Shown here: positions 1-64,000 of the stretch, in pieces
Numbering within the stretch: position 1 is the first letter of the stretch
How the letters are laid out: every line of letters starts with the position of its first letter
NCBI GenBank assembly: GCA_965223375.1
Contig: OZ245000.1
Span: forward strand, 275,062-339,061
DNA: 64,000 nucleotides
Reading direction: 5' to 3'
From: Candidatus Rariloculaceae bacterium
Lineage (GTDB): Bacteria; Pseudomonadota; Gammaproteobacteria; Steroidobacterales; Rariloculaceae
Notes under the pieces: model-generated
The model's input: only the letters and a program-made list of their open reading frames with translations
What the model was told of the DNA's origin: nothing
Databases searched by the model: none
Made by a program: the position numbers and the translations under genes

Positions 1-162
1 GACGTCCGTGTCGGCGAATCGTTTCATGAGCGGCGCCCCGTCGCGGGCCACGAGGATCTGCCCGAAACGCCGGCGTGCAAGCTCGCGGATCAGCAACTCT
101 GTCTGCCGTTCCCCGCCTCGATAGGCTTTCGCGACGTTGACATGGGCGACAGTGAACGTCAT
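1..162 (-). CDS. Glycosyltransferase family 4, N-terminal part (runs off the window edge)
   Basis: Manual translation MTFTVAHVNVAKAYRGGERQTELLIRELARR; the GGERQ motif is typical of GT4 N-termini; divergent from the sugar cluster. Not in the ORF track. Confidence 0.7.
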   Translation of the reverse strand, partial: MTFTVAHVNVAKAYRGGERQTELLIRELARRRFGQILVARDGAPLMKRFADTDV

Positions 163-413
163 CGATGCGACGAACCGGCGAAGAGACGCGCGTAGCCTAG
201 CATAACGGCCCGGTCCGCCGGTCGCCGAGCATCGCCGGTCGCGTAGCATCGCCGGTCGCGGGCCATCACCGACAGCGGAGCAGCGAAGGGCCCCGGCACC
301 GTCCGCCGCTGCGTCGGCGAACAGCCGGCCGCGAGAAACCCGGTAATCGACGACCGATAGCGGTTAAAGTGGGCTGTGGGAAGACTACTCGGCAGCCGAC
401 AGAGATCTATCGA

Positions 414-2228
414 GTGTGCGGATTCGTAGGGGGAACCGACCCTCGCTGGGCCTATTCCGAAGCGCTCGCGTCGCTCGCACATCGAGGGCCGGATGCCTCG
501 GACCTGATGATCGATGAACCGATCAGCATCGGCTTCCGCCGCCTGAAGATCATCGATCTCGACGATTCCGCCAACCAGCCAATGCTGTCGCACGATGGCA
601 GCTGCCGTATCGCATTCAACGGCGAGATTTACGGTTTCGAGCGGCTCAGGCGGACGCTCGAGCAGCGCGGTCACAGATTCCGCACGTCATCGGATACCGA
701 AGTGGTGCTGAATGCCTACCTGGAGTGGGGACAGCAGTTCGTCTCGCACATCGACGGCATGTTCGCCATAGCGATATGGGACGCCAACACGGATCGACTG
801 CTGCTCTACCGGGACCGTGCCGGCATCAAGCCGCTCTTCTATTTCCACGACGGCCGATCGTTCGCATTCGCCTCCGAGTTGAAGGCGCTCGAGGCACTGC
901 TCGGGCCCGACCGGCTCGATTCGGACCCGACCGCACTCTACGATTTCCTGACTTACCGCTACGTGCCGGCACCGAAGACATTGTATCGACAGTGTCGCAA
1001 GCTGCGCCCCGGCCACATGCTCAGCCTCGAGCCCCGCAAAGCGGCTACGCCGCTCGTGCAGGCCTACTGGACGCTCGAGGTACCGCTCGAGCCCGAGCCG
1101 GTTGCGGTGGAGACAGCGGCCGAAACCGTGCGAGGACTCGTCGAGTCGTCCGTCCGGGACCAGATGATTGCCGATGTGCCATTGGGCTTTTTTCTCTCCG
1201 GTGGCGTCGATTCGAGTGTGGTCGTGGCTGCGGCAAGCAGGCTTCGGTCAGGCATAACGGACGCTAAACCGATAGAGACGTTCTCCATCGGCTTCGACAG
1301 CGATGCCGTCTCCGAGACCCCGGTCGCGCGCGAGATCGCGCGCTTGTTTTCTACCAGCCACCACGAACGAATACTGCTGGCTGAGGACGCCGGCGACCTG
1401 TTGCCGCGGCTCGCCACGTGGTTCGACGAGCCGTTCGCCGACGAATCCGCGATGCCTACCTGGCTCGTATCGAAGACCGCGCGCGAACGTGTAACCGTTG
1501 CTCTGACCGGGGATGGGGGCGACGAGGTATTCGGCGGATATCGAACGTACCCGCGTTACATCCGAAACGTGGCGCCGCCGTCATGGCCGGAGTGGATGGA
1601 TCGGCTGAGTAGCCGAATTCGGGCGCGGCTCAATTCCCGCAACCCCTTGTCCCGACTCCTGAGACTGCTCGAATTGCGGATGAGCTCGGGTCCGGCACTC
1701 TGGGCGCGCATCATGTTCGCGATGTCGCCAGCCGCGAGAGCGAGCTACGCTGCCTTGCTGGAGATTCCGGCGGACTACGACGAGCTGTGGTACTACCGGC
1801 AACACTGGCGCCCCGAGCTACCGGCCCGAACGCGGCTACAGTATCTGGACTTTCACACGTTTCTGCCGGATCTCGTGCTGACCAAGGTCGACCGAACGAG
1901 CATGGCCGTCTCGCTCGAGGCGAGGGTCCCGCTGCTCGCCCGCGAGCTGATCGAATATTCGTTCGGGCTGCCGGAGAGCGTCAGATATGCCAACGGCGAG
2001 CTGAAAGGGATTCTGAAACGCGCGTTCAGCGATCTGCTGCCGCGCGACATTCTCGACCGGCGCAAGAAGGGCTTCGGCATTCCGCGCCACTATCTGCGGG
2101 ACCGCGCCGCCGGCCGGCCGATCCAGGCGCACGTGCTCGATTCACTCTATCTGTCCAACCCCCCACAGCCCGCCGACAGGTCGGCCCGACGGTCCATCCA
2201 CCGCGAATCGGACACCGAGGCGCGCTAG
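414..2228 (+). CDS. asnB: Asparagine synthase-type glutamine amidotransferase, probably acting on surface glycan
   Basis: GTG at 414 gives MCG with the Ntn nucleophile Cys; HRGPD, FNGEIY, LSGGVDSS, GDGGDE and RRKKGF motifs. Confidence 0.9.
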   Translation: MCGFVGGTDPRWAYSEALASLAHRGPDASDLMIDEPISIGFRRLKIIDLDDSANQPMLSHDGSCRIAFNGEIYGFERLRRTLEQRGHRFRTSSDTEVVLNAYLEWGQQFVSHIDGMFAIAIWDANTDRLLLYRDRAGIKPLFYFHDGRSFAFASELKALEALLGPDRLDSDPTALYDFLTYRYVPAPKTLYRQCRKLRPGHMLSLEPRKAATPLVQAYWTLEVPLEPEPVAVETAAETVRGLVESSVRDQMIADVPLGFFLSGGVDSSVVVAAASRLRSGITDAKPIETFSIGFDSDAVSETPVAREIARLFSTSHHERILLAEDAGDLLPRLATWFDEPFADESAMPTWLVSKTARERVTVALTGDGGDEVFGGYRTYPRYIRNVAPPSWPEWMDRLSSRIRARLNSRNPLSRLLRLLELRMSSGPALWARIMFAMSPAARASYAALLEIPADYDELWYYRQHWRPELPARTRLQYLDFHTFLPDLVLTKVDRTSMAVSLEARVPLLARELIEYSFGLPESVRYANGELKGILKRAFSDLLPRDILDRRKKGFGIPRHYLRDRAAGRPIQAHVLDSLYLSNPPQPADRSARRSIHRESDTEAR

Positions 2229-2258
2229 AATTCCGTCCGGACTGACCGACCGCGCTGC

Positions 2259-3365
2259 ATGAGTACCGACACTGCCAGACCGAAAACCGCCCTGATTACC
2301 GGCATCACCGGCCAGGACGGTGCGTATCTCGCCGAACTTCTGCTCGATGAAGGGTATGCGGTCCACGGCATCAAACGGCGCGCGTCGTCTTTCAATACCG
2401 ATCGAATCGACCACCTCTACACGGACCCACACTCGCCGGATCACCGCATGCAGCTGCATTACGGCGATCTGACCGATGCGACCAATCTGATCCGAATCGT
2501 GCAGGACGTGCAGCCGGACGAAATTTACAACCTGGCCGCACAAAGCCACGTCGCCGTGTCGTTCGAGACACCGGAATATACCGCGAACTCCGATGCGCTC
2601 GGGACGCTCCGTCTGCTCGAGGCGATACGAATCTGCGGCCTTTCGTCGCGTACCCGTTTCTATCAGGCGTCGACCTCGGAGATGTACGGCAAGGTCGCCG
2701 ACACACCGCAGAACGAAACCACTCCGTTCTACCCGCGCTCGCCATACGGCGCGGCCAAGGTCTATGCCTACTGGATCACAGTCAACTACCGCGAAGCCTA
2801 CGGCCTGTTCGCCTGCAACGGCATTCTCTTCAACCACGAGTCGCCGATTCGCGGCGAAACTTTCGTGACGCGGAAGATCACCCGGGGCCTTGCGAGAATC
2901 AGCGTCGGCCTCGACGACTGCCTGTTTCTCGGCAATCTCGACGCCCGACGGGACTGGGGTCACGCCCGGGACTACGTTCGGGCACAGTGGCGAATACTGC
3001 AGCAGGACGCGCCGGACGACTACGTCATAGCGAGCGGTCACCAACATTCCGTCCGCGAATTCGCCGAACGGGCTGCAGCCGAGCTCGACATCGGTATCGA
3101 GTGGCGCGGAGAAGGCGCCGATGAGGTGGGGATCGATGTCGCATCGGGGAACGTGCTGATCCGTATCGATCCGCGTTACTTTCGACCGACTGAGGTCGAC
3201 ACGCTGCTGGGCGACGCGACTAAAGCAAGGGAGCGCCTTGGCTGGTCGCCTCAGGTCGGTTTCGGCGATCTGGTCGCCGAGATGGTGACCAATGACCTGG
3301 AACTGGCGCGGCGCGACGCGCTGATCAAACGCGAGGGTTACCGGGTCTACGAGCACCGCGAATGA
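2259..3365 (+). CDS. gmd: GDP-mannose 4,6-dehydratase
   Basis: [40 protein letters not shown]. Confidence 0.97.
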
Positions 3366-3375
3366 GAGACGATCA

Positions 3376-4332
3376 GTGAAACGCGACGCGCCCATATTCG
3401 TTGCCGGGCATCGCGGGCTGGCGGGTTCTGCGATCGTTCGCGAGCTGGTGCGAAGAGATCACTCCGACATCGTCACGCGCACGCGCGACGAGCTCGACCT
3501 GCGGGATACGCCTGCCGTGGATGCCTTCTTCGCCGAGTCGCGCCCGACCTACGTCGTACTTGCAGCCGCCAGGGTCGGCGGTATCCTCGCGAACGCCACC
3601 CGGCCGGTCGACTTCCTCGGCGAAAACCTGCGCATCCAGAGCAACGTCATCGAGTCAGCGCACCGGCACGGCGTCGAGAAGCTCTGCTTTCTCGGCTCGA
3701 GCTGCATTTACCCGCGACTCGCGCCGCAACCGATACTCGAGTCGGCCCTGCTGACGGGACCGCTCGAGCAGACCAACGAGGGGTATGCCATCGCCAAGAT
3801 TGCCGGAATCAAGTTGTGCCAGGCCTACGCGGCACAATTCGGCTTCAATGCGATCTCGCTGATGCCGACGAATCTGTATGGGCCCGGGGACAATTTCGAC
3901 CTGCGATCGTCGCACGTGCTACCGGCGCTGCTGCGTAAGTTTCACGAAGCCGTGCGCAGTGGCGCCGATACGGTCGAGATCTGGGGAAGCGGCGCACCGC
4001 GGCGCGAGTTTCTGTTCGTCGACGACCTGGCAGACGCGGTCTGCCACATGATGGAACACTACGATGACCCGACACCCGTCAACATCGGCACCGGCGAGGA
4101 CATCGCGATCTCGGATCTCGCGAGGATGATCGCGGGAATCACCGGCTTCGACGGCGAGCTCGAGTTCGATCGGACGAAGCCCGACGGGACCCCGCGCAAG
4201 TTGCTGGATGTCTCCACGGCGACCTCGCTCGGCTGGAAGTCGAAGACCTCACTGAGCGAAGGTCTGGACCGCACTTACGCCTGGTATCTCGAGAACGACC
4301 CGAGACGCTCCCACGAGCTTGCCGATGCGTAA
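3376..4332 (+). CDS. fcl: GDP-L-fucose synthase
   Basis: GHRGLAGSA, LGSSCIYP, YAIAK, PTNLYGP, SHVLPAL, KPDGTPRK; follows gmd. Confidence 0.95.
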   Translation: MKRDAPIFVAGHRGLAGSAIVRELVRRDHSDIVTRTRDELDLRDTPAVDAFFAESRPTYVVLAAARVGGILANATRPVDFLGENLRIQSNVIESAHRHGVEKLCFLGSSCIYPRLAPQPILESALLTGPLEQTNEGYAIAKIAGIKLCQAYAAQFGFNAISLMPTNLYGPGDNFDLRSSHVLPALLRKFHEAVRSGADTVEIWGSGAPRREFLFVDDLADAVCHMMEHYDDPTPVNIGTGEDIAISDLARMIAGITGFDGELEFDRTKPDGTPRKLLDVSTATSLGWKSKTSLSEGLDRTYAWYLENDPRRSHELADA

Positions 4333-5155
4333 CCGTCCGCTGCGCGACGCGTTGGCTGCAGGCGTCGGCGCCGTCGGCCTGCACACGGTGCGGCGGACCC
4401 GGCGCGCGGATGTCGCAGCGCTCGTCGAATCCCTGCAGCCGCTCGACAGCGGGCATGGTTTGATTCGCATCGGACCCGATGGCGACGGCGGCTACCTCGT
4501 CCCGGACGATATCTCCGGTATCGAAGAGGCATTCTCGCCGGGCGTCTCGACGGAATCCGGCTTCGAGCTCGACCTGAGCACTCGAGGTATGCGCGTACAC
4601 ATGGCTGACTACTCGGTCGATGGCCCCGCCGCGGTGAGCCCGCGCTTCACGTTCGTGAAGAAATTCGTCGGGTCGTTTCCGACCGAAAGCACGATGACGA
4701 TGGACGGCTGGATCGACGCAAAGAGCGAGTCGGACGGCGACCTCCTGCTGCAGATGGACATCGAAGGCGCCGAATTCGAGGTGCTGACGAACCTGTCCTG
4801 CGACCTGTTGGCGCGCTTTCGGATTCTCGTCGTCGAGTTCCACTATCTTCACCAGCTCTGGAACAAGCCGTGGTTCCTGCAGGTGTCACGGGTGTTCGAG
4901 AAACTTCTGATGGGCCACTCCGTTGTGCACGTCCATCCGAACAACTGCTGCGGGTCATTCCGCAGCGGCGGTCTCGAGATCCCGCGAGTTGCGGAATTCA
5001 CCTTTCTCCGTAACGATCGGTTTCGCCAACGCGAACCTCGCACCGATTTTCCGCACGCGCTGGATCGCGACAACACCGGCAAGCCCACTCTGCCGCTTCC
5101 GACATGCTGGTTCGACGCGCGGGAGACCCTCAGAATACGTGGACGTCGGCCTTAG
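4325..5155 (+). CDS. FkbM-like SAM-dependent methyltransferase
   Basis: RIGPDGDGGY, LLQMDIEGAE, VHVHPNN motifs; overlaps the fcl stop. Confidence 0.7.
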   Translation: MRNRPLRDALAAGVGAVGLHTVRRTRRADVAALVESLQPLDSGHGLIRIGPDGDGGYLVPDDISGIEEAFSPGVSTESGFELDLSTRGMRVHMADYSVDGPAAVSPRFTFVKKFVGSFPTESTMTMDGWIDAKSESDGDLLLQMDIEGAEFEVLTNLSCDLLARFRILVVEFHYLHQLWNKPWFLQVSRVFEKLLMGHSVVHVHPNNCCGSFRSGGLEIPRVAEFTFLRNDRFRQREPRTDFPHALDRDNTGKPTLPLPTCWFDARETLRIRGRRP

Positions 5156-6017
5156 CGCCGCCGAGCCACCACGCCGTTTCGCTGAACGTGCTGAGATAGC
5201 TCGCGAAGAGCACCGGTAAGCGGGCCAGCAGCAGCATGTCGATCAGGTCCTCGACAATGCCCTCGGGCTGCTGCCAGCTGGCCTCCCGCGCCGTCACACG
5301 GGGAAATTCGAGGACGCGATCGGCGCCGGCGACACCGGCCAGCCAGCCCGCCACCTGATCACTGTCGCTGACGACGAGTAAGCGCGTTTCTTCCGGCAGC
5401 CCCGCCACGAGACGGGTCAGCGCCCCTTTCGCCGGCTCGTGATACTTGCGCTGTCGGCGTGGATCGTCGCGCCAGGTACGTACCTGCACGCCTGCCACGG
5501 CACCGGTCAGGTTTTCTCCGGCCCATTGGTCTGCGCGCTCGAGGATCTCAGGCCGAACGCCGATCCGGCGGAAAACCGGCACCCACTCGCGAATGACCGG
5601 TGCGGGTATGCGGCCATACTCGAGATCGATGTGCCGCGCATCGCGGCGGGTCGACCGTCGGGAGTGCTGCTTCGGAAACAGCATGTAGCGGTAGGTATCG
5701 TCCGGCTGCCCACGGAGGTTCCAGATCAGCTTCCCCGCTCCCCGCACCAGCGGATGTGCCCCCGCTCCGACACGGGCGAACCCGCGTGGCAGGTGCTGCT
5801 CGTCATTCGGGAGAACGGCAAGCCGCCACGAGCAGTAGGCACCGGCACCCTCGGGTACTTGCTCGACCTCGCAGTCGTTGGTGAACAACTCGCCGAACGC
5901 GGCCGGCATGTTGGCGGTCCGCGACCAGACGACCCGCGCATCCGCGTCGAGCCGCATCGCAGAGGCCCAGGATTTGATCCGGTTGCCGAGGCCGCCGGTC
6001 TCGGTAGAGACAATCAC
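5130..6017 (-). CDS. Putative fucosyltransferase (GT11/GT23/NodZ-like)
   Basis: GGLGNR at the N-terminus, GVQVRT, VSDS, and DLIDMLLLA...STFS motifs; next to gmd/fcl. Start codon uncertain. Confidence 0.65.
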   Translation of the reverse strand: MIVSTETGGLGNRIKSWASAMRLDADARVVWSRTANMPAAFGELFTNDCEVEQVPEGAGAYCSWRLAVLPNDEQHLPRGFARVGAGAHPLVRGAGKLIWNLRGQPDDTYRYMLFPKQHSRRSTRRDARHIDLEYGRIPAPVIREWVPVFRRIGVRPEILERADQWAGENLTGAVAGVQVRTWRDDPRRQRKYHEPAKGALTRLVAGLPEETRLLVVSDSDQVAGWLAGVAGADRVLEFPRVTAREASWQQPEGIVEDLIDMLLLARLPVLFASYLSTFSETAWWLGGAKADVHVF

Positions 6018-6031
6018 GGCGCCAACGACGA

Positions 6032-6523
6032 TCAGGGCGCCACGTAACGATCGTGGCAATCGAGGCAGGCGTAATAGAGTTGCTCACCGGCGGCCAGCAC
6101 CGCCTCGGGGTCCTGTGCGAGCGCGGCCTCAGCCGCAGCGATACCGGTGTCGATCAATGCTTGCGAATACTGCATCCAGTCGGCTTCGGCGATGGCCCGC
6201 GGCGGCATCATCAACAGATTGCCTGACTCGGCCAGGGCGATCGCGGCTGCCCATACTTCCTCCCATTCCTCTTCAGATTCAGGAAATAACTCATTGATTC
6301 CATTATCGTCAATGACGATAGCAACGGACTCCCAGTAGACTTCGGCGCTGTGCCCCAGCACGCTCTCCATCAGCTCGAGCACGGTCGCCGCCGGTCGATA
6401 CGGGGGCGACTGCGGCGCCTCGGACGACGCTGCTGATTGCGGCGTCGTTGTTGTCGGGCCGGCGCAGGCCGCAAGCGCGAGGCTTCCGATCAGTGCCGTC
6501 AACCAGTGTCTGTCGAAAGTCAT
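6032..6523 (-). CDS. Lipoprotein cytochrome c, class II / c'-like
   Basis: Lipobox LAAC; single C-terminal CLDCH heme motif. Confidence 0.75.
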   Translation of the reverse strand: MTFDRHWLTALIGSLALAACAGPTTTTPQSAASSEAPQSPPYRPAATVLELMESVLGHSAEVYWESVAIVIDDNGINELFPESEEEWEEVWAAAIALAESGNLLMMPPRAIAEADWMQYSQALIDTGIAAAEAALAQDPEAVLAAGEQLYYACLDCHDRYVAP

Positions 6524-6621
6524 GCGTCTTCTCCTGCCAACCACATGCACGGCCCCGGGCGCAGTATGCCGGACCCGGACGCCGCGGGCCCGATCGGCTA
6601 ACCGCCGGGCGCGGTTTGCGC

Positions 6622-6659
6622 TACACTAATCCTTTGTGTACAAATTATTCGTGTTCGAA
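6622..6659 (+). promoter_or_regulatory. Putative -10 element and tandem palindromic operators of the MarR gene
   Basis: TACACT at 6622-6627, then TTTGT-GT-ACAAA (6633-6644) and TTCG-TGTT-CGAA (6648-6659), which abuts the ATG. Confidence 0.45.
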
Positions 6660-7198
6660 TGACTGACTCATTGAGCGATGTCATCCCCGCCGAATCCGGC
6701 CTGGAAGACGATGTGTTGCGGTCACTGCGCCGCATCATCCGCGCCGTCGACCTCTACAATCGCCGCCTGGTGCACGCAACCGGGGTGAGCGGACCCCAGC
6801 TGATGTGCCTGCGCGAACTCGATCGCAACAGCCCGATGGCGGCCGGCAAGCTCGCCGCGGCAGTCAATCTCAGCGCCGCCACGGTTTGCGGCATTCTCGA
6901 CCGGCTCGAGGCACGCGCACTGATCCGGCGCGAACGCTGCCGCACTGACAGACGCCGCGTCGATGTCAGCATTACGAAGACCGGCCGGACCACGCTCACC
7001 GATGCGCCCCCGGATCTCCACGATCGGTTTCTTTTTCGTTTCCGAACGCTGCCGCCCGAGAGGCAGGCGGGTATTCACGCTGTGTTGGTCGAACTGGTCG
7101 AGATGATGTCGGCCGACGATCTCGATGCCGCGCCGATCCTCGTGCCGGGACACAGCGTCCTTTCAGGCACGCCGCCGGACTCAGTGCCTCAGGCCTGA
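6659..7198 (+). CDS. MarR-family regulator, EctR/CosR-like
   Basis: VLRSLRRIIRAVDL start, wHTH with DRRRV, C-terminal LDAAPIL as in EctR-type proteins; upstream of osmolyte genes. Confidence 0.8.
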   Translation: MTDSLSDVIPAESGLEDDVLRSLRRIIRAVDLYNRRLVHATGVSGPQLMCLRELDRNSPMAAGKLAAAVNLSAATVCGILDRLEARALIRRERCRTDRRRVDVSITKTGRTTLTDAPPDLHDRFLFRFRTLPPERQAGIHAVLVELVEMMSADDLDAAPILVPGHSVLSGTPPDSVPQA

Positions 7199-7272
7199 TA
7201 TCGCCTCAATTTCAACGTGCCGTGCTTTTCGCGGCACGCCGATCATCCTCTTATCGCAACCGGAGATGTCCC

Positions 7273-8103
7273 TTGGGAAACTCGAATGTCCAGAACTACG
7301 GCGAAGACCCGCTAAGCGTCCGCAATACTGATCACTATCAGAACGAGTACGCGCAGTCGTTCGTGGAAAAGTGGGACGAGCTGATCGACTGGGGCGGCCG
7401 GCGCGAGTCGGAAGGCGAGTTCTTTATCCAGGTCCTGCGGGACCACGGCGTGCAGAAAGTGCTCGACGTCGCTACAGGCACCGGCTTCCATTCCGTACAG
7501 TTGCTCAAGGCGGGCTTCGAGGTCACGAGCGTTGACGGCAGCCCGACAATGCTGGCGAAGGCGTTCGAGAATGCGCGCCAGCACGGCTACATCCTGCGGA
7601 CGATTCAGGCCGACTGGCGCTGGCTCAACCGCGACGTCCACGATCTCTATGATGCGGTGATCTGCCTGGGCAACTCGTTTACGCACCTGCACGACGAAAA
7701 CGACCGGCGCAAGAGTCTGGCGGAGTACTATGCGACGCTCCGGCACAGAGGTCTGCTCGTGCTGGACCAGCGCAACTATGACGCGCTGCTCGACAAACAA
7801 GTCGAACCGTCGCACAAGTACTACTACTGCGGCGAGGACGTCACGGTCGAACCGGAGCACGTCGATGAGAGCCTCGCCCGCTTCCGCTACAGCTTCGCCG
7901 ACGGCGATACGTATCACCTCAACATGTTTCCGATCCGCAAGAACTACGTCCAGCGCCTGATGAAAGAGGTCGGCTTCCAGCGTGTGACGACATATGGGGA
8001 CTTTCAGGAAACCTATCGCGACAAGGAACCCGACTTCTTCGTTCACGTGGCGGAAAAGGCGTATCAGGAATCGGCCGCGAACGACGACGGCCCTGCGCAG
8101 TGA
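7273..8103 (+). CDS. Glycine/sarcosine N-methyltransferase
   Basis: FVEKWDELIDW, VLDVATGTGF, CLGNSFTH, LDQRNYD, YYYCG; TTG start after GGAG. Confidence 0.92.
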   Translation: MGNSNVQNYGEDPLSVRNTDHYQNEYAQSFVEKWDELIDWGGRRESEGEFFIQVLRDHGVQKVLDVATGTGFHSVQLLKAGFEVTSVDGSPTMLAKAFENARQHGYILRTIQADWRWLNRDVHDLYDAVICLGNSFTHLHDENDRRKSLAEYYATLRHRGLLVLDQRNYDALLDKQVEPSHKYYYCGEDVTVEPEHVDESLARFRYSFADGDTYHLNMFPIRKNYVQRLMKEVGFQRVTTYGDFQETYRDKEPDFFVHVAEKAYQESAANDDGPAQ

Positions 8104-8939
8104 GCAGCGGCTATTCGAGCATCGTCGCAACCGCCCGCGATTACTACAACAGCGCCGACGCAGACAACTTTTACTACCAGATCTGGGGCGGCGAGGACAT
8201 TCACATCGGCCTGTACGCGGCCCCGGACGAAGCGATAGCGACGGCTTCGCAACGCACCGTTGAAACGATGATCGACACCTATGGCCGGCTGTCCGCCGAG
8301 ACCAGGGTCGTCGACCTCGGTGCCGGCTACGGCGGCACCGCCCGACTGATGGCGCGACGCCATGGTTGCCGTATCGCCTGCATCAACCTCAGCGAGGTAC
8401 AAAACGAACGCAACCGCCGGTTCAACGCCGGAGCCGGGCTGGGCGGACTGATCGACGTCTACGATGCAAGCTTCGAGAACGTACCGCTGGACGACGATGG
8501 TTTCGACCTCGTCTGGTCTCAGGACTCGATCCTCCACGCCGGCGACCGGGCGCGGGTGCTGAATGAGGTCGACCGCCTGCTTCGACCCGGCGGCAGCTTC
8601 ATCTTCACTGATCCGATGCAGGCCGATCACTGCGATCCCGATGCCCTTGCGCCGATACTCGAACGGCTGCACCTGACGTCGCTCGGATCGTTCGCCTACT
8701 ACCGATCAGAGGCAGCCGTCCGCGGGTGGGAAGAGGTCGCCGTGGCAGATCACACACAGCAGCTGGTCAACCACTACTCGCGCGTCCGGGAGGAGCTCGA
8801 GTCGCGCTATTCCGAGCTCGAAAATGTCATCTCTCGCAACTATTTCGAGAGGATGGTTGCCGGCCTCGGCCACTGGATTGTAGGCGGCCGGAACGGCAAC
8901 CTGGCATGGGGCATCCTGCATTTCAGAAAACCGGCCTGA
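8100..8939 (+). CDS. Sarcosine/dimethylglycine N-methyltransferase
   Basis: YYNSADADNFY, WGGEDIHIGLY, DLGAGYGG, WSQDSILH, FTDPM; GTGA overlap with the upstream methyltransferase. Confidence 0.92.
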   Translation: MSSGYSSIVATARDYYNSADADNFYYQIWGGEDIHIGLYAAPDEAIATASQRTVETMIDTYGRLSAETRVVDLGAGYGGTARLMARRHGCRIACINLSEVQNERNRRFNAGAGLGGLIDVYDASFENVPLDDDGFDLVWSQDSILHAGDRARVLNEVDRLLRPGGSFIFTDPMQADHCDPDALAPILERLHLTSLGSFAYYRSEAAVRGWEEVAVADHTQQLVNHYSRVREELESRYSELENVISRNYFERMVAGLGHWIVGGRNGNLAWGILHFRKPA

Positions 8940-8965
8940 CCACGCGCGGAACCGGGAATTCACCG

Positions 8966-10525
8966 ATGAAGAACTGGCGATTGCGCAGCAGCGATGGGAC
9001 GTTGCTGGCCGACATCAACGTTCCCGTATTCGCGGGCTCGGCAGGTCTGATCATCGGCGCAGTCGCTCTCGGACTGATCCACCTCGACACGCTGCGAACT
9101 TCCATCGACGCGGCTCAGGCGTGGATCGCAACGTATACGGGCTGGTTTTTCGTTCTCACTGTCAACGTGATTCTCGCGTATCTGCTCTACCTGCTGGTTG
9201 CCCGCCCGGCCCGGACGAGACTGGGTGGACAAGACGCCGAACCCGAATTCAGTCGTCGCTCATGGCTCGCGATGCTGTTTTCGGCCGGCATGGGTATCGG
9301 CCTGATGTTCTATGGCGTTGCCGAGCCGCTGTTCCATCTGACGGATCCGCCGCGCGGTTCGCCGGGGAGCTATGAGGATGCAATCGCGTGGACGTATCTG
9401 CACTGGGGCCTGCACGCGTGGGGCATCTACGCGTTGACCGGCCTCGCGCTCGCCTATTTCGCATTCAACCGCGGATATCCGCTCAGCATTCGCAGCGTCT
9501 TCAGCCCGTTGCTCGGTGAACGGATCAGAGGCTGGCCGGGACATCTGATCGACATCATTGCCAGCGTGGCAACCCTGTTTGGCGTGGCCACGTCGCTCGG
9601 CCTCGGCGCACAGCAAATCAATGCCGGCCTGAATCAGCTCTTCGGTACACCGGTTGGCGGACCGACACAGATTCTGCTGATTGGGCTGATTACGGCAGTG
9701 GCCACTGTCTCGGTCGTTCTCGGCGTAGAACGCGGTATCAAGCGGCTGTCGGTCTTCAATATCGGCATCGCATTGCTACTGATGCTCGCAGTTCTATTCA
9801 TCGGCCCGACGCTCTTCATTCTGAACGGTTTCGTCGAAAACATCGGAATCTACCTGAGCAGACTGCCCGCCGCCGCGTTCTGGAACGAAACCTACACGGG
9901 TCGAAACTGGCAGGACGGGTGGACCGTGTTCTACTGGGGCTGGTGGATAGCGTGGGCCCCGTTCGTCGGCATGTTCATCGCCAGGATCTCGGTCGGTCGA
10001 AGCATCCGCGAGTACATTGGCGGCGCGCTGCTCGCGGCGACGGGCATGACGTTCGCCTGGCTTGCAGTTTTCGGAGGCTCGGCGCTCTACCTGGAGCTGA
10101 ACGGACCCGGCGGACTGGCCGACGCCGCAACAAGGGATGTCGCCCGTTCGCTGTTCGTCTTTCTCGAGATGCTGCCCGACACCTCCGACATCGCCCTGCC
10201 GGGCTGGATCGGTGGCACGCTCGGCGCCGTCGCGACTCTGGCGATCGCGACTTTCTTCGTCACATCATCGGACTCCGGTTCGCTGGTCATCGACATCATC
10301 ACGGCTGGTGGTGAGCCGAATCCACCCACCGCCCAGCGCGTCTTCTGGGCCGTGCTCGAAGGCATCGTCGCGGCAACTCTGCTCGTCGGCGGTGGGCTGG
10401 TCGCCCTGCAGACGGCGGCGATCTCGGCCGGATTACCGTTCGCGTTCCTGCTGCTGCTGATGGTCGTTGGCGTGAATCGCGCGCTGCAGCAGGACGCGAC
10501 GCAACCGCCGACCATCGCCCGCTGA
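8966..10525 (+). CDS. BCCT-family betaine/choline/carnitine transporter
   Basis: MLFSAGMGIGLMF, HWGLHAWGIY, WTVFYWGWWIAWAPFVGMFIARIS, TSSDSGS. Confidence 0.93.
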   Translation: MKNWRLRSSDGTLLADINVPVFAGSAGLIIGAVALGLIHLDTLRTSIDAAQAWIATYTGWFFVLTVNVILAYLLYLLVARPARTRLGGQDAEPEFSRRSWLAMLFSAGMGIGLMFYGVAEPLFHLTDPPRGSPGSYEDAIAWTYLHWGLHAWGIYALTGLALAYFAFNRGYPLSIRSVFSPLLGERIRGWPGHLIDIIASVATLFGVATSLGLGAQQINAGLNQLFGTPVGGPTQILLIGLITAVATVSVVLGVERGIKRLSVFNIGIALLLMLAVLFIGPTLFILNGFVENIGIYLSRLPAAAFWNETYTGRNWQDGWTVFYWGWWIAWAPFVGMFIARISVGRSIREYIGGALLAATGMTFAWLAVFGGSALYLELNGPGGLADAATRDVARSLFVFLEMLPDTSDIALPGWIGGTLGAVATLAIATFFVTSSDSGSLVIDIITAGGEPNPPTAQRVFWAVLEGIVAATLLVGGGLVALQTAAISAGLPFAFLLLLMVVGVNRALQQDATQPPTIAR

Positions 10526-10610
10526 GACCGGCCGCGCCGGCCCGCGTCCCTCCCGCCGATCGAAGCAGCACTGTCAGGCCCGGTTGCGATGCCCGCGGCA
10601 CCGCCAAGAC

Positions 10611-12170
10611 TCACTCACTCTGCGAGGCCACCGCTTCCAGAGCATCCACGGTCTCGCGCGCGAAACCGACGCCGGCCTCGGTGAAGTAGTTGAACGTGGC
10701 GTCGATCCCGGACTCGAGGATCGGTGCCTGCTCCTCCGGATATACGTGGGTCGCGCTCAGGATGCCGCGGTAACCGCGCTTGCGTAGCTCTTCGCCCGCG
10801 ATGCGTTTCGCCTTCAGATCCGGAAATGCCAGCATGATCGCCCGCAGCTTCTCGAACCGCAGCGACTGCCAGAAGCTGCGATCCTCGGCATCCACATAAA
10901 CGACACGCCGACCATCGGCGAGGCTTCGCTCGAGCTTGCCCGGGTCGCTGTCACCGCCCACGACGTGCAGACCGTGCGACGACAGAAAATCGTAGGCACC
11001 GATGCCCAGTCGGCCCATGCCGACGACGAGAATTTCTGCGCTGCCCAGGGAAATCGGCTCGTCGTCCGGGTGGCGGCGCTGGCGCTCGAAGCGCTCGAGC
11101 CAGGGCCTCGCGATCGCGAAGACCTCGTGGGCCCGGGTGTTCAGCGGTGCCGCAATCGCAAACGAGGCCGCGACGACAAGCGCCGAGACGACGAGCCAGA
11201 CCTGTGGGAGCAGACCGGCGCCCACCGCAGCTCCAATAACGATGATTGCGAACTCGCTGTAAGTCGCAAGGCTGACCGTCGTCAGAAAACTGGTCCTGGC
11301 ACGCAATCCGAAAGCCAGCAGAAGACCGAACAGAACGACGAGTTTGAACGGCAGCAACAGCATGATCCAGCCGGCGATCTCGAGACTCTCGGCAGTCGGG
11401 AGACCGCCGAGACCGACGTTCAGAAAGAACGCGACGAGAAGTATTTCCTTCAGCCCCCACAAAGCGTTGCTGAGCTCCTGAGCCCGCTTGTGCCCGGCGA
11501 AGAGCGTTCCGAGCAGCAGCGCACCAAGCTCGGGGCTGAGGCCGACCGCCTCGAACCCGGCCCCACCGACGGTGATTGCAACAGCAGCACCGAAGAGAAC
11601 CAGAAGTTCACCATGCCCGACGAGGTCCAGCATCCAGTGGGCCAGCGGCCGTGCGAGCGGCAGCAGCAGGACGCCAAGTGCCAGTGGAGAAGGCGTACCG
11701 GCGCTTATGACCGCGAGCAGCGCGACGGCCGCAATGTCCTGAACGATCAATATGCCGATCGCAACCCGGCCATGCACGGCCCGCATCTCGAATTGCGAAT
11801 CCAGCACCTTCGCGGCCAGAACGGTGCTCGAGAAGGAAAGCGATACTGCGATCAGCAGGGCCACGCCAAAGCCGAAGCCGGTGAATGCGCTGATCGCAGC
11901 GAAGACCAGAGCCCCGACGATCAGCAGGTGCAGTGTGGCGCTGCCCCAGACCTCGGTTCGCAGTAGCGTCTTGAAGCGAAGCTTCAGGCCAACGGCGAAC
12001 AGCAGTAGCAGCACGCCGAGCTCCGCGACTTCCCGCAGTGCCGGCGTCGATTCGGCGCCGAAGGCGGTAAATACGTAGCCCGATACGAGAAACCCCACGA
12101 GCGGCGGCAACCCTGTCCGCCAGGCGAGGACGCCGAGCACGAGCGCCCCCACAATCCAGAGATTCAGCAA
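10611..12170 (-). CDS. CPA2 cation:proton antiporter with TrkA_N (RCK) domain
   Basis: Multi-TM with FSSTV and GILIVQD; C-terminal VVGMGRLG Rossmann motif. Confidence 0.88.
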   Translation of the reverse strand: MLNLWIVGALVLGVLAWRTGLPPLVGFLVSGYVFTAFGAESTPALREVAELGVLLLLFAVGLKLRFKTLLRTEVWGSATLHLLIVGALVFAAISAFTGFGFGVALLIAVSLSFSSTVLAAKVLDSQFEMRAVHGRVAIGILIVQDIAAVALLAVISAGTPSPLALGVLLLPLARPLAHWMLDLVGHGELLVLFGAAVAITVGGAGFEAVGLSPELGALLLGTLFAGHKRAQELSNALWGLKEILLVAFFLNVGLGGLPTAESLEIAGWIMLLLPFKLVVLFGLLLAFGLRARTSFLTTVSLATYSEFAIIVIGAAVGAGLLPQVWLVVSALVVAASFAIAAPLNTRAHEVFAIARPWLERFERQRRHPDDEPISLGSAEILVVGMGRLGIGAYDFLSSHGLHVVGGDSDPGKLERSLADGRRVVYVDAEDRSFWQSLRFEKLRAIMLAFPDLKAKRIAGEELRKRGYRGILSATHVYPEEQAPILESGIDATFNYFTEAGVGFARETVDALEAVASQSE

Positions 12171-12222
12171 CTCGTGTTCGATTGTCCCTCCGGATAAGGC
12201 TCTGGCACCCGTGCCCTGCCTT

Positions 12223-13767
12223 CTATTCGCTGCGCTTCTGCATCACGATGTTGATGTCGTCCGGATTGATCAGATCCGGGACCGTCCAGCCATCGAGATT
12301 GTACTCATCCATGCACTGCTCGGCGAATCCACGGTATCGGTCCGCCTGACCCATCATCTCGGCGACCATGACGACCTCGGTACGGATGTTCTCATGATTG
12401 CCGAAGTAGTTTCGCTCGTACAGCGAATGGCGGCCGCCGAATTCCGTGCCCATCGTGTCCCACATGAGCTTCATCAGCTTGATGCGTTCCTCGGACCCGT
12501 AGCCGTTCGACCCCCGCACGTAGGGATCGAGATACTTGCGTACTTCGGGGACTTTCAGGTCGTTCGAATGCGACGGCAGGTAGATCAGCGCACTGGCGAG
12601 GACGTTCTCGGCAATCTCCCGAATCTTCTGGTAGACCATATTCGACATGACGCGGTACGCAAGACCGTATTCGAGATTCGGCGAGACGTGCCCCGGCGTC
12701 CACGGCGTCGTTGTGCGCGCCATCGCGTCGGTCAGCCCCCAGAACAGATTCCGGTAGGCCAGCACCTCGCCCACCTGGGCCTTCACGCCGCGGAAATCCT
12801 TGGCGCCGGTGGCCTCCACACCCTTCAGCAGCAGGCCCGCGATGAAGTCGAGCTTCACCGCCAGGCGCGTGCAGCCGTGGAACATGAAACGCGGCAGAAA
12901 ACCCGAGCGCGGGAAGAAATTGTTCACCTTGTCGATGTCGCCGTAGGCAAACACGTTCTCCCATGGCACGAATACCTTGTCGAAAACGATGATTGAGTCG
13001 TTCTCATCGAGGCGGCTCGACAGCGGGTAATCGAACGGACTGCCCATCGCGGCCGCAGTCATCTCGTACGACGGCCGGCAATAGAGTTTCAAACCGGGTG
13101 AGTCGTTCGGAACGATGCAGACGAACGCGAAATCCTTGGTCTTGATCGGCAGCAGACCGTTGTTCGCGATGAAGTTGTAGTGCGTCAGCGTGGACGTGGT
13201 CGCCACCACTTTCGCGCCGCTGACGATCAGCCCATCGTCGCGCTCCTTTTCGACGTGCATGAACACGTCACGGACCTCCGAGAGCTCCTTGTCCCGGTCG
13301 ACGGGCGGATTGACGATCGCATGATTGACGAACGTCACCTCGTTGTTGACTTTCCGATACCAGTTGCGGGCGTTTTCGCCGAACGGCTGGTAGAAGTCCG
13401 GGTTCGCGCCCAGCGTCGCCAGGAACGCGGCCTTGTAGTCAGGCGCCCGGCCCATCCAGCCATACGTCACCCGAGCCCACTCGGCGATCGCGTCGCGTGC
13501 GGCAACGAGATCCTCGGCGCTCTTCGGTGCCTGAAAGAAACGATGCGTATAGCCGCCGTTGCCGGTATCCGTCGGTGCGCAAATTATGTCTTTGCGCTCA
13601 TCATGCAGCGCATCGTAGAGTCGGGCGAGCATCTTGACCGTATTGCGAAACGCCGGGTGAGTCGTTACGTCCTTGACGCGCTCACCGTAGATCCAGATCT
13701 CACGGCCATCCTTCAGGCTGTCGAGATATTCCGAGGAAGTAAACGGTTTGTCGCGCTCGGTTGCCAT
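12223..13767 (-). CDS. 4-hydroxyphenylacetate 3-hydroxylase-family (HpaB/PheA1) flavin monooxygenase, oxygenase component
   Basis: [64 protein letters not shown]; AGGAGA RBS. Confidence 0.9.
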
Positions 13768-13884
13768 GATGGAGTCTCCTTCCGGTCTCTGCCGCGGTCC
13801 GCGGCGGCGCCCTGATACCCTGGTGTCGAGTGTGCAACATAGGCTGAGCCCGCTCGAAATGCTTTCAAGAACGCAACCCCGGCC

Positions 13885-13900
13885 TGCAAAATCACTGCCT
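13885..13900 (-). promoter_or_regulatory. Possible sigma-54 -24/-12 promoter of the HpaB-like gene
   Basis: Minus strand AGGCAGTGATTTTGCA has exact GG-N10-GC spacing, about 120 bp upstream of the start. Confidence 0.35.
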
Positions 13901-13916
13901 GGCGCAACATCGGGAC

Positions 13917-13948
13917 AAAAAAAAGGGGGCAGTGTCGCCACTGCCCCC
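13917..13948 (-). terminator. Rho-independent terminator
   Basis: 10-bp stem GGGGGCAGTG/CACTGCCCCC followed by a T8 tract on the minus strand, just after the 13969-14541 gene. Confidence 0.85.
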
Positions 13949-13968
13949 GCCATTTCTCGCTGTCTGCG

Positions 13969-14541
13969 CTACTCGAGCGGTCGGAAGTTGTACTTCTGGC
14001 CGCCGATCGTAGCCTGGTACATCAGGCCGCCTTCAGCCATCGTGAATACCTGCAGCCCGTTCTGAAAGCCCCCGGCGGCCGCCGTGCCCGGATTGCCCGC
14101 ACCGGCCGTCGCGCGGGCGCCCTGCGTGCCGGCCGAGGCCTGGGCGCTGGCGGTGACTGCAACGGCCGAAGCCGAGGCGTCAAACTCGAAATTACCGTTC
14201 GTGAAGTCTTCGTAGGCCTCACGGTTCTGGAAGAAGATGATCTGCCGGTAGGCCTGACCGCCGGCCTGCAGCCCGATGGTGACGTCGACCAGTCGACTGA
14301 AGCCCATCAGTTGCCCGTTGGCATAGACCTGACCTCGGCCGGTAGCGGCGCCGATGCCAAGGCCACCGCGGGCTATCCGATTCCAGACTGCGTAGCCGTA
14401 CGCAGCGTCGAAATAGGGTGCCACCTGATCGATGCTTCGAAACAGTTCGAGCGTCTCCGACACATCCCGTACTTCCTGTGCCTGCGACGCGTGCGCCGAC
14501 AACAGCAATGCCGCTGCGGCAAGACCGAGACGAATTTTCAT
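13969..14541 (-). CDS. Secreted YSC84/SYLF lipid-binding domain protein
   Basis: Signal peptide; GGLGIGAATGRG, GLQAGGQAY, GGLMYQATIGGQKY. Confidence 0.8.
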   Translation of the reverse strand: MKIRLGLAAAALLLSAHASQAQEVRDVSETLELFRSIDQVAPYFDAAYGYAVWNRIARGGLGIGAATGRGQVYANGQLMGFSRLVDVTIGLQAGGQAYRQIIFFQNREAYEDFTNGNFEFDASASAVAVTASAQASAGTQGARATAGAGNPGTAAAGGFQNGLQVFTMAEGGLMYQATIGGQKYNFRPLE

Positions 14542-14867
14542 TCCGTAACCTCCTGTTGCCCGGGATTCGCCCCGGGGACGCGATAGTGAGTGTGCACAAC
14601 GGATTGTACCGCAGCCCCCTGAGGGCGACCCGTCGGGACGCGGTAGCTTCGCGATTGCCGCCGCTAGTCTCGGGCGTACGGCATGAACGGTTTATGAACG
14701 GCCCGGTCGTCGCCGACCGTCGGCCGAGTGAAGGCGAAAACGCCGGCGCAGCCGGGAGTTGGCCGCAACTCCGCCCGTAAGTACTAATACCAGTAGCTGG
14801 CGCGGACCGCTCGGGCACAGTAGGTGAAGTAGCCCGCAGCGACGTCAACACAGTGAGGCAAATCGTT

Positions 14868-15335
14868 ATGTCCTACAGAAAGCGTCCCCCGCTCGTTCTC
14901 GGCGTTCTGCTCGGCGCATCGGTGCTTGCCACCGTCGTGGCGCCGATCGCACAGGAAGCAGCAGTCGCGCCGGTCGTGTCGATACGGGATCTGATGGAAC
15001 GAACGATCACACCGGCGAGCAACACGCTCTGGGGCGCCTACGAGGCTCCCACGACGCCGGCCGAATGGCGGATGCTGGAAGAGGCTGCCGTGACGATGCT
15101 GGTGGCCGCCCAGGTCAACTCGATCGGAGGCACAGGGCCCGCCGACGCAGACTGGGTGCAACAACCCGCCTGGAAGGCCTTCAATACCGTAATGCTCGAA
15201 GCGAGCCGTGACGCGCTGACGGCAATCAGGGCTCAGGACCACGACGCCTTGCTGGCAGCCGGGGACAAGCTCTATCCGCCCTGCGAAGGCTGCCACGTGC
15301 AATTCAATCCCGGCGTCATCGGCGACAACCCTTAG
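14868..15335 (+). CDS. Periplasmic cytochrome c, class II / c'-like
   Basis: Signal peptide; C-terminal CEGCH; visibly homologous to 6032-6523. Confidence 0.75.
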   Translation: MSYRKRPPLVLGVLLGASVLATVVAPIAQEAAVAPVVSIRDLMERTITPASNTLWGAYEAPTTPAEWRMLEEAAVTMLVAAQVNSIGGTGPADADWVQQPAWKAFNTVMLEASRDALTAIRAQDHDALLAAGDKLYPPCEGCHVQFNPGVIGDNP

Positions 15336-15516
15336 GCCCGCGAATCGCTGAGATTTCCCCGGCTGGTCGGGAAAGCCGCGGAGGCCGACCGTTTCGCGGG
15401 TAAGATCGGTCGACAACTCGTTTCGCCACGAGCGCGTTACAATTCCGGCACGGTCAGCGCTCGCAGGAACGGTGGCCGCCATGCGCATCGTTCGCCCAGA
15501 CTCTGCAGAGGTTGTC

Positions 15517-16929
15517 ATGTCCGACTATCACCTGATCATCGACGGCAAGCCGGTTGCCGGCGCTTCGACCTTTCCGGTCATCAATCCGGCCGACGAATCG
15601 CTCGTTGCCGACTGCCCGCAGGGCAGCGTCGAGCAGCTCGACGCTGCAGTAGCCGCCGCCCGCAAGGCATTCCCGGCATGGGCTGCGCTGCCTGACGCCG
15701 AGCGAGTCGCGATGCTGAATGAGATCGGCGACCGAATTCAGGCACAGCAGATGGAGCTGGCTCGGCTGATCACGCTCGAGCAGGGCAAATCCCTGAACGG
15801 ACCCGGATCGCGATTCGAGGTGGGCGGCGCGGCCGCCTGGACGCAGGTCACGGCCGGTCTCGACCTGCCCGTCGAAATCCTGCAGGACGATGACCAGGGA
15901 AAGATCGCCATTCATCGCCAGCCTGTCGGTGTCGTCGGCTCGATTACGCCATGGAACTGGCCGCTGATCATCGCGACGTGGCACATCATGCCGGCGCTAC
16001 GCGTGGGCTGCACGGTCGTCATCAAGCCGTCCCCGTTCACGCCGCTTTCCACGCTGAAGCTCGTTGAGCTAATCAACGAAGTGGTACCACCCGGGGTCAT
16101 CAATGTCGTCACCGGCGATGCGGAAGTGGGCTCCCGTATGAGCACGCATCCCGATATCGACAAGATCGTGTTTACCGGCTCGATCACGACCGGTAAGCAC
16201 GTCATGAAGTCCGCCGCCGACTCGTTGAAGCGCCTGACGCTCGAGCTCGGCGGCAACGACGCCGGAATCATCCTCCCCGGCACCGACATGGCCCCGCGGA
16301 TCGAGAACCTGTTCTGGGGCTGTTTCATCAACGCCGGTCAGACCTGCGCGGCGCTGAAACGTCTCTACGTGCATGAGGATCAATATGAGGAAGTCACGTC
16401 GGCGCTCGTAGACTACATTGGCGGAATCAAGGTAGGACCGGGCCTCGAAGACGACACGGTCATCGGCCCACTGACGAACAAGATGCAGTACGACAAGGTT
16501 CGCTCGATGGTCGACGAGGCCCGCGCGGATGGCGCACGGATACTTTGCGGCGGCAATCCGTCCGAGGGCCCTGGCTTCTTCTATCCGCTGACCGTCGTCG
16601 CCGATGCGACGGATGACATGCGCATCGTCCGCGAAGAGCAGTTCGGAACGGCCCTTCCGGTTCTGAGCTACAAGACCGTCGACGAGGCAGTGGAACGAGC
16701 CAACTCACTCGAAGTCGGTCTCGGTGGCTCTGCCTGGGGCGACGACGTGGCAGCCGCGACGGCTGTCGCGCAACGCCTGAAATGCGGCACCGCGTGGGTC
16801 AACCAGCACGGCACGCTGAATCCGATGGCGCCTTTCGGTGGCGTCAAGTGTTCGGGCGTCGGAGTGCAATTCAACGTCGACGGCCTGCGCGAATACACGA
16901 CTGTCCAGGTGGTCAACGTCGCCGCCTGA
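15517..16929 (+). CDS. Aldehyde dehydrogenase
   Basis: ITPWNWP, KPSP, FTGS, LELGGND, catalytic GQTC, EEQFG. Confidence 0.95.
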   Translation: MSDYHLIIDGKPVAGASTFPVINPADESLVADCPQGSVEQLDAAVAAARKAFPAWAALPDAERVAMLNEIGDRIQAQQMELARLITLEQGKSLNGPGSRFEVGGAAAWTQVTAGLDLPVEILQDDDQGKIAIHRQPVGVVGSITPWNWPLIIATWHIMPALRVGCTVVIKPSPFTPLSTLKLVELINEVVPPGVINVVTGDAEVGSRMSTHPDIDKIVFTGSITTGKHVMKSAADSLKRLTLELGGNDAGIILPGTDMAPRIENLFWGCFINAGQTCAALKRLYVHEDQYEEVTSALVDYIGGIKVGPGLEDDTVIGPLTNKMQYDKVRSMVDEARADGARILCGGNPSEGPGFFYPLTVVADATDDMRIVREEQFGTALPVLSYKTVDEAVERANSLEVGLGGSAWGDDVAAATAVAQRLKCGTAWVNQHGTLNPMAPFGGVKCSGVGVQFNVDGLREYTTVQVVNVAA

Positions 16930-16968
16930 GACCCGCGCCCGCCGCACTCACCGTGGCGACGGGCGTCG

Positions 16969-17352
16969 TCAGAGGACGGCGATGAACTCTATCTGGATGA
17001 AACGGCCGCCCGGCATGTCGACCTGCGAGGTATGCCGGACCGGACGGTCGTCTTCGTCCGGAAACATCTCGACCCAGTAGGGGTTGATCAGCTTCCGGTC
17101 ATCGCGATCGGCAACGAACAGCGTGACCTTGCCTATGTTCGCCGGCGATCCGCCCGCTTCCGCCAGGATGTTTCTGACGGTCCGAAATGCGTTTTCGATC
17201 TGCGCTTCCTTGTCGGCAGGCAGCGCGTGCGTGTCGGGGTCCTCGCCGCCAATCGCCGACGAGAACAGCAGATTCTGCACGCGCACCGCGGCCGGAAAGG
17301 GATTGACGTGCTCCGGAATGTTCGGCGCCTTGATTCTCTGTCTGATCGGCAT
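16969..17352 (-). CDS. RidA/YjgF family protein
   Basis: 127 aa; LLFSSAIGG, QIENAF, RPVR, IQIE pattern. Confidence 0.8.
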   Translation of the reverse strand: MPIRQRIKAPNIPEHVNPFPAAVRVQNLLFSSAIGGEDPDTHALPADKEAQIENAFRTVRNILAEAGGSPANIGKVTLFVADRDDRKLINPYWVEMFPDEDDRPVRHTSQVDMPGGRFIQIEFIAVL

Positions 17353-17385
17353 TACAGCTCCCTTGATTCCCGGTTTCGCCCCCGG

Positions 17386-17462
17386 CCGCTCCGAACATTT
17401 CCGACTGTTCCGACCGCTGCAACCATCCCGACCGTTTCGGCCGCTCCGACCAGCCCGACCGC
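17386..17462. repeat. Degenerate 9-bp tandem repeat, about 8 units
   Basis: ttccgactg ttccgaccg ctgcaacca tcccgaccg tttcggccg ctccgacca gcccgaccg, between the RidA gene and ppsR. Confidence 0.6.
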
Positions 17463-17502
17463 CGCGAGTTGCGGCCGGTGTAAGACGCGGTCGTCTCCCG
17501 TG

Positions 17503-18330
17503 TCAGGCACGCAGCCGCCGCTCGAGACCAGTATCGCTCAGGATCGTGCTCGCAATCTCCTCGATCGACGAATGCGTCGTATCGATGAACGGTATCCCGC
17601 TTCGCCGGAACAGCGCCTCCGCTGCGCGCAGCTCGAAACTCACCTGCTGCGCGGTCGCGTATCGACCGGATGACCGCCGCTCCAGACGAATCTGCCGCAA
17701 TCGCTCGGGTGCGATCGTCAGCCCGTAAAGTTTGCCGTGGTACGGCAGCAGCGACTTCGGCAGCCCGCCCGCTTCGAAATCGTCGTCCGTCAGAGGATAG
17801 TTCGCGGCGAATATACCGTACTGCAGCGCGAGATAGAGGCAGGTTGGCGTCTTTCCCGACCGCGACACACCGAGAAGGATGACATCGGACTGATCGTAGT
17901 ATTGCGCAGCGTGCCCGTCATCGGCCGCCATCGCAAAATTCGTCGCCTCGATCCTCAGATTGTAGCCCTGCGAGTCCAGCACGCCGTGCTCCTTCCGCAA
18001 CGTATGCGAGGACGTACGGTTGAGCTCTCGCTCCAGCGGGCTGAGAAAGACGTCGAAGAAATCCAGCACGAGCCCGTTGCAGCCGAGCAGCGCGTCCCTC
18101 ACGGAATCACGAACGAGGCTCGCGAAAATGACCGGCCTTTCGCCAGTGCGCTGCGCCTCTTCGTCTATCCGGGCAGCGAGTCTGTTCGCCTTGTCAACGG
18201 AATCGACAAATGGCACAGTCGTCGTTTCGAACTCGAGACCATCGAATTGCTCGAGAAGACTGTGGCCCAGCGTCTCTGCGGTAACGCCAGTTTGATCCGA
18301 TACGAAAAAGATCTTTCGCCGACCAGTCAC
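17503..18330 (-). CDS. ppsR: PEP synthase regulatory protein (kinase/pyrophosphorylase)
   Basis: [33 protein letters not shown]; divergent from ppsA. Confidence 0.93.
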
Positions 18331-18374
18331 AAAATCCCTTCCACTTTCCGACGCATCCGGCACCAGGAGCTGAT

Positions 18375-20738
18375 GTGACCGAGTATATCGTCAGCTTCAC
18401 GGAATGCGGGATGGATGACGTCGGCCGCGTCGGGGGCAAGAACGCATCGCTTGGCGAAATGATCTCCGCACTGTCTTCGCGTGGCGTTTCCGTGCCCGGC
18501 GGCTTCGCCACCACCGCCGAGGCCTTTCGCGACTTCCTCGCGGCCGATGGCCTGGGGGACAGGATTCAGGAAGCCCTGTCGTCACTCGACGTCGACGATA
18601 TCGAAGCCCTGAAGCGCTCGGGCGCCACGATCAGACAGTGGATCCTCGATGCGCCATTGCCGGCAGCGCTCGAAGCCGACGTCCGTCGCGAATTCGCCAA
18701 GCTCGATGCGAACGCCGACGCAAGTTACGCCGTGAGATCGTCGGCGACGGCAGAGGACCTGCCGGACGCATCCTTCGCGGGCCAGCAGGAAACGCTGCTG
18801 AACGTCGTCGGCATCGATGACGTGATACGCGCGATTCACGTCGTATTTGCGTCGCTCTACAACGATCGGGCGATCGCCTATCGCGTGCATCAGGGTTTCA
18901 ATCATGCCGATGTCGCGCTCTCGGCGGGCGTGCAGCGAATGGTGCGCAGCGACCTGGGAAGCTCGGGCGTGATGTTCACGCTGGACACCGAATCCGGGTT
19001 CAGAGACGTCGTTTTTGTCACCTCCGCCTATGGGCTCGGAGAATCAGTCGTTCAGGGCACGGTGAACCCGGACGAGTTCTATGTCTACAAGACCGCATTG
19101 CGCGCGGGCTTCGAGCCCGTCATCCGCAGAGATGTGGGCTCGAAACTCACGAAGATGATCTATGGCGAGTCGGCGAGCGAACGGGTCCGCGTCGTCGATG
19201 TCGATGAAGCGGAGAGACGGGAATTCTCACTCACGCAGGAGGAAGTCGTCGCGCTGTCGAAGCAGGCGCTGATCATCGAAGAGCATTATGGCCGGCCAAT
19301 GGACATCGAATGGGGCAAAGACGGCATCGATGGCAAGCTCTATATCCTGCAGGCGCGACCCGAAACCGTCCAGAGCCGAAGCGGCCGCACGACCGTCCAG
19401 TATCAGCTGAATTCTCGCGGCCCGGTCGTCGCAACGGGCCGGGCCATCGGCCAGGGTATTGGCAAGGGCAAGGCTCGCGTCGTGCCCGATGCCGAGGCGA
19501 TGCACCTCGTCGAGCAGGGCGACGTGCTGGTTACCGACATGACCGATCCGGACTGGGAACCGGTGATGAAACGAGCTTCGGCCATTGTGACGAACCGCGG
19601 CGGCCGCACCTGCCACGCGGCGATCATCGCACGCGAGCTGGGGATACCTGCTGTCGTTGGCTGCGGCGATGCAACCGAGCACATTGAGAACCGGGATACC
19701 GTGACGGTCTCCTGCGCCGAAGGCGACGAGGGATTCGTCTATGCCGGGGATCTCGACTACGAAACACGCGAGTCCGAGGTGGAAGCGCTGCCCGAATTGC
19801 CGGTAAAGATCATGTTGAATGTCGGCAATCCGGACCGGGCAATGACCTTTGCGGCGACCCCCAACAAAGGGGTCGGACTGGCCCGACTCGAATTCATCAT
19901 CAATCGCAAGATCGGCGTTCATCCCCTCGCCCTCATCGAGTTCGAGAAGCAGGACCCCGAGATCCGTGAACTGATCACGCAGCAAATGCCCGGCTATGCG
20001 GACCCCACGGAATTCTTCGTCGCCCGCCTCTCAGAAGGCATCGCGACGATCGCGTCGGCGTTCGCGCCGGAACCGGTGATCGTGCGGCTGTCCGATTTCA
20101 AGTCCAACGAATACGCGAATCTCATCGGTGGGGCACGCTACGAGCCGACCGAGGAAAATCCGATGCTAGGATTTCGCGGTGCGTCTCGCTACATCGATGA
20201 GAATTTCCGTGCCTGCTTCGAGCTCGAGTGCCGGGCACTGCGACGCGTGCGCGAGCGAATGGGCCTGAAAAACGTCTGGATCATGGTGCCCTTCGTCCGC
20301 ACGCTCGACGAGGCGCGCGGCGTCGTCAAACTACTGGCCGAGAACGGACTGGAAAGCGGCAAGGCCGATCTCAGGGTCATCATGATGTGCGAACTGCCGT
20401 CGAATGCGCTGCTGGCCGACGAGTTTCTCGAGTATTTCGACGGCATGTCGATCGGCTCGAATGACATGACGCAGCTGACGCTCGGCCTCGATCGGGACTC
20501 CGGCAAGATTGCGAATCTCTTCGACGAGCGCAACCCGGCCGTGCTGAGAATGCTCGAGATGGCAATCTCGGCCTGCCGGCGGCATGGGAAGTACGTCGGG
20601 ATTTGCGGCCAGGGGCCGTCGGACCATCCCGACCTTGCGGAGTGGCTGCTGGAGCAGGGCATCGAAAGCATGTCACTGAATCCGGATTCGGTCGTCGATA
20701 CGTGGCAGCGACTCGCGACCCGATCGAAACCGGCCTGA
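18375..20738 (+). CDS. ppsA: Phosphoenolpyruvate synthase
   Basis: [49 protein letters not shown]. Confidence 0.97.
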
Positions 20739-20820
20739 ACGGGGGCAGCCACCGAATCGCAGCGGAAAGCAGTTGTGCTAGGCTGCGACCAGATTCTGCT
20801 GCCATCGGAGGCATCCAGGG

Positions 20821-21933
20821 ATGAGTCCCGCCGACAAGGCGGCCGGCCTGCGCGGTGTTTCGGCCGGCGAAACCGCCATATCGACATGCGGCAAGGCAGG
20901 CGTCGGGCTCACGTACCGCGGTTACGAGATCGACGACCTTGCGGAGCACTCGAGCTTCGAAGAAGTCGCCTGGCTGTTGCTCGAAGGCAGTCTTCCCTCG
21001 ACCAGTGAACTAGACGACTACCGGACGACGCTTGCCGGTCTGCGGAATCTGCCCACGCCGCTGCGAGAGGTGCTTGAGCGCCTCCCCGGCTCGGCACATC
21101 CGATGGACGTGATGCGAACCGGGTGCTCCGTCCTCGGTACCCTGGAGCCGGAGACAGACTTCTCGCAGCAGCGCTCAGTCGCCGATCGCCTGATTGCCCT
21201 GTTTCCCGGCATTCTGCTGTACTGGCACCACTTCGCGACGACAGGACAGCGAATCGATGCGGTAACCGAAGAGCCGACGACGGCCGGTCACTTTCTCCGC
21301 CTGCTGCACGGCCGGGCGCCGGACGACTTGCACCTGCGCGCCATGGATGTGTCGCTGATACTGTACGCCGAGCACGAGTTCAACGCATCGACATTTACAG
21401 CTCGCGTTTGCGCGGCGACGCTGTCGGACTTCTACTCTGCAGTAACCGGTGCTATCGGCAGCCTTCGCGGCCCGCTGCACGGGGGCGCGAACGAAGCAGC
21501 GATGGAGCTGATCGAGCGCTTCGACGATGCTGCGTCAGCCCGTGCCGGCGTAGAGGAGATGCTGGCCGCGCGGGAGAAGATCATGGGCTTCGGGCACGCC
21601 GTCTATCGCGAGTCGGACCCGCGTAACGCAGCCATCAAATCGTGGTCGAGACGACTAAGTGAGCGTGCCGGCAGCATGCGCCTCTATGAAGTTTCGGAGG
21701 CCATTGAGAAAACGATGCAACGCGAGAAACGGCTCTTTCCGAATCTCGACTTCTACAGCGCGTCTGCATATCACCTGCTTGGCATTCCAACGCCCCTGTT
21801 CACGCCGATCTTCGTGATGTCGCGAGTGAGCGGCTGGGCCGCGCACATCATCGAGCAGCGTGCGAACAACCGGCTGATCAGGCCCATGGCCGACTACACG
21901 GGTCCCGAGCCGCGCAAATATCCAGCGACCTGA
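20821..21933 (+). CDS. prpC: 2-methylcitrate synthase
   Basis: HPMDVMRTGCS, EHEFNASTF, GPLHGGANEA, MGFGHAVY, FPNLDF; prp context. Confidence 0.92.
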   Translation: MSPADKAAGLRGVSAGETAISTCGKAGVGLTYRGYEIDDLAEHSSFEEVAWLLLEGSLPSTSELDDYRTTLAGLRNLPTPLREVLERLPGSAHPMDVMRTGCSVLGTLEPETDFSQQRSVADRLIALFPGILLYWHHFATTGQRIDAVTEEPTTAGHFLRLLHGRAPDDLHLRAMDVSLILYAEHEFNASTFTARVCAATLSDFYSAVTGAIGSLRGPLHGGANEAAMELIERFDDAASARAGVEEMLAAREKIMGFGHAVYRESDPRNAAIKSWSRRLSERAGSMRLYEVSEAIEKTMQREKRLFPNLDFYSASAYHLLGIPTPLFTPIFVMSRVSGWAAHIIEQRANNRLIRPMADYTGPEPRKYPAT

Positions 21934-21956
21934 GCTAGCGGGTTCCAGTCGCTGTC

Positions 21957-23600
21957 ATGGCCGTCGACGAACTCGAGTATGACGTCGCCATCGTGGGCGG
22001 CGGCCCGGCCGGTCTCGCAACGGCGATCCGCCTGAAGCAGCTTGCGGCCGCCGCTGGCCGTGAAGTGTCGGTCTGCCTGCTCGAAAAAGGCGCGGAAATC
22101 GGTGCCCACACGCTGTCGGGCGCCGTGATAGAGACCGGCGCACTCGAGGAGCTCATACCCGACTGGGCAGCACGCAGCGGCGGAATCGGCGTTTCGGTGA
22201 TACGCGACGAGTTTCGCTGGCTCACCGGCAGCAGGTCATCATTGCGAGTGCCGTCACCGCTCGTTCCGGCCAGCATGCACAATCATGGCAACCGCATCGT
22301 AAGTCTCGCCCGCCTCTGCCGCTGGCTGGGTGGCGAGGCCGAAGCGCTCGGCGTGGATGTGTTTGCCGGATTCCCCGCCGGCGACCTGTTGTTCGGCGAC
22401 GACGGCAGCGTCACCGGCATCGTGACCGGCGCGACCGGCCTCCGACGCGATGGCAGTCAGGGCGAAGACTACGAACCCGGGATGCCGCTGCGTGCCCGGT
22501 ACACTGTCCTGGCGGAAGGCGCGCGCGGACATCTTGCGCGGCGCCTGATTCGTGAATTCGAGCTCGACGACGGGTGCGACCCGCAGCACTATGGTCTCGG
22601 CCTGAAGGAACTCTGGGAGGTCGACACGGCCCATCACGAACCAGGACTGGTCGTGCACGGCGCAGGCTGGCCCCTTGGCCGTAGCGCGACGGGCGGGTTC
22701 TTTCTCTACCATGGCCAGGATGCCGTGGTATCTCTCGGTCTCGTCGTCGATCTGAACTACCGCAATCCGTGGCTCGACCCGTTCCGCGAGTTTCAGCGCC
22801 TGAAGCACCATCCACTGTTTAGCCGGGCGCTGGCCGGTGCCCGGAGAATCGCCTACGGGGCGCGCACCATAGCGAAGGGCGGACAGCATTCGCTGCCGCA
22901 GCTCGCGGCGCCTGGCGCCCTCCTCGTCGGCTGTGCTGCCGGCACGCTGAACGTTGCCAAGATGAAAGGCACACACACGGCACTGAAGTCCGGCATGCTC
23001 GCGGCGGAAGCGCTGCACACCGCGCTGATCGCCGGGCGCGCCAACGACACGGTGCGCGAGTACGCCGATTCCATGGCTGCCGGCGTGCTTGCTAACGAGC
23101 TGCGAGCCAGTCGAAATTTCGGACCCGCGATGCACCGCTTCGGCATGCTGGCGGGCGGATTGTTCAATCTGGTCGAGCAGTCGCTGTTGCGTGGCCGCTC
23201 GCCGGTAGCGCTGCGCGACCGCATTGCTGATCATTCGAGCCTCGCGCGAGCGGCCCGCGCGGAGCAGATCGCATATCCCGACCCGGACGGGATACTGAGC
23301 TTCGATCGCATGTCGTCCGTTTATCTGTCCGGCACCAATCACCGCGACGACCAGCCGTCCCATCTTCTGCTCGCAGACCGGACGATCGCGACCGACACGA
23401 ATCTGCGCGAGTATGCCGGGCCCGAGCAACGCTACTGCCCGGCAGGCGTTTACGAGTTCGCAGGCGTCGGCGACGCGGCGGAGCTGCGGATCAATGCGCA
23501 GAACTGCGTCCACTGCAAGGCTTGCGACGTCAAGGATCCGCGCCAGAATATCACCTGGGTACCGCCGGAATCGGGCGGGCCGCTGTACGGCGACATGTAG
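21957..23600 (+). CDS. ETF-ubiquinone oxidoreductase
   Basis: GGGPAGL, EIGAHTLSGA, YGLGLKELWE, C-terminal YCPAGVYE and NCVHCKACD [4Fe-4S] ligands. Confidence 0.93.
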   Translation: MAVDELEYDVAIVGGGPAGLATAIRLKQLAAAAGREVSVCLLEKGAEIGAHTLSGAVIETGALEELIPDWAARSGGIGVSVIRDEFRWLTGSRSSLRVPSPLVPASMHNHGNRIVSLARLCRWLGGEAEALGVDVFAGFPAGDLLFGDDGSVTGIVTGATGLRRDGSQGEDYEPGMPLRARYTVLAEGARGHLARRLIREFELDDGCDPQHYGLGLKELWEVDTAHHEPGLVVHGAGWPLGRSATGGFFLYHGQDAVVSLGLVVDLNYRNPWLDPFREFQRLKHHPLFSRALAGARRIAYGARTIAKGGQHSLPQLAAPGALLVGCAAGTLNVAKMKGTHTALKSGMLAAEALHTALIAGRANDTVREYADSMAAGVLANELRASRNFGPAMHRFGMLAGGLFNLVEQSLLRGRSPVALRDRIADHSSLARAARAEQIAYPDPDGILSFDRMSSVYLSGTNHRDDQPSHLLLADRTIATDTNLREYAGPEQRYCPAGVYEFAGVGDAAELRINAQNCVHCKACDVKDPRQNITWVPPESGGPLYGDM

Positions 23601-23625
23601 GTATTCAGATTTTGGATATTTTATT

Positions 23626-23638
23626 TATCAACAGTTTA
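23626..23638 (+). promoter_or_regulatory. IHF-consensus site in an AT-rich patch upstream of prpB
   Basis: TATCAACAGTTTA matches WATCAA-N4-TTR, with an AT tract on its 5' side. Confidence 0.5.
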
Positions 23639-23704
23639 TAAGGTTTATATGAACCTCCTGATTAAACTCTTCTTCGCGTATGCCGCACGATGGCGGCGTG
23701 TGCA

Positions 23705-24580
23705 ATGACGGCCGGCGCCCGTTTCCGTCAGGCTCTGGCCGCCGAGTCGCCGCTGCAGCTGGCGGGCACCGTCAACGCCTATTGCGCGTTGCTGGCCGAG
23801 CGCGCCGGCTTTCGCGCGATCTACCTGTCAGGCGCAGGGGTCGCCAACGCGTCACTCGGTCGGCCCGATCTGGGCATTACGAATTCTTCCGATCTGGCCG
23901 AAGACATTCGACGTATCACGTCCGCAAGCGATCTGCCGCTGCTGGTCGACGCGGATACCGGCTTCGGCTCCGCCTTCAACATCGCGCGGACCTGCACGGA
24001 CCTGATTCGCGCCGGCGCGGCGGGACTCCACCTGGAGGACCAGGTGCAGGCGAAACGCTGTGGCCACCGTCCCGGAAAGGCGCTGGTCGATGAGCACGAG
24101 ATGGCGGATCGCCTGCGCGCCGCCGTAGATGCCCGGACCGATGACGACTTCGTCATCATGGCGAGGACCGACGCGCATGCCGTTCTCGGCCAGCAAGCAG
24201 CGGTGGAACGCGCGGCAGCCTACGTGGAAGCGGGCGCGGACATGATCTTCGCCGAGGCGTTGCGCTCGCTCGACGAGTACCGCGACTTCGTGCAGGCCGT
24301 CGACGTGCCGGTGCTCGCGAACATGACCGAATTCGGCGTTACGCCCCTGTTCACGCTCGATGAGCTCGCGGGGGCCGGTGTGCGGCTCGTCCTGTATCCG
24401 CTGTCCGCATTTCGCGCAATGAGCCGTGCGGCGACAACCGTCTACGAGTCGATCCGACGCGAAGGAACGCAGAGATCGGTCGTCGATTCCATGCAGACGC
24501 GTGAGGAGCTGTACGAAGTGCTCGGCTATCACGAGTACGAGCAACGCCTCGACGAGCTCTTCGGAAACGACGAAGAATGA
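23705..24580 (+). CDS. prpB: Methylisocitrate lyase
   Basis: [39 protein letters not shown]. Confidence 0.95.
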
Positions 24581-26034
24581 GCGGGGCAGCCATTAAGTCA
24601 GCCGAGAGGCCGAAGCCGGACCGCCTTCTGGAGGAGATCGCGACCTACACTGTTGCGAGCGGAGTGGATGGAACGCTTGCCTACGAAACGGCCCGCTACT
24701 GTCTGCTCGATTCGCTCGCTTGCTGCTTTCAGGCCCTGGCCTTCCCTGCCTGCAGGCGCCTGCTCGGACCGATCGTCCCGGGAGCGACGCTGCCGGGTGG
24801 CGCGCGAGTGCCCGGGACCGCGTTCGAGCTCGATCCGGTCCAGGCGGCTTTCAACACCGGCGCCCTGGTGCGTTGGCTCGACTTCAACGACACGTGGCTC
24901 GCTGCCGAATGGGGACACCCATCCGACAATCTCGGCGCCATTCTCGCCGTTGCGGACTATCTCGGGCGTGCAGGCGCGCCTGACGGCGGCACGCCGATGT
25001 GTGTACGCGACCTGCTGACCTGCATGATCAAGGCGCACGAGATCCAGGGGGTCCTGGCACTGACGAACAGCTTCAATCGAGTGGGGCTGGATCATGTCCT
25101 GCTGGTGCGGGTTGCATCGACGGCAGTTGCCACCGGAATGCTCGGCGGGTCGATCGAGGACGTCATCAATGCGGTCTCCAACGCATGGCTCGACGGCGGC
25201 GCGTTGCGCACCTACCGGCACGCACCGAATACCGGGTCGCGGAAGAGCTGGGCGGCGGGCGACGCCACTTCGCGTGCGGTGCGCCTTGCGCTGTTGGCGC
25301 GCCGCGGCGAAATGGGCTACCCGTCGGCGCTCTCGGCGCCCGGCTGGGGTTTTCAGTCGGTGCTGTTCGACGACCGGACGATCGAGCTCAGCCGGCCACT
25401 GGGCAGCTACGTGATGGAGAACGTGCTCTTCAAGATCAGCTTTCCGGCCGAATTCCACGCGCAGACGGCCGTTGAATGCGCGCTCGAGCTTCACGAGGCT
25501 GTAGCCGGCCGGCTCGACGATATCGCCGAGGTGAGAATCGAGACCCAGGAGCCGGGCGTCCGGATCATCGACAAGACCGGAACGCTGGCGAATCCCGCCG
25601 ACCGCGACCACTGCATTCAGTACATGGTTGCGATTCCGCTGATCTTCGGCCGGCTTGAAGCGGCCGACTACGAGGACGATGTCGCGAGCGACGAACGCAT
25701 CGATGCACTGCGTTCCCGGATGACCGTGGTCGAGAACGAGACCTTCACACGGGAGTACTACGAACCCGACAAGCGCTACATCGGCAATGCGATTCAGATT
25801 GCGTTTCGCGACGGGTCCCGCACCGAGCGCGTCGCGCTCGACTATCCGGTCGGCCACAGGCTGCGGCGTGCAGAGGGCGTCCCGCTGTTGCTCGACAAGT
25901 ACGAGCGCTCGGTCAGGAGCCATTTCGAGGGGGCGCAGGCCGACCGGGTCGCCGGTCTCGCCACGCTCGGCGACGCGCTCGACGAGATGCCGGTCACCGA
26001 GCTCGTCGACACGCTGGTGACCGACCGAGCCTGA
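24577..26034 (+). CDS. prpD: 2-methylcitrate dehydratase
   Basis: [48 protein letters not shown]. Confidence 0.95.
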
Positions 26035-26223
26035 TACGGTCGGATCTGGCGCGTTCCCGTCGGAACACGCTCGGCGACAGAACCCCGGCCGGGCGGACGG
26101 CCAGGTTGTCGACGGCCCGCCAGCCCGGATTTGGGCCCGCAGCGACTTGCAGTCGCCGGCCGTAGTCGTCAGCATAGACGCGGCTTCATCGGGCACGATC
26201 ATCAACCACAATCGGAAACGACC

Positions 26224-26793
26224 ATGAAAACCATAGTTTCGGGATTACTCGGCCTCGCCATCGCACTGCCTGCCATCGCTGCGCTCGAAGTTGGCGATTC
26301 CGCACCGCAATTTCAGGCGAAGGCCTCACTCGCGGGCGAAGAGTTCGACTTTTCGTTGAGCGAAGCACTGGCGGAAGGACCCGTCGTCGTCTATTTCTAC
26401 CCCTCGGCCTACACGCAGGGCTGCAACATTCAGGCGCATCAGTTCGCGACTCAGATGGACGACTTTGAAGCTGCCGGCGCGAGCGTCATCGGCGTTTCGC
26501 TCGACAGCATCGAGCGTCTGAACGACTTCTCGGCCGACCCGGAGTACTGCGCCGGACGTCTCGCCGTCGCCTCCGATCCGGAGGGTGCCATCGCACTGTC
26601 CTATGATCTCGATGTCCGAGAGGGTCGCGCGGGCCTGACGGATACGCGCGGTGTCGAGATCGGCCACGGCTTCGCCGAACGGACTACATTCATTGTCACG
26701 CCGGATGGCCAGATCTCGCATACGATCGGCGGCGTCTCACCGATCGAAAACGTGCAGGCGTCCCTCGAGGCAGTTCGTTCGCTCAACAACTGA
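26224..26793 (+). CDS. Exported peroxiredoxin (BCP/PrxQ type)
   Basis: Signal peptide; YFYPSAYTQGC (PxxxTxxC); ERTTFIV. Confidence 0.85.
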   Translation: MKTIVSGLLGLAIALPAIAALEVGDSAPQFQAKASLAGEEFDFSLSEALAEGPVVVYFYPSAYTQGCNIQAHQFATQMDDFEAAGASVIGVSLDSIERLNDFSADPEYCAGRLAVASDPEGAIALSYDLDVREGRAGLTDTRGVEIGHGFAERTTFIVTPDGQISHTIGGVSPIENVQASLEAVRSLNN

Positions 26794-26901
26794 TAGACAC
26801 AACAACAGGCCGGCGGCGCTTTGCGTCGCCGGCCTCCCCGGCAATCAGGGACCGCTCGCGGCACCGATGGTGCAGGGCCGGCCCCGCGCCGCTCGCCCCT
26901 G

Positions 26902-29163
26902 ATGCGCGCGCCCCCGGTTCATAAAGACCTCGTGCTGATCGGCGGCGGCCACAGCCATGTGGCCGTGCTCCGCTCCTTCGGCATGCGCCCGATCCCGGGC
27001 GTCCGCTTGACCCTGGTCACCCGCACAATCGAGACACCCTACTCCGGCATGTTGCCGGGTCTGATCGCCGGCTATTACTCGCATGACGAAGCCCACATTG
27101 ACCTTGCGCCGCTGAGCCGCTTCGCCGGCGCGCGACTGCTCAGAGCGGCCGCCATTGCCATCGACGCGGAGCGCCGGCTGATCGAGCTCGAAGGCCGCCC
27201 GCCGCTCGAATACGACGTCTGCTCGTTGAACTGCGGCTCCACACCGACACTGCCGGATTCTATCGAGCCGTCTGACTGCCTTACGCCGGTCAAGCCGATT
27301 GACGCGTTTCTTGCGGCATGGGAGGCGACCGTCGAGCATGCTGCAACGCTGAACCGGCCGATTCGGATCGCGATCGTCGGTGGCGGAGCCGGCGGCGTCG
27401 AGCTCGCTCTCGCCGCCGCAGCACGCCTGCGCCGCGAAGGCCACGACGCAGCGCTCGAACTGCTGACGGCAAGCGACCGGATTCTTCCGACTCACAACGG
27501 TGGCGCCCGCAGGCGACTGCACGCGGCGCTGAGTCGCCGCGGGATCGCGGTCCACGATGGGGACGCCGTCGTCAACGTTCGCGGCGGACGCCTCGAAACA
27601 CGGTCGGGACGGTGCGACGACTTCGACCGCGTTTTCTGGGTGACGCACGCTAGCGCGCCGGGGTGGATCTCGCGGTCCGGTCTCGAAACCGATGAGGCCG
27701 GCTTCCTGGCCGTCGATCCCCGCCTGCAGTCCCTTTCACATGACGGTGTATTCGGTGCCGGCGACGTCGCGAGTATTCGCGGCTTTCCGAGGCCGAAGTC
27801 GGGTGTCTTCGCCGTGCGGGCTGGCAAGCCGCTGACCGCCAATCTGCGCGATGCGATTCGGGGTAGAGCGCCGCGGCGAAATTTTCTTCCACAACGCGAA
27901 TTTCTCAGCCTGATCGGCACCGGCGACGGCTCAGCCATCGCTTCGCGCGGACCCTTTGCTGCCGGCGGCCCGAGCCTTTGGCGACTAAAGGAGTGGATAG
28001 ACCGCCGGTTCATGCGCCGATATCAGCAGCTGCCGGCCATGTCGGACGACGAGCCCCGTTTGACCGTGCCGACAGACATTGCGGACGAGCAGTCGGAGCT
28101 CGGCGACCCGATGCGCTGCGGCGGCTGCGGGGCCAAGGTCGGCGCTGACGTGCTCGCCGCTGCGCTCGAAGGTCTGCCGGTCGGGACCGGAGCCGCTGCC
28201 GGCACCCGGCATGACGTCGAAATCGGGCTCGGAGCACCGGATGACGCCGCGTTGCTGGCGGCGCCGCGCGACGGCCTCATCGCAGTCTCGGTCGATGGCT
28301 TTCGGACAATGATTGACGATGCCTGGCTCTTCGGCAGAATTACCGCAACCCACTGCCTGAACGACCTGCACGCGATGGGCGCCACCCCTCAGGCCGCCCT
28401 CGCGTTCGCCGCTTTGCCGGTGTGGCCGCAGCGCAAACTGGTCGGCGAGCTGCGGCTGATGCTGCAAGGTGCGATTGCAACGCTCGCAGACGACGGCGCC
28501 GAGCTCGTGGGTGGTCACACCAGCGAGTCAGCGGAAACCAGCCTCGGCTTCTCCGTGACCGGGCTCGTCACTCGTGATCGCGTATTGAGCAAACGCGGCC
28601 TCAATGCGGGGCACCGGCTCATTCTTACGAAGGCCCTCGGCACCGGTGCGATACTCGCAGCTCACATGCGCGCACGCGCGCGCGGCAGGTGGCTCGAAGC
28701 TGCCATTGCCTCGATGTGCCAATCGAACGCGCAAGCCGCGAGCGTTTTTCTGGCATTCGGCGCTACCGCCTGCACGGACGTCAGTGGATTCGGTTTTCTC
28801 GGGCACCTGAGCGAAATGGTCGCAGCAGGACAGACCATTGAGCTCGACATCGATGCCGTGCCGGCACTCGACGGTGCCATGGAATGTATCGAGCGCGGCT
28901 TGCTCTCGACGATGCACCCGAAAAACGCGCGATTACCGGCCGGTGTTCGATGCGACGAGTCTCTGCGCCGGGACCGGCATTATCCGCTGCTGCTCGATCC
29001 GCAAACTGCCGGCGGCCTGCTCGCAGCAGTACCGGCGGAGTTGGCTGTTGCGTGCCTTGCGGCGCTGGAATCGGCCGGCTACGGCGCGAGCGCAATCGTC
29101 GGCCGGGTCGTCGCAGGCGGCGACGGCGTTACGATTCGCCCGGCAACCGGCCAACGATCATAG
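26902..29163 (+). CDS. selD: Selenide, water dikinase fused to an N-terminal FAD/NADH oxidoreductase-like domain
   Basis: N-terminal GGGHSH, GGGAGG, GAGD; C-terminal MRCGGCGAKV, DDAA, NDLHAMG, GGHT, LTKALGTG, TDVSGFG, DPQTAGGLL. Confidence 0.92.
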   Translation: MRAPPVHKDLVLIGGGHSHVAVLRSFGMRPIPGVRLTLVTRTIETPYSGMLPGLIAGYYSHDEAHIDLAPLSRFAGARLLRAAAIAIDAERRLIELEGRPPLEYDVCSLNCGSTPTLPDSIEPSDCLTPVKPIDAFLAAWEATVEHAATLNRPIRIAIVGGGAGGVELALAAAARLRREGHDAALELLTASDRILPTHNGGARRRLHAALSRRGIAVHDGDAVVNVRGGRLETRSGRCDDFDRVFWVTHASAPGWISRSGLETDEAGFLAVDPRLQSLSHDGVFGAGDVASIRGFPRPKSGVFAVRAGKPLTANLRDAIRGRAPRRNFLPQREFLSLIGTGDGSAIASRGPFAAGGPSLWRLKEWIDRRFMRRYQQLPAMSDDEPRLTVPTDIADEQSELGDPMRCGGCGAKVGADVLAAALEGLPVGTGAAAGTRHDVEIGLGAPDDAALLAAPRDGLIAVSVDGFRTMIDDAWLFGRITATHCLNDLHAMGATPQAALAFAALPVWPQRKLVGELRLMLQGAIATLADDGAELVGGHTSESAETSLGFSVTGLVTRDRVLSKRGLNAGHRLILTKALGTGAILAAHMRARARGRWLEAAIASMCQSNAQAASVFLAFGATACTDVSGFGFLGHLSEMVAAGQTIELDIDAVPALDGAMECIERGLLSTMHPKNARLPAGVRCDESLRRDRHYPLLLDPQTAGGLLAAVPAELAVACLAALESAGYGASAIVGRVVAGGDGVTIRPATGQRS

Positions 29164-29245
29164 TCGACTCTGCCTCGGATGAATCGCGGCGACGCTGCCC
29201 TATAATCGCGAGGAACAGTCGACGTTCGGATCAGGGGAATCGCCG

Positions 29246-30076
29246 ATGACACTCAGGCCCATTCTGTTTGCCGCAGCACTGCTCCTGCCGGCTGTCGGCT
29301 CCGCTCAGATCTCCTGCGCACGTGGTGGCCTGCAGCGAGCGGTGGATCTTTACATCGAGGCACAGTCCACCGGCGACCTCTCGGGGCTCCCGCTCGCGTC
29401 CGGGCTTGGCTACGTCGAAAACATGGAGCGGATCAGTATCGAAGACGGCCTGATCAACCAGGCATTCGAAATCGATCACCATTTCAGTCTGCTGGACACG
29501 GATAGCTGCCAGACGTTTACCGAAGTGATCGTCACGAATGACGACAATCCGCATGTCCTCGGCACGCGTCTGCGCGTCAACCACGACAAGATCGCCGAGA
29601 TCGAGATTCTGTGGACGACGACCGGCTACTGGTTGTTCGATGCCGACGCGTACCTGGAATACTCATCGAACGAGGATTGGGGGCCGATTCCAGCCGCCGA
29701 GCGCGACACGCGCGGAACACTGGTCGGCGCCGCCAACGCCTACCTGGACGCATTTCTCGAGGGCGAGATCGACCTGGTGCCGTGGGGGTTCCCGTGCGTG
29801 CGCATCGAAGGCGGCGCGTACACGGGTCGCGGATCGCCCGACGACAGCTGCGAAGTCGGCGTGCCAAGCGGCGTCAACATCGCGAACCGCCGCTTCGTCG
29901 TTGACGAGGTGATCGGTGCCGTCGTCGCGTTCTGCACGTTCGGGGCGGGCGTCCCGGACGGCGGCAGCGGTGCGCCGGATACGCATCTGTTCAGGGTCGA
30001 GAACGGCCGGCTACGCTATGTCCACACTCTCACGCACCTGCTGATGTCGGATTTTCAGGGCGGCCAGGACGACTGA
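29246..30076 (+). CDS. Secreted hypothetical protein
   Basis: Signal peptide, five Cys, host-like codon usage, GGGGA RBS. Confidence 0.65.
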   Translation: MTLRPILFAAALLLPAVGSAQISCARGGLQRAVDLYIEAQSTGDLSGLPLASGLGYVENMERISIEDGLINQAFEIDHHFSLLDTDSCQTFTEVIVTNDDNPHVLGTRLRVNHDKIAEIEILWTTTGYWLFDADAYLEYSSNEDWGPIPAAERDTRGTLVGAANAYLDAFLEGEIDLVPWGFPCVRIEGGAYTGRGSPDDSCEVGVPSGVNIANRRFVVDEVIGAVVAFCTFGAGVPDGGSGAPDTHLFRVENGRLRYVHTLTHLLMSDFQGGQDD

Positions 30077-30247
30077 CACTCCCGTTGCGCATTCTGCCCT
30101 GCGCCCGCTGCAGCCAGGCTGGCCGATGCGCGCGCCGTTCCCGGCATCCAACGCACCTGGCGCACACTGCCGCCAAAGGGCTGAGCCCGCACCCGAGCGA
30201 TACCTCAGGCGTGCCCCGGTGGAGCCACTCGCGAGGAATTCCGACCT

Positions 30248-31603
30248 TTGAGTGAGACGCAGCTGATCGCCGCTGCCGTCGCCGGCATCGCGCTGGTGCT
30301 CTATCTGATCATCGGCGTCAGGGTTCACGCATTCGTCGCTTTGCTCATCGGGAGCCTCGTTATCGGTGTTACGGCCGGAATGCCGCTGACGACGGTGCTC
30401 GAGTCGGTCACGACCGGGGCCGGCAGCACGCTCGCATCTATCGCCGTCATCATCGGCCTGGGGGCCATGTTCGGACGGCTGCTCGAAGCATCCGGCGGAG
30501 CGAGAGTGCTTTCCGACGAACTGGTGAAACGGTCCGGCGAGCGCAACGCCCAATGGTCGCTGCTCGCGGTCGGCTTCATTGTCGCGATACCGGTCTTTTT
30601 CGACGTCGCCTTCATAGTCCTGGTTTCGGTCGTCTACGGCCTCTGCCGTCGCACCGGGCGGCCGATCGTGTTCTATGCACTGCCCTTGCTCGCCGGTATC
30701 GCGGTGACGCATGCGTTCATTCCGCCGACGCCGGGGCCGATCGCCGTTGCTGGCCTGCTGGGGGCGGATCTGGGATCGGTGATGCTCTTCGGGACGCTCG
30801 TCGGCCTGCCGGCCGCAATCGTCGCGGGACCGATCTATGCGCGTTTCATCACGAGACTCGTGCCGAGTGGCGTACCGCCCTACATGCAAACGGACGGCGA
30901 CAATCGGCCGGCCGGCGTGAGGCGCAGACTTCCGGGAGCCGGCCTCATTGCGGCCCTGATCGCTTTGCCGCTGGGTCTGATCGTCGCCGCAACGCTGGCT
31001 GACAGTGCGCTGCCGGCAACCGGCGGGCTGCGGAGCTTCGTGATCTTCCTCGGCCATCCCGTCGTTGCGCTGCTGGTGACGACAATCCTGTGCTTCTGGC
31101 TGCTGGGCGTACGCTGCGGCTACTCGCGAGAAGAAGTTCAGAACATCGCGACCGGCGCGCTGGAACCGGCCGGTATCGTGATACTGGTCACCTGCGCTGG
31201 CGGCGTATTCAAGCAAGTGCTGATCGACTCCGGCGTCGGTGCCGTCTTTTCGGACTGGCTGGCCGCCTCCGCGCTTACCCCCCTGCTACTCGCATTCGCA
31301 ACGGCAGCGACAGTTCGGATCATTCAGGGCTCGGCAACGGTGGCCATGCTGACGGCCGGGGGCCTCGTCTCCGCCGTTCTGGAGCAGCAGCAGTATTCGC
31401 AGTCGATGCTGGCCCTTCTGGTCGTATCGATCGCTGCTGGCGCCACCTGCGCATCGCACGTCAACGACTCGGGCTTCTGGCTCGTCAACCGCTACCTCGG
31501 CCTCAGTGTCGCCGATACGCTTCGCACGTGGACCGTGACATCGACGATCATCGCCGTCGTGTCGATGATGCTGATCGTCGCTCTGAGCGCGGTCGTCGGC
31601 TAG
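30248..31603 (+). CDS. GntP-family gluconate:H+ symporter
   Basis: IPVFFD, HAFIPPTPGP, QGSATVA, SHVNDSGFW. Confidence 0.92.
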   Translation: MSETQLIAAAVAGIALVLYLIIGVRVHAFVALLIGSLVIGVTAGMPLTTVLESVTTGAGSTLASIAVIIGLGAMFGRLLEASGGARVLSDELVKRSGERNAQWSLLAVGFIVAIPVFFDVAFIVLVSVVYGLCRRTGRPIVFYALPLLAGIAVTHAFIPPTPGPIAVAGLLGADLGSVMLFGTLVGLPAAIVAGPIYARFITRLVPSGVPPYMQTDGDNRPAGVRRRLPGAGLIAALIALPLGLIVAATLADSALPATGGLRSFVIFLGHPVVALLVTTILCFWLLGVRCGYSREEVQNIATGALEPAGIVILVTCAGGVFKQVLIDSGVGAVFSDWLAASALTPLLLAFATAATVRIIQGSATVAMLTAGGLVSAVLEQQQYSQSMLALLVVSIAAGATCASHVNDSGFWLVNRYLGLSVADTLRTWTVTSTIIAVVSMMLIVALSAVVG

Positions 31604-31773
31604 CCAGGCACGCTGTGGAGATTTAAGCGCCGAGGTATCTTGCGGCTCCCGGCGAACCGCCGCATCATTGCGGCGGGCCCTGGCATCGGCCCCCGGATAC
31701 GATCGTATAGACTTGCGGCGGCGAGCTTTCGAACGAGGGCGGCTCGCCGCACTGTGGAATTTGCAAGGATCGC

Positions 31774-33522
31774 ATGACAAGCCAAGACCACGAACAGGTC
31801 ACGCCACGCGAAGTGTTCTCCGCGATATTCAGGATCCTCGGTCCGGAGTCAACCTTCTATTCGCTCACGATAGTCTACGGGATAGGCATCAGCATTCTGT
31901 CGCTGGCGACGCCGATCTCGGTTCAGATGTTGATCAATACCGTGGCAAACACCGGGCTTACGGTTTCTCTGGTCGTGCTGACCGCGTCGTTGTTCGGGCT
32001 GGTGTTGCTCTCCGGACTCCTGAACGCCCTCCGACTTCACGTCATGGACCTGTTCCAACGACGCTTCTACGCGCGCATGGTCTCGGAGATCGCACTCAAG
32101 TCCATCTACGCGCTGAACCCCTTCTTCGAGGACCAACGGCTGAGCTCGTTATTCAACCGTTACTTCGACATCATCATTGTTCAGAAGAACCTGCCGAACC
32201 TGATGATTGGCGGCTTTACCATCGTTCTGCAGACCGCAGTAGGCCTCATACTCGTATCTCTCTATCACCCGCTCTTTCTACTGTTTAACCTCGTGCTGAT
32301 CGGTCTGGTCTGGCTCATCTGGCTGGCCTGGGGCCGCCGAGCAATTCGAAGTGCGATCCAGGTTTCGCACGCGAAACACACCACTGCCGGCTGGCTCGAA
32401 AACCTCGCCGAATCCAATGGCTTCTTCAAGTCGGAGCGGCACATCTCTGTCGCGCTCGATCGAACGGAATCCGTCACCAGCAAGTATATCCACGCACACG
32501 AGCACCACTTCGGGCACCACTACGCGCAAACACTGAGTTTTCTGTTTCTGTACGCACTCGCCAGCGCATCATTGCTCGGCCTCGGCGGTTGGCTCGTCAT
32601 TCAGGGCGAGCTATCGCTCGGGCAGCTGGTGGCTGCAGAACTCGTCCTGTCCGTTGCTTTTTTCGGTGTTTCACAGCTCGGCACGTATCTGGCGTATTTC
32701 TACGAGCTTTGCGGAGCGATCGACGAATTGTCACTTTTCGACAAGGTCGACCAGGAAGACGAATCGGGTAAGGACGTTCGGCTCGAAAGCTCGTCGCTCG
32801 GTGTATATCGGGCTGGAACCAGAGCACTTCGGGGCTCGAAGCTGGATTTCGAGCTGCCCGCAGGTGCCCGCGTAATGGGAATTGCGGAGAGCCACATCGT
32901 GCAGCGCGGCCTGGCGGACCTGCTGCGGCGCTACGAGCAACCCGTGGATGGCTACCTCACCGTGGGCGGAGTCGACATACAGGGCATCGCGCCGCACTCA
33001 CTGAGACAACAGGTGATCTACCTGGCGAGACCCACAATCGTCGAAATGACGATGCGCGAATATCTCGATCTGAGCGGCGCCAGTAGCGACAACAAACGCA
33101 CGATGGAGGTGCTTTCCGCGGTCGGCCTCACCGAAGCGCTCGGCCGACTGCCCAGCGGCATGGATACGCGTCTTTCGGTGTCCGGTTGGCCGCTGTCGCT
33201 CGCGGACACGATGAAGCTTCGTCTGGCCTCCGCGATCATCGCTGATCCGCGAGTCCTCGTTCTGAACCAACTCTTCGATGCAGTGCCGGACAGCGTGATC
33301 CGGACTTCGCTGGACCTCGTGCAAGATCAAAGCGACACGCTCGTGATCTACTTCACCGGAAGGACGCGAGAGCTCGGTTTCGACCACTTCATGTATCTGG
33401 GTCATGAGGGTCAGTTCGTATACGACTCGTTCGATGCGTTCAGGTCACACCTGGTTGATGGAGAACTACCCGCCGGGTCGGCGGTCGAACACGACGAGAA
33501 TCCCCTGCCTTCGCCATCCTGA
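31774..33522 (+). CDS. T1SS-type ABC exporter with a degenerate ATPase domain
   Basis: ABC transmembrane domain (LSLGQLVAAE); C-terminal NBD-like region with no intact Walker A/B. Confidence 0.75.
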   Translation: MTSQDHEQVTPREVFSAIFRILGPESTFYSLTIVYGIGISILSLATPISVQMLINTVANTGLTVSLVVLTASLFGLVLLSGLLNALRLHVMDLFQRRFYARMVSEIALKSIYALNPFFEDQRLSSLFNRYFDIIIVQKNLPNLMIGGFTIVLQTAVGLILVSLYHPLFLLFNLVLIGLVWLIWLAWGRRAIRSAIQVSHAKHTTAGWLENLAESNGFFKSERHISVALDRTESVTSKYIHAHEHHFGHHYAQTLSFLFLYALASASLLGLGGWLVIQGELSLGQLVAAELVLSVAFFGVSQLGTYLAYFYELCGAIDELSLFDKVDQEDESGKDVRLESSSLGVYRAGTRALRGSKLDFELPAGARVMGIAESHIVQRGLADLLRRYEQPVDGYLTVGGVDIQGIAPHSLRQQVIYLARPTIVEMTMREYLDLSGASSDNKRTMEVLSAVGLTEALGRLPSGMDTRLSVSGWPLSLADTMKLRLASAIIADPRVLVLNQLFDAVPDSVIRTSLDLVQDQSDTLVIYFTGRTRELGFDHFMYLGHEGQFVYDSFDAFRSHLVDGELPAGSAVEHDENPLPSPS

Positions 33523-33536
33523 AAACACGCCGAGCG

Positions 33537-34568
33537 ATGACGATCCACGACAAACACAGCAAGCACTTTCAGACACTACGGTCGATTCGGGTTCCACGGG
33601 TTTCGCGTGTCGTGGCGTGGATGGTTCTGTTCACGGCCATGGCGACCGCTGCATTCCTGGTATTCGTTCCCTGGGTGCAGACGACTTATGGCGCCGGGTC
33701 GGTCATAGCGCTCAACCCGAACGACCGGGTTCAGGAAATCAATGCGCTGGTCGCCGGGCGCAAGCAGGAATGGTTTGTCAGAGACGGCAGCCATGTCGCC
33801 GCCGGCGACCCGATCGTCCGAATCGCTGATATCGATCCGAACCTCATCGACCGGCTCCAGGCGGAGCGGGAGCAGGTTCTCGCGAGGCTTCGATCCTCGG
33901 AAATCGCCGTGGCGACAGCAGAGATCGATTTGAATCGGACCAGGGATCTGTTCGAGCAAGGGTTGGCAGCGAGGCGCGAGTATGAACAGGCCAGCATCAG
34001 AGTCGAAGAACTTCGGACTCTCGTCGCCGAGGCCTCTGCTGAGCTGAGCCGCGTTGACGTCAATTTCTCGCGTCAGTCCGTGCAGATCGTGCGAGCACCT
34101 AGAGACGGCGTCATTCTGCGGGTCAACGCCGGCGACTCGGCCACGGTAGTCGATGCGGGCGATGTGGTCGCGACATTCGTGCCGGACAATGTAGAGCGCG
34201 CGGTCGAGTTGTTTGTCGACGGACGCGATATCGGGCTCGTACGAACGGGTGCGAACGTTCGGTTGCAATTCGAGGGCTGGCCCGTAGTGCAATTCAGCGG
34301 CTGGCCGTCGATCGCGATCGGCACGTTTGGCGGGATTATTACGGCGGTCGATCCGTCGGCGACCACGGCCGGTCGCTTTCGTGTTCTCGTGATCGAAGAC
34401 CCGGATGACCCCAACCCGTGGCCCGATCAGAATTTCGTGCGCTTCGGATCGAACGCCAGGGGCTGGATCCTGCTGGAGACCGTTCCGACCGGTTTCGAGC
34501 TATGGCGTCAACTCAACAACTTTCCGGCCAACCTTCCGCCGGACAGTCCGCAGGCAGGCCAATCGTGA
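33537..34568 (+). CDS. HlyD-family periplasmic adaptor
   Basis: Single TM, lipoyl-like halves, coiled coil, VRAPRDG, RLQFEGWP..QFSGWP. Confidence 0.88.
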   Translation: MTIHDKHSKHFQTLRSIRVPRVSRVVAWMVLFTAMATAAFLVFVPWVQTTYGAGSVIALNPNDRVQEINALVAGRKQEWFVRDGSHVAAGDPIVRIADIDPNLIDRLQAEREQVLARLRSSEIAVATAEIDLNRTRDLFEQGLAARREYEQASIRVEELRTLVAEASAELSRVDVNFSRQSVQIVRAPRDGVILRVNAGDSATVVDAGDVVATFVPDNVERAVELFVDGRDIGLVRTGANVRLQFEGWPVVQFSGWPSIAIGTFGGIITAVDPSATTAGRFRVLVIEDPDDPNPWPDQNFVRFGSNARGWILLETVPTGFELWRQLNNFPANLPPDSPQAGQS

Positions 34569-36037
34569 GCCTTGCCGTGCGGAGGCGGCCAAGCACCGGA
34601 ATGTTCGCGTTTTTGTCGATAGTCGTGCTGATTTTTTTGCTGCCCGGACCTTCTCCGGCGCAAGCGCAGACGCTTACGGTCGACGAAGTCCTTGCGTCTT
34701 CGAACTCGCACTTTCCGGGCGTACTCGCAAGCCTCGCTGACCGGCGCGGGGCCAGGGGCGCCGTCCTGGAGGCCGACGGCCAGTTCGACCTCGTGTTCAC
34801 CGCAGGCGGGTTCAGCCGAACAGCCGGCTTCTGGGACGGCACGATGGCAACGGGCGGCCTGCGCCAGAACCTCAGCCCGCTGGGCGGCGAGCTCTATCTG
34901 GACTATCGGCTTTCGGATGGCCGCTTCCCGATCTATGAAGACAGTTACTTCACCAATGACCGGGGTGAACTAAAGGTCGGGATCCTGTTCTCGTTATTCC
35001 GCGACCGCCGAATCGATGATCGCCGCTTCGGGCTGACCGACTCCCGTCTTGCCCTTCGGGAAGCGGATCTCGATCTGTTGCTCACCCGTATCGGCGTTCA
35101 ACAGCGCGCCCTGATAGCCTACTGGCGCTGGGTAATCTACGGATACGAGTTGGCTGTGTATGAAGACCTCTTGGCGATAGCACTTGATCGGGCGAGCGGC
35201 CTCGAGGAAGAAGTCAGCAGCGGCGCGCGCGCAGAGATCTTCCTTACCGAAAACCTGCTGAACATTACCAATCGCCGGCGCCTCGCGACGGCTGCAGAGC
35301 GCAACTTCCAGATCGCCACTAACGATCTCACGCTCTACTATCGCGATGACGGCGGCGGCTCGATAAGGCCCGGCCGCGAGCTACTGCCGCCTCCGCCACC
35401 CGTCGGTGACGTCGAGGACCTTTCAATCGACGACGCGGAGCCTGTTCCCAACGCGCTGGCGCGTCGGCCGGAGGTTCAGTTGCTGCGCACCGAGATCGAG
35501 CGGGCGAGAAACCGCGTTGCGCTGGCAGAGAACGAGCTCAGGCCGCGTGTGGATCTCAATGTGGAGGTCTCGGAGGACTTCGGGAGTATCGCCGAGGGCG
35601 GCGCTTCCAGAGATTCCACTGACACGATAATCGGCGTCTCGTTCAACGTCCCGTTGCAGCAACGCATTGCCCGCGGCCGAATGGCCCGCCAGCAGGCGGC
35701 GGTCGACTCACTCCAGGAGCAGCGCCAGCTGCAACAGGATCAGATCGAGATCGAAGTGCGGAAAATCATGCTCGAAATGGAAGTCGCCGAAGAAATGGTG
35801 CGTCTGGCAGAACAGGAAGTGGCGCAGGCCGAAATGATGGCGGACGCCGAGCGGCGCCGCTTTGATGGCGGCGCGAGTGACTTCTTCCTGGTCAATATTC
35901 GCGAAGAGACCGCTGCGAACGCCCGCGTCAGGTATTACGAGGCCGATCTGTCGCGCCGCGTTGCCCGCGCAAACTACGATGCGGCCACCGTCAATCTCGA
36001 TCGGCTGGGAATCGACGAATCGGCCTTTCCGGAGTGA
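34565..36037 (+). CDS. TolC-family outer membrane protein
   Basis: Signal peptide; VSFNVPLQQR; ERRRFDGGASDFFLVN; GTGA overlap with hlyD. Confidence 0.88.
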   Translation: MSLAVRRRPSTGMFAFLSIVVLIFLLPGPSPAQAQTLTVDEVLASSNSHFPGVLASLADRRGARGAVLEADGQFDLVFTAGGFSRTAGFWDGTMATGGLRQNLSPLGGELYLDYRLSDGRFPIYEDSYFTNDRGELKVGILFSLFRDRRIDDRRFGLTDSRLALREADLDLLLTRIGVQQRALIAYWRWVIYGYELAVYEDLLAIALDRASGLEEEVSSGARAEIFLTENLLNITNRRRLATAAERNFQIATNDLTLYYRDDGGGSIRPGRELLPPPPPVGDVEDLSIDDAEPVPNALARRPEVQLLRTEIERARNRVALAENELRPRVDLNVEVSEDFGSIAEGGASRDSTDTIIGVSFNVPLQQRIARGRMARQQAAVDSLQEQRQLQQDQIEIEVRKIMLEMEVAEEMVRLAEQEVAQAEMMADAERRRFDGGASDFFLVNIREETAANARVRYYEADLSRRVARANYDAATVNLDRLGIDESAFPE

Positions 36038-36168
36038 CGCCCGGACATTCGGCCGCACTACAACGTCGGAATCGAGCCGGTGGAACCTGCCGCATCCCCC
36101 ATGCTCGCTCCAGACCTTGAACTGTTACCTGCTCCGAGCGCATTGTCGGTCTACAGTACGCGATTGTC

Positions 36169-37386
36169 ATGAAAGACATCGAACAGCTGATCCGGTCCGG
36201 CAGTGCAGGCACCGAGCTCATTCTTCGGGAGGCCTTGTACGGCGCGGACGAAGACGCGGCGGTCATCGCGGATTGCCTGGCGCTCGCCAATGCGGAGAGC
36301 CGGTTTCCGTTCCGGTACGTGGTCTTCGGAATCGATGACACGATGGATGACGAACACCGGTTTGTCGGCGTACGCAAAGACGAGCTGGTAACTTTCAAGC
36401 GACGCTTCCTGACATTGATTGCAGATGGCATCGAGCCCGAGCTCCGGGCAACGGTGCGCGCGATCCGAATCGACAACCTGCTGTTCGGCTTCATCCGGAT
36501 AGAGGACTGCGTTCAGCGGCCATACCTGACGAAGCGTCCCATCGCCCCCGGTATGCCGGCCGGCGTCGGAATCACGCGTCGAGGCGCCGGCAATCTGGCG
36601 TTGACGCGGAGCGCTTTGCAGCGGCTGTTCGCCAATTCAGCAAACGTGTCACGCACGCCGCACGGAATCACGATCGGGTTTCCCGGTGACCCGCTGCTGC
36701 GAGAGCTCTCGCTGCCAGTGCTGGCTCTGAAGGAGTTGCCGTCGGAGATCGCCGCCGCCAAGCTTCGGGCCCTGCTCCACGCGACCGATCAGCAACGCGA
36801 GCAATTCGGAGGTACTCAGACGCACATTATGCGTCTCGTGCACGCGAAGCTCTTTGGCGCGCATGAGCCGTACAACAGGCGCTCAGATGACTCCCTGGCA
36901 GAGAAACTCGCGTCAGTTGCCAGAGACTACAGCGCTGCCGACGAGCACTACCTCTACGAGAAACGCGCACACAAAATCAACCTGGTGATCGACCATCGAG
37001 GCGATGCCCCACTTTCCAATGTCTCGATCAGGCTGACCACAGGGCAACTCCCGGGCTTCGGTATTGCGGATCGCATCTATCCGGAGCCCGATGGTGCACG
37101 CGCCGCCTCCGGCTACCCGCAGGTGCTCGACGAGAATTACTCCACCGTTGTCGCAGAGGAACTCGGGACACTCCATCCCCGGCAGAGTAGCAACGTCTTT
37201 CGCGAACCGCTGCGCGTCTGGACTCGTGAGCAGGCGGCAGGCAGGACTCCGTTGCTCGAGTATCGACTCACCGCGGACGAGCTGGCCGAGCCGTTGACGG
37301 GATATCTGACAATCCGCATCGTGAAGCCAGCGGCGAAAGCCCCCAGTGCCGTGGCAGAAGTCGTCGAACGGTTGTCGTCGGGCTGA
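36169..37386 (+). CDS. Protein with an N-terminal AlbA_2 (Schlafen-like) domain
   Basis: DCLALANA...YVVFGIDD...FVGV pattern; C-terminal region not recognised. Confidence 0.6.
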   Translation: MKDIEQLIRSGSAGTELILREALYGADEDAAVIADCLALANAESRFPFRYVVFGIDDTMDDEHRFVGVRKDELVTFKRRFLTLIADGIEPELRATVRAIRIDNLLFGFIRIEDCVQRPYLTKRPIAPGMPAGVGITRRGAGNLALTRSALQRLFANSANVSRTPHGITIGFPGDPLLRELSLPVLALKELPSEIAAAKLRALLHATDQQREQFGGTQTHIMRLVHAKLFGAHEPYNRRSDDSLAEKLASVARDYSAADEHYLYEKRAHKINLVIDHRGDAPLSNVSIRLTTGQLPGFGIADRIYPEPDGARAASGYPQVLDENYSTVVAEELGTLHPRQSSNVFREPLRVWTREQAAGRTPLLEYRLTADELAEPLTGYLTIRIVKPAAKAPSAVAEVVERLSSG

Positions 37387-37562
37387 GCGGCGTCCGCGCA
37401 GTGGGCCCGAAAAGTGCCTCTGGTAGCCCTGATCGTACTTATTTCGGATCTTCTGGCGCCGTCAGGCTCCGCAATGTAGCTGTTGCACCATCGTCGCAGG
37501 AATGACGAAGATAGGCGCGAACCGACGAGATATTCCCTATTAAAGCAACAGGTTATGAATCG

Positions 37563-37586
37563 TTGGCGGAGGTGGATGGGAATCGA
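37563..37586 (-). repeat. att core: 24-bp copy of the tRNA-Sec 3' end
   Basis: ttggcggaggtggatgggaatcga is identical to 46335-46358. Confidence 0.92.
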
Positions 37587-37607
37587 GATAACTCGAAGGC
37601 TCCGCCA

Positions 37608-37620
37608 TAACCTATTGATT
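37608..37620 (-). promoter_or_regulatory. IHF-consensus site in the att arm
   Basis: TAACCTATTGATT is the reverse complement of WATCAA-N4-TTR and lies 21 bp inside the att core. Confidence 0.55.
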
Positions 37621-37830
37621 TTTAATATTATGTCTTCGCCGACCGAGAACCGAAAAGACGATTCTTGTACAAGCTGATCGTACTAGATTTGTACATTCCG
37701 AGACTACCAATCTCAGCACAGGAATGCCCCAGTAAGGCCCCTCACAACCCATATCCGTCGATTCTTTGCGGATGCGAATAGTAGTAGGTTTCGGCTATGC
37801 GATTTCAATGGCTGTTTAGCGGGATGATCC

Positions 37831-38910
37831 TCAATTCGTCCATGAATAGCTTGGTGAGTAGCCGTCAATCCACTTCGATACGAAGAAACTATCGACAGCA
37901 GCGGCCGCCAGTCCGAGCCCCCAATCGACGGACGATGCCAACGCCGTCACGCCGAAACGCATACTTGTAACTGGCAACGAACGTGAACGCCGCTTGCCAA
38001 TAGCATCAGAGTAGAGCTGGCGTAACTCAACGGGATCATCGACCTCGACGCCTGAAAGCCAACCCCGAAATCTCTCGGCCTTTCGCGTGGACCGAATCGT
38101 CAACAAATCGAACAGAGAAATTTCTCCGCATTCTATGGCGGGGCGAACGTCCGGGATTCCATCGATCGAGAGTATTGTCATGAAGTTTTCGGCAAGCTTC
38201 TCGGCTTCTATCGACCTGCGTACTTTATGCTGAAGTAACTGACTCGTTCCTCCTGGCAGGTTCAGATGAAATTCCTTCTCAGCGGCCATCGTAATCTCAG
38301 AATTTATCTCAGCTACCCTGACAACAAGATCGACGCCGTCCGTGACGGGAGCAGCCGATGGCATTCTTACGACGTTTCCAAGATTTGCCAATGAATTGAA
38401 GGCGATTTGCTCGCTCGCAGGAACACTCTCAAGCAGATATAACGCGTGATTGAGTTCAGCAATGGTAGAGAAGTCACGGAGTGTTTCTTCCTTATAGTCG
38501 TAACCCTTGGGTTCATAGGAGACCTTCACAACATCATCTATGAGTTCCGACTTTGAAAGCTTACTGAGGGTCGGAAACATGTTGTCGATCTGAGCTTCGA
38601 CTGCACTCTCCAGCTCGCCCCATCGAGCTTGCTGATACCAGTTCTCCCAGCCATTGGCTGGGCGCTCCACGTAACAACGCGTCAATCCGAGCCCATTCCC
38701 ACCATATGCGACATGCGATCGAAGCCACGCGAACTGCACTGCACCGGACCAGAGAAGGTATCGCAACCCGCCTAAGCCACACCATTCGGCCAATATGGCG
38801 ATTACTCCGAAATCTTTTGTCGGGATCACTATGCTGTCATACAACAAGAGCTGCCATGCTAGATGGGATCGGTTCGTAGGTGTGGTAAGAAACTGCCGAT
38901 TTAGCTCCAT
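37831..38910 (-). CDS. Island hypothetical protein, possibly frameshifted at the C-terminus
   Basis: Long ORF with GAAGGAGGA RBS before MELNRQ; hydrophobic C-terminal segment. Confidence 0.65.
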   Translation of the reverse strand: MELNRQFLTTPTNRSHLAWQLLLYDSIVIPTKDFGVIAILAEWCGLGGLRYLLWSGAVQFAWLRSHVAYGGNGLGLTRCYVERPANGWENWYQQARWGELESAVEAQIDNMFPTLSKLSKSELIDDVVKVSYEPKGYDYKEETLRDFSTIAELNHALYLLESVPASEQIAFNSLANLGNVVRMPSAAPVTDGVDLVVRVAEINSEITMAAEKEFHLNLPGGTSQLLQHKVRRSIEAEKLAENFMTILSIDGIPDVRPAIECGEISLFDLLTIRSTRKAERFRGWLSGVEVDDPVELRQLYSDAIGKRRSRSLPVTSMRFGVTALASSVDWGLGLAAAAVDSFFVSKWIDGYSPSYSWTN

Positions 38911-39176
38911 TCCTCCTTCGAGCTGAAGCCGAATTAGTAACCGGCTGTCCCATATGGTGCTCATTGACTTCGACCGCCGCGCCACTCAGTAGGAATCACC
39001 GTCACTGATTCAGTGCTCGTGCCACGGCCGTCTAACGCACAATAGTGATCGAAGCCCAAACGAGTCATTATCAGCAAGATTTTCCTCTGCACCCGTTGAA
39101 TCGGTGGAGTATATTCTGATCGATCAACCCCGCCGCATCGAGCGTAGCTAATCAATTCGCCGCACCAAACCAAGGC

Positions 39177-40091
39177 ATGCAAGCCTTTTCGGGAATGCTG
39201 ATGCTAACGCCAGCTGAACTGCAGTCGGCCCTCGCGACAGTGGATACAGTCGCGGCTCATATCAATGCTGGCGGACAAAAGGTGGTATATCCATGCTCTA
39301 TCGACCATTCGACATACGCACTCAAGGTCATCGAGTTGCCCCCGATTTCGAGCGAGGATGACGAGGCAAACAGGGAATCGATTCGACTTAGAGTCGCCCG
39401 CGAGATCGAAATCATGCGGGAAATCGAGAATCATCATTTAGTCCAGCCGGGTCCGCTAGGCTTGGAGCAGATTTCCGTCAGCGGCGTCGATTTTTTTTGC
39501 TTCACTGAAGAATGGATCGATGGCCAAAACTTATTTGAAATCTGTCAGAACGCCGGGAATCTAACCGTTAACGATTGCCTAACAATGGCATCCGAGGTTA
39601 ACGGGGTTATCAGCGAGCTGTGGGAACACTCGTTCTTGCATCGCGATATTTCGATGAAGAACGTAATGCGGCGAGACAATGGGCAGTATGTTCTGATCGA
39701 CTTGGGTTACGCATTCGATTTTCTTGGCGTCTCGCTGACTCAGCACCCAGGCCCGCCAGGTACTCTCCACTTCATGGCGCCCGAGAGGTTCGATTTGTCC
39801 AAGAAGCGCGAACTCGACCATCGCTCAGACCAATTCTCCCTAGGCGTCGTGTCTTATGCAGCATTAACAGGACAGCATCCGTATGCTCAGGCTGGAATGA
39901 GCGGAGACGATTACGTTCACGTGCTATGCAATGGAAACGGCGCCCCCGCTGCTCCGAGTGCGTTCGTACCGGATATTGCCCCAGCTGTAGATAGGTTCAT
40001 AATTCGACTTGTATCACGACATCGCCATATGCGATTTCCATCATGCGCAGCCGTACAACGTGCGCTTGAGTCGTTGGCAGAAGGTGCTTAG
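39177..40091 (+). CDS. Hanks-type Ser/Thr protein kinase, soluble, single domain
   Basis: GGQKVVY loop, YALK, REIE, HRDISMKN, DLG, GTLHFMAPE, DQFSLG. Confidence 0.9.
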   Translation: MQAFSGMLMLTPAELQSALATVDTVAAHINAGGQKVVYPCSIDHSTYALKVIELPPISSEDDEANRESIRLRVAREIEIMREIENHHLVQPGPLGLEQISVSGVDFFCFTEEWIDGQNLFEICQNAGNLTVNDCLTMASEVNGVISELWEHSFLHRDISMKNVMRRDNGQYVLIDLGYAFDFLGVSLTQHPGPPGTLHFMAPERFDLSKKRELDHRSDQFSLGVVSYAALTGQHPYAQAGMSGDDYVHVLCNGNGAPAAPSAFVPDIAPAVDRFIIRLVSRHRHMRFPSCAAVQRALESLAEGA

Positions 40092-40093
40092 CA

Positions 40094-41287
40094 ATGCTGC
40101 TCCTGGCGCAACAAGGATACGGTCGCTCCGACAAGATCGAGCGAGGAATGCGAGACGGCAGTCTGTCTGGAGTAATTCTGAGCCCACGGGATACTGCCGC
40201 GGAATCTCTACAGTCGTTTATTGAGTCATTGCGATCGGAGTTCGGTAGCGATCTAGAGGTTCTGTTCGATCCGCAGTTCTTCGCCTCCGTGCTTCCTGAT
40301 GCTACGGATAGGCACCTACCAGAATATCCGTACTATCGACCAGGCCTTCGAAGATCGAGCTTCTTGTCAGCTTCACACGTATCGCGATTTGTCCGCAATA
40401 CAATCGAGTATCAGGCGTCGCTTGACTTGACATCTGTTATTTCCCCGACCGTCTTGTTTGACAATTTTTCGGAGTCGTCTTGCCAGACCGCTTTACAACT
40501 CGCCGCCGAGTCTTGTTCTGCATACGCAGATATCGGTCCGGATCAGCACCTACTACTCGGATTTGTAATGGGCGAGGCGGCTGTTGCTGATACCGACTCC
40601 GTATACGAGTTCTTAGACATCACAACAGGGTGGGAAGCCGACGGATTCTATATCGTAATTGAGCCAACAAATACTCGGTATCCAAACACAATCGACAGCG
40701 AGCGGCTGGCGAACCTGATGTACATCATCTACTCGCTCGCCGAAGTAAACGAGAAAGAGGTCGTGCTTGGCTACGCTGACTTTGAAGGGTTACTCTTCGG
40801 TGCCGCAGGTGCGACATCCATGGCTACTGGATGGTACTCAGGACTACGGCAGTTCTCCCGAACCCGGTGGCTACCGTCCACTGGCGGGCGAGCACCGAAC
40901 CCGAGATACTCTTCCGCGCCTCTCTTGAACTCAATTACCGTCGTACCCGAACTGCTTGCTGCATACAGAGTTGGGCGCACCGATGCGTGCTTGAGTGATA
41001 CCGATTATGATGTTGGATTCCGAGACGACAACCCGGCCGATGTGCCTTGGGGGCGTCCGGAGCAAACCTTGCAGCACTGGGCGGTGTTGGCGGCGCTAAT
41101 CGACCAGACTGATTCTTCCGACTGTACAGATCGTCTAAGACTGGTGCGTGAACTAATCGACAATGCTATTGATGTCTATGAAGAACTGGAGGACCAAGGC
41201 GTCACCTTCGATGGACCCACGGGTCCCGCTCGGCTCGCACTTTGGTCTCAGGCGATAGACCGATTTTCGGAACTTGCTGGGCTATGA
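40094..41287 (+). CDS. Hypothetical protein, probable TIM barrel (sce7725/T4-Beta-like by recollection)
   Basis: Starts 2 nt after the kinase stop; alternating beta/alpha pattern with GVILSP, LFDPQF, VISPT, GFYIV and ATGWYSGLRQF..GGR segments. Confidence 0.6.
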   Translation: MLLLAQQGYGRSDKIERGMRDGSLSGVILSPRDTAAESLQSFIESLRSEFGSDLEVLFDPQFFASVLPDATDRHLPEYPYYRPGLRRSSFLSASHVSRFVRNTIEYQASLDLTSVISPTVLFDNFSESSCQTALQLAAESCSAYADIGPDQHLLLGFVMGEAAVADTDSVYEFLDITTGWEADGFYIVIEPTNTRYPNTIDSERLANLMYIIYSLAEVNEKEVVLGYADFEGLLFGAAGATSMATGWYSGLRQFSRTRWLPSTGGRAPNPRYSSAPLLNSITVVPELLAAYRVGRTDACLSDTDYDVGFRDDNPADVPWGRPEQTLQHWAVLAALIDQTDSSDCTDRLRLVRELIDNAIDVYEELEDQGVTFDGPTGPARLALWSQAIDRFSELAGL

Positions 41288-41973
41288 GTATCACTGCGAC
41301 AGAGTATGAGTTTGGCCAACTGTTCGCGGACCGTTTCCAAGAAGGCGCTCTCTCGAATCTTGGATTCCCAAAGAACTCACTCAAGGCTGAAGTCGAGTTC
41401 ATGAGCGGTAGGCCAGACTTTGTATGTGGGGACTTTGCTGTTAGAAAATCGCGATTGGTACGCATCGGGGTAATCGGCGATGCGATTGCTACCGAATCCA
41501 GCGCGACTGTGTTGAGCTTGCTCAAGCCAAATTCCGGAAGGAGCCCAGAGTACCTGCGACAGCGAAGCGGACTTTCAAAGAGCAGACTAAATCACGCAAT
41601 TGGTGAACTCCGTTCGGCGCGGCTGATTAAGATCGATAGTCGTGGCCGTCACTCGTTGCTATACGCTCCAAGCGTGCCGCGACCCGAACTATGCGTTTTT
41701 GAGATTAAGCTCGACAAATGGCGACGAGCAATCTATCAAGCGACTCAATACAGAGCGGCGGCCCACCGCGTCGCAATCGTTATGCCCTCAACGGTGGTCG
41801 AGAGAGTTAACGGCGATGCTGCTCGGCTTCGAGCGTTCGAGATCGGCTTGATCTCTCTGGACTATGACACTGGAGAGTTGAAAACAGTCATTCACCCTAC
41901 CAAGGACAAACCACTGTCGGCGCGGCACTACTATTTCGCGCTTGGTAAGTACCTCCAGTCCTCCGCCAGCTAG
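41284..41973 (+). CDS. wHTH plus PD-(D/E)XK nuclease-like protein (sce7726-like by recollection)
   Basis: ATGA overlap with the upstream gene; GRPDFV, HTH (LRQRSGLSKSRLNHAIGEL), then FEIKLDKWRRAIYQATQY (ExK...QxxxY). Confidence 0.7.
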   Translation: MSITATEYEFGQLFADRFQEGALSNLGFPKNSLKAEVEFMSGRPDFVCGDFAVRKSRLVRIGVIGDAIATESSATVLSLLKPNSGRSPEYLRQRSGLSKSRLNHAIGELRSARLIKIDSRGRHSLLYAPSVPRPELCVFEIKLDKWRRAIYQATQYRAAAHRVAIVMPSTVVERVNGDAARLRAFEIGLISLDYDTGELKTVIHPTKDKPLSARHYYFALGKYLQSSAS

Positions 41974-42243
41974 CAGCAATAAGACGAGCAGACCACAGGT
42001 CTCGCTCTTGGGTCGAGAGTTTATAGAGAGGCGGTGCTACTCAGAAGACGGGGTACCCGTTGAAATCTCGCGAGAACTAGTAGGCCCAGAAGTTCTTGAA
42101 CCTATCCGGGACAAGGCCGCAACGCTCGCGATGTCCGGCGATGACGACACACTCAAGCGGGAGTTCGCTGCCGCGATCGCAGAATACCGGGCGTTTCAGA
42201 GCGGGATGCAGTAAGTCACCGTAGCTCCTGATCGATCAGGAGC

Positions 42244-43014
42244 TTAGTGCTTCGCGGTCGCGTTGGCGGCGATCATTGTACGGCGACGGCGCTCAAAAAG
42301 TAGAAAGGCTAGCAATCCCGTCGCGAGCAGAGGCAGCGTGCCCGGTTCTGGAACGGGGTACCTCTGCCGATATTCGTCAAGCGCGAAAAAGACCTGCAGA
42401 CCATTGCCGGCATGAATGACGGCGGCACCTGTTCCGTCGGCGGCAATGTGAACAAATTCGCCCGGACCACTTCCTAGGGGGATGACCGGAGGCGATGATA
42501 GTGGGTAGTCGGACAGATCGAAAGCCGTGTCGTCGCAGTTTTCGAAGTGTGCACTGAAATCCCCGGTTGATCCGCCTCCGTAAATGAAATAGCGGTCTGC
42601 GAAGACAGTTCCGGTCGGACAAGTCCCAAAGAAATCGGGAGTTTGACTGTTGGTAATTCCGATGGTGACGTCAGGCATCGTGTACACAAGCGGTCCTATC
42701 AAGACCTCGACGCCGAACGAAGACCCGGTAGTCGAAAAATTCTGACCATATAGCTCAGGTCTACTTGGTATGCTGCCGGGCGGCAAGAAGGTGCTGGGAG
42801 CTTCATCGTCATACTTGACGAAGGCAGTGATGTTGAGATTCAGTTCAAGGTCATCACGTAGTTCGTCGCCGAAATCGAAGTGGGCGTACCCGGAGCCTCT
42901 CATTTCCAGGACAATCGGGATCGCTGCCGCAGGTTGGGAAAAAAGTGCTCCGGTTAGGCAGCTCAGCGACAGGGCAGCTAGCGGCCACAGGCGCGCACGA
43001 GTCGGCGTGTGCAT
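42244..43014 (-). CDS. PEP-CTERM sorting-domain surface protein
   Basis: Signal peptide ending AAA-IP; C-terminal VPEPGT, TM helix, then RRRR. Confidence 0.88.
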   Translation of the reverse strand: MHTPTRARLWPLAALSLSCLTGALFSQPAAAIPIVLEMRGSGYAHFDFGDELRDDLELNLNITAFVKYDDEAPSTFLPPGSIPSRPELYGQNFSTTGSSFGVEVLIGPLVYTMPDVTIGITNSQTPDFFGTCPTGTVFADRYFIYGGGSTGDFSAHFENCDDTAFDLSDYPLSSPPVIPLGSGPGEFVHIAADGTGAAVIHAGNGLQVFFALDEYRQRYPVPEPGTLPLLATGLLAFLLFERRRRTMIAANATAKH

Positions 43015-43184
43015 TGACGTCCCCCAGTCAGCGTACCTCGGGTAATCTGCAACGTTTGTGCCGAATACGCCGGTATCGCCGCACGTTCAGTAAATTGCAG
43101 AAGAGATCTCTACGACTTTCTCAGACCTATGCCCCCAACTATGTAAAGTACTTCGACGGCTAAAGATCCTTTTCTGTCGGCAAC

Positions 43185-43994
43185 TCATCGTGGGGTGAGC
43201 CAAGCGCACCTGGCTTCATCTTCGATAGCCTTCAAGATCGCGTCGGTCTTTCTACCGATATACCAAAGTACATCGAGCGCCCGGTGTCCCGCGATGCGGG
43301 GGAAGTCTCCGATTACTACACCAAAGTCGATTCGCCCAAACTCTATCGGCGCAACCGTCCCTTCACGCATCGAATAGAGTTCCAGTTCGTTCGTGTCTGG
43401 GTTCCATTCGGGGTTTCTCGCCTGTCGCAACAATGGCCCGGCAGTGATGCAGCCGATTGCAACCGGAATCAAGAGACGGGCACCACCGGCAAGATTTCTC
43501 GCAAACGGAACGATAAATCGGTGTTTGTGGCTATTGGCCAGTTTGTTGAGCGACCAAAAGGTTTCATCTCCACCAATATATGGTGCTGCCCGACGAATCA
43601 CTGCCAAGACGGCTGGCGGGACATCATGCAGATCGCGTTTGATTTGCCCGTCGAGGTCACTCTCACTTGTCGCAAACGGGAACCGGATACGTTTCGGTTC
43701 GGACAATTTGGCGCCCATCGCGCGCCTCCACGCCTGCGCGACAGCAAAGACCGCTTGATCGAGTGATGCCCGCATGTCCCAGATGATGTGCCGAGCAACT
43801 TTGTTCCAATGTTTCGGCGGGTCTTCGGCGCGAAGCTTTACCGTCACCCAGCCTGGGTCGATGTCCGGTACCTGAATCTTGGTGTATGGGCGCCGATTCA
43901 CGAACGCAGCAATCTCCTCTCGGAGCTGTATGAAGTCATCCTGCGCATCCTGGATTAGCGTCCGTGAATCTGAAAGTATGTAATCGTTGCTCAT
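43185..43994 (-). CDS. Island hypothetical protein, possibly HEPN-like
   Basis: Helical ORF with DMRASLDQAV and LNKLANSHKHR segments. Confidence 0.55.
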   Translation of the reverse strand: MSNDYILSDSRTLIQDAQDDFIQLREEIAAFVNRRPYTKIQVPDIDPGWVTVKLRAEDPPKHWNKVARHIIWDMRASLDQAVFAVAQAWRRAMGAKLSEPKRIRFPFATSESDLDGQIKRDLHDVPPAVLAVIRRAAPYIGGDETFWSLNKLANSHKHRFIVPFARNLAGGARLLIPVAIGCITAGPLLRQARNPEWNPDTNELELYSMREGTVAPIEFGRIDFGVVIGDFPRIAGHRALDVLWYIGRKTDAILKAIEDEARCAWLTPR

Positions 43995-44180
43995 TGGGCT
44001 GTCCCGCCATCATGCCGATGATTCAACGGTAAGCGCCTCGAAACTGGTGCTGCAAGCGAATAAGCCCGGCGCGATTGCTAGACGTTGCGTGAAGGCTCGA
44101 TTCGGTGCCGGACAATCAAGTGCTGACGAAGGCGGTGCCGGAGATTGAGCGGATTGCTGCTGCGAGCCTACTTCGCGTGG

Positions 44181-44815
44181 CTACTTGAACACGAACCAAA
44201 TGACGTGCACCCACGCCAAGCCGTGCATGATTTCTGGTAGGACGCATTCGGAGAAGCCGCGGCCGTTGATGGCGGAGCGAATAAAGGCTCCACTCCCGCC
44301 GATTGACAGCTTCCACCAGGGAATCCGCACGACTGCAACATTATTCTTCAAGTTCTCCACGTTCTTGGAGTCTTCGTATCGCCCGCGAATGAAGGTTGCT
44401 TCTGGCTTCCAGCCTGAAACTTCCAAGCGCGCTCCGTCGGTGGACGGTATGAGAGAACGTTTGAAATGTTCGATGTTCTCGGGCACAACCCACCGAGAGA
44501 ACGGTCCCAGGAATAGCTCGTTGGAGAACTCGCGGTGAAACAGACTCCAAGGTGCTGCGGTTTTGGGCCTGGCGAGATAGTAGCTCCAATATAGGTATGC
44601 AAGCGCGAGTGCGGCGACACATAAAGCACATCTTCACGCTCGACTTGTACGGAGCCCCATAGAATACGAGAACCATCGAGCTTGCCCCCGGCAAGTACGA
44701 AGCAGATGATTGCGCTGCTTATTGCCAACACCGATCGTCGGTGTCTGACAAACGCGGAGTCAGTTAGGCCTTGTTCGTCGGCGGCATGAATTCCTTTGTT
44801 GCGCCGAAACTCCAT
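44181..44815 (-). pseudogene. Frameshifted membrane protein gene
   Basis: MEFRR...EDVLYV continues in another frame as VAALALAYLYWSYY...VVPENIEH...WFVFK; break near 44616-44620. Confidence 0.6.
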
Positions 44816-44816
44816 A

Positions 44817-45470
44817 TCAAGGAGTGGCCTGAGCGTTGGGCGGCGGTAGCACGATCGGCTCGATCGACTCGCCCTCAAGCCACGCCGGCGGGTTGAGTTC
44901 GGGGTGCCAGACGAACATGGGCGTGTAAGAGACTTTTTGGGAGGTCCATACGCCGAATGGAAGCTTCCACTCGTATGTGACCCGGATCCGCATTTCAGCA
45001 GCCGTGAGTGGAGGTGGTGTCCGCACATGCTCCTCCATGTTGCACCGGATCTGACGTTGCGCACGTGGCTCCAAAAAGGCTGGCGACACGGATCGTGGCA
45101 ACATGACGTAGTTGCTTCCCAGCTCGACCGACATTCGATCTGGTGGTCCCGACTCAAATTTGTAGATCGCGCATTGAAAGGTGGCGTGCACTGTAAATAG
45201 CAGACTTGCGTTCCTTGCGGTGAACGGTATTTGGAACGCGTCTGAATAGTTCGGTGGGCCAGGCTCGACTTCTGGCACCGTCGGCCAAGGTGGGCCCCGG
45301 AACTGATGCACGGCTTCAACGACGGCCAGGATGCCTAGGGCGATAGTTAGTACCCGGCCAATCGGCGTCGCAATCCAGCGTAGAAGCTTTCGCCATACTT
45401 CGCGTTTGCGACCGCCGGGCGGACTGACCACCGTTGAGCGCCAAGGCCGATTCCGACGAAGATCGTTCAT
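44817..45470 (-). CDS. Membrane-anchored hypothetical protein
   Basis: Basic N-terminus, one TM (VLTIALGILAVV), beta-rich C-terminal region; the next ATG is 1 nt after its stop. Confidence 0.55.
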   Translation of the reverse strand: MNDLRRNRPWRSTVVSPPGGRKREVWRKLLRWIATPIGRVLTIALGILAVVEAVHQFRGPPWPTVPEVEPGPPNYSDAFQIPFTARNASLLFTVHATFQCAIYKFESGPPDRMSVELGSNYVMLPRSVSPAFLEPRAQRQIRCNMEEHVRTPPPLTAAEMRIRVTYEWKLPFGVWTSQKVSYTPMFVWHPELNPPAWLEGESIEPIVLPPPNAQATP

Positions 45471-45489
45471 CGCCCTACCAGTCTGCCAC

Positions 45490-45518
45490 AAGAAGAAAGC
45501 CCGGCGCATGGCCGGGCT
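45490..45518 (-). terminator. Rho-independent terminator
   Basis: AGCCCGGC/GCCGGGCT stem followed by TTCTTCTT on the minus strand. Confidence 0.7.
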
Positions 45519-45539
45519 CGGTGGGGATTGACAGGCCGA

Positions 45540-45764
45540 TCAGGCGCGAGGCCGTTTCTGTTCATCGTGCACGGCGTCGTCTAGTCGCTCGACCGTATCC
45601 ATTAGGACTGACTCGATCGTCTGCAACGTCCCGCGCAGGCACGTAACGTCGAGAGTGAGCGTCTCGCCGTCTGCGGCTGTGATCGACTCCCGCATGGTGC
45701 TGAGCAGGCCGCCAAGGTCCGTCAGCGCGTTCGATATGCCGGTCAGGCGTTCTTGTTCGCTCAT
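45540..45764 (-). CDS. Small helical hypothetical protein (74 aa)
   Basis: MSEQERLTG; ATGA overlap with the upstream gene; GGAGG RBS. Confidence 0.6.
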   Translation of the reverse strand: MSEQERLTGISNALTDLGGLLSTMRESITAADGETLTLDVTCLRGTLQTIESVLMDTVERLDDAVHDEQKRPRA

Positions 45765-46168
45765 GATACGGCCTCCGGATCGTCGTCGGCATACATGGCT
45801 TTTGCTTCTGCCATGACGGACTCGCAGTCGTCCCGCCAGCACAGGGCCACGTTCAACCGCATCGATGCCGCTTCCATCATCTCGGCGAGTGCTTTCAGGG
45901 CGTCGGCATACCTGTGGATCTGATCGGCAGCCGCGGCGAGATGCACGGCGCCTTCACGTTCCCGCACCATGTCGATCACCTCCTGGCCGGTCTTGGTCAG
46001 CGAAATCAGACCGATCCGGCGCCACGGTCCGAAAGGCTCGTTTGCGGTGGCTCGCTGCTCGCACTGTCGCCATTGTTCGTCGGTGAGCTGTGCGGGCTGG
46101 GCCTTGAAGTCGGCGGCCAGTTGATCGAAGTCGACTTCATCGGTTGCGGTATCCTCGTCGGTAGCCAT
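45761..46168 (-). CDS. Small acidic hypothetical protein, phage/satellite-like
   Basis: GGGAGA RBS and ATGGCT start; first gene downstream of selC. Confidence 0.6.
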   Translation of the reverse strand: MATDEDTATDEVDFDQLAADFKAQPAQLTDEQWRQCEQRATANEPFGPWRRIGLISLTKTGQEVIDMVREREGAVHLAAAADQIHRYADALKALAEMMEAASMRLNVALCWRDDCESVMAEAKAMYADDDPEAVS

Positions 46169-46335
46169 CAATCTGTTCTCCCGTAACGGTTGGTGGTAGA
46201 CCGTCCGGGCTCTGTGCAGCTCGGGCGATCACACGTCACGCAGCGCAACGCTGCACGGGAGGCGACTCGCCTATGGCGGGGTGGATGTTGGGGCGTCAGA
46301 ATATCTGACGTAAGCTACTGAATTATAAATACTAT

Positions 46336-46428
46336 TGGCGGAGGTGGATGGGAATCGAACCCACCGCCCGGGTTCGCCGGGCCGCCGGTTTTGAAGACCG
46401 GGGAAGTCACCAGACTTCATTCACCTCC
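46336..46428 (-). tRNA. selC: tRNA-Sec (anticodon UCA)
   Basis: 93 nt GGAGGTGA...CTTCAAA anticodon loop, long variable arm, GGTTCGATTCC, ending GCCA; directly downstream of selB. Confidence 0.95.
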
Positions 46429-46444
46429 ATCGAGGGACGATATC

Positions 46445-48340
46445 TTACCTTTGTCGTAGCCTGCGAAGATTGCCATTGCGCTCGGTCGCGCCAATCGCAT
46501 CAAAGTGCTCGAGCAGAGGCACGATGAAGCGTCGCGTCGAGCCCAGAACATCACGTGCGTCCTTTACGGCAAAAGCTTCCGGATAAGGGTACCTCTCGGC
46601 CAATGAAGCCATCGCGGCCTCGATCGCAGCCGCGTGCAGGAGCTGCGACGCCTTCCGGTCGTAGGTACGCAGCCGGACGACGCGACCGCTCTCGATCAGC
46701 ATCTTGAGCATCGCCTTGCGGATCGGATCGCTACCGACGAGCTGTCGCCAGTCCGGCGGTTCGAGCCCCGACCTGCCAAACAGCGAATCGAGCGTCTCGT
46801 AAACATCCCTTTGCCGATCCGTAAGCGACGCCAGAGCATCATGCTCGCGGAGACAGAGCAAAGAACCGTTCCTGAGCAGCGTGCCCTGGTCCACGAGCCG
46901 ATCCACGACATGTCGAAGCAACTCGGAATCCGTATCGATTCCCACCTCCCTCGAGATCGCCGCGACATCGAACCCGACCGCGGCGTCCGATCCGGCATGC
47001 AGCCCCTCGACGCCGGCCGTCACCGACTCGGCAAGCGCCTCGATCGAAGCATCGGCGACGACGAAGCCCGCCCGGATCTCGACGGCGTCGCACCTCGGAA
47101 GCACGTCACGAATTTCGGCCTCGCTATGACCGGTAGCATCACCAATCGACACGACGGCGACCGGATCCCGCGCATCGGCCAGCAGAGATCGAACGGCCCC
47201 TTCGAGATCCCCGGAGCCGAGCGCCGTGAGCCGCGCGACAATCGAGTCATCGAAGCGCCGGTGCCGGCGCGGGTTCACGGCGAGAACCCTGCCTCCGCCG
47301 AGCGTCGCCGCAGGGGACAGACGCCGAATGATGTATCGCTCCGTCCTGTGCGTTGCAATCTCCCTCTCGAGGCGCCACTGAACCAGTCCCGAGCTGCCGG
47401 GCTCGATGGCGTCGCAACCGAGCAGCCTCGCCGTCGCCGTTACGGCGGTTGCGCCACAGAGCAATCTCACTCTGACGCCATTCGTCAGCGCCTCGGCGGT
47501 CGGCAGGATCGATACTTCGCCATCGACACGTCGCGTCGCCCGCAGGAGGTCCGGCGTTGCGACGACGTCCCCGCGATCGAGCGCAGACAGTTCAACCCCA
47601 CGCAGATTGAGCGCGACGCGCTGACCGGGCCGCGCGATCTCGACGGCACGGCCGTGAACTTCGATGCCTCGCACACTCGCTTCGTGGCCGGCCGGCTGGA
47701 CCACGATCCGCTCACCGACACCGATCTCGCCGTGGCGGAGCGTTCCGGTGACGATTACACCGAACCCGTGCCGGGTGAACAGGCGATCCACGGGCAGAAA
47801 GGCGCCATCGCCGGGTTCGTGACGCTTCCCGGTGCCCGCGAGCGACACCAGATGCGCCTTAAGGCTTTCTATGCCGTCTCCGGTCACGGCCGAGCACTCG
47901 ACGATCGGCGCCTCGGCGAGTGGCGAACCGGCGACGAGCCCGGCAATGTCCCGTCGCAGCCCTGCGATGCCACCCTCGTTCGATCGGTCGACCTTCGTGA
48001 TTGCAATCAGTCCCTGCCCCACATTCAGCAGGTTTGCGATATCGAAGTGCTCGACCGTCTGCGGCGCAACGCCCTCGTCCGCCGCAACACAGAGCATGAC
48101 GGCGTCGATACCGGTTGCACCCGCGACCATTGCGCGAATGAAGTCCTCGTGGCCGGGCGCATCGATAAGATCGACGACCCCTCGATCCGTCTCGAGGAAC
48201 GAAAAGCCGAGCACGATCGAAAGGCCACGTTCGCGTTCCTCAGGCAGCCGGTCCGTCTCGATCCCGGTGAGCGCCCGAACCAGCGCTGTCTTGCCGTGAT
48301 CGACGTGGCCCAGAACGCCGAGCGTGACTCCGCCGGTCAA
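46445..48340 (-). CDS. selB: Selenocysteine-specific elongation factor
   Basis: GHVDHGKT, DRLPEERERGLSIVLGF, DAPGHE, TKVD; C-terminal wHTH with STRRFIVPLLEHFD; TTG start overlaps the selA stop. Confidence 0.95.
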   Translation of the reverse strand: MTGGVTLGVLGHVDHGKTALVRALTGIETDRLPEERERGLSIVLGFSFLETDRGVVDLIDAPGHEDFIRAMVAGATGIDAVMLCVAADEGVAPQTVEHFDIANLLNVGQGLIAITKVDRSNEGGIAGLRRDIAGLVAGSPLAEAPIVECSAVTGDGIESLKAHLVSLAGTGKRHEPGDGAFLPVDRLFTRHGFGVIVTGTLRHGEIGVGERIVVQPAGHEASVRGIEVHGRAVEIARPGQRVALNLRGVELSALDRGDVVATPDLLRATRRVDGEVSILPTAEALTNGVRVRLLCGATAVTATARLLGCDAIEPGSSGLVQWRLEREIATHRTERYIIRRLSPAATLGGGRVLAVNPRRHRRFDDSIVARLTALGSGDLEGAVRSLLADARDPVAVVSIGDATGHSEAEIRDVLPRCDAVEIRAGFVVADASIEALAESVTAGVEGLHAGSDAAVGFDVAAISREVGIDTDSELLRHVVDRLVDQGTLLRNGSLLCLREHDALASLTDRQRDVYETLDSLFGRSGLEPPDWRQLVGSDPIRKAMLKMLIESGRVVRLRTYDRKASQLLHAAAIEAAMASLAERYPYPEAFAVKDARDVLGSTRRFIVPLLEHFDAIGATERNGNLRRLRQR

Positions 48341-49725
48341 CGGACGATCTGGCGCATCGCCTCGATGAGCGCCGGTTCCTCGTGAGCCGGGACGGTCCGC
48401 AGATCGATCAGCAGCGTATCCCGCGCAACGCGGGCGACGACCGGCATCCGCACCGCCCGCAAGCGACGCGCGAGCTCCGCCCCGGACACAGACCTGCTGC
48501 TGCACTCGATCACGCGTGTTGCGAGCTCGCTCATCGGCAGCGCGCCGCCACCGGCGAAGCTCACGTCGTCCACAATGTTCGTCGCGAGCCCACTCTGCGC
48601 GTCGATCTCCTCGGCGACGCGCTCGGCGCGCCGGCCGATCTCGTCAGCGCCCGCGGACAACATCCTGAGCACAGGAATGCACTGCCACGGATCGTTCGGC
48701 GGCAGGTAAAGGCGCAGAGTTGCCGCGAGCGCAGCCAGCGACAGCTTGTCGATTCTGAGCGCGCGCGCAAGCGGATGTTTTCGGAGCCGCCCGATCACGC
48801 TTGCCTTGCCGACAAGTACGCCTGCCTGCGGGCCGCCAAGCATCTTGTCGCCACTGAACGTAACGACCCCCGCACCCGATGCGACGCAGTCGCGCACAGT
48901 AGGCTCCGGGTCGAGGCCGGCAAGCGCAGGGTCGACGAGCGTGCCGCTCCCGAGGTCGTGCACGAATTCGATGCCGTTTCGGTCGGCCAGAGCGGCAAGC
49001 TCCAACGCAGCAGGCTTCATTGTGAAGCCGACGATCCGGTAGTTGCTGGGGTGACTGGTCAGCAACACACGCGTGGTCTCGCCGATCGCCCGGGCATAGT
49101 CGTCTATCGACGTGCGGTTCGTCGTGCCGACTTCGACCATTCGTGCCCCGCTCGCCTCGATGACGTCCGGCATGCGGAAGGATCCGCCGATTTCTATCAG
49201 CTCACCACGCGAAACGACGACGTCGCCGTTCGCAGCGAGGCCCTGCAGCGCCAGCAGCACGGCCGCCGCACAATTGTTGACGACCAACGCCGCCTCGGCG
49301 CCCGTCAGCTCGCAGATCAGCGCCTCGACGTGATTTCCCCGCGATCCCCGCCTGCCGGCCCCCAGGTCGAATTCGAGGTTCGAGTAGCCGCGTGCCGTGT
49401 CATCCATCGCTGCCAGCGCCTCTTCGGCCAGCGGCGCACGACCGAGATTCGTGTGCACGACGATGCCGGTTGCGTTGACGACCCGTTGCAAGGAGCCGAG
49501 CCTGCGAGACAGAATGCCGGAGCGTATCGTCGCGACGAACCGATCGCCGGCGAAATCCGGCAATGCCTCTCTGCCGCCGCGAATTTCGGCGCGGAGCGCC
49601 GCGAGGCGGGTCCTGAGCGCCGCAATCACCTCTTCGCGCGAAAACTCACTGCTCAGCGACGACCCTGGCTCGGTGGCGAGCCAGGCATCGATCCCGGGGA
49701 GTTGTCTCAGCAAATCGGCGGACAT
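48337..49725 (-). CDS. selA: L-seryl-tRNA(Sec) selenium transferase
   Basis: NATGIVVHTNLGRAPL, VSRGELIEIGGSFR, DLGSG, FSGDKMLGGPQAG. Confidence 0.96.
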   Translation of the reverse strand: MSADLLRQLPGIDAWLATEPGSSLSSEFSREEVIAALRTRLAALRAEIRGGREALPDFAGDRFVATIRSGILSRRLGSLQRVVNATGIVVHTNLGRAPLAEEALAAMDDTARGYSNLEFDLGAGRRGSRGNHVEALICELTGAEAALVVNNCAAAVLLALQGLAANGDVVVSRGELIEIGGSFRMPDVIEASGARMVEVGTTNRTSIDDYARAIGETTRVLLTSHPSNYRIVGFTMKPAALELAALADRNGIEFVHDLGSGTLVDPALAGLDPEPTVRDCVASGAGVVTFSGDKMLGGPQAGVLVGKASVIGRLRKHPLARALRIDKLSLAALAATLRLYLPPNDPWQCIPVLRMLSAGADEIGRRAERVAEEIDAQSGLATNIVDDVSFAGGGALPMSELATRVIECSSRSVSGAELARRLRAVRMPVVARVARDTLLIDLRTVPAHEEPALIEAMRQIVR

Positions 49726-49784
49726 CGCAGACTCGACCCGAATGTGCAGCAGCGGCCGATTCTAACCGAGCCGATGGACACGGC

Positions 49785-49955
49785 CCCGCGCAGCCCTTGG
49801 CGGCCCCGCGCAGCGCCTCGCGACCCTCGCAACTCTCAAAGCCCGTCGCCACCCTCGCGATCGTCGCAGCCCCTCGCTCCCGGCCCGGACCCTCGCTTCC
49901 CGCGCAGCCCCGCGGCCCGGGCGCAGCCCCTCGATTCCCGCGCGGCCCCACGCCC
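49785..49955. repeat. Degenerate low-complexity repeat tract (gcagcccctc / gaccctcgc-like units)
   Basis: Many 9-10 bp variants in the selA-trxB divergent spacer. Confidence 0.45.
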
Positions 49956-50061
49956 GCCACGAATGCCTCGGCGTCCGCCAAATGCCATGCCTGGTCAGCC
50001 GGGTATCGTCGGAGCCCGACGAGACGGTACCCTTCCGGTCTCGGTAAACCGCGGAGCGACT

Positions 50062-50985
50062 GTGAGCAGCGACTTCGACATCATCGTGGCCGGCAGCGGC
50101 GTCGCGGGCCTCAGCGCCGCGCTGACGGCCGCCCGGGCCGGCCAGCGAGTCCTCGTGATGACCGGCGATACGCTCGGCGGGCACCTGCTAAGCATCGAAA
50201 AAATAGACGGCTGCCCCGGCTTCCCGGAAGGCGCGGCCGGCTACGACTACTGCCCCTCGATACAGGAACAGGCGGCCGAGGCTGGCGCCGAGTTCGCAAT
50301 GGAAGCAGTCGAATCGCTGAGTCCGGTTGGGGATTCCTGGCGAGTCACCGGGGCGGCCGGCGAGCGGCACAGCCGCGCCGTGATCGTCGCAACCGGGACG
50401 CGGCTTCGCTCGCTAGGCGTTCCCGGTGAAGACCTGCTGCGCGGCAAGGGCGTCAGCCAGTGTGCGAGCTGCGACGCGCCGCTGATGCGCGGGCAGACCG
50501 TCGCAGTGGCCGGTGGCGGCGACTCCGCGATGCAGGAAGCGCTGACACTGGCCGAGCACTGCGGTCGTGTCATCGTCGTCCATCACGGCGACCGGCTCGT
50601 CGGTCAGGCGGCATATGTGGCGCAGGTATCCGAGCACGGGCGCATCGACCTGCAACCCGACTCGGAAATCGTCGAGATCGTCGGCGCCGAGTCGGTAACC
50701 GGCGTACGAATTCGCGAACTAGGCTCCGGAAATACCTCAGAGCAGGACTGCACTGGCGTCTTCGTTTTCGTCGGCCTCGACCCGACCAGTGCCATCGTTC
50801 CCGACGCAGCGCGCGATGCACACGGCTACGTGAGCACCGATGCGCGCTTCAGAACGAGCCTGCCCGGCCTTCTCGCAGCCGGCACCGTCCGCGCGGGTGC
50901 CAGCGTTCGGGCGGCTTCGGCGGCCGGCGAAGGCGCCAGCGCCGCGATCAGCGCCGACGCGTTTCTGCGCGGCGATTCTTGGTAG
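50062..50985 (+). CDS. Thioredoxin reductase-like FAD/NAD(P)H disulfide oxidoreductase
   Basis: GSGVAGL, IVATG, GVSQCASCD (CxxC), GGGDSA; GTG start after GGAG. The 867-aa ORF in the track is over-extended. Confidence 0.88.
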   Translation: MSSDFDIIVAGSGVAGLSAALTAARAGQRVLVMTGDTLGGHLLSIEKIDGCPGFPEGAAGYDYCPSIQEQAAEAGAEFAMEAVESLSPVGDSWRVTGAAGERHSRAVIVATGTRLRSLGVPGEDLLRGKGVSQCASCDAPLMRGQTVAVAGGGDSAMQEALTLAEHCGRVIVVHHGDRLVGQAAYVAQVSEHGRIDLQPDSEIVEIVGAESVTGVRIRELGSGNTSEQDCTGVFVFVGLDPTSAIVPDAARDAHGYVSTDARFRTSLPGLLAAGTVRAGASVRAASAAGEGASAAISADAFLRGDSW

Positions 50986-51160
50986 CCGACGGCACCTTCC
51001 GCCCTCGCCGTCACTTTGAGGCTCTCGCTCGCGGCTGCGCCCTCGAGTCACGCACCCAGCGCGGACACCGCCGCCGGCATTCCCCGGCACCCACGCACAG
51101 CGTTCCCGAGTTGCGGCGCGGGCCGTTACAATCCTATCTTCCGATATATCTCAGGGCATC

Positions 51161-52795
51161 ATGAGCAAGAAACTCACCGTCCATGACCCACGCGGCTATC
51201 CGCCACAGGTAACCGGCAAGCGTCTTGCGCCGCGCCTCGACAGACTCGACGGCAAGACTGTCTATCTGGTCGATTGCCTGTTCGACAACTCCGAAGTGTT
51301 CATGAACGAGCTGCAGCGCTGGTTCGCCGAGCACCTGCCGGGCGTCGTGACCCGCGCCATCAAGCCGCGCGAGAGCTGGGTCGACGACCCGGAGATGCGC
51401 GCCGCGATCGAACGCGACGGCGATGCGGCGATACTCGGGGTAGGACTCTGAAGCACCTGTAGCCCGACGGTCGTCGGGCTCGCGATGTCCCTCGAAGAGG
51501 GGGGCATTCCGACAGTCGCCGTGCACACGCACGTATTCTCGCGGCTGGTACGATCCGTTGCGCGTGCAAACGGCATGCCGACTACCCGGCAGGCATTCGT
51601 TCCCCAGCCCATCGTGGACCGCAGCGCCGCGCAACTGCGTGACTACATCCTCGGCGACGACCCCATCTCGCGGCGGCCTTTCATGCAGGAGGTCGTCGAA
51701 GGGCTGACCAGGCCTCTTGACGAGAACGACATCAAGGGCCTCACCTTCGAACGCTCGACACCGCGCTTCGTCGCAGCCGACACGGAAGAGAATCTGCATG
51801 CGCTGTTCGAGGACCAGCTGTGGACGGACCACCTGCCCATCGTGCTACCGACCGAGGAACGGGTAGAGCGAATGCTGGCCGGCACCAGCCAGCCGGCGGA
51901 CACGGTCGTCGGGAAGCTCAGGCCGACGATGTTTCGCGAGTACTGGGAGTTCACGGTAGAAAAGGCGGCGGTGAATGCCGTCATGGCCGGGGCGAAACCG
52001 GAGTACTTCCCGGTCATCCTGGCCTTGCTCGCGACCGGACAGACGGCTCGCTCGAGCAGCACGAACTCGTTCGCGACGTTCTCGGTCGTCAACGGCCCGA
52101 TCCGCACCGAGATCGGCATGGGCGACGGCATCGGCGCGCTCGGCCCGTACAACCATGCCAACGCTACCATCGGCCGCGCTTTCAATCTGGCGTCGGTCAA
52201 TCTGCAGGGCGGCTCGGTGCCTGGCGACACCTACATGGGCACGCTGGGCAACTGGTACAACTACAGCGCTACGTTCGCCGAAGCCGAGGAGCGGAGTCCC
52301 TGGGCACCGTTCCACGTTCAGCACGGGTATGGCGCCGAAGACAGCACGGCCAGCGTCTTTTTCGGTGGCTGGTATACGCAGGCGGGTTATGGGCCACGTG
52401 ACACCTGGCAGGAGAAATTCCGCCACTCGTTCGCGGCCGCCGAACATTATCTCCCCCCGGTCATCGTGATGGACCCGATCGCCGCGCGAGGCTTCGTCGA
52501 ACTCGGGTTCGACACGAAGGAAAATCTGATCGATTGGTGTGCACGCAATGCGCGCGTTCCCGCGCGGGAATACTGGGACAACCAGTGGGTGCAGACACTC
52601 CTTCATCCGCACGCGGTTGCGGGCGTCGAGCCGTACGCCTCGCGTCTGCGTGCAGCGCCCGACGAGTTGATCGAGATCTATACGCCGGAGCAGATCAAGA
52701 TCATCGTCGCGGGCGGCGAGACCCAGGGCGCCTGGAAGATGTTCGGCGGCAATTACGGGCCGGCCAGCACCATGTCGGTCGACGCTTGGCGCTGA
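51161..52795 (+). CDS. UGSC-family selenoprotein, 544 aa, Sec at UGA 51449-51451 (UxxC motif USTC)
   Basis: Track ORFs 51161-51451 and 51485-52795 are in frame; read-through gives ILGVGL-U-STCSPTVVGLAMSLEEGGIPTV; SECIS-like hairpin follows; Sec machinery is adjacent. Confidence 0.85.
51461..51480 (+). promoter_or_regulatory. Putative bacterial SECIS element
   Basis: Perfect stem AGCCCGAC-GGTC-GTCGGGCT after a 9-nt spacer 3' of the UGA, with G at the start of the loop. Confidence 0.7.
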
Positions 52796-52933
52796 ACAGG
52801 ACTGGCGCCAAACAGGATTGGCGCCGAATGAGCCTGACCGCGGTCCCGGAGCGCTGTTCCCCGCGCTGCCCGGCTCTGCTCGGCGGCAGTCGCCTTACAA
52901 TGCCGGTTCGATTCTGATCACCGGGATGTCCGA

Positions 52934-53764
52934 ATGAGCGAAAACAACGATACCGTCGCCTGGTCGAAGCGCGACGGGATAGCCTGGGTGCGGTTTAACC
53001 GGCCCGAGAAGCGCAACTGCATGAGCCCGACACTGAACCGACGCATGCTGGAAGTGCTCGACGAGCTCGAGTTCGATGACGAGGTCCGTGTCCTCGTGTT
53101 GACCGGCGAAGGCTCTGCCTGGTCGGCCGGCATGGATCTGAAAGAGTACTTTCGGGAGACCGAGGCGAAAGGCCTGGGCGCGGTCAGGCAATCACAACGT
53201 GAGGCCTACGGCTGGTGGCGGCGGCTTCGCTGGTATCAGAAGCCGACCATCGCGATGGTCAACGGCTGGTGCTTCGGTGGCGGCTACGGACCGCTCTTCG
53301 CCTGCGACCTGGCTTTCGCCGCAGATGAGGCGAACTTCGGCCTGAGTGAAATCAACTGGGGCATCCTGCCGGGCGGGGGTGCCACCAAAGTCGCGTCCGA
53401 GCTGCTCAACTTCCGGCGCGCGATGTATCACGCGCTGACCGGCGAGAACATCGATGGCCGAAAGGCCGCCGAATGGGGCCTCGTCAACGAGTCACACCCA
53501 CTCGCGGAGCTCGAGGCGCGGGTCGTCGAAGTGGCCAATATTCTGAAAGAAAAGAATCCTGTGGCGCTGAAGGCCACCAAGGACGCAATGCGTCGGGTCA
53601 GGGAGATGACCTACGAAAACGCGGAGGACTTTCTCGTCCGCGCCCAGGAGGCGGCCAATAGCTTCGATAACGAGGGGCGCAAGGAGGGAATCCGCCAGTT
53701 CATCGACGACAAGTCCTACAAGCCCGGCCTGGGGTCCTACGAGGTAGAGCGAAACCGCGACTGA
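52934..53764 (+). CDS. p-hydroxycinnamoyl-CoA hydratase/lyase (crotonase family)
   Basis: NRPEKRNCMSPTLN, AGMDLKEYFRE, GWCFGGG, LSEINWGILPGG, KSYKPGL. Confidence 0.88.
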   Translation: MSENNDTVAWSKRDGIAWVRFNRPEKRNCMSPTLNRRMLEVLDELEFDDEVRVLVLTGEGSAWSAGMDLKEYFRETEAKGLGAVRQSQREAYGWWRRLRWYQKPTIAMVNGWCFGGGYGPLFACDLAFAADEANFGLSEINWGILPGGGATKVASELLNFRRAMYHALTGENIDGRKAAEWGLVNESHPLAELEARVVEVANILKEKNPVALKATKDAMRRVREMTYENAEDFLVRAQEAANSFDNEGRKEGIRQFIDDKSYKPGLGSYEVERNRD

Positions 53765-53841
53765 CGCTGTAATAACTGCGCACGCCATGGGGTCCAGTTT
53801 CCGTGTAACTCAATCATCACACAGGTTCTGGAGGTTTCAAG

Positions 53842-54150
53842 ATGTCCGATTACAGCTCGATTCGCAGAAAGCTGGTATCCACCGGCGTTGCAGCCGCGGT
53901 AGGCCTTGCGGCAGCCGGCACCGTGAGCGTTGCCTCGGCGCAGGACGCCGAGGGTATGGAGAAATGTTACGGTGTGTCGCTCGCGGGCAAGAACGATTGC
54001 GCTGCCGGGCCCGGCACCAGCTGTGCCGGCACGTCGACGATCGACTATCAGTCGAATGCCTGGAAGCTCGTGCCTGCCGGTACCTGCGAGTCCATCGAGA
54101 CGCCGCATGGCAACGGTTCGCTCGAGTCGTCCGACGCGCGCCTGCCCTGA
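53842..54150 (+). CDS. DUF2282 / BufA1-type bufferin precursor peptide
   Basis: Signal peptide, then [36 protein letters not shown] (4 Cys). Confidence 0.88.
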
Positions 54151-54167
54151 AGTAGCCCGACCGGGGC

Positions 54168-55148
54168 GTGCCAGTGCCCGGCCAGCCTTCCGAAAATAGC
54201 GAAGCTGAGAGCCCGGTGCCGATCGAAGTCGGCATCGGGCTGAAGCCCGCACATTACGCCGATGTTCTCTCGGGCGACCCTGCGCTCGGCTTCCTGGAAG
54301 TCCATACGGAAAACTACATGGGCCGCGGCGGCCCCCCGCACCGGTACCTGGAGCGGCTCGCCGAACGTTATCCGCTCTCGTTTCACGGCGTGGGGCTCTC
54401 GCTCGGGGGCAGCGAGCGGCTCGACGCCGGGCATCTTCGAAACTGGCGAGCGCTGGTCGATCGGTACTCGCCAGCGCTGATTTCGGAACACGTCGCGTGG
54501 TCGTCGTTCGGCGGCACGGCATTTCACGACTTGCTGCCACTGCCCTACACGCGTGAGGCCCTCGACGCGCTGTGCCGAAATATCGACCAGATGCAGGAGG
54601 CACTCTGTCGACGCATCCTGATCGAGAACCCCTCCCGCTATCTGGATTTCGTCGGTTCCGATATGCCGGAGCCCGATTTTCTGGTGGCGGCTGCGACCAG
54701 GACCGGCTGTGGCTTGCTGCTCGACATCAACAATGTCTACGTGAGCACCCGCAATCAGGGTGAGGACGCTCGCGATTGGCTCGCTGCCGTTCCGATCGAC
54801 CTCGTCGGTGAAATCCACCTGGCCGGACATACTGTCGAACAGACGGCTGACGGGGAGGTGCTGATCGACGATCACGGCTCGGCCGTCGCGGCGGACGTAT
54901 GGACGCTCTACGCCGAAACGATCGCTCGTTGCCGCGACTGCCCGACGCTGATCGAGTGGGATACGAATGTGCCAGCGCTCGAAACGCTGCTATGTGAAGC
55001 GTCCCGGGCCCGTGAGATTTCGGAGCAGCCGGCCGCCCGTCGGGAGAATTCCAAGCCGCGGCCGGAGCGCCGGCGCCCTCGCGATCCGGACGCCGTCGAT
55101 GCGGTCACCGAACACCGCCGAGCCGAGGCAGATGCCAGCGCTCTCTGA
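54168..55148 (+). CDS. DUF692 multinuclear non-heme iron oxidase (MNIO, BufB-type)
   Basis: EVHTENY, HGVGLSLG, SEH, DLLPLPY, IENP, LLDINN, EIHLAGH, IDDHG, IEWD. Start uncertain. Confidence 0.92.
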   Translation: MPVPGQPSENSEAESPVPIEVGIGLKPAHYADVLSGDPALGFLEVHTENYMGRGGPPHRYLERLAERYPLSFHGVGLSLGGSERLDAGHLRNWRALVDRYSPALISEHVAWSSFGGTAFHDLLPLPYTREALDALCRNIDQMQEALCRRILIENPSRYLDFVGSDMPEPDFLVAAATRTGCGLLLDINNVYVSTRNQGEDARDWLAAVPIDLVGEIHLAGHTVEQTADGEVLIDDHGSAVAADVWTLYAETIARCRDCPTLIEWDTNVPALETLLCEASRAREISEQPAARRENSKPRPERRRPRDPDAVDAVTEHRRAEADASAL

Positions 55149-55920
55149 CTACCAGGCGGAGATGGCCGCCTTTCTGACCGCCGCCCCGGGATCCCCGGTC
55201 TCGGAGCGGCTTGTGACCGCAAGCGCCGGAGCCGCCAGCACAGCACAAACGCGCCTCGCCATTTATCGGAATAACGTCTATTCGCGGCTGATCGAGGCGC
55301 TGGAAGCGACCTACCCGGCCGTTGCCAGGCTGACCGGCCGGGACTTCTTTCGCTTCGCAGCGCTGCAGTTCGCTCTCGCGCATCCGTCACGCAATCCGAG
55401 CCTGATCGAATACGGTCAGGGTTTCGCCGACTTTCTCGAGCATTTCGAGCCGGCCGCAACGCTGACGTATCTGCCGGACGTCGCGCGGCTCGAGATGTTC
55501 TGGCTCGAGGCGTATCACTCCCCGGATGTGGCACCGCTGACACCGGCCGACGCGCTCTCCGCCGGAGCGGAATACCTTGCACTGCATCCATCAGCCAAGC
55601 TGCTGCACTCTGCGCATGCGGCCTCGCGAATCTGGGAAGTCAATGTGGGCGACCAGCAGATCGACGGTCCGATCAAGCTGCCGCCCGGACCGGAGCACCT
55701 ACTGATTGTCCGCCCCGAAGCCACGGTCGAAGTCCGGCGGCTGGCACGGGGCGCCTGGCACTATCTCCGGGCGCTGAACCGCGGTGCAAGCCGCGCTGAT
55801 GCTGCGGCAGCAGCGCGGGCGACCGACCCCGGAATCGATATCGACGCACACGAAGCCGGCCTTGCTGCCGGCGGCACGTTCGTAGCCACGAGCGGCCCGA
55901 CCGAGGACATCGACACATGA
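55132..55920 (+). CDS. DUF2063 MNIO partner protein (BufC-type)
   Basis: [28 protein letters not shown]. Confidence 0.85.
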
Positions 55921-56435
55921 ATACTGCAAGCGCAAAGACCCTTGTCACCACGAGCCTGGCCGAGCCTGCCGATGACGCGGCTCACGGCACCGAAACGGGC
56001 GCCATTGCAATAGTGCACCGGGTTATCCGGTGGCTCGAGTCCGTCTCTGTAGAAACGGTTGTCTCGACACCGGCACGAATTTTCGTGGCCGTCACGTTCT
56101 GGCTCTCGGGAAGAACCAAGGTAGACGGGCTGCTGTCGGTCAGTGACAGCACCTTCTTCCTGTTTCAATACGAATACAGCCTGCCGCTGCTGCCGCACCG
56201 GTTTGCTGCCCACGTGGCAACGTACGCAGAGCACCTGTTCCCGGTGCTGTTGATCCTCGGGCTCGCCTCGCGCTTAAGCGCCGCGTCCCTGCTTCTGATG
56301 ACAGCCGTAATTCAGTTCTTCGTCTATCCCAATGCCTGGGCCACGCACCTCGGCTGGGCAGCCGCGCTTGCCTTCATTCTGTTCCGCGGGCCGGGCGCCT
56401 TGTCGCTCGACAGCCTCATCCGCAAGCACTTCTGA
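55917..56435 (+). CDS. DoxX family membrane protein (BufD-type)
   Basis: [38 protein letters not shown]. Confidence 0.88.
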
Positions 56436-56450
56436 CTTCGGAGACAGCGC

Positions 56451-56576
56451 GAGTTTGGGGACAGTGACCTTAACTCCCGCCTGAACGACGAATTCGGGGA
56501 CACCGAATTTGGGGACAGTGACCCAAACTCCCGCCTGATCGAGGGCGCCGTGAGTTTGGGGACAGTGACCCTAACC
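56451..56576. repeat. Cluster of GGGGACAG-cored hairpin repeats (REP-like)
   Basis: Three copies of GA(G/A)TTTGGGGACAGTGACC at 56451, 56505 and 56552, plus a GAATTCGGGGACACCGAATT mini-hairpin. Confidence 0.8.
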
Positions 56577-56685
56577 TTTGACCAATCGAAAGCGCCGGGC
56601 CGGCCAATCGGCCGACCCGACACGTTTCATCTGCAGTCCGAGCCGCCCGCCAAATCGAAGGGGAAGGCGGTCCTTACGCCTGCCG

Positions 56686-57318
56686 TCAGAGCGCGAAGCA
56701 GTAGAAGAGCCCGTCGCCACCAGTGCTGACCAGTGCCGGCTGACTGCAACCACGCGAGTCGTGCGCGGAGCCCCAGGCCGCGTAATCGTGGTGACCCACG
56801 CGTGCCTTGTCGTCGTCGCTATTGCTCGTCCAGTTGTTGCAGGTCATGTCCTCGCCGGCAGGATACGCCGTGCCGTCGGACTGCGTGCCGGTCAGGATGT
56901 CGTGGCGATTCGGTGCGTATCCGGATCCCGGAATCCGATTGCCGCGCTCATCGAGCCCCGTGAAGCCGCTCATCCGCTGCATCTCGCTGTGCAGGGCATC
57001 GACGTTCGCCGCAATCTGGGCGCCATTGGCGTTGAACCACGGGCCGTCCCCGATTCGGTCGCGCGCGTTGACGGCGTTGGCGCCCTGCGTGCTGAGATAA
57101 GCCCGCCACGTGCGATCGCCGTGACCGGCGGCCTCCGCCAGGTTCTGACAGATCGCGTCGGCACCCTCGAGCCCGCCGAGATTGCCGCCGTCACCGGAAC
57201 CGTTGCTCGTAATGAAGAACGACATTGGTCCCGTCGGTGGCTGCGTCTGCCCGAGACCCGCGATCAGCAGCGTGCAACTAGTAAGTCCCGTGAGTATCAG
57301 TGTTTTGCTTGTGCGCAT
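56686..57318 (-). CDS. Secreted endostatin/lectin-like domain protein
   Basis: Signal peptide; GNLGGLEGADAICQ, WRAYLS, HDILTG, CNNWTS, FYCFA. Confidence 0.7.
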   Translation of the reverse strand: MRTSKTLILTGLTSCTLLIAGLGQTQPPTGPMSFFITSNGSGDGGNLGGLEGADAICQNLAEAAGHGDRTWRAYLSTQGANAVNARDRIGDGPWFNANGAQIAANVDALHSEMQRMSGFTGLDERGNRIPGSGYAPNRHDILTGTQSDGTAYPAGEDMTCNNWTSNSDDDKARVGHHDYAAWGSAHDSRGCSQPALVSTGGDGLFYCFAL

Positions 57319-57404
57319 TTGTTGTTTCCGCCCTGTTGTCGAACCATTCGGATACTAGAGGAATCGGCCACCGAGCGCATGCCCGGCGAGCCTGGTAGAA
57401 CCTG

Positions 57405-57450
57405 GCCCGGAAATCTCACCGATTCACGGGTGAGATTTCCCGGCTAGTCG
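57405..57450. repeat. 46-bp palindromic element, copy 1
   Basis: GGAAATCTCACC-GATTCACG-GGTGAGATTTCC; 45/46 identical to 61093-61138. Confidence 0.85.
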
Positions 57451-57872
57451 CGGTCGCCGTCCGGCGCTCCGGTCCGCGGAGAGCTCAGGAAGAGCTTCGA
57501 GCCGTCCGGCAGCGTGACGTCACGGCCGTTGGCGGCATTCGAGCCGTTCCGGTGACGGTAGCCGAAGACCACGACTTCCGTGCCGGGCGGAATCGAATCC
57601 CGGTTCATGCCTCGGCGGACGAGCGTGTTCGGGCTGCCTGCCTCGATCATCCAGCTTTCGACGCTGCCGCCCTCGCCCTCGCCCTCGACGTCCATGTGAA
57701 ACCACGCGTGCGGGTTGATCCACTCCACTCGTGTGATCGTACCGCGCAGCGTAATTGGCTGATTCGCGTCGAACTCGGCCGCAAACGCGTGGTGGGCTAC
57801 CGCAAAACGCACGCCGAGCAGCATTGCCGCACCCGCCAAAGCAATCGATCCCCGCCTGATTATCCCGTTCAT
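57444..57872 (-). CDS. DUF6152-type periplasmic OB-fold protein
   Basis: Signal peptide ending AVA-HH; EWINPH; W.IE.GSP. Confidence 0.75.
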   Translation of the reverse strand: MNGIIRRGSIALAGAAMLLGVRFAVAHHAFAAEFDANQPITLRGTITRVEWINPHAWFHMDVEGEGEGGSVESWMIEAGSPNTLVRRGMNRDSIPPGTEVVVFGYRHRNGSNAANGRDVTLPDGSKLFLSSPRTGAPDGDRD

Positions 57873-57906
57873 GGCCTGTTCTCCGTGTCTTGTCTAAAGC
57901 CGCAGG

Positions 57907-58887
57907 CTACTGATCGTCCTGCGCCCTGCGCTCTTCTTCACGGGCAGCCGACAGCAGCCCCCGCAAACCGTAGTTGCCCTCATGACAAGCGTACTCGACC
58001 AGCTCCCCTTCCTGCGGGTGCATGAAGAGCTCAATGGTCCACGGCGCGGTGAAGACCTCCGGGTCGTGCACGGTTGCCCGATAGCGAATCTGGTCCGGCC
58101 CCGTGCGCGTAAAGCGCTCGACGACGCTGAACTCGTCGCTCATTACGGAATTCAGCATCTGCACGCCGTAGAAGAATCGGTTCGTGTGCTGATTCAGGGT
58201 CTCGACGACGAGCGTATCGCCTTCCCACCGGCCGCGGGAATCACCCGCCCACTGCCGCACGCCCTCCGGGAAATGCGGCCGGCCGTCGATCGGGATGATC
58301 CGGACCTCGTGGTTGATTTCGGCCATGATCGTCACGTAATCCGGCGTCTGCACGATGTAGTAGTTGTTGTTGTAGGGCTCCGGCAGCAGTGGCGCCGCAC
58401 CGCCACCAAAGACGATGCAGCGCTCGGTCAGAAAACGATCTTCGGGCCGGTCGGCCGGGTGTTCCTGCGAATAGACCAGGTTGGCTTCGTGGCGCGCCTG
58501 CGCCGCGGGCGTAAATGGCGGTACGCGACCGTTTTCGGGCTCAACGATCAGCGACGTTCGGAGCGTCGGTACGAGACTGTTGCCGCGATCGAACCAGGCA
58601 TCGTTGTACGACCCTACCGAGCCCTCCTCGCCGATGCTCGCATCGGCATTCGAAGACTCGATTCGCTGGGCAATGTAATCGCGGGCCTCGTCCTCGGTGA
58701 AGAAGGCCTTGTCGCCGAGTTCGGCCGGGCGCTGGAATGGAGTCAGCGTCGCATTCGACCAGCTCCCCTGCAGGTCGGGATCACCCCACGGTGTGCGCGG
58801 CGCCTGCGCACCGGCGGCCATTGCGATGCCGAGCGCCATGACGCACAGCGGGAATCTGATCGCTCTCGAGCGGCGGACTGTGCTCAT
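57907..58887 (-). CDS. Secreted hypothetical protein
   Basis: PRTPWGDPDLQG, GDSRGRWEGDTLVVET, VERFTR, EYACHEGNY; paralog of the upstream gene. Confidence 0.75.
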   Translation of the reverse strand: MSTVRRSRAIRFPLCVMALGIAMAAGAQAPRTPWGDPDLQGSWSNATLTPFQRPAELGDKAFFTEDEARDYIAQRIESSNADASIGEEGSVGSYNDAWFDRGNSLVPTLRTSLIVEPENGRVPPFTPAAQARHEANLVYSQEHPADRPEDRFLTERCIVFGGGAAPLLPEPYNNNYYIVQTPDYVTIMAEINHEVRIIPIDGRPHFPEGVRQWAGDSRGRWEGDTLVVETLNQHTNRFFYGVQMLNSVMSDEFSVVERFTRTGPDQIRYRATVHDPEVFTAPWTIELFMHPQEGELVEYACHEGNYGLRGLLSAAREEERRAQDDQ

Positions 58888-59687
58888 TCGCCTGTCTCCT
58901 TGTAGAACTCGCCGTACAGAAGCTCCTCGGTGAACGGCACGCATTTGAACTCCATCAGATGGGCGTCCGGGTCGATGTGCCGATGCAGCGTGAAATGTAT
59001 GCGCCACGGCCGCGAGAAGGTCGCAGGATCTTCCAGCGTTGCCTCATAGGCGATCGTATTGCTGTCTATGAATGAATATCTTTCAGTAACTTGCAACTGA
59101 TAGCTCGTGTGATTTCCGGAGCGGTCCAGCCAGGCCTGCCCGTTGAAGCCCGAGACCTCGATGACCAGCGTATCGCCATCCCAGTCGGCATTCGAAACGC
59201 CCATCCAGCTGTCGATCGCCGACGGATAGTGCTCGTCCAGATTGATGATTCGGGCGGCCCCTGCGAACTGATAGGCGATCAGCATGCCGCTCTCGGAATG
59301 AAAGATCTGCAACGGGTATGGCATGTAGTTCGCACGTGGCACACCCGGCATGAAGCACTTCAGTTCGGGATCGTCCGTCCAGCGATTCTCGAAGTTGCGC
59401 TGCTGCTGCGCCGCCGCTGCCGGGAGGTACGGAATCTCGTCGCCGTCGACGATACCCGGACCCGGGGGCGTCGCGAGCAATGTGCCATAGGCAGCCGGTC
59501 CCGCGCTCGCACCGTGCGTCAGGATGTTCCAGTTCGCAGTCGTCAGCGATTGCCATACACCGCTGAAATCGGGCCTGCCGTTCGACAGGCGCGGCACTGC
59601 GCCTGCGCCCTGGCTCTGCACCGGCGGGACCTGCAAGGCGGCAATCGCAACCAGGCACACCGCAATGAGAGCTCGTTTGCTGTTCAT
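58884..59687 (-). CDS. Secreted hypothetical protein, same family as 57907-58887
   Basis: GRPDFSGVW, DPELKC, WDGDTLVIE, VTERY, EFKC; ATGA overlap. Confidence 0.75.
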   Translation of the reverse strand: MNSKRALIAVCLVAIAALQVPPVQSQGAGAVPRLSNGRPDFSGVWQSLTTANWNILTHGASAGPAAYGTLLATPPGPGIVDGDEIPYLPAAAAQQQRNFENRWTDDPELKCFMPGVPRANYMPYPLQIFHSESGMLIAYQFAGAARIINLDEHYPSAIDSWMGVSNADWDGDTLVIEVSGFNGQAWLDRSGNHTSYQLQVTERYSFIDSNTIAYEATLEDPATFSRPWRIHFTLHRHIDPDAHLMEFKCVPFTEELLYGEFYKETGE

Positions 59688-59690
59688 CCG

Positions 59691-60953
59691 TCAATCCGCC
59701 TCCCCGGCAGGTGAAATCTTCAATATCGAACCGTTCGGCGTCAGCCTTGCACTACCGGGTCCGGACTGCAGGTCGCGCTCGACCGCGATATAGATGGCGC
59801 CATCCGGTCCCTGGCGCACATCGCGGACGCGAACGTCGAGCGGAATCAGCATCGACTCGCGCCGCTCGGTCTGCGGCGGGGGCTGCTCGAATGCGACGCG
59901 CTGCAGTTGCTGGCCACTCAGCGCACCGAGGAAAAAGTGGCCCTGCCAGCGCGAAAACTGCTCGCCACTGTAGATCATCAGACTCGAAGGGCTGATTGCC
60001 GGGACCCAGAACATCACCGGCATCTCGATCCCGGGCCGCCACCACGACTGATCGGATGACAGGTTGCCCGTATAGATCTTGCCGAGCGATACCAGCGGCC
60101 AGCCATAATTCGACCCGGGGACCAGGCGGTTCAGCTCGTCCCCGGCCATCGGTCCGATTTCGGTGGCCCACAGGTCGCCGGTCTCGGGATGCCACGCAAG
60201 CCCCTGCACATTACGGTGACCGTAGGTGTAAATCTCGGCCCGCGCTTCATCGCGGCCGACGAAGGGGTTGTCGACCGGCGCGGTTCCGTCGTCCCGCAGC
60301 CGAAGGACCTTGCCGACATGGGTCTCGAGCGACTGCGCCAGCAATCGGTCGGCCGGGTCGTCCGTGGTGTTCAGGCCGTCACGATCGCCCACGGTCAGAT
60401 AGATCATCCCGTCCGGGCCGAACTCGGCACGGCCGGCCGTTGCGCCGGTACCCCAGGCATCGGCAACGAACACATCCTCGAGGTCGGTAAGCGCGCGACC
60501 ATCGAAGCGGGCCCCCGCCAGTGCAACGGTGGTCTGACCTCCATCGCGCGACTTCACGTACGAGAAGAAAATCCGCCGATTGCGCTCGAAGTCCGGGTGC
60601 AGGATGACGGAGTTCAGACTGCGGGAACGCAACGCCTCATCGGGCCAACCGGCGACCGGCTCCGGATCGAGTGCACCCCCGCGCACGATGCGCAGACTGC
60701 CTGGCAGCTCCGTGACCAGCATGTCCGTACCGCCCGGCAGAAACGTCAGATGCCAGGGGCGGACCAGCCCGTAGGCGACGGTCGTCACGTGAATGCGCAC
60801 GAGATCGCCCGCGGGGCAGCCGCCGTGACGCCCGCCGTTGGGGGAACAGACCCCGGGTGTATAGGTATCGAAAATCCACTCGTTCTGGCTTTGTGCCGCG
60901 CAGATGCCCGAACAAAGCGCGAGCGCGCAGAACGCCGACGGAAGTGAATGCAT
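59691..60953 (-). CDS. PQQ-dependent sugar dehydrogenase (GSDH/YliI family)
   Basis: PWHLTFLP, FGPDGMIY, GKVLRL, YTYGHRNVQG, GDELN, NYGWP, RVRDVRQGPDG. Confidence 0.88.
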   Translation of the reverse strand: MHSLPSAFCALALCSGICAAQSQNEWIFDTYTPGVCSPNGGRHGGCPAGDLVRIHVTTVAYGLVRPWHLTFLPGGTDMLVTELPGSLRIVRGGALDPEPVAGWPDEALRSRSLNSVILHPDFERNRRIFFSYVKSRDGGQTTVALAGARFDGRALTDLEDVFVADAWGTGATAGRAEFGPDGMIYLTVGDRDGLNTTDDPADRLLAQSLETHVGKVLRLRDDGTAPVDNPFVGRDEARAEIYTYGHRNVQGLAWHPETGDLWATEIGPMAGDELNRLVPGSNYGWPLVSLGKIYTGNLSSDQSWWRPGIEMPVMFWVPAISPSSLMIYSGEQFSRWQGHFFLGALSGQQLQRVAFEQPPPQTERRESMLIPLDVRVRDVRQGPDGAIYIAVERDLQSGPGSARLTPNGSILKISPAGEAD

Positions 60954-61092
60954 CTCCCCCTGCTCCACCGGACTACGCCTTATCCGACGATAGGCGGAGC
61001 GCGCGCGGGACGTCAAGTCAGGTCGCAGAGTCAGGCTGCGGAGCCAGGCGGAGATCCGCCGGTCCGCGGCTGGAGCCGGGAGATTGCTGCCA

Positions 61093-61138
61093 GCCCGGAA
61101 ATCTCACCGATTCACGGGAGAGATTTCCCGGCTAGTCG
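61093..61138. repeat. 46-bp palindromic element, copy 2
   Basis: Near-identical to 57405-57450; also overlaps the TAG stop of a minus-strand gene. Confidence 0.85.
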
Positions 61139-61521
61139 GACGGTGTCGGGATTGTGCCGCCTTCCTCCCCCGAAGGGTCGCTGGCATCGTCGCCCGAGGG
61201 ATCGTCGGCATCACTGGCGGCCAACGGCGTCTTGGTATCGGCTGCCGGCTCAATCGGAACGTCCACGGAACGGACGACCTCGACTTCACTGTCGCCGTCG
61301 CGGCGGGCCGGAGACGTGACCTTGACCTCGACGACGGGGTGCCCGGCTGAATCCGGCTTCAGCTGGACCTCGACTGCGGGCTCGGGCGGCAGATTCTCGC
61401 GCCTGTCCGGTCCGCGATAGCGTTTCGTCACAATCTCGGGGTTACGGGGAAAGGCCGCCATCTGCTGCCTGAGCTTGTCGGCGTCGCTGGAACTCAATGC
61501 TGGCACCGTTCGTACGTTCAA
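61132..61521 (-). CDS. Hypothetical protein with acidic tail
   Basis: ORF with YRGPDRR and a low-complexity D/S-rich C-terminus; start uncertain. Confidence 0.45.
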   Translation of the reverse strand: MNVRTVPALSSSDADKLRQQMAAFPRNPEIVTKRYRGPDRRENLPPEPAVEVQLKPDSAGHPVVEVKVTSPARRDGDSEVEVVRSVDVPIEPAADTKTPLAASDADDPSGDDASDPSGEEGGTIPTPSD

Positions 61522-61710
61522 GAACGCCGGTCAGTGTGCCGAATACTGCGGCGCTGCAGGATGACCCGTGTCACAAAGCAGTCACGCGGGCGGTGGCCCG
61601 CAATACCGCTCGCGCGGCTGCACGGCCGCGCCGGCTGCCGTTTGCGCCGACCGCCGGGCCGTAGCACTATGGACCGGCACATCGTTCGACGGCTCTAGGG
61701 GAGGGGTGCG

Positions 61711-62139
61711 ATGCGAACCGTTCGCGACATTCTTGAGAAGAAGGGCTCGACGGTATTTTCCGTAGCGCCCACAGCTACGGTACTCGACGCGCTTGGACTG
61801 ATGGCCGAGCATGACGTCGGGGGCGTGCTCGTCATCGAGGGAGATGAGCTGGTCGGCATACTCACCGAGAGAGACTACGCCCGCAGGGTAGTTTTGATGG
61901 GCCGCGCATCGAGAGATTCGGCCGTCACCGACGTGATGACGGATAACGTCGTCTGCGTGACGCCCGAGCGGACGGTTTCGGAGTGCATGGCCCTGATGAC
62001 GGAGCAGCGGGTCCGACACCTGCCGGTCATGGATCGAAAGAAGCTGGCCGGGCTCGTGTCGATCGGTGACGTCGTCAAGGCAACGATCGCCGACCAGGAA
62101 TTCGAAATTACGCAGCTACAAAGCTACATCACGGGCTGA
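61711..62139 (+). CDS. CBS-domain protein
   Basis: LVGILTERDYAR, RVRHLPV, GLVSIGDVVK; GGAGG RBS. Confidence 0.92.
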   Translation: MRTVRDILEKKGSTVFSVAPTATVLDALGLMAEHDVGGVLVIEGDELVGILTERDYARRVVLMGRASRDSAVTDVMTDNVVCVTPERTVSECMALMTEQRVRHLPVMDRKKLAGLVSIGDVVKATIADQEFEITQLQSYITG

Positions 62140-62274
62140 CTGCCCGCCGGGCCGCGAGCGCTTCCACGAAAGCCAGGGTAAAGAGTGCGCCGGCGGCCCG
62201 GCGACGGGGGGGCCACCGGACCGCCGAGCGCGGGCAACCCGGAGCGCAAGTCTGCAGCGCACCGGGTCTACCGC

Positions 62275-63534
62275 CTACCGAGCCGTGATCACCAGAACCA
62301 CGCGCCGGTTTTGCCGCTTACCTGCTGCAGTCGAGTTATCCGCGACAGGACTGGATTCTCCGTAACCCCGAGCCACGAGCCGGTCCGGCGCGACACCACG
62401 ATCGATGAGGAATTCGCGAACGGTATTCGCGCGCCTCGCTGACAGATCCTGGTTGTAACTCTCGGCACCGTCGCTGTCGGTGTGCCCGGCTACCTCTACG
62501 GAGATTTCAGGGTTGTTGATCAGCGTTTGGGCCGCGCCCTCGAGCTCGGACGTTGCTTCCGGCAACAGCTCGTCGGAGTCGGTAAGGAACTGCACACCAG
62601 GCAGTTCTATCTCGTCGCCGATCTCGCAGCCGTTGATGTCCACCTGCGCGCCCGGGCGTGTATCCGGACATCGATCGAGTCGATCGACGACGCCATCGCC
62701 GTCTCCATCGAGCTCACAGCCATCGCTTCCGACCGTTGCGCCGGCAACAGTTTCCGGGCACCGGTCCTGATAATCGGCAACTCCGTCACGATCACTGTCC
62801 GGCGCACAGCCGGCGGCATCGACCGCAACGCCAGCCGGTGTTCCCGGACACATGTCAATCGAGTCCGGCACACCGTCGCCGTCGGTGTCGACCGGCTCGG
62901 GGCAGCCCGTTGCATCCACCGGCGTGCCGGCAGGCGTGTTCGGACAGCGATCCATCGCATCCTCGACGCCATCACCATCGGCATCGCGGAAACGGCGGCC
63001 CGTCCGGCCGAAAGGCAACTGCAGCCCGAGGCTCAGAATATTGTCATCGCCGTCGGTCCCGAAAGCCCGGTCGCGGCGATGGCGGAATTCGGCACGCAGC
63101 GCCGCTCTGCCGTCGCGCGCGAAGTCTGCAAGGAAGCCGATACCGAAGGACGCTGTCTCCGACCCGTCGTCGTCCACACCGCCATCCACGTCCGAATCGA
63201 GTAGCCCGAGGCCCGCGAATATGTACGGGCTGAATCTGCGCTCCCGAGCGAACACGCGCTGAAAGTCGACGCCGTAGCCCTTCTGTGTTTGTCCGGCCGG
63301 CCCCTCTGGATCGTACTTGCTGTAATAGCCCTCGACGTTCCAGCGCTCGCTTATCGCGGACCCTATCCCCAGGTGGATGCCGAGGTCCGAGTCGTAGGCC
63401 TTGTCCGAATTGTCGTCAATCCAGGAAATCAGCGGCGATACATAGATTTCGCCGTCCACGGCTTCCGCCATTACCGTTCCGCAGAGCGTAATCCCGAACG
63501 GGATCGAGAGCAGACAGAGCTTTCGGACCAACAT
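62275..63534 (-). CDS. OmpA/OprF-like outer membrane protein with thrombospondin type-3 repeats
   Basis: N-terminal beta-barrel, four DxDGDGVxDxxDxCP repeats, OmpA C-terminus (GHTDS, LSARRA, NRRV). Confidence 0.92.
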   Translation of the reverse strand: MLVRKLCLLSIPFGITLCGTVMAEAVDGEIYVSPLISWIDDNSDKAYDSDLGIHLGIGSAISERWNVEGYYSKYDPEGPAGQTQKGYGVDFQRVFARERRFSPYIFAGLGLLDSDVDGGVDDDGSETASFGIGFLADFARDGRAALRAEFRHRRDRAFGTDGDDNILSLGLQLPFGRTGRRFRDADGDGVEDAMDRCPNTPAGTPVDATGCPEPVDTDGDGVPDSIDMCPGTPAGVAVDAAGCAPDSDRDGVADYQDRCPETVAGATVGSDGCELDGDGDGVVDRLDRCPDTRPGAQVDINGCEIGDEIELPGVQFLTDSDELLPEATSELEGAAQTLINNPEISVEVAGHTDSDGAESYNQDLSARRANTVREFLIDRGVAPDRLVARGYGESSPVADNSTAAGKRQNRRVVLVITAR

Positions 63535-63606
63535 CGCAAACTCCAGGACTCATCGTCATTGAACAGTCACCCCTCGGACTCTCGTCCTCGGGACCCTTCA
63601 ATGAGA

Positions 63607-63634
63607 TTCGACTTGGCATCCGCGCGAAAAGTCA
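63607..63634 (-). promoter_or_regulatory. Candidate ECF-sigma promoter of the OprF-like gene
   Basis: Minus strand TGACTT-N16-GTCGAA resembles the GAACTT-N16-GTCnAA ECF consensus. Confidence 0.4.
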
Positions 63635-63642
63635 CAAACTCG

Positions 63643-64000
63643 TCAAACGTTCCCTTTCAACTTGTCGATGGCCCGGTAGATTCGCATCTTGGTCGCGCTG
63701 AGCGTCAAGCCCGTTGAGTCGGCAATTTCCTCGAAACTCATGTCTGCGACGAAGCGCAGAACAATGAGGTTGCGGTCCGCTTCGCCCAGCATCGCGAGCA
63801 GGCTCTCCGTATCCATTCGCCCGGTATCTATGCGTGCCGCTTCCGGGCCGCCCCCCTCAACCTGCAGCGCCGATGCTAGGTCCGCCTGCCTGCGCCGCCT
63901 GGCCCGCAGCGTGCTGCAGCTATTTATGACGATTCTGGTCAGCCACGTCCGGAACTTCGAACGGCTCTCGAATTGAGGTAACGCGGTGAAAACCTTGAAC
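63643..64000 (-). CDS. ECF sigma factor, SigX-like, C-terminal part
   Basis: Manual translation FESRSKFRTWLTRIVIN...LIVLRFVADMSFEEIADSTGLTLSATKMRIYRA (regions 2 and 4); upstream of the oprF-like gene as in Pseudomonas sigX-oprF. Not in the ORF track. Confidence 0.85.
   Translation of the reverse strand, partial: FKVFTALPQFESRSKFRTWLTRIVINSCSTLRARRRRQADLASALQVEGGGPEAARIDTGRMDTESLLAMLGEADRNLIVLRFVADMSFEEIADSTGLTLSATKMRIYRAIDKLKGNV

Follow-up and report, generated by a model that had tools for sequence, protein, structure and literature searches.

UGSC-containing proteins were described in the 2008 GOS paper of Zhang and Gladyshev (PLoS Genet 2008, PMC2398784), which reported a UGSC/Unknown_1 fusion and proposed a "likely Trx-like fold" for them. 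Their function was still listed as uncharacterised in a 2026 review. We analysed a 64,000-nucleotide stretch of a Candidatus Rariloculaceae genome (the window), 6.5 kb of which hold selC, selB, selA, a gene for a thioredoxin reductase (TrxR)-like protein and a gene for a UGSC protein fused to a partner domain. In common with the family, this protein has the Pfam domain, a UxxC motif with Sec/Cys pairs, a bacterial SECIS and a fused C-terminal domain. It differs in its USTC tetrapeptide and in a modeled fold that is flavodoxin/CheY-like instead of the Trx-like one suggested there. An earlier note on this DNA had called the protein hidden. This does not hold for the literature, since the fusion was published in 2008; in Dataset S1 of that paper, a read listed under "#UGSC-containing" carries GVGLUSTCSPTVVGL and then WTD...PIVLPTE of the same C-terminal domain. 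The UGSC-partner fusion is therefore not a new kind of protein. Neither the conserved TrxR-like neighbor nor the near-obligate pairing with the partner domain was found in the accessible portions of the literature on UGSC proteins.

The two open reading frames annotated on the forward strand at 51161-51451 (96 aa) and 51485-52795 (436 aa) constitute one frame, 51161-52795 (544 aa plus stop), in which the TGA at 51449-51451 is the sole in-frame stop. As the earlier note had recognised, translation through this codon creates a UxxC motif, L-U97-S-T-C100, where Cys100 (51458-51460), conserved in Sec and Cys forms, is the presumed resolving cysteine. The Pfam UGSC model (PF24696) matches the read-through product over residues 7-161 (51179-51643), i.e., across the TGA, aligning to profile positions 2-157 of 172 with an E value of 5.4e-25 and 88.9 bits against a gathering cut-off of 25; each half of the split gene alone scores about 32-33 bits. 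Family membership is thereby confirmed. Gene callers split the gene, as had been anticipated: the genome's own product, P0003, is the 436-aa portion. The same bears on annotation more widely, with the best 120 database homologues listed all measuring 406-438 aa, truncated at the TGA, and two 424-434-aa fragments of close homologues carrying the NCBI name "UGSC family (seleno)protein." Taken at face value, these annotations make the TGA a true stop, with separate 96-aa and 436-aa products, a pseudogene or a sequencing error as the outcome. The single Pfam domain that runs across the codon speaks against such a stop.

Comparison of homologues does so too. In a set made up of 80 related loci plus the window (84 copies), the position is TGA in 76 copies and TGC or TGT in the other 8, with conserved flanking residues on both sides. 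Locus titles in this set name Alpha-, Gamma- and Deltaproteobacteria, Chloroflexota, Actinomycetes, Binatia, Eremiobacterota and Poribacteria. UxxC with Sec, and with Cys at that position in some homologues, characterizes the UGSC-containing selenoproteins of Zhang and Gladyshev, and this pattern is what we find. The literal U-G-S-C tetrapeptide is absent from the window locus, which has USTC; related loci show UGSC, UDGC, UPGC, UGAC and USSC.

Downstream of the TGA, the earlier note had pointed to a hairpin at a SECIS-like distance. A perfect 8-bp stem (51461-51468/51473-51480, forward strand) with the loop GGUC (51469-51472) indeed begins 9 nt past the codon. Across 59 distinct Sec-form sequences, pairs 18-27 and 19-26 both change on two sides and are unpaired in none; pair 18-27, for example, is GC in 43, CG in 15 and AU in 1. 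The covariation score of the hairpin (0.258) was equalled in 0 of 500 shuffles, and the changes occur via synonymous third positions of Pro and Val codons. The fold energy of the window sequence alone is unremarkable (z of -1.86), and support for the hairpin is comparative evidence, not single-sequence fold energy. Several Cys forms do not have the GGUC hairpin. The SECIS of E. coli fdhF has a GGUC loop and an 11-nt spacer. The element described here resembles the fdhF type in following the UGA closely and in exposing G and U in a small apical loop. It differs in the stem, which is a perfect 8 bp with no bulge in GL-U sequences and shorter in its upper part in those of the GH-U clade, and in matching no Rfam family: scanning 44000-54000 at E values up to 1 returned the tRNA-Sec only and no SECIS family.

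The Sec-decoding genes are divergent from the pair, as the earlier note had seen, and lie on the reverse strand between 46336 and 49725. selC (46336-46428; tRNA-Sec with anticodon TCA, detected by ARAGORN and by Rfam RF01852 at 80.9 bits) is followed by selB, listed at 46445-48505 with the Pfam domains GTP_EFTU, SelB-wing_3 and Beta-barrel_SelB. Because GTP_EFTU starts at residue 61 of the listed frame, the true start of selB probably lies near 48340. selA, for L-seryl-tRNA(Sec) selenium transferase (48337-49725; Pfam SelA, E value of 3.6e-138), adjoins the TrxR-like gene. selD is also in the window, on the forward strand at 26821-29163, as an Ndh-SelD fusion (Pyr_redox_2, AIRS and AIRS_C), in which a pyridine nucleotide-disulfide oxidoreductase domain is N-terminal to the selenophosphate synthetase. 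selA, selB, selC and selD thus form a complete set in this genome, which is 99.28% complete in 2 contigs.

The combination of frame, domain, hairpin and Sec genes is far beyond chance. A true stop at the TGA agrees with what gene callers annotate and with a region free of any Rfam SECIS match, but it would have to accommodate the TGA retained in 76 of 84 copies and replaced by Cys in the others, a covarying hairpin and adjoining Sec machinery; we regard it as extremely improbable. On comparative sequence grounds, 51161-52795 is one gene for a genuine selenoprotein with a UxxC center, in which Sec is predicted to be inserted at U97.

Within the family, the NCBIfam equivalog NF041046 scores 64.9 bits, below its cut-off of 125. 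The selenoprotein is a domain-level relative in a long fused form and not an equivalog of the short NF041046 protein. A confident AF2 model (pLDDT of 93.6) gives structural matches over residues 27-190 with VIA-align Z scores up to 10.6 and suggests a flavodoxin/CheY-like alpha/beta fold. In this model, U97-S-T-C100 would sit where a helix begins, directly behind a beta-strand.

The C-terminal partner domain (residues 195-544; 51743-52792, forward strand) is most likely the Unknown_1 of PMC2398784. Its approximately 350 residues are modeled with a pLDDT of 94.0; they belong to no Pfam family, and no solved structure is convincingly related to them. Pfam scanning of 55 homologues of the domain at E values up to 1 returned only UGSC, in entries that include the N-terminal domain. 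With the domain alone, VIA-align found none of 48,161 chains at a Z of at least 5 (best, 3.8), and the best Foldseek E value was 1.1e-3 with TM scores of at most 0.24; the whole model gave nothing convincing either (TM at most 0.19). A PDB profile search by sequence yielded nothing relevant (best E value of 0.43, PRA isomerase), and the ESM Atlas held unnamed clusters only. Class I fumarate hydratase, Fe-S serine dehydratase, PrpD/IRG1 and the cyanuric acid hydrolase "Toblerone" enzymes recurred among the fold matches of this domain, all too weak to use. The homologue alignment contains no conserved cysteine in the domain; R339 and E374, for example, are invariant, and T222, D223, E267, N334 and E376 nearly so. 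Judged by this conservation, these polar residues look like an active site.

Starting from a 371-aa "standalone" partner protein (P0192), we found 80 loci and surveyed them for the UGSC domain, which is fused or adjacent in 66. Both domains share one frame free of TAA and TAG in 55 of the 80 loci and lie in adjacent same-strand genes in 11; another 10 have less than 600 nt upstream on which to judge, and 4 have room but no full UGSC match. Most "standalone" partner proteins are therefore artefacts of the TGA split or next-door genes. By these counts, the partner domain appears to be a near-obligate companion of UGSC across bacteria, fused or adjacent.

Upstream of the selenoprotein gene, at 50062-50985 on the forward strand, lies the CxxC reductase that the earlier note had described, an extra trxB paralog for a 307-aa TrxR-like flavoprotein disulfide reductase. 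Its redox-active motif is C134-A-S-C137 (50461-50472), and C134, A135, C137 and D138 are invariant among 35 homologues. Besides this CxxC, the protein has the FAD and NAD(P)H domains (Pyr_redox_2, GGGDSA) that characterize TIGR01292, and it scores 253.5 bits against that equivalog, below the cut-off of 343.45. The canonical trxB, elsewhere in the genome, scores 399.6 bits and is 33% identical. At the position of HRR in the canonical TrxB, the protein carries HHG, and its nucleotide donor is therefore uncertain. It resembles TrxB (TIGR01292) and AhpF-type reductases in length, in the FAD and NAD(P)H Rossmann domains, in GGGDSA and in C-A-S-C. The difference would lie in its client, presumably the UGSC domain and not thioredoxin.

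The pairing noticed in the window recurs: a TrxR-like gene stands in the flanks of 38 of the 80 related loci, and in 30 of these 38 it is on the same strand and either overlaps or lies no more than 80 nt away. In the GL-U clade it precedes the UGSC gene, whereas in the GH-U/C clade it mostly follows. The enoyl-CoA hydratase gene downstream (52934-53764) is not a conserved neighbor, occurring in 1 of 80 loci, and TctC, GMC oxidoreductase, Rieske/LigXa, PhyH, amidohydrolase and PrpD genes vary between loci without a common theme, as read from a longest-ORF heuristic that is noisy in high-GC DNA. A 547-aa reading frame conserved upstream in Caldilineaceae is not a paralog of the selenoprotein. 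No Pfam domain of the Trx or TrxR kind occurs in 69 longer homologues (>614 aa, a length window that would miss short Trx fusions); Nitroreductase is present in one of them, and GNAT in one.

We propose that the UGA at 51449-51451 would be decoded as Sec under the direction of the hairpin at 51461-51480, by way of the selA, selB and selC products encoded next door. U97 and C100 would cycle between selenol/thiol and selenenylsulfide. The TrxR-like flavoprotein would take electrons from a pyridine nucleotide and re-reduce U97/C100 directly via C134xxC137, with the UGSC domain in the role that thioredoxin has for TrxB. The reduced selenol could then act on a small substrate bound in the C-terminal domain. 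Taken as a whole, a two-domain selenoprotein re-reduced directly by its TrxR-like neighbor and acting on a substrate so held is, in our judgment, rather likely.

The survey also holds evidence for another route, in which the two-domain selenoprotein is real and its reductant is a general thioredoxin/glutaredoxin pool or an intermediary, the TrxR-like protein working for a different client or for the orthologous copy alone. The examined flanks of 42 of the 80 loci, including all Caldilineaceae loci, have no TrxR gene, and there is none beside the second copy in this genome or beside the nonorthologous paralogs of relatives. The canonical trxB could supply such a pool, and the two genes in the window are 175 nt apart, with no overlap. 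Tight adjacency in several phyla and in two gene orders nevertheless speaks against this route, and it extends to 5 of the 6 primary Cys forms; the window pair, moreover, has no thioredoxin gene between or beside it. We consider indirect reduction unlikely.

A further reading concerns the motif itself. Distant two-domain relatives have no CxxC or UxxC, showing loops such as GDSGQG or PSxxTT instead, and keep both domains together with the C-domain motifs. Many of them have Sec or Tat signal peptides or FN3 or SLH domains. Hence the fold can do without a cytoplasmic reductant, and the redox center may be a clade-specific addition to a conserved two-domain scaffold whose chemistry is non-redox. 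U97xxC100 would then serve, for example, as a redox switch, as a trap for peroxides or electrophiles, or as a ligand for a soft metal or metalloid. Sec, however, is costly, and the positions that retain it are typically catalytic redox positions; in the clades that have the motif, conservation of U/C and C100 is strict, and a dedicated disulfide reductase gene is linked to them. Such an addition with no catalytic redox role seems distinctly improbable to us. The motif-less exported relatives do count against the relay, as do the missing TrxR genes and a C-terminal domain with neither a conserved cysteine nor a known fold. The relay from NAD(P)H through TrxR to Sec/Cys and a reductase role for the C-terminal domain are what we infer, and the interpretation offered in the earlier note is, overall, partly supported.

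The family is also expanded. Among 24 genomes of the host's own family, 11 have 2-6 matches each, almost all of which contain one TGA; this is the pattern to be expected if the enzyme has diversified in substrate. In this genome, a gene for a beta-eliminating lyase precedes the second copy. A genome-wide scan for SECIS candidates (TGA, a 7-14-nt spacer, a perfect stem of 6 bp or more and a loop containing GGT; blind to elements with bulges or other loops) gave 33 candidates. Only two of these, the UGSC-fusion genes, are flanked on both sides by sequence of coding-like base composition. The domain matches of the genome's molybdopterin enzymes contain no in-frame stop, and Rdx/SelW has no match in the genome. 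It is conceivable, if somewhat short of likely, that UGSC and its partner form an uncharacterised class of selenoenzymes with a catalytic domain whose fold has no convincing solved relative, a TrxR-like driver of its own, reductive small-metabolite chemistry and 2-6 paralogs per genome, and that the two copies here may be the main or only clients of the Sec machinery.

UGSC is a common yet unexplained selenoprotein, and the layout of this locus makes it easy to test, with all the genes needed for a test contained in the 6.5 kb. Through the comparative results, what was an orphan motif becomes the basis of a concrete hypothesis with a candidate reductant, a Sec/Cys center and a 350-residue domain.

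The systems closest in logic are selenoprotein B of glycine, sarcosine and betaine reductase and PrdB. For the protein described here, no relationship to them was detected by sequence, with no Pfam GRDB hit (E values up to 0.1 or 1) and no solved-chain hit; neither is among the listed fold matches, and no pyruvoyl proprotein partner was seen. In grd operons, trxB and trxA are encoded alongside. The likeness is that of a UxxC selenoprotein, a motif given for PrdB in Table 2 of PMC2398784, which may be recycled by a thioredoxin system. By this analogy, the UGSC-partner protein would follow the logic of a selenoenzyme driven by a thioredoxin system, like protein B of glycine or D-proline reductase.

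The 96-aa (51161-51451) and 436-aa (51485-52795) forward-strand ORFs share one frame, which, as the ORF table and inspection of the sequence confirm, is interrupted only by a single TGA (U97; 51449-51451). All elements that the earlier note had claimed for this locus were found in place, including the divergence from selA/selB/selC and a selD gene in the window. Read-through of 51161-52795 yields a 544-aa protein in which the proposed UxxC motif reads L-U97-S-T-C100, and the predicted upstream CxxC reductase is a 307-aa TrxR-like flavoprotein (50062-50985, forward strand) with C134-A-S-C137. The tRNA-Sec gene (46336-46428, reverse strand) lies with selB and selA on the strand opposite to the TrxR-like gene, from which they diverge. 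selD is part of an Ndh-SelD fusion (Pyr_redox_2, AIRS and AIRS_C; 26821-29163, forward strand), a type that passages of the GOS paper describe as common among Cys-type SelD proteins (PMC2398784). An AhpC/TSA-family peroxiredoxin gene (26131-26793) directly precedes it.

In the read-through product, residues 7-161, which span the TGA, score 88.9 bits with the Pfam UGSC model (PF24696), and the halves scored separately reach 33.1 and 31.8 bits. A scan of species-representative genomes retrieved 80 loci, assigned by record title to Alpha-, Gamma- and Deltaproteobacteria, Chloroflexota, Actinomycetes, Binatia, Eremiobacterota, Poribacteria and others, most of which encode a product matching all of residues 1-544. 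Among the 84 motif-region copies from these loci and the window, the codon aligned with U97 is TGA in 76 and TGC or TGT in 8, a classic Sec/Cys signature at the sequence level.

A perfect 8-bp hairpin had also been proposed at SECIS-like distance; indeed, 51461-51468 pairs with 51473-51480 around a GGUC loop, starting nine bases 3' of the TGA. When pairs of this helix were counted in an alignment of 59 distinct Sec-form sequences, columns 18 and 27 formed a G-C pair in 43 sequences, C-G in 15 and A-U in 1, columns 19 and 26 formed A-U in 42 and G-C in 17, and no sequence was unpaired at either position. The helix covariation score (0.258, versus 0.130 in shuffles) was reached by 0 of 500 shuffles and exceeded that of all slid registers. 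Substitutions at columns 18 and 27 fall at synonymous third positions of one Pro and one Val codon; therefore, what keeps the pairing is the RNA rather than the encoded protein. In the stem, the lower four pairs hold only in the GL-U clade of Sec-form homologs; GH-U sequences share the GGUC loop on a shorter upper stem, and several Cys forms are devoid of the loop. A second strong hairpin of about 10 bp (51481-51512; GAUGUCCCUC...GGGGGGCAUU) abuts the 3' side of the SECIS stem and shows no evident conservation in related loci.

Reading the TGA as a termination codon, a pseudogene lesion or a sequencing error would leave two separate ORFs, as they appear in the table, but a UGSC model spanning the TGA, the 76 TGA plus 8 Cys codons and hairpin covariation speak against it. 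Termination is thus highly improbable, and all three possibilities are effectively excluded. A Sec-containing product is almost certain, and the reading of the locus as a mis-split selenoprotein gene is correct and well supported. Such splitting by standard pipelines had been anticipated: the called product of the source genome is the 436-aa fragment, and the best 120 matches listed from a 5.8-billion-protein collection are all 406-438 aa long with at most 80% query coverage. Since all of these best listed matches are fragments, the split is systematic. NCBI names two of them 'UGSC family (seleno)protein', and the 544-aa protein scores 64.9 bits against the NCBIfam UGSC equivalog cut-off of 125 bits.

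The first mention of UGSC-containing proteins, as a selenoprotein without known function, dates from 2007 (passages of PMC1976440), and passages of PMC2398784 (2008) count them among the major GOS families. Under '#UGSC-containing', Dataset S1 of the latter holds a read with GVGLUSTCSPTVVGL followed by a motif of the C-terminal domain described here. This C-terminal domain is most likely the Unknown_1 of the GOS paper, and the selenoprotein belongs to the already known fusion type of UGSC and Unknown_1. Reviews of 2022 and 2026, in the passages available, still list the family without function. Eighty metagenome loci fetched with a 371-aa 'standalone' C-domain protein (P0192) were searched with HMMs of both domains. 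Fifty-five encode both in one TAA/TAG-free frame broken only by TGA, and in 11 a separate same-strand UGSC gene adjoins, upstream in 8 and downstream in 3; a further 10 have less than 600 nt upstream, too short to judge UGSC presence, and 4 lack a full UGSC match despite sufficient room. On these gene arrangements, UGSC and its partner domain belong together. Besides canonical UGSC, the motifs include UDGC, UPGC, UGAC, USSC and USTC.

Of 24 genomes from the source organism's taxonomic family, 11 carry the gene; matches number up to 6 per genome, and almost all contain a single TGA. The source genome carries a second copy (contig C1, 365101-366693; 8102-9694 in fetched locus L083), which is 67% identical, has one TGA, the motif LUSTCC and its own GGUC hairpin, and follows a beta-eliminating lyase/threonine-aldolase-like gene (PF01212); acyl-CoA dehydrogenase, CoA-transferase and ETF genes lie further downstream. 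Two Sec-form copies also occur within a few kb at fetched loci L010 (4435-4671 and 6181-6420) and L034 (232-468 and 6199-6420). A narrow genome-wide scan for perfect hairpins that follow a TGA and carry GGT in the loop, a scan that other SECIS shapes would escape, gave 33 candidates, of which the two UGSC-fusion genes alone have coding-like sequence on both sides. In the source genome, Rdx/SelW gave no match and the molybdopterin-domain matches contained no in-frame stop; the Sec machinery may serve mainly the two UGSC-fusion genes. Elsewhere in the window, forward-strand genes for a DUF2282 small protein (53842-54150), an MbnB/TglH/ChrH-family enzyme (54168-55148), DUF2063 (54967-55920) and DoxX (55917-56435) form a four-gene cluster (53842-56435), whose gene content fits the 'bufferin' type of copper-related RiPP clusters. 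A citrate-synthase-family gene, an ETF-ubiquinone oxidoreductase, a PEP-mutase/isocitrate-lyase-family gene and MmgE/PrpD (20821-26034) likely constitute a 2-methylcitrate-cycle cluster.

An AlphaFold2 model of the 544-aa protein, built with a 38-row alignment, confidently predicts two domains (pLDDT 93.6, pTM 0.91). Residues 27-190 match alpha/beta domains of the flavodoxin/CheY-like type (Z up to 10.6, with many ties), so that among the listed matches the model favors this fold, whereas a passage of the 2008 GOS paper proposed a 'likely Trx-like fold' for UGSC (PMC2398784). U97 is placed after strand 89-95 and before helix 100-113. The 350-residue C-terminal domain, folded alone (pLDDT 94.0, pTM 0.93), had no convincing relative among solved structures, either by VIA-align (0 of 48,161 chains at Z of at least 5; best Z 3.8) or by Foldseek (best E 1.1e-3, TM at most 0.24), and no Pfam family, NCBIfam family or PDB sequence relative was found. 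Its conservation pattern looks enzyme-like, with P230, M238, L239, G277, G312, P313, R339, E374, P380, D541 and W543 invariant, T222, D223, E267, N334, N347, N364 and E376 nearly so, and no conserved cysteine.

More distant relatives (P0282-P0321 and P0322-P0339) have the same two domains, with loops like GDSGQG or KTSGS replacing the U/CxxC motif; therefore, the scaffold predates the redox centre and is more widespread. Many of the 69 longer homologs (>614 aa) carry N-terminal Sec or Tat signal peptides, or FN3 or SLH domains, and Big_2 domains also occur in some distant relatives. Fusions to a nitroreductase domain and to a GNAT domain occur in one longer homolog each, and none of the 69 has a Trx or TrxR Pfam domain. 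Judged by sequence, the motif-less relatives make up a branch that is exported and non-redox. That the U/C pair is non-catalytic or clade-specific, on a non-redox enzyme, seems improbable to us.

The claimed pairing with a TrxR is conserved, though not universal. tblastn with the window's protein found a TrxR-like homolog in 38 of 80 loci (30 of 44 GL-U loci, 8 of 36 others), in 30 of these 38 on the same strand and within 80 nt of, or overlapping, the selenoprotein gene; GL-U loci have it upstream, those of the GH-U/C clade mostly downstream. It also accompanies five of six primary Cys forms, and 35 homologs share an invariant CxxC. No such homolog was found in the flanks of the other 42 loci, including all Caldilineaceae loci, or beside the second copy of the source genome; in relatives, it adjoins the orthologous copy only. 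selA was nearby in 8 of the 80 loci and selB in 7. The neighbor (253 bits) is 33% identical to the canonical trxB product encoded elsewhere in the genome (399.6 bits) and has HHG where TrxB has HRR. No statement of this gene link was found among the results listed by full-text literature searches or in the GOS passages on 'thioredoxin reductase'.

Our data show Sec decoding, a two-domain unit and a dedicated disulfide-reductase paralog whose gene link is conserved. The TrxR-like flavoprotein would reduce the U97-C100 selenenylsulfide directly, and the reduced selenol would then act on a substrate that the C-domain binds. The general Trx pool is an unlikely reductant, and we consider the full explanation, from Sec protein through direct reduction to selenol chemistry, somewhat favored. 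As a test bed for this orphan selenoprotein family, unexplained since 2007, the locus is compact. grd operons encode trxB/trxA, and the proposed mechanism would be analogous in its logic to glycine or D-proline reductase.
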